DNA of 64,000 bases from an uncultured Acidobacteriota bacterium (GTDB taxonomy: Bacteria; Acidobacteriota; Thermoanaerobaculia; Multivoradales; UBA5704), in assembly GCA_963770895.1 (NCBI GenBank), contig CAVYRF010000002.1:3680001-3744000 (forward strand), written 5' to 3'. The notes beneath the pieces were generated by a model. It searched no databases and was not told the origin of the DNA. It saw nothing but the letters and a program-made list of their open reading frames with translations. Made by a program: the position numbers and the translations under genes. Positions 1 through 64,000 of the stretch are shown here, in pieces. Position 1 is the first letter of the stretch, and every line of letters begins with the position of its first letter.

Positions 1-1
1 C

Positions 2-3000
2 CTGACCGCCGAGCGCTTCGTGCCCGACCCGTATGCCGCAGCGCCGGGGGAGCGGCTGTACCGCACCGGCGACCGGGCGCGGCGGCGGGCCGACGGCGCG
101 GTGGAATTTGCCGGCCGCAACGACCTGCAGGTCAAAATCCGCGGTTTTCGCATCGAGCCGGGGGAGATCGAGGCGGCGATCCTGGCCGCCGCGCCGCAGC
201 TTGCCGCGGCGGTGGTCCTGGCGGTGGACGCGGGGGCGGCCGGCGACGGCGCCGGTGACAGTGCTGGCGACAGGCGCCTGGTGGCCTGCCTGGTTGCCGG
301 CGACGGCGCGATCCCCGGCGGCGGCGGCGGCGATCTCGCCGCCGGCCTGCGCCAGCGCCTCGCGGAGGTGCTGCCGCCGGTGATGGTGCCGGCCGCCTTC
401 GCCGTGCTGCCGCGGCTGCCGGTCACCGCCAACGGCAAGGTCGACCGCGGCGCGCTGGCGGCGGCGGCCGCGGCCGCCCTGGCTGCCGGCGGCGGCCGGC
501 AGGGCGGCGGCGAGGAAGACGGAGACGGGGCGCCGCGCACCCCTGTCGAAGAGCTGCTGGCCGGTATCTGGGCCGCCGTGCTGGGCGTCGAGCAGGTGCG
601 GCGGAACGATGACTTCCTGCGCCTGGGCGGCCATTCGCTGCTGCTCACCCGGCTGCTGTCGCGGGTGCGCGAGGCGTTCGGCGTCGAGATCGCCCTGGCC
701 GACCTGATCGCCACGCCGGCACTGGCCGAGCAGGCGGCGTGGATCGCGCAGGCGATGCGCCGCGACGACGGCGCCGCCGCCGTGCCGCCGCTCGCCCCGG
801 CGCCGCGCGACCGGCCGCTGCCGCTGTCGTATGCGCAGCAGCGGCTGTGGATCCTGGACCGCTTCGACCCCGGCCTGCCGGCCTACGACATCCCGTTGGC
901 CACCCACCTGGCGGGCCGGCTGGCGGTGGGGGACCTGGCCGCGGCGCTGGCCGGCGTGGTGGCGCGGCACGAGGTGCTGCGCACGCGTTTTGTCGCCGCC
1001 GCCGAGGGCGAGGAGCCGCAGCAGCTGGTGGCGCCGCCGCCGGCAACCGCGGCGGTGCGGCTGCCGGTCGTCGACCTGGCGGCGCTGCCGGCCGCGGCGC
1101 GGGCCGCCCAGCTGCGGCAGCTCCTGCACGGCGAGTCGGCCCGCCGCTTCGACCTGGCGCGCGGGCCGCTGTTTGTCGCCACGCTGGCGCGGCTGAGCGA
1201 GGGGGAGCACGTCCTGGTGCTCAACGTGCACCACATCGTCGCCGACGGCGCCTCGCTGGGCATCCTGTTTCGCGAAGTGGCGGCGCTGTACGCCGACCGC
1301 GCCGCGCCGCTGCCACCGCTGCCGGTGCAGTACGCCGACTACGCGATCTGGCAGCGCGGCTGGCTGCACGGCGCCGTGCTCGATCGCCAGATCGCCTATT
1401 GGCGCGAGCACCTGGCCGGCGCCTCGCCGCTCGGCCTGCCGACCGACCGGCCGCGCCCGCCGGTGCGCAGCTTCCGCGGCAGCCACGTGCCGGTGCCGCT
1501 GGCGCCGGCGCTGGCGGTGCCGCTCTGGGCCCGCGCCCGCGACGAGCGCGCGACGCCCTTCATGCTGCTGCTGGCGGCCTGGTTCGAGATGCAGGGCCGC
1601 CTGGCGGGGCGCGCCGACCTGACCGTCGGCACCCCGGTCGGCAACCGCGACCGGCTGCCGGCCGAAGGGCTGATCGGCTTCTTCGTCAACACCCTGGTGC
1701 TGCGCGCCGACGTCGGTGGGCGGCCCAGCGGCCGCGAGCTGCTGGCGCGGGTGCGGCAGACGGCGCTGGCCGCCTGGTCGCACCAGGACGTGCCGTTCGA
1801 AAAGCTGGTCGAAGAGCTGCAACCGCAGCGCAGCCTGGCGCTGGCGCCGTTTTTCCAGGTGCTGGTCGCCCTGGACCAGCCGCCGCCGCCGCCGCACCTG
1901 GGAGACCTCGCGGCGACGCCGGTCGAGATCGAAAGCGCCACCGCCAAGTTCGAGATCACCCTGGCGCTGTCGCTCGGCGACGGCGCCCTGGCGGCGGCGC
2001 TGGACTACAACTCCGACCTGTTCGACCGCACCACGGCGCGGCGCTTCGCCGGTCACTACGCGACGCTGCTCGCGGCGCTGCTGGCCGACCCCGAGCGCCC
2101 GGCGGGCGACCTCCCCATGCTGTCGGCCGGCGAGCGGCACCAACTGCTGGCCGAATGGAACGATGCCGGCCTGGCGGCCAGCCGCGCCCTGTCGGCCCTG
2201 GCGGCGGCCGGGCCCGCGGCGACCCTCGACCGGCTGTTCGCGCGGCAGGCGGCGGCGACGCCGGCGGCGCCAGCCCTCATCCATGGCGCCGAACGTCTCA
2301 CCTACCAGGAGCTGGACCGCCGGGCGAACCGGCTGGCGCACCGCCTGGCCGCCGCCGGCGTGGCGCCGGAAGTGCCGGTCGCGATCTTCCTGGACCGCAC
2401 CGCGGCGATGGTCGTCGCCGTGCTGGCCGTGCTCAAGGCGGGCGGCGCGTACGTGCCGCTCGATCCGGCGTATCCCGCCGAACGGCTGGCGCAGACGCTC
2501 GCCGCCTGCCGGGCGCCGGTCGTGGTCACCCGCGCGGTGCTGCGCGACCGCCTGCCGGCGGCGCCGGCCGCCCCGGCAGGAGGCGGGGGCGGAGCGGTGG
2601 CGCGCCTGTTGGTCGAGGTGGACGCGGCGGATCTCGCCGCCCTGCCCGACACGCCGCCGCCGGCCGCGGCGCAGAGCCACAACCTGGCCTACCTGATCTA
2701 CACCTCGGGTTCGACCGGCCGTCCCAAGGGGGTGGCCATCGAGCACGCCAGCGCCGTCGCCCTGCTGCGCTGGACGGCGGCCGCCTTTGCCGACGACGAG
2801 CTGGCGGTGACGGTGGCGGCGACCTCGCTGTGTTTCGACCTGTCGGTGTTCGAGCTGTTCGCGCCGCTCACCCGCGGCGGCGCCGTCGAGCTGGTCGGCA
2901 GTGCCCTGGACCTGGCGGCCGGCCGTGGCCGCCGCGGCGCCGCTGCCGGCGCTGCCGGCGATGGTGGCGATGGCACCGGCGGCACTGGCGGCACCAGGGG

Positions 3001-4306
3001 CGCCGGCGCCGCGGCGACGTTGCTCAACACCGTGCCGTCGGCCGTCGCCGAGCTGGTCGGCGCCGGCGCCCTGCCGCCGGCGCTGCGCACGCTGAACATG
3101 GCCGGCGAGCCGATCCCCGCGGCGCTTGCCGCGCGCCTGGCGGCCGCGGGCCCGGCGCGCATCCTCAACATGTACGGGCCGTCGGAGGCGACGACCTATT
3201 CGACCTGGGCGCGGGTCGAGCCGGCGGAGGCGGGGCCGCCGCCCATCGGCCGGCCGATCGCCGGCACCGCACTGTACCTGCTCGACGGCGAGCTGCGGCC
3301 GGTGCCGATCGGCACGCCGGGGCAGCTGTGGCTGGGGGGCGAGGGGCTGGCGCGGGGCTACTTCAGCGCCCCCGACCAGACCGCCGCCGCCTTTCTGCCG
3401 CACCCCTTCGCCGAGGGCGGCCAGCGCCTGTACCGCACCGGCGACCTGGCCCGCGCCCGCGCCGACGGCCGTTGCGAATTTTTGGGACGCATCGATCACC
3501 AGGTGAAGGTGCGCGGCTTCCGCATCGAGCTGGGCGAGATCGAAGCGGCGCTGCGGCTGCATCCGGCGGTGGCGGCGGCGGCGGCGGCGGTGCTGCCCGG
3601 CCAGACCGCGCCCGAAGATCGCCGGCTGGTGGCCTACGTCGTGCCGCGCGAGCCCGCCGCGGGCGCGGCGGCGCCGGTGATCCTCGAGGGCGACCTGCGC
3701 GCGCTGATGCGCGCCCGCCTGCCCGAGTTCATGCTGCCGGCGGCGTTCGTGACGCTGGCGGCGTTGCCGCTGTCGCCCAACGGCAAGCTGGACCGCGCGG
3801 CGCTGCCGGCGCCTGACGGCGTGCGCCGCGCGGCGGCGCCCTTTGTCGAGGCAGGCAACGCGGTGGAGCGCACCGTGGCCGGTGCGGTCGGCGAAGTGCT
3901 GGGGCTGGACCGCGTGGGCCTGAACGACAACTTCTTCGACCTGGGCGGCCATTCGCTGCAGCTGGTGCGCGCCGCCAGCCTGTGCGAAAAACGCCTGGGG
4001 CGCCGCGTCGACGCGCTCGATTTCTTTCGCTTTCCCAACGTGGCGGCGCTCGCCGCCCATCTTGCCGCGCCGCCGGCCGGCGCCGCCGGACACGCCGGAG
4101 ACGCCGGAGAGCAGACGCCGCCGCCGGCGATGGACCCGCCGGCGCCGGCAACGCCGCCGTTGGCGGCCTTCGCGCCGCCCGCGCTGGCCGCCACGGCCGC
4201 CACGGCCGGCGAGCGGCAGCCGCTCACCGACCGCGCGCTGCGGCGCGCCGTGCGGCGCCAGGCGGCCGGGGTCGCGGTGCCGGCCGACCCCAGAGATCCC
4301 GTTTAG
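2..4306 (+). CDS. NRPS, 5'-partial (orf1): end of A domain - PCP - C(LCL) - A(Ala-like) - PCP - C-terminal docking tail
   Basis: The frame is open from base 2 (LTAERFVPDP...YRTGD), so the GTG at 20 is not the true start. Motifs: PCP LGGHSLL, C HHIVADG, A3 YLIYTSGSTGRPKG, A10 NGKLDR, PCP LGGHSLQ. Manual A code DLFNNAMTYK is close to the Ala code DLFNNALTYK. Stop TAG at 4304-4306. Confidence 0.95.
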   Translation: MTAERFVPDPYAAAPGERLYRTGDRARRRADGAVEFAGRNDLQVKIRGFRIEPGEIEAAILAAAPQLAAAVVLAVDAGAAGDGAGDSAGDRRLVACLVAGDGAIPGGGGGDLAAGLRQRLAEVLPPVMVPAAFAVLPRLPVTANGKVDRGALAAAAAAALAAGGGRQGGGEEDGDGAPRTPVEELLAGIWAAVLGVEQVRRNDDFLRLGGHSLLLTRLLSRVREAFGVEIALADLIATPALAEQAAWIAQAMRRDDGAAAVPPLAPAPRDRPLPLSYAQQRLWILDRFDPGLPAYDIPLATHLAGRLAVGDLAAALAGVVARHEVLRTRFVAAAEGEEPQQLVAPPPATAAVRLPVVDLAALPAAARAAQLRQLLHGESARRFDLARGPLFVATLARLSEGEHVLVLNVHHIVADGASLGILFREVAALYADRAAPLPPLPVQYADYAIWQRGWLHGAVLDRQIAYWREHLAGASPLGLPTDRPRPPVRSFRGSHVPVPLAPALAVPLWARARDERATPFMLLLAAWFEMQGRLAGRADLTVGTPVGNRDRLPAEGLIGFFVNTLVLRADVGGRPSGRELLARVRQTALAAWSHQDVPFEKLVEELQPQRSLALAPFFQVLVALDQPPPPPHLGDLAATPVEIESATAKFEITLALSLGDGALAAALDYNSDLFDRTTARRFAGHYATLLAALLADPERPAGDLPMLSAGERHQLLAEWNDAGLAASRALSALAAAGPAATLDRLFARQAAATPAAPALIHGAERLTYQELDRRANRLAHRLAAAGVAPEVPVAIFLDRTAAMVVAVLAVLKAGGAYVPLDPAYPAERLAQTLAACRAPVVVTRAVLRDRLPAAPAAPAGGGGGAVARLLVEVDAADLAALPDTPPPAAAQSHNLAYLIYTSGSTGRPKGVAIEHASAVALLRWTAAAFADDELAVTVAATSLCFDLSVFELFAPLTRGGAVELVGSALDLAAGRGRRGAAAGAAGDGGDGTGGTGGTRGAGAAATLLNTVPSAVAELVGAGALPPALRTLNMAGEPIPAALAARLAAAGPARILNMYGPSEATTYSTWARVEPAEAGPPPIGRPIAGTALYLLDGELRPVPIGTPGQLWLGGEGLARGYFSAPDQTAAAFLPHPFAEGGQRLYRTGDLARARADGRCEFLGRIDHQVKVRGFRIELGEIEAALRLHPAVAAAAAAVLPGQTAPEDRRLVAYVVPREPAAGAAAPVILEGDLRALMRARLPEFMLPAAFVTLAALPLSPNGKLDRAALPAPDGVRRAAAPFVEAGNAVERTVAGAVGEVLGLDRVGLNDNFFDLGGHSLQLVRAASLCEKRLGRRVDALDFFRFPNVAALAAHLAAPPAGAAGHAGDAGEQTPPPAMDPPAPATPPLAAFAPPALAATAATAGERQPLTDRALRRAVRRQAAGVAVPADPRDPV

Positions 4307-4309
4307 GAG
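4305..4309 (+). promoter_or_regulatory. Shine-Dalgarno AGGAG for orf2
   Basis: AGGAG overlaps the orf1 stop and ends 9 nt before ATG 4319, which favours that ATG over GTG 4313. Confidence 0.6.
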
Positions 4310-4318
4310 CGTGTGCGC

Positions 4319-7300
4319 ATGGCGGAGCCGCAAGCAGAACCGTTGTTCGAACCGATCGCCGTCATCGGCATGGCGGGGCGCTTTCCCGGCGCCGCCGACG
4401 TCGACCAGCTGTGGCGCAACCTGTGCGCCGGCCACGTCGCCATCACGCGCTTCACCGCCCAGGAGCTGGCCGCGGCGGGAGTGCCGGCCGATGTGGCGGC
4501 CGATCCGCTCTACGTGCCGGCCAAGGGGGTGATCGACGGGGTCGAGCTGTTCGACGCCGACTTCTTCGGTTTCACGCCCGCCGAGGCGGAGGTGATGGAC
4601 CCGCAGCAGCGCCTCTTTCTGGAATGCGCCTGGATGGCCTGCGAAGACGCCGGGTACGCGCCGCGCACCTACCCCGGCCGCATCGGGGTCTACGCCGGCG
4701 CCGGCTTCAGCAGCTACCTGATCAACCACTTGATGAGCCGGCCCGAGCGTTTGGCGGCGGTGGGCGGGCTGGCGGCGCGGCTGCTCAACGACAAGGATTT
4801 TCTCACCACCCACGTCTCCTACAAGCTCAACCTGCGCGGTCCCAGCATCGCGGTGCAGACCGCCTGCTCGACCTCGCTGGTCGCCGTTCACCTGGCCTGC
4901 CAGGCGCTGCTGGAAGGCGACTGCGAAATGGCGCTGGCCGGCGGCGTGGCGGCAAGTTTCCCTCACCGCGTCGGCTACCTGTACCAGGAGGGCAGCATCG
5001 CGTCGCCTGACGGGCGCTGCCGCTCCTTCGACAGCCGCGCCCAGGGCACCGTCGAAGGCAGCGGCGCCGGCGCCGTGCTGCTCAAGCGGCTGGCCGACGC
5101 GCTGGCCGACGGCGACGTGGTGTACGCGGTGGTGCGCGGCACGGCGGTCAACAACGACGGCGCCGGCAAGGCCGGCTACACCGCGCCCGGCAGCGACGGC
5201 CAGACGCAGGTGGTCGGCGGCGCGCTGGCCATCGCCGGCGTGGCGGCGGACAGTATCGGCTACGTGGAGGCCCACGGCAGCGCCACCGCCCTGGGCGACC
5301 CCATCGAGGTCGCCTCGCTGACCCGCGCCTTCCGCGCCTCGACCGCCCGCCGCGGCTTCTGCGCCCTGGGCTCGATCAAGGCCAACCTCGGCCACGCCGA
5401 CAACGCCGCCGGCATCGCCAGCCTGATCAAGGTCGTGCAGGCCCTGCGCCACCGCCGCATCCCCCCCAGCCCCGACTTCGGCGAGCCCAATCCGCGCCTG
5501 GACCTGGCCGCCAGCCCCTTCTACGTCGCCACCCAAGCCGCCGCCTGGCCCGCCGGCCCCGCGCCACGCCGCGCCGGCGTCAGCTCGCTCGGCATCGGCG
5601 GCACCAACGCCCACCTGATCCTGGAAGAGGCGCCGGCAGCAGAGGTGGGAGACGGCGCGGCGCGTCCCACCCGCCCGTGGCAGCTGCTCGCGCTGTCCGC
5701 GCGCACCGCCGCGGAGCTGGCCGCCGCCGCCGGCCGGTTGGCCGAACGGCTGGCGCTGGCGGGCACCGCCGCGCTGGAGATCGGTGCAATGCCGGAGGCC
5801 GCTGCCGCGGCGGGCGACAAGCCCGCGCTGGCGGGCGCCGGGGCGTTGGGAGCTGCGCCGGGACCCGATGCCGGGCTGGCGGCCGGCGCGGCGCCAGCAG
5901 CGGGTGTGATGCCGGGAGCCGCTGCCAGGCCGGCAGCCGGTGCGGCGCCGCAGGATGCTGTGATGTCGGGAACCGATACTGGACCGGCGGGCGACGGTGT
6001 GGCGTCTGAGGATGTGCTGCCGGGTCCTTTGGATTTTGCGGATGCCGCGCATACGTTGCGGGTTGGCCGCCAGGCTTTCCGGCACCGGCTGGCCTTGGTT
6101 TGCCGCGACGCGGGCGAGGCGCGCGAGCGGCTGGCGCGGTTTGCGGCCCGCGGTGGGGCTGGCGAGGCGGCGGCAGGCGAGATCGGCGGCCTTGCCCCCG
6201 AGGCGGCGGCGGTGGTGACGTTTCTGCTGCCGGGGCTGGGTGACCAGCTGAGCGGCATGGGCGGCGAGCTGTACCGGCAGGAGCCGGCGTTTCGCGCCGC
6301 CATCGACCGCGCTGCCGAAGTGCTCAAGCCGCACCTGGACCAAGATCTGCGCGACGTGCTTTTTCCTGGGGTGCCGGACGCCGCCGCGGACACCGGTGCG
6401 CCGGCCCAGGCAGGAGAGGCGCCGGCGGCGCAAGGGCCGCTGGCAGGCTCGCCGCCTCCATCGGCGGCGGCGTCACCGGCGTCGGCGGGGCGGTTGGATC
6501 TGCGCCGGCTGCTGGCGCCGGCGGTGGACGCGGCGGAGGCGGCGCGGCCGATCCAGCGGACGGTGTTCGCCCATCCGGCGGTGTTTGCCCTGGAGTATGC
6601 GCTGGCGGCGGTGTGGAGCGAGTGGGGCATCCGGCCGGGGGCGCTGATCGGTTACAGCCTGGGCGAGATGGTGGCGGCGTGCCTGGCGGGGGTCTATTCG
6701 CTGGAGGACGGGCTGGCCCTGGTGGCGGCGCGGGCGCGGCTGATCGAGGAGCTGCCGGCGGGAGCGATGCTGGCGGTGCCGCTGGCCGCCGGCGAGGTGG
6801 TGCCGCTGCTGGGCGCCGCCCCTGACCTGTCGCTGGCGGCGGACAACGGCCCTGCCATGTCGGTTGTCGGCGGGCCGGAGCAGGCGGTGCAGGAGTTTGC
6901 GCGGCTGCTGGCCGAGCGCGGCGTCGCCTGCCGCCAGCTGCAGACCCGCCACGCCTTCCACACGCGGGCGATGCAGCCGATTGTCGGCGAGCTGACGCGG
7001 CTGGCGGGGTCGATCCGCCTGGCGCCGCCGCGGCTGCCGGTGATCTCGAACGTCACCGGCTCCTGGCTCACCGACGCCGAGGCGACCGATCCCGGGTATT
7101 GGGCGCGCCATCTGTGCGAGCCGGTGCGCTTCGCCGAGGGGCTGGACACGCTGCTGGCGGCGGCGCCGCGGGTGCTGCTGGAGGTGGGGCCGGGCCAGAC
7201 CCTGGGGACGCTGGCGCGCCAGCATCCGGGGCGGCCGGCGGGTCAGCTGGTGGCGGCGTCGCTGCCCGGCCGCGCCAGCCAGCACGGCGAGCAGGCGGCG

Positions 7301-10300
7301 ATGCTGGAATCGCTGGGCCGCCTGTGGGTGGCGGGCGCGGCGCCCGATTGGACGGGCTTCGCGGCGCACGAGCGCCGGCGCCGCGTGTCGCTGCCGACCT
7401 ACCCTTGGAACCGCCGCCCCTACCTGGTCGAGCCCCGCGAGCCGCAGGCCGGCGCGCCGGCTGCCGACGCGGCGGCGCGGCGGGCGCCGGCCGACTGGTT
7501 TCACGCCCCGGTCTGGGAGCGCGCGCCCGAAGAGCTGCCGCCCACCCTGGAAGGCCGCTGGCTGCTGCTGCTCGACGCCGGCGGCGTGGGCGACCGCCTG
7601 GGTGACCTGCTGGAAAACCGCGGTGCTCAGGTGGTGCGGGTGGCCGCCTACGTGCCGTCCCTGACGGGGGTCGCGGAGGCCACGGAAATCTTGGGTCCTC
7701 CAGGCGAAGCGGTGACGGCGGGTGCATCGGCCGATTCCTGGGCGTCGGGCCAGACGCTCCGGGCGATCGATCCGCGCCGGCCGGAGGAGTGGCGGGCGCT
7801 GTTTGCGGATCTGGCGGGGACGGGCGTGCCGCCGCGGCACGTGGTGCACCTGGCGAGCCTGGGTGCGGCGGCGGACGCGGTGGAGGAGACCGGGTTTTTC
7901 AGCCTGGTCCACCTGGCGCAGGCCCTGGGAGGCTCCGAGCTGCCGCGGCCGCTGCACGTGGCGGTGGTGAGCGACGGCCTGCACGCGGTGATCGGCGGCG
8001 AGCCGGTCTGGCCGCTCAAGGCGACGCTGCTGGGTCCCTGCCGTGTCATGCCGCAGGAGATCGACGGCGTGACCTGCTCGGTCGTCGACGTCGAGCTGCC
8101 GGCCGGGCCGCCGTCCGCCGTCTGGCTGGCTCGCCTTGCCGGCGAGCCGGCGCTGGCTGGCCCGGCGCCGAGCGAGGCGCCTGTGGCAGCCGACGGTTCC
8201 GGCCGGCCGGTGTCCTTGGCGACGCCGGCAGGATCGTCCACGATGGCAGAGTCCGTGTCTCTAGGAGCCGCATCGTCTCCGGCGCCGCTGGCGTCGGCTG
8301 CGCCGGAGCCGGTGGTGGCGTTGCGCGGCGGGCACCGCTGGCTGCCGCGGTGGCGGCGGGTGCGGGTGGCGGAGCCGCGCGGGGCGTTGGCGCGGCGGCT
8401 GCGCCGCGGCGGCGTGTACCTGATCGCCGGTGGGCTGGGTGAGGGCGCCGTGGCGATCGCGGAGCGGCTGTTCGAGAGCGCCGGCGCCCATGTCGCGCTG
8501 CTGGCGGGCGAGGGCGAGCCGGCGCGGCCGCAGTGGGAGCGGTGGCTGTCGGCGTACGACGATAGCGATGCGACGTCGCGCCGGCTGCGGCGGCTCCTGG
8601 CCCTGGAACGGCGCGGCTGCCAGCTGCTGGTGTCCAGCGTCGACCTGGCGCAGCCGGCGAGCGTGGCGGCGGCGGTGGCCGCGGTGCGGCGCCGCTGCGG
8701 GGCGCTGCACGGGGTGTTGCTGGCGGCGCCGGAGCCGGGCGGTGGGTTGCTGGCCTGGCTGACGCGCAAACAGGCGTCGGCAGGGTTGGCCCCCTGGGTG
8801 CGCGGCACGGCGGCGCTGGCGTCGGCGGTGGCGGGGCTGCCGCTGGACCTGTTCGTCCTGTGCGGCAGCTGCGCGGCGCTGACCGGCGGTTTCGGCAGGA
8901 CCGTGGCGACGGCCGCCGCGGCGTTCGTGGACGCCTTTGCGCACGCGTCGGCGGCTGCCGCCACTGCTGCCGCGTCGTCCGCTGCTACGTCGTCCGCCGC
9001 CGATCCCGGTCCCGCGGCGCTGCCGGTGGTGCAGGCGATCGATTGGGGGCTTTTCGCCTGGCAGGGCGTGGCGGCGCCGAGCGGGCAGGCGGCCGCTGCG
9101 TTGCAGGCCGGTGTCGACCTGTACGGCATCCGCCGCGGCGAGCTCGGCGACGCCCTGGCGCGCGTGCTGGACGCGCCGCTGGCGCAGGTGGCGGTGGTGA
9201 CCCAGGACCTTGCGGCGCTGACGGCGCAGGTGGCGGCGCTGCGCAGCACGCTGCTGCCGTCCGGCGCGGCGGCGGCAGGCGCCGCCGCGAGCGCCGGCGA
9301 TGACCGGCAGGGCGGCCAGGGTGGGCACGGCGGGCACGCCCGCGCCGACCTGGCGACCGCCTACGCGGCGCCCGCGACGGCGGTCGAGCGGACGATCGCG
9401 GCGGTCTGGCAGGATGCTTTCGGCATCGACCGGGTGGGCGTCCACGACAACTTCTTCGACCTGGCGGGCAATTCGCTGCTGGCCATCCAGATCGTCACCC
9501 GCATCGCCCAGGCGCTGGCGGTGGACCTGTCGATGACCACCCTGCTGGAAGGCCCGACCGTGGCCGAGCTGGCGCGCCACGTCGAGGCGCTGCTGGCTGG
9601 CGGCGCACCCGGCGATCCGATGCAGCCAGCGGCGCCGGAGGAGTCAGCGGTGTCGCCGGCCGCCGGTTTCGTGGCTACCGCGGCATCCGTGGCGGCAAAG
9701 ACTTCGCCGTCGACGGCGGTTCCGACGCCGGCGCAAGCCGCGCCCGGCCAGGTGGCGGTGGCCGGGGCCGGCGGTCCGGCAGACGCACCTGCTGCTGCGG
9801 CGGCCTTGCCCGGCGCGGCGCCCTCGGTCGTGCGGCATGCGCCGCGCGAGTGGTACCCGCTGTCGTTTGACCAGGAGCGGCTCTGGTTCAATCAGCAGCT
9901 GGACCTGGCGAGCCCGGCGTACAACATCTACACCGCGAGCCGCTACAAGGGGCCGCTGGACATGGTGCTGCTGGCCCGCGCGCTCAACGAGGTGGTGCGG
10001 CGCCACGACGTGCTGCGCACCACGTTCCACCAGCGCGACGGGCAGCCGGAGCAGCGGGTGGCGCCGCGGATGCTGGTCGGCGTGCCGCAGGTGGACCTGC
10101 GCGCCCTGCCGGTCGAGCGCCGCGAAGCGGAGGCGCGGCGGTGGGCGGACGCGATGGCGAGCGCGCCGTTCGCCCTGGACCGGCTGCCGCTGTTCCGCAC
10201 CCTGATGCTGCAGGTCGGCGACCAGGAACGGATCCTGCCGATCTGCATCCACCACATCGTCACCGACTGGGTTTCGTACTACATCTTCGAAAACGAGCTG

Positions 10301-13300
10301 ACCGTCGTCTACCGGGCGATGCGGGCGGGCCAGCCCTCGCCGCTGGCCGAGCTGCCGCTGCAGTTCAGCGACTTTGCCATCTGGCAGCGCGAGCGGCTGG
10401 GCGACCCGCGGCGGATCGCCCAGCTGCTGGACTACTGGCGGGGGCAGCTTGCCGACGCCCCCGACCTGCTGCCGCTGCCGACCGACCGGCCGCGCCCGGC
10501 GGTGGCGACGCCCTGGGGGGCGCGCCGCAGCCTGGTGCTGTCGGACCGGCAGTCGGAAGGGCTGCGCGCGCTCGCCCAGGGCGAGGGGATGACGCTGTTC
10601 ATCGCCGGCGCGGCGGTGTTTAAGTTCCTGCTGATGCGCCTGTCGGGGCAGGAAAAGCTGATCCTGGGCAGCCCGATCGCCTACCGCAACGCGCCCGAGC
10701 TGCAGGACGTGCTGGGCTTCTTCATCAACCAGCTGGTGCTGTACAGCGACCTGACCGGCAATCCGCCGGCACGCCAGGCGATGCGGCGGGTGCGCGACGT
10801 GGCGCTGGCGGCCTACGCCCACCAGGAGCTGCCGTTCGCCAAGCTGATCGACACCCTGCGGCCGCATCGCGACCTGTCGCGGGTGCCGTTCACGCAGATC
10901 GTCTTCCTGCTGCTCAAGCCGACGCAGCAGGAGCATTCGGATCTGCCCGAGCTGGAGATCAGCGGCTACTGGCTGGATGCGCACCGCACCCAGTTCGACA
11001 TGACCTTTTCGCTGTGGGACGACGACGTCGGCCTGCAGGGGTGGATGGAGCACAACACCGACCTGTTCGACGGCACCACCATCGACCGCATGAAGGAGCA
11101 GTACCGCGTGCTGCTGGGCGGCCTGCTGGCCGATCCCGAGCGGCCGCTGTGGGACCTGCCGCTGCTGCCCGCCGAGCAGCGCCACCAGCTGCTGGCCGAA
11201 TGGCCGGCGCGCGACCTCGCGCCGCCGCCGGCAAGCGCCGCCGGCACGCGCATCGACCGCCAGGTGGCGGCGCGCGCGGCGCTCGCGCCCGACGCCGTGG
11301 CGGTGGTCTGCGGCGAGCGCAGCGTGACCTACGGCGAGCTGGCCGGCCGCGCCGGCCGCCTGGCCGCGCGGCTGCGCCGCCTGGGCGTCGGCCCCGAGGT
11401 GCCGGTGGGCCTGTGCTGCGGCCGCTCGGCGGACCTGGTGGCCGGCCTGCTGGCGATCCTGGGCGCCGGCGGCGCCTTCCTGCCGCTCGATCCGGTCCAT
11501 CCCGACGGGCGGCTCGCCGTCCTGATCGAAAGCGGCCTGGCGGGGCGCCTGGACGGCCCAGCTCAAGCGGCCGCCGAGCCCGGCGGTGGCCTGAGCGGGG
11601 CCGCGGTGGTGATGGCTTCCGCCGACCAGGAGGACCGTCTGCGCCGCGTCGCCGGCGCGCGGCGCCTGCACGTCGTACCGCTCGGCTCCTCGGCCGGCGA
11701 ATTGCCGGCGGTAGCCCGCGGCGAGGCCGGCGCGGCTGGCGACGAATTGCTTGCGGGAGCCGCCGCGACCGCGGCGGCGGGCGGGCAGGCCGCCTACCTG
11801 CTGTTCACCTCGGGCACGACCGGCGTGCCCAGGGGGGTGGTGGTCGAGCACGCCAGCCTGGGCAGCTTCCTGGGCGCGGCGCAGGACGTGTTCGCCTTCG
11901 CTCCCGGCGACCGGGTGGCGTGCCTGGCTCCGGTGTCGTTCGACATCGCGCTGTTCGAGCTGCTGGCGCCGCTCGCAGCCGGCGCCGCGGCGGTGCTGTT
12001 CGACCTGTCGCCGGCGCTGGACTTTGCGCGGCTGGTCGCCGAGCTGCCGGCGCTGACGGTGTTGCATGCCGTGCCCGCCCTGATGCGCGAGGTGGCGGCG
12101 ACGGCGGCGGAAGCGCCGCGGCGCAACCTGCGCCACGTCCTGTGCGGCGGCGACCGGGTGCCGGACGGCGTGATCGCCGGCATGCGCGAGGCCTTTCCCG
12201 CCGCTCGCCTGCACGTGGCCTACGGACCGACGGAAGCGACGATCTTCGCCTGTCGCGAAGAGGTGGCCACGGCGGCGGCGGCCGGCGGCGCGCTGCCTGC
12301 CTCGTTGGGCTCGCCGCTGGGGCGCCCCTTCGGCGAGGCGACGATCCTTTTGCGGCAGCAGCACGGTGCGCCGGCGGCGATCGGGGTCACCGGCGAGATC
12401 TGGATCGGCGGCCCGGTGGTGGCGCGCGGCTACCTGCGGCTACCGGAGGAGACCGCCGCGCGGTTCACGGCCGGGCCGGACGGGCGCTCTTTCCGCACCG
12501 GCGACCTGGCCCGCCGGCGGCCCGACGGCCGGCTGGAGTTTTTGGGCCGCGCCGACCAGCAGGTGAAGGTGCGCGGCGTGCGCATCGAGCTGGGTGAGGT
12601 GGAGGCGGCGATCGCCGCCCTGCCGGGGGTACAGGAGGCGGTGGTCGCGGTGCGCGACGGCGGCGACGCCCAGGGGGGCAAGCGCCTGGTCGCCTACGTG
12701 GTGCCGCACCCGGCCGCGACGTCCGAACCTGCCGGCAACGGCTCCGGCCACGCCGCGGCTGCCGATCGCGCCGCCGGCAGTGCCGCGACCGCCGGTGAGC
12801 TGCGCCGCGCGCTGGCGCAGCTGCTTCCCGAAGCGCTGGTGCCGGCCAGCTGGGTGCTGCTTGCGGAGCTGCCGCGCAACGCCAACGGCAAGGTGGATCG
12901 CGCCGCGCTGCCCGCGCCGGCGGAGACGGAAAGCGCGGGCGGCGCCGCGGGGACGCCGCCGCGGCAAGGGATCGAGCAGCAGCTGGCGGAGATCTGGGCC
13001 GAGGTGCTGGGGCGCCCCAGCGTCGGCGTCGACGAAAGCTTCTTTGCGCTGGGCGGCGACTCCATCCTGAGCATCCAGGTGGTGGTGCGCGCCCGCCGGC
13101 TGGGTATCGAGCTGACGCCGCGGCAGATCTTTCAGCATCCGACGATCGTCGAGCTGGCGGCGGTGGCGGGGTCGATGCCGCACGCCGCGGCGGAGCAGGG
13201 GCTGGTGGTCGGGCCGGTGCCGCTGACGCCGGTGCAGAGCTACTTTTGGGCCGCCGCGTCGCCCGCGCCGCAGCACGACAACCTGGCGCTGCTGCTGGAG

Positions 13301-14700
13301 GTCGCGGCAGCGCCGCCCGCCGCCCGCCTGGCCGCGGCCCTGGCGGCGCTCACCCACCACCACGATGCCCTGCGCCTGCGCTTCCGTCGCGGCGCCGACG
13401 GCGCCTGGGAGCAGCGATCGGTGCCGCCCGGCGAGGCGCCGCCGCTGACCGTGGTGGACCTGGGCAGGCTTGCCGCGGCTGCCGCCGCCGCGGCGCCCGA
13501 TGCCGCAGTCCAGGCCGCGGTCGCCGCCGCGCAGGCAAGCCTGGACCTGGAGCGCGGCCCGGTGCAGCGCATGGTGCTCTTCGAGCGCGGCGGCGGCCAG
13601 CCGGCGCTGCTGCTGTGGGCGATCCACCACCTGGTGGTCGATGCCGTGTCGTGGCGCATCCTGCTCGAAGACCTGGCCGCGCTGTGCGCCGCGGACCTGA
13701 CGGGCGATCGGTCGGCGGCGCCGGCGGCGCCGGTGGCGGCGTTGGCGGCGTTGGCGGCGGTGCTGCCGCCCAAGACCAGCTCCTTCCGGTCGTGGGCGGA
13801 GCGGCTGGCGACGCATGCCGGTTCGCTGGAGCTGGCGGCCGAGTTGCGGTACTGGCGCAACCTGGAGCGGGCCGCGCTGGTGGCGCTGCCGCGCGATCGC
13901 GGCGCGGCTGCCGCCGCGGATGCCGGCACGGTGGCCGACGAGCGCCTGCACACCCTGTCGCTGTCGCCTGCCGACACCGAGGCGCTGCTCCTGGAGGTGC
14001 CGCGCACCACCGGGGCGCAGATCCACGAATCGCTGCTGGCGGCTCTTGCCCTGGCCTGCCGGGACTGGAGCGGCGCCGACGTGCTGCTGGTGGACGTCGA
14101 AGGACATGGGCGCGAGGAGATCTTCCCCGAGCTCGACCTGACCCGCACCGTCGGGTGGTTTACCAGCGTGGCGCCGGTGCTGCTGGACCTGGGCCAGGCG
14201 GCAGGCCCGATGTCGGTGTCGTCGGCGGTGGCGGCGGTCAAGGGCGAGCTGCGGGCGCTGCCCGCCGGCGGCGTCGGCTGGGGCATCCTGCGCTTCCTGT
14301 CGCCGGCGGCGGCCGAGCTGGCGGCGTTGCCGGCCGCCGAGGTGAGCTTCAACTACCTGGGTCGCCTGGACCAGGCGCTGCCGCCCGGCTCGCCCTTCCA
14401 GCCGGCGCCCTGGCCGGCGGCCGACGAGCGGTCGCCGCTGGCGCCTCGCCGCCACCTGCTGGCCGTCACCGGCGCGGTGAGCGAAGGGTGCCTGCACGTC
14501 ACCTGTGGTTACAGCGCGCGCCACCATCGGGAGGAGACGATCGCGGCGCTTCTGGAGGGCTGCGCCGCCCACCTGCGCGACCTGGCGGCGCGGGACAGCA
14601 CGGCCCGGGAGGCGGCCTACACGCCGGCCGACTTCCCGCTCGCCGGGCTGGACCAGGCGCAGCTGGATCGCCTGCTCGCCGGGCGCAAGGCGGCGGCGCC

Positions 14701-14704
<4 letters not shown>
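4319..14704 (+). CDS. Hybrid PKS-NRPS (orf2, ~3461 aa): KS-AT-KR(inactive)-ACP-C-A-PCP-E
   Basis: KS: QTACSTS, EAHGS, NLGH. AT: GYSLG and HAFH. KR degenerate. ACP: LAGNSLL. C: HHIVTDW. A: TSGTTGVPRG, FRTGD, NGKVDR. PCP: GGDSI. E: HHLVVDAVSW, EGHGREE, RTVGWFT, FNYLGRLD. COM-like tail YTPADFPLAGLDQAQLD. Confidence 0.95.
5849..6028 (+). repeat. Degenerate in-frame 54-bp tandem repeat (~3.3 copies) in the KS-AT linker of orf2
   Basis: Units start at 5849, 5903, 5957 and 6011 (GAAPGPDAG../GVMPGAAAR../AVMSGTDTG../DVLPGP). Confidence 0.65.
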
Positions 14705-33992
<19,288 letters not shown>

Positions 33993-33996
<4 letters not shown>

Positions 33997-36900
33997 GCCG
34001 GGCGGTGGAGGAGCGCCCCGCCGTGACGGCGCCCGCCGCGGCGCGGGACCTGGATCGCGCCAGCCTGCTGGCCCTGCCGCCGCCAGCCCGCCTGGCCGCG
34101 CTCACCGCCGACCTGGGCCGGCGCGCCGCCGCGGTGATCGGCACCGGCACGGCGATGCTGGCGGCCGACGAGCCATGGACCGCACGCGGCCTGGATTCGC
34201 TCGCCGCCGTGGAGCTCAGCCATACGATCGAAAGCACCTTCGGCGTCGCGCTGGCGCTCGATTCGCTGCTCGCGGGCGCCACTGCTACCGGCCTTGCCGC
34301 AGAGATCCTGGATGCGCTTGCCGGCGACGGCGCGGCACCCCAGGCCCTTGCCTCCACGGTTACGGCCCAAGCGGCACCCGGCGGTGTGGTCGGTCCGGCG
34401 GAGCGGACGGGACGGTGTGAAGTCGGAGCGATGGGCGCGCCGTCCGCGGCGGAGTTTTTGCCCTCTTCGGCGGCGGCAAGCGAGGCTGGCGGACCCGCGT
34501 CCCACGGCCAGCGGGGTCTTTGGTTCGTGGAGCGGCTGACGCCGGGCAGCACTGCGTACCACCTTGCGGCGGCGGCACGTGTGCGTCGGCGGCTGCCGAT
34601 CGGCGCGCTGCGGGCGGCATTCGACCGAGCGGTCGAGCGCCACGAGACGCTGCGCACCACCTTCCCAGCCCGCGACGGCGAGCCGTGGCGGCGCGTCGCG
34701 CCGGCCGCCGCGGCGCGCGATGCGTACGACTTTGCCGAGCATGTGCTGGACGGCGTGACGGATGCGGTGGCGCGTCGGCTCCTGGAGGAGGAGGCGTTCC
34801 GCCCGTTCGACCTGGAGCGCGGGCCGCTGCTGCGCGTGCACTGCTTCTACCGCGGCGGTGACACCTGGCTGCTGGTCGCGGCCCACCACCTGGTTGCCGA
34901 TTTCTGGTCCTTCGGCCTGCTGGCGCGCGAGCTGGCGCCGCCGCCCCAGGCACCAGCCCCGCGTCCCGGCGTCCCGCCGCGGCAAGCACCGCCGGCCGCG
35001 CGCTATGGCGATTTCGTGGAGTGGCAGCAGCGCCTGCTGGCCGGTGCTGCGGGAGAGCGGCTCGCCGCTTTCTGGCACGAGCGCCTGCATGGGCTGCCGG
35101 ACCTGGAGCTGCCCGCCGACCGGCCGCGCGGCAAGGTGCCTGCGGTAGCGCCTGTGGCAGCGGTTCCGGCGGTTGCGGTTCCGGCCGATGCGGCACCGGC
35201 GGCTGCAGCTCCGGCGGCGGCGCCCGGCGCGATGGTCGGCAGCCTGCTGCCGCCGGCGCTGCTTGACCGGCTGGAACGGCTGGCTCGCGATCACGGCACG
35301 ACCCTGTTCACCAGCCTCCTGGCGGGCTTTCAGGCGCTCCTGGCGCGTGCCACCGGCCAGACCGACTTTGCGGTCGGCGTGCCGGCGGCGGGGCGATCTG
35401 CGGCGCTGCCGGGCACCGCCGAGATCTTCGGCTACCTGGTCAATCCGCTGGTGTTGCGCGGCGACCTGCGCGGCGACCTGGGTTTTGCGGACCTGGTACG
35501 GCGCACGCGCGACGAGCTGCTGGCGGCGCTCGCCCACCAGGACTACCCGCTGCCGCTGCTGGCCCAGCGGCTGCGTCTGGAGCTTGGCGACCGGCCGTTG
35601 CTGCGGGCGCTACTGATCCTGCACCGGCCGCCGGCGGACCTGCCGGGGCTCACCGCCTTTGCGCTGGGGCAGGCGGGAGGCCGGCTGCGCCTGGCGACCG
35701 CTGGCGGCGCCGCGGTCGAGTTGGAGTCGCTGCCGCTGGCGCCGCGCGGCGCGCAATTCGAGCTGAGCCTGGCCTGCGGCCGGCGCGACGGCAGTTTGAG
35801 CGTCGCCTTGACCTATCGCTCCGACCTGTTCGACGGGGCGACCGCGAAGCGGCTGGTGGATCACCTGTGCAACCTGCTGGCCGCCGCCGTCGAGCGTCCG
35901 GCGGCACCGCTGGCGGCGCTGCTGCACCTGGGCGCCGCGGAGCGCCACCAGCTCCTGGTCGAGTGGGCCGCGGGGCTCTGCGGGCAGGCCGCGGTGTCGT
36001 GGAGCCGGGGGCTGGCGGGACAAGGCGCGGCGTCCATAAACGTGCTGCATTCCGGAAACGTGCTGCATTCCGGTCCGGTCTCTGCGCCGTGGGCCGCGGC
36101 TGGGTCCGGCGCCAAAGGCGGCGCTGACGGACCCTTCGCGACGACGCTGCACCAGGCGTGTGCGCTCCAGGCGGCGCGCACTCCGGCGGCGCCGGCGGTA
36201 ATCGCGGACGGCGCAATCCTGACCTACGCCCAACTTGACGAGCGGGCCGCCGCCCTGGCCGCCCGACTGCGCCAGCTGGGCTCCGGCCCCGAAACGGTGG
36301 TGGGGGTCTGCCTGCCGCGCAGCGCGGCGCTGGTTACGGCGCTCCTCGCCGTGCTCAAGGCCGGCGCCGCTTACCTGCCGCTCGACCCGACGTATCCAGC
36401 GCAACGTCTGCATTGGATGATCGAAGACGCGGCGGCGACGCTCCTGGTGACGCGCGCCGACGTCTGGACCGCACGTACAGCTCCCGGCGTTCGCCAGGTC
36501 GAGGTGGACGCGGACGGCTTGCCAACTTCTCCGGCTCGCGCCGGCCATGGCGTGAGCGCCGAGTCTCAGCCGGCCGGACCTGATCTCGCGCCGGCGCGGG
36601 CGGCGATGGCGGCGGGGCCGGCGAACCTGGCGTACGTGATCTACACCTCGGGATCGACGGGGCGGCCGAAGGGGGTCGGGATCACCCACGGCGGTGCGCT
36701 GCGCCTGCTGGCATGGGCGGGCGAGGCGTTTGGCGCTGCGGAGCTTGCAGGCGTGCTGGCGGCGACGTCGGTGGGGTTCGACCTGTCGGTGTTCGAGCTG
36801 TTTGCGCCTCTGGCGTCGGGCGGCGCCGTGGTGATGGCCGAAAACGCCTTGGCTCTGCACGGCCTGGCAGCGGCGCGGCAGGTGACGCTGCTCAACACGG

Positions 36901-39900
36901 TGCCTTCGGCGCTCTCCGCGCTGCTCGACCTGGGGCCGCTGCCCGCCGGGTTGCGCACAGTCTGCCTGGCCGGCGAGCCGCTGCCGCGGGCGCTGGCAGA
37001 TCGCCTGCACGCGGCGCAGCCGGGGGTGCGGCTGCTCAACCTGTACGGGCCGTCGGAGGACACCACCTATTCGACCGGTGCGACAGTCGCGGCCGGCGAT
37101 CCGCGCCCGCCGGCGATCGGCCGCGCCGTCGCCGGTTCGCTGGCCTACGTGGTGGGGCGCGGCGGCGAGCTGCTGCCGGCCGGCATCCCCGGCGAGTTGC
37201 ACCTGGGCGGCGCGGCCCTGGCGCGCGGCTATCTGCGGCGCCCCGAGCTGACCGCCGAGCGCTTCGTGCCCGATCCGTTCGGCTCGCCGGGCGGGCGCCT
37301 GTACCGCACCGGCGACCTGGTGCGGTTGCGCCAGGATGGCCAGCTCGACTTTCTTGGCCGCATCGACCGCCAGGTGAAGCTGCGCGGCTTCCGCATCGAA
37401 CCGGGCGAGATCGAAGCCGCGCTGGCAGCCCATCCGGCGGTGCGCGAAGCGGTGGTGGACCTGCGCCGCGACGACCCGTCGCCGCGCCTGGTCGCCTACC
37501 TGACGCCGGCGGCGCCTTCGGCGGCGCTAGGCGCCGTGGAGCGTCCTACGGACGAGGCGCTGAAGGCGTTTCTGGGCGCGCGCCTGCCGGCGGCGCTGGT
37601 GCCCGCGGCCTTTGTCTGGCTGCCGGCGCTGCCGCTGTCGGCCAACGGCAAGATCGATCGCGCGGCGCTGCCGACGCCGGAGCGGGCAGCTCCCGCGCCG
37701 GCGGACCAGGCGCCGCGCGGGCCGGTGGAGCAGGTCCTGGCCGCTCTGTGGTGCGAGCTGCTGGGTATTGAGCGGATCGGGCGCGACGACGACTTCTTTG
37801 CCCAGGGCGGCCATTCGCTTCTCGCCGCCCGCCTGGTGGCGCGCATGCGCCAGGCGCTCGGCGTCGAGCTGCCGCTGGCGGCACCCTTCGCCGCCCCCAC
37901 CATCGCCGCCCTTGCGCGCCGCGTCGAGGAGGCGCGAGCCGCGGCCTACGGGTCGCCGGTCGCCGTCGACGGGTCGTTGGCTGCCGCTGCCGACATTCAG
38001 CCGGCGCCGCGCGACCGCCCGGTGCCGCTGTCCGCGGCGCAGCGGCGCCTATGGCTGCTCGACCAGCTGTCGCCCGGCCAGGCGGCCTACAACATGCCGC
38101 TGGCCGTGCACCTGCGCGGCAAGCTCGATCTCCGGGCGCTGGCCGCAGCCCTGGCTGAGGTGGTGCGCCGCCACGAAGCGCTGCGCACCACGTTCGTCCA
38201 GGCCCCCGGCGGCGAGCCGCTGCAACGGATCGCTCGCGCCGGCGCGTCGCCGCGGCTGCCGGCAGGTGGCGGCAATGGAGCCGCCGGTGCGGCGCCGCGG
38301 CTGCCAGGTGGCGGCAATGGAGCCGCCGGTACGGCGCTGCGGCTGCCAGGCGGCGGCAATGGAGCCGCCGGTACGGCGCTACCTTGCATCGACCTTGCGG
38401 CACTGCCGGCGGCGCGGCGCGGCGACGTTGCCAGCCGGCTGGCGGCCGAGGCGGCGCGGCGACCGTTCGACCTGGTGCGCGGGCCGCTGCTGCGGGCCAT
38501 CCTGACGGCGGCCAGCGACGACGAGCACCTGCTGGTCATAGTGCTGCACCACGCCGTGGGCGACCTGTGGTCGCTCGGCGTGATGCTGGCCGAGCTGGCG
38601 GCGCTCTACCAGGCGTACCGTGCGGGTGCGCCGGCGGACCTGCCGCCGCCGCGCCTCCAGGCCGCGGACCACGCGGTATGGGAAGCGGCGCGGCCGGCGC
38701 CGTCCGCCGCGGACCTGGAGACCTGGCGGCGGCGCCTGGCCGGGGTGGCCGACCTGGAGCTGCCGCTGGACCGCCCGCGGCCGGCGGTGTGGGACGTGCG
38801 AGGCGGCCAGATCGCGGGCTCCCTGCCCGCCCCGCTGGTCGCGGCGCTCGCCGCCCTGGTGCGCCGCGGCGGCGCGACGCTGTTCATGGGGCTGGCCGCG
38901 GCCTGGGCGCTGCTGCTGCGCCGCCTGAGCGGCCAGCGCCAGCTGGCGTTGGGCGCCGCTTCGGGTTTGCGCGAACGTCCCGAGCTTGCCGGCGTCGTCG
39001 GTTGCTTCGTCGACACCCTGGTCCTGCCGGTGACGATCGCCGATGGCGAACCGTTCTCCCGCTTGGTCGAGTCGGTGCGCGACGCGGTGCTCGCGTCCTA
39101 CCTGCACCGCGATCTGCCCTTCGATCGCCTGGTCGAAGCCTTGCGCCCGCGGCGCGATCCCGCCCGCCCGCCGCTGGTGCAGGCCCTGATCGCCCTGCAG
39201 GAGCTCCCCCCAGGCTTCGCCGCGCCGCGCTTCGCCGGTCTGGAGGTCGAAGCCCGGCCGCTCGCCAGCGGCGCCGCCCAGCTGGAGCTGTCGCTGGCTC
39301 TGCGCTACGCGGCGCCAAGCGGCCTGGCAGGAGGGTGCGGCGCGGCTGGCGGAGCCGGTCAGGTGCCTGAACTGGTCGGCGCCAGGCCGCATCGGCCAGG
39401 TGGTGCGGCAGAACCGCTGCCCGCAAGCGGGGCTCCAGCGCAACCTGCAGGCCAGTCAGGCGATCACCGCCGCGGTGCCGGTCGAGTCGATGCGCCGCAG
39501 CTCGTCAAAGAGGCGGGCCGGTCCGAACGGTTCAGTACGGCCGGCGAGTCTGGTCTGGAGGGAGAGATCGAATACGCCGCGCGGCTCTTCGACCCGGCCA
39601 CGGTGGGCCGCCTGTGGTTGTCGCTTACGGCGCTGATCGAGGGCGCGATGCGGACGCCGCAGGCCGCCGCCGGCGAGCTGCCGCTGCTGCCGGCCGCGGC
39701 ACGCCACCAGTTGCTGGTCGAATGGAACGATGCGCCGGCCGAACGGGCGCGCGCCGCGGCCCCCGACGTCATGGCGCGCATCGCCGCGCAGGTGGCCGCG
39801 ACGCCCGACGCGGTGGCGCTGGAAGCCGGCGTTTCCGCGCTCACCTACGGCGAGCTGGGCCGGCGCGTCGCCGCCCTGGCCTCCGTCCTGGCGCGCCGCG

Positions 39901-42900
39901 GCATTGGTCCCGAGACGCGTGTGGCGCTGGAGGCGCGGCGCGCCCCCGAGATGGTCCTGGCCGTGCTGGCCGTGCTGGCGGCGGGAGGCGCCTACGTGCC
40001 GCTCGATCCCGCCGCGCCAGCCGAGCGCCGCGCCCGCATCGTCGTCGAAGCCGCGCCATACCTGGTTCTGGGCTGGGGCGGACCGCCGCTCGCCGAATAT
40101 CCTTGCCCGCTCATCGCGCTGGAGCGGCACGGCGCGCCGGTCGCTGCCGCGACGGCGCCGCCGCCGGTGACAGCCTCGCCTGCGGCTGTGCCTGAGAGCC
40201 TGCCGGCTGCCGCATCGGGCCTGCCTGCCGCTGCGACGGAGCAGGGCGGTGTGCCGCTCGCCCATTCGGTGGCGGCGCCGCCGGTGACGGCCTCGCCTGC
40301 GGCTGTGCCTGAAAGCCTGCCGGTTGGCGCGTTGGGTCTGCCGGCCGCGTCCACGAACCAGGGCGGCGCACTGATCGCCGGCGCGGCGGCGGACGGCGAT
40401 CAGCCGGCGTACGTGCTGTTCACCTCGGGCTCCACCGGTACGCCCAAGGGGGTGGTGGGCCGCCGCCGGGCGCTGTCGGGGTACCTGGCGGCCGCGGGGG
40501 AGGCATATGGGTTGGCGGCGGGCGATCGGCTGCTGCAGTTCGCGGCGCTGGGGTTCGACACCTCGGCCGAGGAGATGCTGTGCGGGCTGGCGCGCGGTGC
40601 CACGCTGGTGCTGCGCGACGATGCGATGCTGGCTTCGTGCGGCGACTTTTTGGCCGCGTGCGCGCGCTTGGGGCTCACCGTGCTGGATCTGCCGACCGCC
40701 TACTGGCACGAGCTTTCGGCACATCTGGCGGGGGCGCCGGGGTCACTGCCGCCGGCGCTGCGGCTGGTGGTGGTGGGCGGCGAGGCGATGCGGCGGCCGG
40801 CTGCCGACCCCTGGGTGCGTGCCGGCGTCCGGTTGATCAACTCCTACGGCCCCACCGAAGCCACGATCGGCGCCACCGCGGCCGCGCTTACGGTGGCCGC
40901 GCTCGACGTGCTGGGCGCGGCGCAGCGCGAAGTGTCGGCCGGCCGGCCGGTGGGCGCCGCAGTTGCGCACGTGGCCGCCGGGGATGCGGCGGTCGCGGGT
41001 GGCGCCGCGCCGGGGTGCGGCGAGCCGGCGCCGATCGGCGTTGCGGGCGAGCTGCTGCTGGGCGGCGACGGCTTGGCGCGCGGCTACCACGGCCGGCCTG
41101 ACCTGACCGCCGAGCGCTTTGTCCCCGATCCGTGGAGCGGCCGTCCCGGCGAGCGCCTGTACCGCACCGGCGACCGCGCCCGCCGCCGCGCCGACGGCGA
41201 GATCGAGATCCTGGGCCGGCTGGACGACCAGGTGAAGGTGCGCGGCTACCGCGTCGAGCTGGGCGACATCGAAGCCGCCCTGCTGCGCCATCCGCGGGTC
41301 AGCGCCGCCGCGGTGCTGCTGCGTCCCGCCGCGGAAGGGGGGTTGGTCGGCTATGTGGCGCCGGCCGCCGCTCAGGTGCCGCCGCAACAGCCGGAGGCGA
41401 TCGCCGTCGCCATCGCCGCGGCGGCCGCGGCCGCGGCGGCCGCGGCGCCGACCGAAGCGGAGCTGCGCCGCTTCGTACGTTCCCTGCTGCCTGAGTACAT
41501 GGTGCCCGCACGCTGTGTCGTGCTGGACGCGCTGCCGCGCAATCTGAACGGCAAGGTGGACCGGCGCCTGCTGCCGCCGCCCCCGTCCCCTGTCGCCGCA
41601 ACCGGCGCAAGCAGTGCAACCGGTGCAACCAGCGCGGCCGACGGAAGCAGCGCGACAGCCGCGGTCTCCGCTGCTGCCGCGGCAGCGGCGCAGGGTGCGG
41701 GGCGAGGTGCGTCGGCCGGTGTGCCGGACACAGTTCCGGCGGGTGTCTCGGCTGCGGCCGATCCGCTGTGGGACGCGATCGCCGCGGTGTGGGCCGAGGT
41801 GTTGGGGCGGCCGGTGACGGGAGCCGAAGAGGACTTTTTCGATCTTGGCGGCCATTCGCTGCTCGCGGCGCAGGTGGTCGCCCGCCTGCGCGACCGGTTC
41901 GCGATCGAGCTGCCGCTGCTCGCCATCTTCGAAGCCCCGACGGTCGCCGCGCTGGCCGAGCGGGTGGCGGCAGCGCTCGCCGTGGCCGGTCCCGCGGCGG
42001 ACCAAGATACCGCGGCCGGTCCCGTGGCGGGTCTGGATACCGCGGCCGCGCGCCAGGCCGGCGACGACGCGCCTCTGGGCAACGCCGCCGCCGTGGCGGC
42101 AAACGCAGCCGTCGCCGCTGCGGGCGTCGCGCCGCTCTCCCATTCGCAGGAACGGTTGTGGTTCCTGGACCGGCTGCAATCAGGCAGCCCCTTTTACAAC
42201 CTGACGGGCGCGGTGCACCTGGCCGGCAGACTGGCCGCCGGGGCGCTTGCTGCCAGCCTCAACGAGGTGGTGCGGCGGCACGGGGCGCTGCGCACCACCT
42301 TCGGGTCGGTGGGCGGCGAGCCGGTGCAGCAGATCGCGCCGCGGCTGCGTCTGCTGCTGCCGGAGGTCGACCTGGCGGCGTTGCCGGCGGCGCGCTGCGC
42401 GGTGGTGGCGCGGCGGCTGGCCGCGGCCTGGGGGCGGCAGAGCTTCGATCTCGAACGTGGGCCGCTGCTGGCGGTGCTGTTCCTGCGTCTGGGCGCCGAA
42501 GAAGGAATGCTGGCGCTGGCGGTGCACCACATCGTGGCCGACGGCTGGTCGCTGGCGCTGCTGACCGGCGAGCTCGCCGCGGGGTACGCCGACCTGCTGG
42601 CCGGGCGGCCGCCGGCGCTGGCGGAGCCGCCGCAGTTTGCCGACCTGGCGCGGCGCGAGCGGCGGCAGCTGGGCGGTGCGGCGTTGGCGGCGGAGCTGGC
42701 GTATTGGCGCGGGCGGCTGGCCGGCCTGGCGCCGACCGAGCTGCCGGGCGACCGGCCGCGCCCGCCGGTGCAGACGTTCCGCGGCGCGGTGCTGCCGGCG
42801 GCGCTGCCGGCGGCGGTGGTGACGGCGCTGGGCGCTGCCGGCCGGAGCCGCGGCGCGACGCTGTTCATGAGCCTGCTGGCGGCCTGGACGGCGCTGCTCT

Positions 42901-44528
42901 ATCGCTGGACCGGCAGCGCCGACGTCGCGGTCGGCACCGACGTCGCCAACCGCAACGATCGCCAGAGCGAGGCGGTGATCGGCTTCCTGGTCAACAGCGT
43001 CGTGCTGCGCGTCGACCACGCCGGCAACCCGCCGTTTGCCGAGCTGATCGACCGGGTGCGCCAGGCCGCCCTGGCGGCGTACGCGCACCAGCGGGCACCG
43101 TTCCACCGGGTGGTGGAGGCGGTGCGGCCGGTGCGCGATCCGGCGCGCAACCCGCTGTTCCAGATCATGTTCATCCTGCAGAACGCGCCGCCGCTGCGGT
43201 TGGCGCTGCCCGACCTGGTGGTGACGCCGGTCGCGCTCGACGCTCCGACCTCGGTATTCGACCTGAGCGTGTCGTGGGAGGAGGACGGCGCCGGCGGCAT
43301 GGCCGGCACCTTCCGTTACAACACCGATCTGTTTGCCGCGGCAACGGTCCGCCGGCTGGCCCAAAGCTATGGGGTGCTGGCGGCCGATGCCGCGGCGCGG
43401 CCGGCAACCCGTCTTGACGCCCTCGCGGTCGAGAGCGCCATCGAAAGAGAGCTGAAAACCATGGAATCCAAGAAACGCAAGGACCTGCGCTTCGAGAAGC
43501 TGGGCGCGGCGCGGCCGCGGGCGGTCAGCCTGTCGCAGGAGAGCCTGGTGCGCACTTCGCCGCCGCCCGACGGGGGCCACCTCCCCCTGGTGGTAGAGCC
43601 CGCCGCCCCCGCCGTGGACGTGCAGGCCTGGGCCGCCGCCCACCGCGAGCAGGTGAGCGGCTGGCTGGCCCGGCACGGCGGGGTGCTGTTTCGCGGCTTC
43701 CAGGTCCAGGACCTGGCCGAGTTCCAGGCCCTGATCGCCGCCCTGTCGCCGTCGCTCATCCAGTACGGCGAGCGGTCCTCGCCGCGGTCGCAGCTGGCGG
43801 GCAAGGTGTACACCTCGACGGATCATCCGGCCGACCAGCCGATCGTGCTGCACAACGAGCAGTCGTACACCCTCAACTGGCCGATGAAGATCGCCTTTTT
43901 CTGCGTCGAGCCGGCGGCCGGCGGCGGCGCGACGCCGATCGCCGACAGCCGCGGCATCTATCGCCGCCTGTCGCCGGTGGTGCGCGACGCGTTCGCGCAA
44001 CGCGGCGTCATGTACGTCCGCAACTTCGGCGACGGCCTGGGCCTGCCCTGGCGCGAGGTCTTTCAGACCGCCGACCGCGCCCAGGTCGAGCGCTACTGCC
44101 ACGACGCCGGCATCCAGCTGGAATGGAAAGACGGCGACCGCCTGCGCACCCGCCAGGTGCGGCCGGCCATCCGCAACCACCCGACGACCGGCGAACCGGT
44201 GTGGTTCAACCACGCGGTCTTCTTTCACGTCTCCAGCCTGGACGCGGCGACGCGCGACTCGCTGCTGTCGGGGCTGGCAGCCGACGAGCTGCCGTTCCAC
44301 AGCCTCTACGGCGACGGCGGCGAGATCGAGCCGGCGACTCTGACCGAGGTGCGGCAGGCTTTCGACGCCGAAACCACACGCTTCCCATGGCAGCGCGGCG
44401 ACGTGCTGCTGCTCGACAACATGCTGACCGCGCACGGCCGCGACCCATTCACCGGTCCGCGCAAGATCGCCGTGGCGATGGCCGAACCCTTTGCGGAAGC
44501 CGCCGTGCCGGTCGGGGAGGCGGTTTGA
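33993..44528 (+). CDS. NRPS (orf4, 3511 aa): ACP-C(starter-like)-A(Ala)-T-C-A(basic aa)-T-C-TauD-type dioxygenase
   Basis: ATGA overlap with orf3. N-terminal acyl carrier GLDSL (Ser 34197). C motifs HHLVADF, HHAVGDL, HHIVADG. A codes DLFNCALTYK and DTEDVGSIGK. C-terminal HNE...DNMLTAHGR. Confidence 0.95.
36038..36073 (+). repeat. Perfect 18-bp tandem duplication (NVLHSG x2) in a C-A linker of orf4
   Basis: aaacgtgctgcattccgg at 36038-36055 and 36056-36073. Confidence 0.95.
38252..38380 (+). repeat. Three tandem 42-45-bp units (RLP(A)GGGNGAAGxAx) inside the second C domain of orf4
   Basis: Near-identical units at 38252, 38297 and 38339 sharing ggcggcaatggagccgccggt. Confidence 0.95.
40161..40394 (+). 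repeat. 117-bp imperfect tandem duplication (PPVTASPAAVPESLP...) just before the A3 motif of the second A domain of orf4
   Basis: ccgccggtgac(a/g)gcctcgcctgcggctgtgcctga(g/a)agcctgccgg at 40161 and 40278. Confidence 0.9.
41984..42043 (+). repeat. 30-bp imperfect tandem duplication (AGPAADQDTA/AGPVAGLDTA) in a PCP-C linker of orf4
   Basis: ggccggtcccg...gataccgc at 41984 and 42014. Confidence 0.85.
43530..44490 (+). other. Fe(II)/2-oxoglutarate TauD/SyrP-like beta-hydroxylase domain fused at the C-terminus of orf4
   Basis: GGVLFRGF, VYTSTDHP, HNEQSY (His 43851, Glu 43857), GGATPIADSR, WFNH, GDVLLLDNMLTAHGR (His 44433). Confidence 0.9.
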
Positions 44529-47500
44529 GCGGCGACACCCTGACCGGCTTCCCCCTGTCGCCGCAGCAGCGCCGCCTGTGGCGCCTGGCCGAGCGCGCCG
44601 GCGCCGCACCCTTCGCCGCCGCCTGCCGCCTGCACCTGGAAGGGCCGTTGGCGCCGGAAGCCCTGCGCGCCGCCCTGGAGCAGGTGGCGGCGCGCCACGA
44701 GATCCTGCGCACCCGCTTCCAAAGCTTGCCCGGCATGGCCCTGCCGGTGCAGGTGCCGCTGGCCGCCGGCGACGCCGCGGCCGCGCCCCGGTGGCGCGCC
44801 GCGCCGGCGCCGCCACCCGCGACGCCTGTGCCGCTCATCGGTTTGTCGCCCGCCGCGCAGGCATCGCCGCTGGCCGCTACGCTGGCGTCAGACGGGGCCG
44901 ATGCAACCATCCTCGATCTGGAGCTGCCGGCGCTGTGTGCCGACGCGGGCACGCTGGAAAACCTGGTGGCCGAGCTGGCGGCGGCTTATGGGGAGGCTGT
45001 GCGGGATGCGTCCGGTGACGCAGAGACCGCGCCGGCTGCTGGTGGGGCGGGAGTCGGCGCAGCGGCTTACGGCGAGCCGGCCGACGGCGACGGTGGTGAC
45101 GGCGAGGCTGAGCCGCTCACCTATGCGCAGTTCGCCGAGTGGCAGAACGACCAGCTGGCCGGCGAGGACGCCGAAGCGGGGCGAGCGTTCTGGCGTGAGC
45201 CGCGCCTGGCGGCGGTGCCGCCGCCGCGCCTGCCGGTGACCGCGGAAGCGCCGCCCGAAGCGTTCGCGCCGGCGGCGCTCCGGGTCGATCTTGACGCCGC
45301 CGCGGCCGAGCGGGTCGCCGCCGCGGCCGCGGCGGCCGGGGTGGCAACTGAGCGCTACCTGCTGGCTGCCTGGGCGGTGCTGCTGTGGCGCTACACCGGC
45401 TGCGACGACCTGGTATTGGGACGTCTTGCCGCCGGCCGCGACCACGAGCTGCTGCGGGCCGCGTTCGGGCCGATCGCGCGCCTGCTGCCAGAGCGGGTGG
45501 GACTGGCGCCGGACCTGCCCTATGGCGAGATCCTGCGCCGCGTGACCGCGTGGCAGGAGACGACCGAAGAGTGGCAGGACAGCTTCGCCTTCACCGATGC
45601 CTGGCCGGACGAGGCGGCCGCGGTGGTCGCCGCCTACAGCTGGGAGGAGCCGGCGGCCGTGCCGCCGCCCGCGGCGGGCGTGCGCTTCACGGTCCAGCAC
45701 CTGGCCGCCCAGGTCGAACGCTGCGAGCTGCTGCTCGCCGCCCGCCACGCGGGAGGCGCCCTGACGCTCGATCTGCGCTACGACGCGGCGCGCCTGTCTG
45801 CCGCCGACGTCGCCGGGCTTGGCTGCTGCCTGACGTCGCTCCTGGCAAGCGCGGCGGCAAATCCGGATCGCCCGATCGGCGAGCTGGCGCTGCTCACCGC
45901 CGAACAGGAGCGAACCATCACCGTTTCATGGCGCGCCGATGCGTCAACCGCATCAACCAGCCGGCTTGCCGAGCTGCCGCTGCACCGCCTGCTGGAAGCG
46001 CAGGCGGCACTCACGCCGGAGCGCTTCGCGGTGGCGCCGCTGGCTGACGCGGAGAGCGCGGTGCTGTTCGGCGCCGGCGATGCGCTGGGGCTGACGTTCG
46101 GGCAGCTGAACGAGCGCGCCAACCGGCTGGCGCGCTGTCTGCGCCGGCGGGGCGTGGGTCCCGAAACCCCGGTTGGCTTGCTGTTGCCGCGGTCGGGCGA
46201 CCAGCTGGTGGCGCTGTGGGCGGTGATGAAGGCGGGCGGCGCCTGCCTGCCGCTCGATTCCGCGGCGCCGCCGGCGCGCCTTGCCGGTCTGCTTGCCGCG
46301 GCCGGCGCGCCTGTGGCGCTGGTAGCTGCCGGGCAGGGCGACCCGGCGCCGGCCGGCGCCGGCGGGGCGCGGTTGCTGGACCTGGCGTCGCTGGCGGCCG
46401 AGATGGCCGGCGAAGACGCGGCCGATCTGCCCGATGGCGCCGCCCTGGAAAACCTTGCCTATGTGATCTTCACCTCCGGCTCGACCGGCCGGCCCAAGGG
46501 CGTGCTGGTCGAGCATCGCGCCGTGCTGGATTTGGCGCGTGCGCTGGCAGGGGCGATCGGTGTGTACGGCGAGGGGCGGCCGTTGCGCGTCAGCGTGAAC
46601 GCGCCGCTCACCTTCGATGCTTCGGTCAAGCAGTGGGTGCAGCTGCTCGCCGGCCACACGCTGCAGCTGGTGCCCGAGGAGGTGCGGCTGGACGCCCCGC
46701 GGTGCGTCGAGTTTCTGCGCCGGCAGCGCGTGGACGTGCTGGACTGCACGCCGTCGCAGCTGCGCCCGCTGCTGGCGGCCGGCCTGGGGAGCGACGCGGC
46801 GGACCCGCGCGCGGTGCTGGTGGGCGGCGAGGCGATCGACGCCGCCCTGTGGAGCCGCATGGAGCAGGTGGAGAGCGCCGGGCCGACCCGCTTCTACAAC
46901 GTCTATGGGCCGACCGAGTGCACCGTGGACACCACTGCCCGGTCGCGCGCCGGCGCTGGCCCACGGCCCACCCTGGGGGGCGCCCTGGCCGGCGCCGTCA
47001 CGCTGGTGGTCGACCGCCTGCGCCTGCCCGACCCGGTGCCGGTGCCTGGCGGCTTTGCCGGCGAGCTGTGGGTGGGCGGCTCGCGGCTGGCGCGCGGCTA
47101 CCTGGGCCAGCCGGACGCCACCGCCGACCGCTTCCGCCCCGACCCCTGGGCGACCGTGCCCGGCGCGCGCGTCTATCGCACCGGCGACCTGGTGCGCCGT
47201 CTAGCTCCTGAGGCGCCGCCGGAGCCGGGCGCCGGCGACCAGCTGGAGTTTCTGGGCAGGGCCGACCGCCAGATCAAGGTGCGCGGCTTTCGCATCGAGC
47301 TCGAAGAGATCGAAGCCGCCCTGGCCTCCCACCCGGCGGTGCGCCAGGCGGTGGTGGTGGTCGTGCCCCCGGCGGGTGCCGATGGTGGCGGCGCGCAGCT
47401 GGCCGCCTACGTCGCGCTGCGCACCGCCGAGCAAGGAAGCGCGGCCGATGGTCGCGGCGGCGCCAGCGGTGGCGTCGGCGGAATCACAGCGCCCGGCGCA

Positions 47501-48049
47501 GGCGACCTGCGGGGGTGGCTGCGCGAGCGGCTGCCCGAGCCGATGGTGCCGGCGTTCGTGGTGACGCTGCCCGAGCTGCCGATGACGGCGCGCGGCAAGG
47601 TGGATCATCGCGCCCTTCCCGACGCACGGCAGGCGGCCGCGGCGCGCGCGGCGGTCGCGTACACGGCGCCGCGCAACCAGGCCGAGCGCACCGTCGCCGC
47701 GGTCTGGCAGGAAGTGTTGGGGGTGCCGGTGGTGGGAGTGGATGACAACTTCTTCGACCTGGGCGGCCACTCGCTGCTGATGGTGCGCGCCCACGGGCGC
47801 TTGCAGGAGGAGCTGGGGCGGCCGCTGTCGATGGTTGAAATGTTCCGCTTCACCACCGTCGGCGGGCTCGCCGAGTACCTGGTGGGTGGCCAGGGCGACG
47901 AGCTGTCGCTGGCCGCGGTGCGCGCTCGCGCCGGCAACCAGCGACAGGGCGAACAGCGCCAGCGCCGCGCGGCGCGGCGGCCTTTTGCGGCGCCGGAGCC
48001 GGCGCCGCCCGCGGCGCAGGGCGACGACGGCGACGAGGTGACGCGGTGA
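44525..48049 (+). CDS. NRPS (orf5, ~1174 aa): interface (non-catalytic C-like) domain - A(Glu) - PCP
   Basis: TTG 44525 overlaps the orf4 TGA, with GGAGG at 44516-44520. Starts GFPLSPQQRRLW. HHxxxDG is replaced by LPALCADA. A code DAKDLGVVDK. PCP LGGHSLL. The ORF-track start at 44123 is spurious. Confidence 0.92.
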   Translation: MSGDTLTGFPLSPQQRRLWRLAERAGAAPFAAACRLHLEGPLAPEALRAALEQVAARHEILRTRFQSLPGMALPVQVPLAAGDAAAAPRWRAAPAPPPATPVPLIGLSPAAQASPLAATLASDGADATILDLELPALCADAGTLENLVAELAAAYGEAVRDASGDAETAPAAGGAGVGAAAYGEPADGDGGDGEAEPLTYAQFAEWQNDQLAGEDAEAGRAFWREPRLAAVPPPRLPVTAEAPPEAFAPAALRVDLDAAAAERVAAAAAAAGVATERYLLAAWAVLLWRYTGCDDLVLGRLAAGRDHELLRAAFGPIARLLPERVGLAPDLPYGEILRRVTAWQETTEEWQDSFAFTDAWPDEAAAVVAAYSWEEPAAVPPPAAGVRFTVQHLAAQVERCELLLAARHAGGALTLDLRYDAARLSAADVAGLGCCLTSLLASAAANPDRPIGELALLTAEQERTITVSWRADASTASTSRLAELPLHRLLEAQAALTPERFAVAPLADAESAVLFGAGDALGLTFGQLNERANRLARCLRRRGVGPETPVGLLLPRSGDQLVALWAVMKAGGACLPLDSAAPPARLAGLLAAAGAPVALVAAGQGDPAPAGAGGARLLDLASLAAEMAGEDAADLPDGAALENLAYVIFTSGSTGRPKGVLVEHRAVLDLARALAGAIGVYGEGRPLRVSVNAPLTFDASVKQWVQLLAGHTLQLVPEEVRLDAPRCVEFLRRQRVDVLDCTPSQLRPLLAAGLGSDAADPRAVLVGGEAIDAALWSRMEQVESAGPTRFYNVYGPTECTVDTTARSRAGAGPRPTLGGALAGAVTLVVDRLRLPDPVPVPGGFAGELWVGGSRLARGYLGQPDATADRFRPDPWATVPGARVYRTGDLVRRLAPEAPPEPGAGDQLEFLGRADRQIKVRGFRIELEEIEAALASHPAVRQAVVVVVPPAGADGGGAQLAAYVALRTAEQGSAADGRGGASGGVGGITAPGAGDLRGWLRERLPEPMVPAFVVTLPELPMTARGKVDHRALPDARQAAAARAAVAYTAPRNQAERTVAAVWQEVLGVPVVGVDDNFFDLGGHSLLMVRAHGRLQEELGRPLSMVEMFRFTTVGGLAEYLVGGQGDELSLAAVRARAGNQRQGEQRQRRAARRPFAAPEPAPPAAQGDDGDEVTR

Positions 48050-51000
48050 GCGGCTTCGATCCGGTGCCGCCGCCGGGCCTCGCGGGCCGCGCCGCGCAGG
48101 CCGACGATGCCGGTACTCCCAACAACGTCGGTGACGCCGACCGCACCGACCGGGCGATCGCGGTGGTCGGCATGGCGGGCCGGTTTCCTGGCGCCGAGGA
48201 CTGCGAGGCGCTGTGGCGCAACCTGTGCGCCGGCGTCGAGTCGATCCGCTTCTGGAGCTCCGAGGAGCTGCTGCGCGCCGGGGTCGCGGCGGACGTCGTG
48301 GCCCGCCCCGAGTACGTGCGGGCGCGCGGCCTGCTGGACGGCGTCGAGGACTTCGACGCCGGCTTCTTCGGCTGGAGCCCGCGCGAGGCCGAGTTGACCG
48401 ACCCGCAGCATCGGCTGTTCCTGGAGTGCTCCTGGCAGGCGCTGGAGCAGGCGGGCTGCGACCCGGCGCGCTACAGCGGGCTGCTGGGGGTCTTCGGCGG
48501 TTCGGGCGTCAACCACTACCTGCTGCGCCATCTCTACCCCAACCGCGAGCTGATGGAGCAGGTGGGAGGCTTTCAGGCGTCGATCCACAATCGTGCCGAT
48601 CACCTGGCGACGCGCGTGGCCTACCACTTCGACCTGCACGGTCCGGCGGTGTCGGTGCAGACCGCCTGCTCGACCTCGCTGGTGGCGGTGGCGCTCGCCT
48701 GCCAGAGCCTGCTCAGCTACCAGTGCGACATGGCCCTGGCCGGCGGCGTCACCATCACGCTGCCGCAGGTGCGCGGCTATCTCTACCGGGAAGGCGGCAT
48801 CGAGTCGCCCGACGGCCACTGCCGCGCCTTCGATGCGCGCGCCGCCGGCACGGTCGAGGGCGACGGCGCGGGGGTGGTGGCGCTCAAGCGGCTGGCCGAC
48901 GCGCTGGCCGACGGCGATCCTATCCGCGCCGTGATCCTGGGCGCGGCGCTCAACAACGACGGCGCCGCCAAGGCGGGCTACACCGCTCCCGGCCTGGATT
49001 CCCAGGCCGAGGTGATCGCCACCGCCCATGCGGTGGCGCAGGTCGAGGCCGACTCCCTGGGCATGGTCGAGGCGCACGGCACCGGCACCCAGCTGGGCGA
49101 CCCCATCGAGGTCGCCGCGCTCACCCGCGCCTTCCGCCTGACCAGCAAGCGGCGCGGCTTCTGCGCCCTGGGCTCGATCAAGACCAACCTGGGCCACCTG
49201 GACGCCGCCGCGGGCATCGCCGGGTTGATCAAGGCGGTGCTGGCCGTCGAGCGCGGCCAGATCCCGCCCAGCCTCCACTTCGAGTCGCCCAACCCGGCGC
49301 TCAACCTGGACGAGAGCCCGTTCTACGTCAACGCCAGCCTGCGCCCCTGGCCCGCCGCGGCGGCGCCGCGGCGCGCCGGCGTGAGCTCCTTCGGCATCGG
49401 CGGCACCAATGCCCACGTGATCCTGGAGCAGCCGCCGGCGCGTCCGGCCGGCGGCGCGGCGGCGCCGCTCCCCTGCCAGGTACTGGCGCTCTCGGCGCGC
49501 AGCGGCCCGGCGCTGGAGGCGGCGACCGCCCAGCTGCTGGCGCACCTGCGCCAGTTGCAGGCGTCGCCGGAGGGCCTGGACGCCGGGCGTCTTGCCGACG
49601 TCGCCTACACCCTGCAGACCGGCCGCGCGCTCTTCGCGCACCGGCGGGTGGTGGTGGCCGAGGGCGTCGCCGGCGCCATCGAGGCGCTGGACACGCTCGA
49701 TCCCGAGCGCGTCTTCTTGCGTGTCCAGGCCTCCGGCCACCGGCCGGTCACCTTCCTGTTTCCCGGCCAGGGGGCGCAGTACCCGGGCATGGGCGCCGGC
49801 CTGTACGCCGCGCTGCCGCACTACCGGCGCGAAGTGGACCGGTGCCTGGCGGCGCTGGAGCCACCGCTCGCGGCCGAGCTGGGCGAGCTGCTGCGGCCGG
49901 CCGCCGCCGGCGCCGGCGGCAGCGGTGGCGGGGCGGCTGCGGGCGCACCGGCCGCGGCCGGCGAGGAGGAGCGCAAGCGCGCCGCGGGCGACCGCCTGGC
50001 GCAGACCGCGCTCACCCAGCCGGCGCTGTTCATCGTCGAGCTGGCCCTGGCGCGGCAGCTGATGGATTGGGGGGTGCGGCCCGAAGCGATGTTGGGCCAC
50101 AGCGTCGGCGAATACGTCGCCGCCTGCCTGGCCGGCGTGCTGACGCGCGAAGATGCCGTGCGCCTGGTGGCGCTGCGCGGCCGGCTCATCCAGGAGCTGC
50201 CCGCCGGCGGGATGCTCACCGCCATCCTGCCCGAGCGCGAGCTGGCGCCGCGGCTCACCGGCGGCCTGGCGCTGGCGGCGATGAACGGGCCGTCGCTGGG
50301 CGTGGTGTCGGGGCCGCTCGACCAGGTCGCCGACCTGGAGCGCCGGCTGAGCGCCGAGGGTGTCGTCACCCGCCGCCTGCACACTTCGCACGCCTTTCAC
50401 TCCGCGATGATGGAGCCGGCGCTGCCGGCGTTCCGCGCCGCGGTCGCGGCGCTGCGCCTGGCGGCGCCCCAGATCCCCTACCTGTCCAACCTGACGGGTA
50501 CCTGGATCACCGCCGCCCAGGCCACCGACGCGGACTATTGGGTCGAGCACCTGCGGCGCACCGTGCGCTTCGCCGACGGTGTGCTCCAGCTGCTGCGCGA
50601 GCCGCAGGCGGTGCTGCTGGAAGTGGGGCCGGGCCGCAGCCTGAAGACCGCCGCCCGCTGGCACCCCGCCAAGACGCCGCAGCAGGTGATCGAAACCACC
50701 CTGCCGCACCCGCGCGAGCAGCGCAGCGACCTGGCCGCCCTCTGCGGCGCCCTGGGGCGCCTCTGGCTGGCCGGCGTCGCCCCTGACTGGCAGCGCGTGC
50801 ACGGCGGCCGCCGCCAGCTGGTGGCGCTGCCCACCTATCCGTTCGAGCGCCGCCGCTACTGGATCGAGCCGCCGGCAGAGACCCCGGCCGGCCGCGCCGC
50901 GGCGGACGCGACCTCCCGTCGCGCCGACCTTGCCGACTGGTTCTATCGCCCGGTCTGGCGCGAAGCGCCGCTGGCTCCCCACGCGACGGCCGCCGCCGCG

Positions 51001-54000
51001 ATCGCTGCAAACGCCGTGACTGCCGCGGGCGCAGATGCCGGGACCGTTGCAGGCGCCAGTACTGCTGCGAGTGCCGAAACCGCTGCGGTCGTTGGGACCG
51101 CTGCGGGCGCGACGACCGCGGCAGGCGCGGGGGCCGCCGGACCGCTGCTGGTGCTGACCCGCGGCGATGCCATATCGGAGCGTCTGGCGGCGCGCCTGGA
51201 ACGCGCCGCCGGCGGGGTGGTGCGGCTGCTGCCGGGCGCTGCCTTCGCAGAGCTGGACGAGCGGCGTTTCCTTGTGGATCCGCGCAGCCACGAGGATTTC
51301 GCGTCGCTGCTTGCGACCCTTGCCGACCGCGGCCTGGCGCCGCGGGCGATCGTCCACCTGTGGTGCCTGCCGGCTGTGGACGGCGCAGTCGATGTTGCAG
51401 GCGTCGCCGGCGCGGCCGGTGCGGGCGACGAGCTGGTGCTCGGCTTTTACAGTTTGACGGCCTTGGCGCGCGCGCTGGCCGGGCGGGACTTGCCGCCGGC
51501 GTTGCCGCTGCTGGTGGTGGCGAGCGGCATCCACGAGGTGACGGGCGACGAGCCGCTGTGTGCCGAACGGGCGATGCTGGCGGGGCCGGTCAAGGTGATC
51601 CCGCGCGAGCTGCCGGGCGTCGTCTGTCGTGCCGTGGACGTGGAACTGCCGCCTCAAGGCGGCGGGACCGTCGCGGCGCGCCGCCTGGAGCGACTGATCG
51701 AACAGGTCGCCGCCGAGCTGGACGCCGCGCTCACCCGCCAGGGAGAGCCGCTTGTTGCCCTGCGCGGTGGGCGCCGCTGGGTGCTGGATTACGCGCCGGT
51801 GCGGCTGCCCGCCGCGCCGCGCACGGCGGCGGCGGCGCAGCCTGGATCGGACGCCGCGCTGCCGCTGCGCGAGCGCGGGATCTACCTGGTCACCGGCGGG
51901 CTGGGCGGCATCGGCTTGGCGGTGGCGGAGATGCTGGCGCGCGACTGGCGCGCTCGCCTGGTCCTGGTGTCGCGGCGCGAGCTGCCGGCGCGCGAGCTCT
52001 GGGCAGAGCGGCTGGCGGCCAGCGGCCGCCAGGCCGGGCGCGGGGCCGCACTCCAGGCGGAGCGGCGGCTGCTGGCGAGGTTGATCCAGCTGGAGGACCT
52101 GGGCGCCCAGGTGTGGGTGGCGAGTGCCGACGTCGCCGATGCTGGCGCCATGCGTGCGCTGGTCGCGGCGGTGCGTGCGCGGTGGGGCAGCATCGACGGC
52201 GTTTTCCATGCTGCCGGCGTGGCCGACGGCGGCATGCTGCAGCTGCGCACGCCCGAGGCATCCGCCGCCGTGCTGGCGTCGAAGGTGGCCGGCACGCGCG
52301 CCCTGGCCGCGGCGCTGGCCGCGGGCGACAGCGCGCCGTCAGCCTCTCCGGCACCAGGGGCACCGCTGGCGCCCCCGGCTCTGATCGGTCAGACAGCTCC
52401 GGTTGCGCCGCCGGCGGCGCCGGCGACGTTGGCTCAGACCGACGCGCCGCGGCTTTTCGTGCTCTTTTCGTCGCTCAGCTCGGTCGTCGGGCGTTTCGGC
52501 CAGGTGGCGTACGGCGCGGCCAACGCCTTCCTGGACGCCTTCGCGCACGAGCGGTCGCGGGCGGGCGGCGGCCTGACCGTATCGATCAATTGGGGAGAAT
52601 GGTCGGGCGTCGGCATGGCCGCGGCGCCGGCGGCCGGCGCCGCGCCGGGCACCGCGGACGCGACGGCCGCCTCTGACGCTGCCGTGGTCGACCATGGCGC
52701 CGCCGGCGGCGGCGAAATGGCCGCGGCGCAGGGGGCGGCGGGGCGGCATCCTCTCCTCGACCGCTCGTGGGTGGAGCCCTCGGGCGAGGAGGTGTTTGCG
52801 ACCGATTTCAGCGTCGACCGGCATTGGGTGGTGGACGAACACCGGCTGCTGGGCAATGCGGTGATCCCCGGCGTGGCCTACTTCGAGATCGTGCGCGCTG
52901 CGCTGGCCGGGCGCGCCGAGGGGCGGGCGCTGCGCTTTGCCGAGGTGGTCTTCGTGGCGCCGATCCGGGTGCGCGACAGCGGCAGCCGCGAGGTGCGCCT
53001 GCACCTGGTGCCGGCGGGCGATGGATTCCGCTTCGCCGTGCGCAGCGTGCCCGAGGTCGAAGAGGGCGGCGGCACCGAGCCGCGCGACCACGTGATGGGG
53101 CAGGTGGCCTTCGCCGCCGCCGCCGCGCCGCCGGCGCGCGACCTGGCGGCGATCAAGGGGCGGCTGCCGCGGCGCGTGCTGTTCACCGAAGAGGACCGCG
53201 AGGACGATCTGGGCCCGCGCTGGCAGAACGTGCGCATGGCGTTCATCGGCGAGCGCGAGGTGTTGACCCGCCTGGAGCTGGCCGACGAGCTGGCCGGCGA
53301 CCTGGCGACGATGCGGTACCACCCGGCGCTCGCCGACCGCGCCGCCGGCGTCGCCAAGGAGTACCTGATCGACGGCACCTACCTGCCGCTCACCTACGGC
53401 CGGCTTACCATCTTTCGCGACCTGCCGGCCCGGATCTACAGCCACGCCCGCTACCGGCCGCAGGACGGCTCCAACCTGGAAACCGCGACGTTCGACATCA
53501 GCATCCTGGACGACGCGGGCGAGGTGGTTGCCGAGATCGAGGAGTTCACCCAGAAGCGGGTCAACGACGCGGCGATCCAGATCCGCACCTATTCGGTGCG
53601 GCGCGAGGCCGCCGCGGACGCCGAGGCTGCCGAAGCGCCGCGCGGCATGAGCGCGGCCGAAGGCATCGAGGCGCTGACCCGCGTGCTGGCCGCGGGCCTG
53701 GGCCCGCAGGTGGCGGTATCGCCGCGCGACCTGGCGGCGGTCATCGCCCAGGCCGACGCGGTGGCGGAAGAGCGCGCGCTGGCCGGCCTGGCGACGGCCG
53801 TTGGCGGCGCCGCCGACAGTGCCGCCGGGGCGGCCCGCCCGGCGCATCCCCGTCCGGCGCTGGACACTCCCTACCGCGAGCCCCAGACCCCGACGGAGCG
53901 CGCCATCGCCGCCGCCTGGCAGCAGCAGCTGGGCGTCGAGCCGGTGGGCGCCGACGACAACTTCTTCGCCCTGGGCGGCGACTCGGTGGTGGCGATCCAG

Positions 54001-57000
54001 ATCCTTGCCGCACTGCGCCAGGTCGGGCTGACGCTCGGGCCGCAGCAGTTCTTCCAGCATCAGACCGTGGCGGCGCTGGCGCTGGTGGCGGGTGAGCTGG
54101 CGCTGCCGTTTTCCGGCGCTGCCGGGGCCGGCGCCGCCGGGGTCGCAGGGGCCGACACGTCCGGCGCCTCTGGTGGGATGGCGGCGCCCGCGGGCACTGC
54201 TGCTGCGGCGCCGCTCCCCAGCTTGGGTGCCGCCGACCTGACGGCGCTGGGCCTGGCGCCGCAAACGATCGAAGACAGCTATCCGGTGTCGCCGATGCAG
54301 GCAGGCATGCTGTTCCACAGCGCCTACCACCCGCACGCGGGCGACTACGTGGAGCAGGTCACCTGGACCGTCGACGGGCACCTGGACGACGCGGCCTTCG
54401 CCGCCGCCTGGGCCTATGTGATCGCGCGCCACCCGGTGCTGCGCACCAGCTTCCCGGCGGGCGGCCAGGAGCCGCTGATGCAGGTCGTGCACCGCCGCGT
54501 CGAGGTGCCGCTCGAGCGCCGCCAGGTGGCGGCCGGAGCGCTCGACCGCTGGCTGGAAGTCGATCGTCGGCTGGGCTTCGACCCCGCCCGCGCACCGCTC
54601 ATGCGGTTGGTGGAGCTGATCGGAGATCCATTAGCGGGCGCGTCCGGCGGGACCGGCGCCAGCGATGCCGGCAGTGGCGGCGGTGCCAGTGCTGCTGGCG
54701 ACGCTGTTCATGCTGGCGATGCCGGTCTAGCTGTCGGCAAGGAGGGCGGCCGCCGGCGGTTCGTCTGGACCTACCATCACCTGCTGCTCGACGGCTGGTC
54801 GGCGGCGCTGGTCCTGGGCGAGGTGTTTGCCGCGTTTGCGGCCTTTGCCGCCGGCGAGCGGCCGCAGCTGCCGCCGGCGCCGCCCTACCGCGATTTCCTT
54901 GCCTGGCTGGCGCGCCAGAACCGCGAGGCGGCGGCAGCCTTCTGGCGGCGGACGCTGGCCGGCCTGCCGGCGCCGTCCCGCCAGGAAAGCACGGCGGTGA
55001 TCTCCGGCACCGTCGGCACCTTGGACGCCGGCGCCGGAGCTGGCTCCAGAGCAGCCGCCGAGGAGCGCTACCACAGCCGGCGTCTGGCGCTGGGGACAGA
55101 GGCGAGCGGGCGCCTGCGGTCCCTTGCCCGCCGCCACCGGTTGACGCTCAACAGCATCGTTTCGGGTGCCTGGGCGCTGCTCCTGGCGCGCCGCGGCGCG
55201 GGCGACGACGTGACCTTCGGCGGCATCGTGTCCGGACGCCCTCCCGAGCTGCCGGGCATCGAAGCGATGGTCGGCCTGCTCATCAACACCCTGCCGATGC
55301 GGGTGCGGGTGGAGGAGGACGCGCCGGCGCTCGCCTGGCTTGCCGGCGTGCAGGCGGCCCAGGTCGAGGCACGCGGCTTCGAGCACAGCTCGCTGGCCGA
55401 CATCCGCCAGTGGAGCGGCCTGCCGGCCGACCGGGCGCTGTTCGACAGCCTGCTGGCGTTCGAAAACCTCCCCGAGGGCGAGCTGCCGGCGGCCGGCGGC
55501 GGCGGCCCGGTGTTGGGCGGCGTCGGGCGCAGTCCAGGCCGCACCGGCCTGCCGCTGACGGTGGAGATCTTCCCGGGCGTGCCGCTGCTGATCGACGTGA
55601 CCGCCCAGGAGGCGCGCTGCGACCGGCCGCAGCTGGCCCGCCTGGCGCTGCAACTGGAACAGCTGCTGGTCGACCTCGGAGGGCTTGCCGGGCTGCCGGA
55701 AGCCGACGCCGCCGCGGCGCCGGTGGCGGCGCTGCGCTCGCTGCCCGCGGCCGAGCGCCACCTGCTGCTGCACGAATGGGGCGGCGGCGCGCCGCTCGCC
55801 ACGCGTCCCGAGATGGCCGCGGCCGCAGGCCGCTCGCTCGTCCACGAACGGAGCGCCGATGCGTCCCTCCCAGTACGTGCCGGTATCGCCGTGGGAGCCG
55901 GCGCGGCTCTGGTCAATACGCTCGGCGAGCGGTTCGCCAGTTGGGTCGCGCTCCGCCCGGATGCCGTCGCGGTGCACGACGGCGACCTTCGTCTCAGCTA
56001 TGGCGAGCTGGATCGTCAAGCCGGCCGCCTGGCCGCCGTGCTGGCCGCCCGCGGTATCGGTGGCGAGACGCGCGTCGCCGTCGCCCTGCCGCGCGGCACC
56101 CAGGCTGTCGTCGCGCTCCTGGCCATTCTGCGCGCCGGCGGTGCCTACGTGCCGCTCGACCGGGTGGCGCCGATCGAACGGCTGCTGTGGCTCCTGGAAG
56201 ACACAGGTGCGGCGGCCTTGATCGTGCCTGCCGCGGCGCCGGCATCGGTGCCGCCGGCGACGTCGCCATCGTTGTCGTCGGCTCCCCCGTCTCAGTCGTC
56301 GTTTCCGGCGATATCGTCCTCATCGCCGGAGTCGGCGCCGCCCGCACCAGCGCGGCGCCGCGGGGGGGAGGCTGCGTCGCTCGCGTCGCTTGCCACTCTC
56401 GCGTCGGCGCGTTGGCCCTCCCTGGCAGTCGTGGCGGTGGATGCAGCGGGCGATCTTGATGCTGCGGGCATGCAGGCTCAGTACGCCGCCGCACCCGCAC
56501 CCGCGCTCGGACGCGGGCTCGCGTCCGCGGATGCGCTCGCCTACGTGCTCTATACGTCGGGCTCGACGGGCGTGCCGAAGGGCGTCGCGGTGCCGCACGG
56601 CGCGGTGCTGCGGCTGATCGACGGCGACTGTGCCGCATTTTCTCCGGATGAAGTCTGGGCGCAGCTGGCGCCGCTCTCCTTCGACGCTGCGACGCTGGAG
56701 GTGTGGGGCGCCCTGCTGCACGGTGGCCGGCTGGAGGTGCTGCCCGACGAGGCGCTGTCGCCGCGTCTGCTGCCGGGGGCGCTCGCCTCCCGCGGCGTCA
56801 CCTCGCTGTGGCTAACCGCCGGCCTGTTCCAGCTGCTGGCGGAGGAGGCGCCGGAGTCCTTCGCAGGCTTGCGCCAGCTGCTCGTCGGCGGCGACGTGGT
56901 GGCCCCCGCCGCGGCGCGCGCCGTGCTGGCGGCCCATCCCCACCTGCGGCTGATCAACGGCTATGGGCCGACCGAGGGCACCACCTTCACCTGCTGCTGC

Positions 57001-60000
57001 CGGCTGGACGCGGCGGTGGCCGCGGCACCCGCGCTGCCGATCGGCCGGCCGATCGCCGGCACCCGCGTGCTGGTTGTAGACGAACGGCTGCGCCAGGTGC
57101 CCGTCGGCATCGCCGGCGAGCTCTGCGCCGGCGGCAGCGGCCTGGCGCGCGGCTATCTCGGCAGGCCCGATCTGACCGCGGCCAGCTTCATCCCCGACCC
57201 CGCGGGTGCCGGTGCCGCTGGCGGCGGCGCGGCGGGGGAGCGGCTGTACCGCACCGGCGACCGCGTGCGCTTCCGTCCCGACGGCACGCTCGCCTTCCTG
57301 GGCCGGCTCGACAGCCAGGTGAAGATCCGCGGCTTCCGCGTCGAGCCCTCGGAGGTCGAGGCCGTGCTGGCGGCGCATCCGCGGGTGGCGCAGGCGGCGG
57401 TCGTCGTCGCCGGTGCCGCGGGCGAGCGCCGCCTGGTCGCCTGGGTGGCGCCGGCCGGCGGCGCCGCCGCGCCGCCCCTCGATCCTGGCGAGCTTGCCGC
57501 CTGGCTGGGCGAGCGGCTGCCCGCCTACCTGGTGCCGGCGTCCATCATGGTGGCGGACGCGCTGCCGCTGACGGCGAACGGCAAGATCGATCGCCGCCGG
57601 CTGGCCGACCTGCCGGCGACGATGGCAACGACGGCGACCGCGGCGGCCGCAGGCGGTGCGGCGGCGGGCGAGCCGGCCGCGGCACCCGCGGCGGAACCGC
57701 CGGCCACCGCCACCGAGCGCCGGCTGGCGGAGATCTGGGCGCGGCTGCTGGGGGCGCCGGTCGGCGACCGCCGGGGCAACTTCTTCGCCCTGGGCGGGGA
57801 CTCCCTGGTCGCGTTGCGGGCGTCGGCACACCTGCGCGACGCGTTCCAGGCGGACGTGCCGCTCAGCCGCCTGTTCGAGCTGCCGGTCCTGGCCGACCTG
57901 GCGGCCTGGATCGACGGCGCCCAGGCGGCCGCGGGCGAAGATCGTGCCTCCGCGGGCGGCGCGGCGGGCGCGGCGGCGGCCGACACCGCGGATGTGTTGG
58001 TGCCGGTTTCGCGCGCCCAGCCGCTGCCGCTCTCCTTCGGCCAGCAGCAGCTGTGGCTGCTCGACCGGCTCACGCCGGAGCAGTCGCAATACAACGTCGC
58101 GGTGGCGGTCGAGCTGGCGGGGAACCTGGACGCCGGCGCTCTGGCGGCCGCGCTCCGCGGCGTCCTTGCCCGCCACGAGGCGCTCCGCACCCGCCTGGTG
58201 ACGCCGGACGGCGACGATGCCGGCGGCGAGCCGCACCAGGTGGTGATGCCGGCGGCGCCGCTGCCGCTGCCGCTGATCGACCTGGCGGCGCTGGCGCCCG
58301 CCGGCCGCGAGGGGGCCGCTGCCGGGGTGCGCGCCGCGGCCGAGGCGCGGCCCTTCGACCTGGCGAGCGCGCCCATGCTGCGCGCCACCCTGCTGCGCCT
58401 GGAGCCGGACCGCCACCTGCTGCTGCTTGTGGTGCACCACGTCGCGGCGGACGCCTGGTCGCTCGGCGTCCTGCTGCGCGACCTGGCGGCGCTATACCGC
58501 CCGTCCGCTGCGCCGCCGCCCGCGCTGTCGCAGCACCCGGCGGCGTCGCCGACTGCGTCGCTGCAGCATCAGGAACAGTCGCCGCCGCTGCCCGCGCTGC
58601 CGATCCAGTACGCCGATTTCGCCGCCTGGCAGCGCCGGCGCCTGCGCGGCGAACGCCTGGGCGCCCTGCTCGATTTCTGGCGCGAGCGCCTGGCGGCGGC
58701 GCCGCCGCCGCTGCCGCTGCCGCTCGACCGGCCGCGGCCGGCGCTGCGCTCGCCGGCGGGGGCGCTGCGGGCGCTGGCGCTGCCGCCCGACACCCTGGCG
58801 GCGCTGCGCCGGGTGGCCGAGCCGCACGGGGCGACGCTCTTCATGGCGCTTGCCGCCTGCTTCGCCACCCTGCTGCTGCGCGCGACCGGCGAAACCGACC
58901 TCGTGTTGGGCACCCCGGTCGCCAACCGCGGCCGCCAGGACCTGGAAGGGCTGATCGGCTACTTCGTCAACACCGTGGTGCTGCGCCTCGACCTGGCCGG
59001 CGACCCGCCGTTTGGCGAGCTGCTGGAGCGGGTGCGCGCCGCGGCCCTGGACGCCTTCGCCCACCAGGAGATGCCGTTCGAGCGCCTGGTCGAGGAGCTG
59101 GCGCCCGCGCGCGACCTGGCGCTGACGCCGATCTTCCAGGTGCTGTTCGCCTTGCAGAACGCACCGCTGCCGGCGGTGGAGCTGCCGGGCCTGCGCCTGA
59201 CGCCGCGGCCGGCGCTGGGCGGCACCGCCAAGTTCGACCTTTCGCTGACCGTCGAGCAGGACGTGGTGGGGCCGGCGGCGGTCGCCGAGTACGCCCGTGC
59301 CGTCTTCGATCCGCCGCGCATCGAGCGCCTGCTGGGTCACTTCGCCACGCTGGTCGAGGCGGCGGCGCAGGCGCCCGGCCAGCGCATCGGCGCGCTGCCG
59401 CTGCTGTCGCCGGCCGAGCGCCACCAGCTGGCGGTCGAGTGGAACGACACGCAGGGTGCCTACCCGCGCGACGCGACCCTGGACGGGCTGGTCCTCGCCC
59501 ACGCGGCGCGCGCCCCCGAGGCGCTGGCGGTGGTGCGCGGCGGCGGCGGCGCGGGCGCTGCCGAAGAGCGTTTGACCTACGGCGAGCTGGCCGCTCGCGC
59601 GGCGCGCCTGGCGCGGCAGCTGCGCGACCTGGGGCTGCGGCCGGGAGACCTGGTCGGGCTGGGCGCCGAGCGCTCGCTGGAAATGATCGTCGCGATGCTC
59701 GCCGTGCTGCTGGCGGGCGGCGCCTACGTGCCGCTCGACCCGGAGCAGCCCGAGGAGCGGCTGCGGTTCGTGATGGCCGACGCCGGCATCCGGCTGGTGC
59801 TCGCCCCCGCAAGCTGGCTGGCGGCGCGGCAGGCGAGCCTCGGCGATCACCGTTCGGTGCCGCTCGACGGCGTGGCCGCTCCGGCACCGGCCGGCGCCGC
59901 TGACACCGCGGCCAGGACCGCGGCTGAGGCCGCCGCGCCGCCACCCGCCGGCACCCTGCCCCTGTCGCCCGCCTACGTCATGTACACGTCGGGGTCGAGC

Positions 60001-63000
60001 GGCCGCCCCAAGGGTGCCGCGGTGCCGCACCGGGCGGTGGCGCGCCTGCTGCTGGGCAGCAACCTGGTGCGCTTGGCGCCCGGCGACAGGGTGGGCAACC
60101 TGTGCAATCCGGCGTTCGACGTCACCGTGTTCGAGATCTGGGGAGCGCTGCTCAACGGCGCCACGGTGGTGGTGATCGAGCCGGGCGAGACGCTGGCGCT
60201 CGGCGACCTGGCGGCGACGGTCGCGCGTCGCCGGATCGACGTGCTGTTCGTGCCGACCGCGCTGTTCAACCAGCTGGTCGAGCAGGAGCCGGAGGCCCTG
60301 GCGGCGTTGGGCGGCCTGCGCCAGCTGCTCATCGGCGGCGAAGCCGCCGACGCGGTGCGGGTGCGGCAGGCCCTGCCGGCGATGACGGGGCGGCTGGTCA
60401 ACGCCTACGGGCCGACCGAGGCGACGGTCTTCGCCTCCGCCTGGCGGCTGCTGGACGTCGCCGGCGACGCGGTGCCGATCGGACGGCCGCTGACCAACAC
60501 CCGGCTGCACGTGCTGGACGCGGCGGGAGAGGCGGTGCCGCTCGGCAGCGCCGGCGAGCTGTGCGTCGCGGGCGACGCCCTGGCCGCCGGCTACGTTGGG
60601 CGGCCCGACCTGACGGCGGAGCGGTTCGTGCCCGATCCCTTTGCCGGCCGCGCGGCGGGGGCGCGCGACGGTTGGAACGAGCCGGGCGGGCGCTTGTACC
60701 GCACCGGCGACCGGGCGCGCCTGCTGGCCGACGGCACCCTGCAGTACCTGGGGCGCCTGGACGCCCAGGTCAAGATCCGCGGCTTCCGCATCGAGCCGGG
60801 CGAAGTGGAGGCGGCGCTGATGCGGCATCCCTTGGTCGGCGCCGCGGCGGTGGGGGTGCGCGACGACCTGCCGGGTGGGCGCCAGCTGATCGCCTACGTC
60901 ACCGGCGAGGCGGTGAGCGCCGCCGAGCTGCGCTCCTTCCTCAAGGACAGCCTGCCCTCCTACATGGTCCCGGCTCATTTCGTGACGGTGCCGGCCCTGC
61001 CGCTGACCGCCAACGGCAAGCTGGACCGGGCGGTGCTGGCGCGCATCGCCGCGGTGCTGTCGCCCGCGGCCAGTGCCGCGGCGGCGGCGGGCAGCGGGCC
61101 GCCGCCGCGCGGCGTCCTCGAAGAGGAGATCGCCGCGGTGTGGCGCGAGGTGCTGGGCGTTGCGGCGGTCGGCCGCGACGACAACTTCTTCGACCTGGGC
61201 GGCCACTCGCTGCTGCTCGCCAAGGTGCACGCGCGGCTGCGCCACCGCCTGGCCGGCCTGGAAGCGCTGGACCTGTTCCGCTACCCGACGATCGCCGCGC
61301 TGGCCGCGCACCTGCTGCCGCCGCCGGCGGTCGGCACGGACGTCGGGGCGTCGGCGACGACGGGCTTGCCCTCCCTGCCCCCCCTGGCCGACTACCTGCG
61401 GGGAGCGCCGGTGCTGCCTGTCGCGGTGGGCGACGTCGCGGTCGTCGGCATGGCCGGCCGCTTTCCCGGCGCGGCATCGGTCGACGAGCTGTGGCGCAAC
61501 CTGATGGCCGGCGCACGGTCGATGCGGCAGCTGTCGGCGGCCGACCTGGACCGCGCCGGGGTACCGGCGGCGGAGCGCGGCGCCCCCGGCTACGTGCCGG
61601 TGGCGGCGACGCTCGACGCCATCGACCAGTTCGACGCCGCGTATTTCGGCCTGACGCCGCGCGAGGCGGCGGTGATGGACCCGCAGCAGCGGCTGCTGCT
61701 CGAGTGCGCGGTCGAAACGTTGCAGGACGCCGGCTACGAGCCGGCGAGCTGGCGCGGCCGCATCGGCATCTTCGCCGGCTCGGCGATGAACAGCTATTCC
61801 CTGCACGTGCTGGCGGCCGACCACGGCGCCAACGACCTGCAGGCGCGATTGGGGATCGAAAAGGACTTCCTCGCCTCGCGCGTCTCCTACCGGCTGGGGC
61901 TGGAGGGGCCGAGCATCGCGGTGCAGACGGCGTGCTCCACGTCGCTCGTGGCGGTCCACCTGGCCTGCCGGTCGCTGCTCGCCGGCGAGTGCGACCTGGC
62001 GCTGGCCGGCGGCATCGCGCTGCGCAATCTGTACGGCGAGGGCTACCTGCACGAGCCGGGCGGCGTGCTGTCGCCGGATGGCCACTGCCGGTCCTTCGAC
62101 GCCGCCGCCGCCGGCACCGTGGCCGGCGACGGCGTCGGACTGGTGGCGCTCAAGCGCCTGGCCGACGCGCTGGCCGACGGCGATACCATTTCCGCCGTGA
62201 TCAAGGGTTCGGCGGTCAACAACGACGGCGGCGGCAAGATCGGCTACACCGCCCCCGGCCATCGCGGCCAGGCGCGGGTGGTGCGGGACGCGCTGGCCGC
62301 CGCCGGCGTCGATCCGCGCACCGTGTCCTACGTCGAAGCGCACGGCACCGCCACGTCGCTCGGCGACCCTCTGGAGGTGGCCGCGCTCGCCGAGGCGTTC
62401 GCCGCCGGCGGCGCGGCCGGCGACGGCGCCGCCTGCGCGCTGGGGTCGCTGAAGAGCAACATCGGCCACTTGGACAGCGCGGCGGGCATCGCCGGCCTGA
62501 TCAAGACGGTGCTCGCGCTGCGCCACGGCGCCATCCCGCCGAGCCTGGATTTCACCCAGCCCAATCAGCGCATCCGCTTCGCCGGCACGCCGTTCCATGT
62601 CGCCACCGCGGCGATCGATCCCTGGGTCGGGCACGGCGGCGTGCGGCGCGCCGGCGTCAGCGCCTTCGGCATCGGCGGCACCAACGCGCACGTGATCCTG
62701 GAGCAGGCGCCGCCGGCGGCGGCGGCGGCCCCCGACGGCGGCAGCCAGCTGCTGCAGCTGGCGGCGCCGAGCGAAGCGGCGCTGGCGCGCACCGCGGCGG
62801 CCCTGGCCGACCACCTGGCGCGGAACCCCGGTCTGGAGCTGGCCGACGTCGCCTTCACCTTGCGCGTCGGCCGGCGCGCCGCCGCGCATCGCCTGGCCGT
62901 GGTGAGCGGCGACCGCGCCGCGGCGATCGCCGCCCTGCGCGGCCAGGACCCGGCCAGGCTGCTGCGCGGCACGACGCGACGCGAGCCGCCGGTCGCCCTG

Positions 63001-64000
63001 CTGCTGCCAGGCCAGGGGGTGCAGCCCGCCGTCATCGCCGGCATGGCCGCCGAGCTGTATCGCCTGCAACCGCGCTTCCGCGCCGCGCTCGACCGTGCCG
63101 CGGAGCTGCTCACCCCTCACCTGGGCCGCGACCTGCGTCAGCTGCTGATGCCGGGCGGCGGCCCAGCGGAGGCCGCGGCGGCGGCGCGCCTGCTGGAGCG
63201 CTCCCGCTTCGGCCAGCCGGCGCTCTTCGCCGTCGAGCACGCGGCTGCCGAGATGTGGCTGGCCTGGGGCGTCCGCCCGGTCGCCCTGGCGGGCCACAGC
63301 GTCGGCGAGTACGTGGCGGCCTGCCTGGCCGGCGTCTTCACCTTGGAAGACGCGCTCGCCCTGGTGTCCCTGCGCGGCCGCCTGATCGACGAGGAGCCGG
63401 CGGTCGAACCGCTGGTGCGCGCCGTCGCCGCGGTGCCCCGCCGCGCGCCCGCGATCCCCTTCCTGTCGAACGTGACCGGCACCTGGATCCAGCCCGACGA
63501 GGCGACCGATCCCGCCTATTGGGGCCGCCACCTGCGCCAGCCCGTCCGCTTCGCCGGCGGCATGCGCACCCTGGCCGCCGCTCATGCCGATGTCGCCCTG
63601 CTGGAGGTCGGCCCGGGCGAAACCCTGGGGCGCCTGGCCCGCCGCGTGCTGGGCGAAACCGCCGCCGCCGGCCAGCGCACCGCCCTGGTCGTCGCCACCC
63701 TGCCCGAGCAGGCGCCGGCTGCCGGCGGCGACGCTGGCGGCGACGATGACGGTGAGCACCTGCTGCGCACGGTGGCCAGGCTGTGGCTGGCCGGCGTGGC
63801 CTTGGACCCCTACGCGCTCACCGCGCACCAGCGCCGGCGGCGAGTGGCGTTGCCGGGGCAGCCCTGGGAGCGCCGGCGATTCTGGCTGCCGCGGCCCGCG
63901 ATGCGGCCGGTCGCCGGCGGCGCGCTCGCAGCAGGGCCGCGGATCGCGGCCGGCGATACGGCGTCCGCCGCGGGGGAGGCTACGTCCACGCTGGAGCGCT
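48046..64000 (+). CDS. Hybrid PKS-NRPS-PKS, 3'-partial (orf6, >5300 aa): KS-AT-KR[DH]-ACP-C(DCL-like)-A(Val)-T-C-A-T-KS-AT(deleted)
   Basis: GTG 48046 overlaps the orf5 TGA, with GAGGTG just upstream. All motifs to base 64000 are in frame +1, and the ORF track shows no frame +1 stop here. KS QTACSTS (Cys 48667 and 61933), AT GHSVG/HAFH, KR TGGLGGIG and YGAAN, DH HRLLGNAVIP, C HHLLLDG and HHVAADA, A codes DALWLGGTFK and DVFFLGAVFK. Confidence 0.93.
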   Translation, partial: MSGFDPVPPPGLAGRAAQADDAGTPNNVGDADRTDRAIAVVGMAGRFPGAEDCEALWRNLCAGVESIRFWSSEELLRAGVAADVVARPEYVRARGLLDGVEDFDAGFFGWSPREAELTDPQHRLFLECSWQALEQAGCDPARYSGLLGVFGGSGVNHYLLRHLYPNRELMEQVGGFQASIHNRADHLATRVAYHFDLHGPAVSVQTACSTSLVAVALACQSLLSYQCDMALAGGVTITLPQVRGYLYREGGIESPDGHCRAFDARAAGTVEGDGAGVVALKRLADALADGDPIRAVILGAALNNDGAAKAGYTAPGLDSQAEVIATAHAVAQVEADSLGMVEAHGTGTQLGDPIEVAALTRAFRLTSKRRGFCALGSIKTNLGHLDAAAGIAGLIKAVLAVERGQIPPSLHFESPNPALNLDESPFYVNASLRPWPAAAAPRRAGVSSFGIGGTNAHVILEQPPARPAGGAAAPLPCQVLALSARSGPALEAATAQLLAHLRQLQASPEGLDAGRLADVAYTLQTGRALFAHRRVVVAEGVAGAIEALDTLDPERVFLRVQASGHRPVTFLFPGQGAQYPGMGAGLYAALPHYRREVDRCLAALEPPLAAELGELLRPAAAGAGGSGGGAAAGAPAAAGEEERKRAAGDRLAQTALTQPALFIVELALARQLMDWGVRPEAMLGHSVGEYVAACLAGVLTREDAVRLVALRGRLIQELPAGGMLTAILPERELAPRLTGGLALAAMNGPSLGVVSGPLDQVADLERRLSAEGVVTRRLHTSHAFHSAMMEPALPAFRAAVAALRLAAPQIPYLSNLTGTWITAAQATDADYWVEHLRRTVRFADGVLQLLREPQAVLLEVGPGRSLKTAARWHPAKTPQQVIETTLPHPREQRSDLAALCGALGRLWLAGVAPDWQRVHGGRRQLVALPTYPFERRRYWIEPPAETPAGRAAADATSRRADLADWFYRPVWREAPLAPHATAAAAIAANAVTAAGADAGTVAGASTAASAETAAVVGTAAGATTAAGAGAAGPLLVLTRGDAISERLAARLERAAGGVVRLLPGAAFAELDERRFLVDPRSHEDFASLLATLADRGLAPRAIVHLWCLPAVDGAVDVAGVAGAAGAGDELVLGFYSLTALARALAGRDLPPALPLLVVASGIHEVTGDEPLCAERAMLAGPVKVIPRELPGVVCRAVDVELPPQGGGTVAARRLERLIEQVAAELDAALTRQGEPLVALRGGRRWVLDYAPVRLPAAPRTAAAAQPGSDAALPLRERGIYLVTGGLGGIGLAVAEMLARDWRARLVLVSRRELPARELWAERLAASGRQAGRGAALQAERRLLARLIQLEDLGAQVWVASADVADAGAMRALVAAVRARWGSIDGVFHAAGVADGGMLQLRTPEASAAVLASKVAGTRALAAALAAGDSAPSASPAPGAPLAPPALIGQTAPVAPPAAPATLAQTDAPRLFVLFSSLSSVVGRFGQVAYGAANAFLDAFAHERSRAGGGLTVSINWGEWSGVGMAAAPAAGAAPGTADATAASDAAVVDHGAAGGGEMAAAQGAAGRHPLLDRSWVEPSGEEVFATDFSVDRHWVVDEHRLLGNAVIPGVAYFEIVRAALAGRAEGRALRFAEVVFVAPIRVRDSGSREVRLHLVPAGDGFRFAVRSVPEVEEGGGTEPRDHVMGQVAFAAAAAPPARDLAAIKGRLPRRVLFTEEDREDDLGPRWQNVRMAFIGEREVLTRLELADELAGDLATMRYHPALADRAAGVAKEYLIDGTYLPLTYGRLTIFRDLPARIYSHARYRPQDGSNLETATFDISILDDAGEVVAEIEEFTQKRVNDAAIQIRTYSVRREAAADAEAAEAPRGMSAAEGIEALTRVLAAGLGPQVAVSPRDLAAVIAQADAVAEERALAGLATAVGGAADSAAGAARPAHPRPALDTPYREPQTPTERAIAAAWQQQLGVEPVGADDNFFALGGDSVVAIQILAALRQVGLTLGPQQFFQHQTVAALALVAGELALPFSGAAGAGAAGVAGADTSGASGGMAAPAGTAAAAPLPSLGAADLTALGLAPQTIEDSYPVSPMQAGMLFHSAYHPHAGDYVEQVTWTVDGHLDDAAFAAAWAYVIARHPVLRTSFPAGGQEPLMQVVHRRVEVPLERRQVAAGALDRWLEVDRRLGFDPARAPLMRLVELIGDPLAGASGGTGASDAGSGGGASAAGDAVHAGDAGLAVGKEGGRRRFVWTYHHLLLDGWSAALVLGEVFAAFAAFAAGERPQLPPAPPYRDFLAWLARQNREAAAAFWRRTLAGLPAPSRQESTAVISGTVGTLDAGAGAGSRAAAEERYHSRRLALGTEASGRLRSLARRHRLTLNSIVSGAWALLLARRGAGDDVTFGGIVSGRPPELPGIEAMVGLLINTLPMRVRVEEDAPALAWLAGVQAAQVEARGFEHSSLADIRQWSGLPADRALFDSLLAFENLPEGELPAAGGGGPVLGGVGRSPGRTGLPLTVEIFPGVPLLIDVTAQEARCDRPQLARLALQLEQLLVDLGGLAGLPEADAAAAPVAALRSLPAAERHLLLHEWGGGAPLATRPEMAAAAGRSLVHERSADASLPVRAGIAVGAGAALVNTLGERFASWVALRPDAVAVHDGDLRLSYGELDRQAGRLAAVLAARGIGGETRVAVALPRGTQAVVALLAILRAGGAYVPLDRVAPIERLLWLLEDTGAAALIVPAAAPASVPPATSPSLSSAPPSQSSFPAISSSSPESAPPAPARRRGGEAASLASLATLASARWPSLAVVAVDAAGDLDAAGMQAQYAAAPAPALGRGLASADALAYVLYTSGSTGVPKGVAVPHGAVLRLIDGDCAAFSPDEVWAQLAPLSFDAATLEVWGALLHGGRLEVLPDEALSPRLLPGALASRGVTSLWLTAGLFQLLAEEAPESFAGLRQLLVGGDVVAPAAARAVLAAHPHLRLINGYGPTEGTTFTCCCRLDAAVAAAPALPIGRPIAGTRVLVVDERLRQVPVGIAGELCAGGSGLARGYLGRPDLTAASFIPDPAGAGAAGGGAAGERLYRTGDRVRFRPDGTLAFLGRLDSQVKIRGFRVEPSEVEAVLAAHPRVAQAAVVVAGAAGERRLVAWVAPAGGAAAPPLDPGELAAWLGERLPAYLVPASIMVADALPLTANGKIDRRRLADLPATMATTATAAAAGGAAAGEPAAAPAAEPPATATERRLAEIWARLLGAPVGDRRGNFFALGGDSLVALRASAHLRDAFQADVPLSRLFELPVLADLAAWIDGAQAAAGEDRASAGGAAGAAAADTADVLVPVSRAQPLPLSFGQQQLWLLDRLTPEQSQYNVAVAVELAGNLDAGALAAALRGVLARHEALRTRLVTPDGDDAGGEPHQVVMPAAPLPLPLIDLAALAPAGREGAAAGVRAAAEARPFDLASAPMLRATLLRLEPDRHLLLLVVHHVAADAWSLGVLLRDLAALYRPSAAPPPALSQHPAASPTASLQHQEQSPPLPALPIQYADFAAWQRRRLRGERLGALLDFWRERLAAAPPPLPLPLDRPRPALRSPAGALRALALPPDTLAALRRVAEPHGATLFMALAACFATLLLRATGETDLVLGTPVANRGRQDLEGLIGYFVNTVVLRLDLAGDPPFGELLERVRAAALDAFAHQEMPFERLVEELAPARDLALTPIFQVLFALQNAPLPAVELPGLRLTPRPALGGTAKFDLSLTVEQDVVGPAAVAEYARAVFDPPRIERLLGHFATLVEAAAQAPGQRIGALPLLSPAERHQLAVEWNDTQGAYPRDATLDGLVLAHAARAPEALAVVRGGGGAGAAEERLTYGELAARAARLARQLRDLGLRPGDLVGLGAERSLEMIVAMLAVLLAGGAYVPLDPEQPEERLRFVMADAGIRLVLAPASWLAARQASLGDHRSVPLDGVAAPAPAGAADTAARTAAEAAAPPPAGTLPLSPAYVMYTSGSSGRPKGAAVPHRAVARLLLGSNLVRLAPGDRVGNLCNPAFDVTVFEIWGALLNGATVVVIEPGETLALGDLAATVARRRIDVLFVPTALFNQLVEQEPEALAALGGLRQLLIGGEAADAVRVRQALPAMTGRLVNAYGPTEATVFASAWRLLDVAGDAVPIGRPLTNTRLHVLDAAGEAVPLGSAGELCVAGDALAAGYVGRPDLTAERFVPDPFAGRAAGARDGWNEPGGRLYRTGDRARLLADGTLQYLGRLDAQVKIRGFRIEPGEVEAALMRHPLVGAAAVGVRDDLPGGRQLIAYVTGEAVSAAELRSFLKDSLPSYMVPAHFVTVPALPLTANGKLDRAVLARIAAVLSPAASAAAAAGSGPPPRGVLEEEIAAVWREVLGVAAVGRDDNFFDLGGHSLLLAKVHARLRHRLAGLEALDLFRYPTIAALAAHLLPPPAVGTDVGASATTGLPSLPPLADYLRGAPVLPVAVGDVAVVGMAGRFPGAASVDELWRNLMAGARSMRQLSAADLDRAGVPAAERGAPGYVPVAATLDAIDQFDAAYFGLTPREAAVMDPQQRLLLECAVETLQDAGYEPASWRGRIGIFAGSAMNSYSLHVLAADHGANDLQARLGIEKDFLASRVSYRLGLEGPSIAVQTACSTSLVAVHLACRSLLAGECDLALAGGIALRNLYGEGYLHEPGGVLSPDGHCRSFDAAAAGTVAGDGVGLVALKRLADALADGDTISAVIKGSAVNNDGGGKIGYTAPGHRGQARVVRDALAAAGVDPRTVSYVEAHGTATSLGDPLEVAALAEAFAAGGAAGDGAACALGSLKSNIGHLDSAAGIAGLIKTVLALRHGAIPPSLDFTQPNQRIRFAGTPFHVATAAIDPWVGHGGVRRAGVSAFGIGGTNAHVILEQAPPAAAAAPDGGSQLLQLAAPSEAALARTAAALADHLARNPGLELADVAFTLRVGRRAAAHRLAVVSGDRAAAIAALRGQDPARLLRGTTRREPPVALLLPGQGVQPAVIAGMAAELYRLQPRFRAALDRAAELLTPHLGRDLRQLLMPGGGPAEAAAAARLLERSRFGQPALFAVEHAAAEMWLAWGVRPVALAGHSVGEYVAACLAGVFTLEDALALVSLRGRLIDEEPAVEPLVRAVAAVPRRAPAIPFLSNVTGTWIQPDEATDPAYWGRHLRQPVRFAGGMRTLAAAHADVALLEVGPGETLGRLARRVLGETAAAGQRTALVVATLPEQAPAAGGDAGGDDDGEHLLRTVARLWLAGVALDPYALTAHQRRRRVALPGQPWERRRFWLPRPAMRPVAGGALAAGPRIAAGDTASAAGEATSTLER

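Follow-up and report, generated by a model that had tools for sequence, protein, structure and literature searches.

A split NRPS module with a fused TauD-type hydroxylase and a predicted glutamate-loading partner in an uncultured Acidobacteriota bacterium

Genes at the locus

The window, by which we mean the whole stretch of 64,000 nucleotides analysed here, holds a run of three genes, orf4, orf5 and orf6. The features that matter for the argument are the following, with the basis of each in brackets.

33993-44528, + strand: orf4, an NRPS of 3511 aa (ORF list, translation, Pfam, A codes)
42123..43436, + strand: last condensation domain of orf4 (Pfam Condensation, aa 2711-3148)
43611..44477, + strand: Fe(II)/2-oxoglutarate dioxygenase domain of TauD/TfdA type, joined in frame to the C domain of orf4 (Pfam PF02668)
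44514..44528, + strand: gene junction of orf4 and orf5 (sequence; partner N-termini align here)
44525..45904, + strand: interface-type condensation-fold domain of orf5 (Pfam Condensation, alignment)
45998..47599, + strand: adenylation domain of orf5 (Pfam AMP-binding and AMP-binding_C)
47690..47881, + strand: thiolation (carrier) domain of orf5 (Pfam PP-binding)
48046..64000, + strand: orf6, KS-AT-KR-DH-ACP-C-A-T-C-A-T-KS-AT, whose frame ends at 64440, beyond the window (Pfam on chunks)

The domain order of orf4 is carrier-C-A-T-C-A-T-C-TauD. Pfam finds PP-binding, Condensation in four stretches (the best at aa 2711-3148), AMP-binding in two, and TauD; the two A domains have the codes DLFNCALTYK and DTEDVGSIGK. 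In the last C domain the motif HHIVADG is intact (aa 2845-2851, bases 42525-42545), and this domain presumably condenses the upstream peptide with the residue that orf5 carries. The TauD domain (aa 3207-3495, E 2.8e-47; PDB relatives 1y0z and 9yut) follows in frame with no intervening stop, so that it is fused, unlike a stand-alone trans enzyme. Its iron ligands, numbered in the 342-aa piece 43500-44525, are H118 (43851) and E120 (43857), both from LHNEQS, and H312 (44433). Of 73 aligned TauD rows, all keep the first two and 72 the third, the remaining row being cut short. The iron site is HxE...H as in hydroxylases and not the HxA/G of halogenases. The preliminary description of this DNA had orf4 end in exactly such a C-TauD fusion, and Pfam and the motif coordinates bear it out to the base.

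At the junction, GGGGAGG (44514-44520) is followed by a TTG (44525-44527) that overlaps the orf4 TGA (44526-44528). We take this TTG as the start of orf5 because in 53 other loci the alignment of the partner protein to orf5 begins at orf5 residue 1-9 and because the N-terminus of CcsI, from the cyanochelin B cluster, begins the same way. An ATG at 44123, listed as the orf5 start, was rejected; a gene begun there would share 400 bases with the TauD domain. The first domain of orf5, of which the Pfam Condensation match covers the C-terminal part (Pfam positions 168-455), has LPALCADA at aa 134-141 (bases 44924-44947). PALCADA sits under HHxxxDG in an alignment with seven canonical C domains of the cluster and 12 partner domains, and the catalytic His is therefore missing. 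In the A domain all core motifs are present, and its code is DAKDLGVVDK (D698, A699, K702, D740, L765, G767, V793, V801, D802, K1025). The T domain, presumably the site of hydroxylation, has LGGHSL at 47759-47776. Both the replaced motif and the code had been noted before: the former was exact, and agrees with the alignment to the seven C domains, and a second reading of the latter gave the same ten letters. The C, TauD, A and T domains are long and intact, so chance is not an issue.

The first KS of orf6 is predicted to take the chain from the Glu module. The neighbourhood is conserved: behind that module comes a KS-AT gene in the window, and likewise in 13 loci of Acidobacteria type and in a same-genus relative. 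Identity to the KS-AT of orf6 is 51-56% in genome loci L003-L006 and L080; for the KS it is 58-62% in eight metagenome loci and 55% in the same-genus relative.

Predicted substrate, partner codes and the TauD lineage

With code positions placed in what we take to be the GrsA register, the ten residues predict Glu as the substrate of orf5, and the full ten letters are presumably those of the Stachelhaus Glu code. The code had earlier been called that of surfactin, and the first eight letters do equal the surfactin module-1 (A1) code, printed as DAKDLGVV in section 8 of PMC10548584. Code-based predictions fail at times, and a passage in PMC12283262 has DAQDLGVVDK, a single letter off, taking both Glu and Gln. 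The code may then mislead, with Asp, Asn, Gln or 2-aminoadipate being loaded and the cassette belonging to an ordinary known hydroxylase class or to a different new one. We regard this as very improbable. Not only do the ten letters fit the pattern, but a Lys at position 239 would suit an acidic side chain. Asp and Asn partners of the same data set have quite unlike codes (DLTK.G[HE]VGK), and the orf5 A domain is 46-47% identical to other Glu-coded partners versus 32-39% to Asp-, Asn- and SSRD-type ones.

Our first set comprised 80 genome loci. In 53 of them the TauD is followed within 400 bases by an orf5-like gene, and the code can be read in 45 of these 53. Glu-type codes are found as DAKDLGVVDK (6/45), DAKDVGVVNK (1/45) and one partial DAK (1/45). 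Asp-type codes account for 22 of the 45 (20 DLTKLGHVGK, two DLTKLGHIG-), SSRDLSMGIK-like codes for 11 and Asn-type codes for four.

The preliminary description had asked where the TauD would fall in a tree. Ours has 75 rows (a quick IQ-TREE search with SH-aLRT support only); it includes CcsH and CcsK of cyanochelin B but not KtzO/KtzP, SyrP or proteobacterial sequences of the Asp and His classes of integrated hydroxylases (IβH_Asp, IβH_His). The eight Glu-labelled rows require one label change, a value as low being reached in none of 500 shuffles, although these rows stand for few independent lineages (the window with its same-genus relative G005, one cyanobacterium, and Pyrinomonadaceae/Blastocatellia) and kin share labels. 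They lie within a 12-row clade (SH-aLRT 85; 92 in another tree run), which is nested in a 25-row clade (SH-aLRT 96); no Asp, Asn or SSRD row falls inside. The characterised CcsH and CcsK belong to a sister 22-row Asp clade (SH-aLRT 96), outside which the orf4 TauD lies. The Glu-partnered rows thus form one clade apart from CcsH and CcsK. The separation itself is less firm: forcing the orf4 and G005 TauDs into the Asp clade costs 20.3 log-likelihood units, and the AU test does not reject it (p-AU 0.117), a point in favour of a misleading code.

Adjoining the iron ligands, Q121, T124 and R225 (at 44172) are present in all 12 rows of the Glu clade. Asp-partnered TauDs of the tree, in a table that does not extend to CcsH, have M or N at 121, S, A or T at 124 and mostly A at 225. 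The link between this signature and a Glu partner recurs in 47 metagenome loci that form a second set, some of them kin of the first. Where the signature and a readable code occur together, the code is of Glu type in 8/8 loci (seven DAKDLGVVDK, one DSKDLGLVDK); among TauDs with another signature, a Glu-type partner is seen in 0/12. By single linkage at 85% identity, four of the eight (L108, L112, L114, L127) cluster with rows of the first set and the other four (L107, L109, L110, L113) do not.

The cassette is common to the window genome (71% GC), its same-genus relative, many Pyrinomonadaceae/Blastocatellia (Acidobacteria) and at least one cyanobacterium, and the probable Glu variant is common in uncultured soil bacteria, notably Acidobacteria. 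The window genome consists of three contigs and is nearly complete (about 95% by marker genes). In G005 the C-TauD is 72% identical to that of the window; two glycosyltransferase-type genes on the opposite strand come next, and then a C-like-A-T, whose code residues are identical to those of orf5, and a KS.

Could the cassette be a relic, with the hydroxylase or the module inactive and the product a peptide with unmodified Glu, or no product at all? The assembly line looks unfinished, as orf6 ends in KS-AT with neither carrier nor thioesterase, and a close copy of the cassette occurs in only one of nine same-genus genomes searched. We nevertheless consider decay highly improbable. There are zero stops or frameshifts across 14 kb, every catalytic motif in the C, TauD, A and T domains is intact, the genes are tightly coupled, and the cassette is kept across phyla.

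A proposed reaction and what it would mean

What does the hydroxylase act on? A complex prediction for the TauD and the interface domain gave a score of 0.37, versus 0.00 for the best of three controls, with self-built alignments. The mark was reached by 58 of 80 solved complexes and by two of 110 mismatched pairs; a score of 0.60 or less was seen in only seven of the 80, and in both mismatched pairs that pass. At least 93% of contacts recur between runs, and partner pLDDT is at least 82. This supports docking to orf5 weakly, and the TauD is covalently tied to orf4 and not to orf5. Its target might accordingly be the upstream orf4 residue (code DTEDVGSIGK), a free amino acid or another carrier, and the Glu module would then just lie beside it. 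We hold this to be quite unlikely. Upstream A codes vary within the Glu clade (DTEDVGSIGK here, DAWFLGNVVK or DAWSLGNVVK in L003-L006 and L009, DAWFLGVIVK in L001), whereas the downstream partner code remains Glu in the same loci; moreover, the TauD signature predicted the downstream code in all eight new loci. In cyanochelin B, according to the relevant portion of PMC12628792, it is the residue of the module after the fused hydroxylase that is hydroxylated.

We therefore favour, as probable if far from assured, the reading that orf4 and orf5 make up one split NRPS module that hydroxylates carrier-bound Glu. The A domain of orf5 would activate L-glutamate and load it onto the orf5 carrier. Using Fe(II), 2-oxoglutarate and O2, the TauD domain would hydroxylate the bound Glu, most likely at C-3, and the intact C domain ahead of it would couple the upstream peptide to the (hydroxy-)Glu. 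From there the KS of orf6 would take over the chain and lengthen it by one ketide, which would be reduced and dehydrated. What is observed is which domains are present and in what order, that the catalytic motifs are intact, that the code is of Glu type, and that this TauD lineage goes with Glu partners. We infer which amino acid is loaded, that the TauD and interface domains dock, and what the reaction is, where on the residue it takes place and with what stereochemistry. With a hydroxylase and a dead docking domain before a Glu-loading unit, hydroxy-glutamate is probably made on line. That the hydroxylase acts on PCP-bound Glu had been predicted at the outset, and the single Glu TauD clade, the match of signature to code and the constant downstream code now back that prediction at the level of sequence.

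Fe/2OG enzymes of the TauD fold carry out several reaction types, and hydroxylation at C-3, hydroxylation at C-4 and other 2-oxoglutarate-dependent reactions are not told apart by sequence. The TauD may thus act on carrier-bound Glu with other chemistry: 4-hydroxylation, desaturation, or a hydroxylation that serves only to set up, with the KR-DH of orf6, a later elimination or ring closure. The Glu clade has residues of its own (Q121, T124, R225) next to the iron ligands, and where the flank is long enough a KS always follows (8/8 metagenome loci, L003-L006 and L080). We think such chemistry unlikely. The iron site is that of hydroxylases, and the characterised relatives named in the parts of the literature consulted are all beta-hydroxylases. 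Nor is a following KS peculiar to the Glu clade, since one is also seen after an Asp-type partner (L130).

A bolder picture can be drawn from carrier-bound 3-hydroxylation, and we offer it tentatively, as something possible that we rather doubt in its entirety. C-TauD // interface-A(Glu)-T // KS-AT might be a conserved three-gene cassette and Glu a fourth substrate class of integrated hydroxylases, outside siderophores. The cassette might build an undescribed vinylogous hydroxy-glutamate (3-hydroxy-Glu plus one reduced, dehydrated ketide), whose hydroxyl could later join ring closure. The retuning of the pocket from Asp to Glu might then rest with R225 and Q121, which lie beside the iron site and are confined to this clade.

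Genome mining for siderophores takes integrated hydroxylases with interface domains as markers, as in antiSMASH 8 and its NRP-metallophore rule. If our reading is true, a Glu-directed lineage that belongs to PKS-NRPS lines would cause siderophores to be called falsely and would, at the same time, be a ready marker for hydroxy-glutamate peptides. It would also provide a natural pair of Asp-type and Glu-type enzymes of similar build with a short list of differing active-site residues, usable to study, and later to retune, substrate choice of on-line hydroxylases. Natural products of uncultured soil Acidobacteria are almost unknown, and the nearly complete window genome would be a place to study a cassette frequent among these organisms.

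Comparison with known systems

Several systems resemble this one in part. Reitz et al. (PNAS, 2019) reportedly described IβH_Asp and IβH_His as integrated beta-hydroxylases with interface domains in siderophore NRPSs. The likeness lies in the C-terminally fused hydroxylase, the non-catalytic condensation-fold interface before A-T and hydroxylation on the carrier, predicted here. The cassette has the intact TauD triad, the hydroxylase fused to a C domain with HHxxxDG, and a C-like-A-T without that motif in the next protein. However, those classes hydroxylate Asp or His in peptides that bind metals; the Glu-type code of orf5 sets it apart from IβH_Asp, IβH_His and CyanoBH_Asp, which have Asp or His partner codes. 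We also expect no iron-binding role like that of beta-OH-Asp, because 3-hydroxy-Glu is not an alpha-hydroxy-carboxylate. The 2026 update names no Glu class of integrated hydroxylase in its main text, where 'hydroxyglut' does not occur. Nor did we find a description of the Glu variant in the literature searched, in keeping with the earlier remark that it was not known from a characterised system.

Among free-standing enzymes, KtzO and KtzP of kutzneride biosynthesis (Strieker et al., 2009) are said to be non-haem iron oxygenases that make 3-hydroxy-Glu on carrier-bound Glu. By description they are stand-alone, whereas the orf4 TauD is fused to a C domain; to our knowledge they are not fused to one, and we know of no interface domain described for them. 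In Streptomyces loci L050, L056, L061, L063 and L077, two tandem stand-alone TauDs lie beside a Glu-coded module and may be of the KtzO/KtzP kind. SyrP (syringomycin) and CcsK are likewise of the TauD family, with a carrier-bound acidic amino acid as substrate, but are stand-alone and Asp-specific; CcsK, 50% identical to the orf4 TauD, lies within the Asp clade of the tree. The origin of kutzneride 3-OH-Glu from stand-alone oxygenases, also put forward in the preliminary description, is stated in a passage of the review PMC7459860.

The closest likeness is with cyanochelin B (CcsFGH/CcsI, Leptolyngbya sp. NIES-3755 plasmid AP017310.1), whose beta-OH-Asp at position 4 is assigned to the CcsH/CcsI pair in the portion of PMC12628792 that deals with it. 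It matches the earlier claim that C-hydroxylase-interface-A-T is a known beta-OH-Asp layout, and the same layout is described, in part of PMC7100376, for PtcB of potashchelin. CcsH ends in C(HHIVSDG)-TauD, as does orf4. CcsI starts 18 bases later and is built like orf5, as LPALCAD-A(Asp)-T; CcsI and CcsL both have LPALCAD or LPSLCAD instead of HHxxxDG. Identity between the two systems is 48% for the TauD, about 29% for the interface and about 36% for the A domain. They part in substrate and lineage: the CcsI code is of Asp type (..KIGHVGK), with beta-OH-Asp in the product, and CcsH is in the Asp clade, whereas orf5 has a Glu-type code and the orf4 TauD is in the sister clade. The window thus probably holds a Glu-specific variant of a known integrated hydroxylase cassette, of which the substrate is the new part.

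The gene cluster and its proposed split module

PKS-NRPS genes, all on one strand, fill the window, and a MacB/FtsX-type permease gene comes next after orf6. Domain orders were taken from Pfam, using whole proteins as well as 380-residue chunks.

PKS-NRPS genes and their Pfam domain orders
orf1, begins 2.6 kb upstream of the window: C-A-T-C-A-T
orf2: KS-AT-KR-ACP-C-A-T-E
orf3: C-A-T-C-A-T-C-A-T-C-A(MT)-T-C-A-T-TE
orf4, 33993-44528: carrier-C-A-T-C-A-T-C-TauD
orf5, 44525-48049: C-like-A-T
orf6, 48046 to 64440 (ending beyond the window): KS-AT-KR-DH-ACP-C-A-T-C-A-T-KS-AT

The preliminary description had read the end of orf4 as an intact C domain with a TauD-type dioxygenase fused behind it. Both are there: the HHIVADG motif lies at 42525-42545, and the TauD domain matches Pfam with an E-value of 2.8e-47 and carries its HxE...H motif as H118-x-E120 and H312 (numbered in the 342-residue piece encoded at 43500-44525). 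The two genes are coupled, as had been proposed, by a TTGA overlap in which the TTG start of orf5 (44525) meets the stop of orf4. The sequence GGGGAGG ends 4 bases upstream of this TTG. Partner proteins at other loci align with orf5 from its first residues, which supports the start, and a second support is the N-terminus of the cyanochelin B protein CcsI, which matches that of orf5.

The C-like domain of orf5 has LPALCADA (44924-44947) where HHxxxDG was to be expected, again as first described. Aligned with seven canonical C domains from this cluster, the domain has PALCADA exactly beneath HHxxxDG; hence the catalytic histidine has been lost and the aspartate retained. The ten specificity positions of the following A domain read DAKDLGVVDK, the code originally assigned to it. 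DAKDLGVV is printed as the surfactin A1 pocket in PMC10548584. NCBIfam returned no specific family for the TauD domain or the interface domain, the matches of a PDB sequence search were limited to two entries, 1y0z (At3g21360) and 9yut (TauD-like, unnamed), and the search for homologous proteins found no named homologue.

There is no simple fit between gene order and assembly order. At 32170-34200 a thioesterase closes orf3 immediately before orf4, which opens with a carrier domain, and the KS-AT terminus of orf6 (61156-64000, the gene running to 64440) is followed by no carrier or release domain. Two separate lines may lie next to each other here; alternatively, a single line may be non-colinear, with the final KS-AT of orf6 serving the carrier domain that opens orf4. 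The window has about 76% G+C (74-78% in each 2-kb step), against 70.8% for the genome overall and 70.7-70.9% for its three contigs. Ala/Gly/Pro-rich inserts abound in its NRPS genes, and orf4 contains three in-frame tandem duplications.

In-frame tandem duplications in loops or linkers of orf4
36038-36073: 18 bases x 2, first C-A region
38237-38379: 42 bases x 3.3, second C domain
40130-40392: 117 bases x 2.2, second A domain

Partners of related TauD domains

A scan with the TauD domain, one genome per species, gave 80 loci. At 53 of them an orf5-like gene begins no more than 400 bases past the TauD, and all 53 partners have an (L/I)(P/S)A(L/I)CAD-like motif. The other 27 are mostly stand-alone TauDs of Actinomycetota. 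Partner codes, readable at 45 of the 53 loci, were taken from multiple alignments; pairwise BLAST readings were spoiled by gaps for Asp-type domains (e.g. AAGKIGHVGK).

A-domain codes of the 45 readable partners
Asp type, DLTKLGH[VI]G: 22
SSRDLSMGIK-like: 11
DAKDLGVVDK: 6 (L003-L006, L009 and L080; Pyrinomonadaceae/Blastocatellia)
Asn type: 4
DAKDVGVVNK: 1 (L071, a cyanobacterium)
Partial code ending after DAK: 1 (L001)

The A domains upstream of the TauD vary in their codes within the Glu clade (DTEDVGSIGK in the window, Leu-like in Acidobacteria) while the downstream code is constant. Behind their Glu module, L003-L006 and L080 carry a KS-AT that shares 51-56% identity with the beginning of orf6.

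The SSRDLSMGIK-type partners accompany fused TauDs in cyanobacteria (L008, L012, L018, L023, L025, L026, L029, L035, L038, L039 and L072), and the metagenome locus L123 likewise joins a fused TauD to an interface-A-T partner of this type. On the tree described below, their TauDs are interleaved among Asp-partnered ones. We did not find this code printed in the literature searched.

Among nine same-genus genomes searched, one (G005) has a copy of the TauD, at 72% identity. Between its C-TauD gene and its C-like-A(Glu code)-T gene, the latter followed by a KS, lie two genes of glycosyltransferase type in reverse orientation (contig L099, 10210-12827: a sulfotransferase-GT2 fusion and a GT2). The halves of the cassette can therefore be separate transcription units. 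The source genome has seven TauD-like matches in total. A second fused TauD among its genes (C1:1607408-1608379, loci L085 and L102; 45% identity) lies within a 2615-residue frame with more A-T modules after it.

Phylogeny and active-site signature

Maximum-likelihood trees of 75 TauD rows (73 in another run) were built with IQ-TREE by quick searches with SH-aLRT support only; the rows contain no KtzO/KtzP, SyrP or proteobacterial IβH. The eight rows with a Glu-coded partner require a single label change, a number as low as this being reached in 0 of 500 shuffles. They lie within a 12-row clade whose other four rows have an unreadable partner. This Glu clade is nested in a 25-row clade (SH-aLRT 96) that holds no Asp, Asn or SSRD rows, and the cyanochelin hydroxylases CcsH and CcsK fall in its 22-row sister clade (SH-aLRT 96). 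The Glu-partnered rows represent few truly independent lineages. If the window and G005 TauDs are held in the Asp clade instead, the best tree is 20.3 log-likelihood units worse, and the AU test does not reject it (p 0.117).

In a 22-row alignment six columns divide the Glu-partnered TauDs from the rest. Three of these, Q121, T124 and R225, are present in 12 of 12 Glu-clade rows, and Q121 directly adjoins the iron ligand E120. The resulting signature, H-E-Q-T-R-H, was applied as a prediction to a separate scan of metagenome contigs (47 loci). Wherever a TauD with this signature had a readable partner, the partner code was of Glu type (8/8; seven DAKDLGVVDK and one DSKDLGLVDK), and no TauD with another signature had such a partner (0/12 readable). 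Single-linkage clustering (85% identity) was used to gauge overlap with the first set: of the eight Glu-type loci, four (L108, L112, L114 and L127) share one cluster with rows of that set, L109 and L110 group only with each other, and L113 and L107 are singletons. L107, at 59% identity to the nearest first-set row, is a separate lineage. A KS (58-62% identity) follows the Glu module in all eight. At one Asp-type locus, L130, a KS likewise occupies that place.

The cassette seems to come in further versions for other substrates. L107, with DSKDLGLVDK, is a distant Glu-type member; in L131 a fused TauD with the signature H-E-L-N-A-H has an interface partner with the code DAKNFGLANK.

A different arrangement occurs in five Streptomyces (Actinomycetota) loci, L050 (5860-11875), L056, L061, L063 and L077, where two tandem stand-alone TauDs are followed by a C-like-A(DAKDLGVVD)-FkbM methyltransferase-T protein. 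The first TauD of each pair falls in the 25-row clade and shares Q121 and T124. What these loci encode may be a hydroxy- or methoxy-glutamate module, possibly kin of the kutzneride pair KtzO/KtzP.

Proposed mechanism and relation to known cassettes

Several steps can be suggested for the proposed split module. The A domain of orf5 would load Glu onto the T domain of the same protein, and the interface domain would keep the orf4 TauD against the loaded carrier. The TauD could then hydroxylate the carrier-bound Glu, with C-3 the likeliest position, judging by all the characterised relatives. The peptide bond would then be made by the C domain of orf4 and the chain extended by the KS of orf6. Complex prediction for the TauD and interface domains gave weak support, with a score of 0.37 (best of three controls 0.00). 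In calibration, 58 of 80 solved complexes passed the mark, as did 2 of 110 mismatched pairs; the passing scores of 0.60 or below belonged to only 7 of the 80 and to both of these mismatches. Contacts agree between runs to at least 93%, with a partner pLDDT of 82 or more.

The concept of a hydroxylase working with an interface domain was reportedly founded by Reitz et al. in 2019. Among the papers searched, judged by their titles, abstracts and passages, no interface-type or fused Glu hydroxylase was found described. A 2026 metallophore paper names TBH_Asp, IBH_Asp, IBH_His, CyanoBH_Asp1/2 and SBH_Asp, plus "several unreported clades" (PMC12971057). The string "hydroxyglut" is absent from its main text; the Glu clade may already be shown in its supplementary hydroxylase tree (Figure 1-figure supplement 2 and data set). 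DAQDLGVVDK, one letter off the orf5 code, is reported to accept Glu and Gln (PMC12283262).

In its build, the orf4/orf5 cassette is the known hydroxylase/interface cassette. In the cyanochelin B cluster of Leptolyngbya sp. NIES-3755 (plasmid AP017310.1), BAU16013 ends in C(HHIVSDG)-TauD, the same build as orf4. BAU16012 starts 18 bases after it and is C-like (LPALCAD)-A-T, like orf5, but its A domain is Asp-coded. The design is a known one, and what differs is its pairing with Glu.
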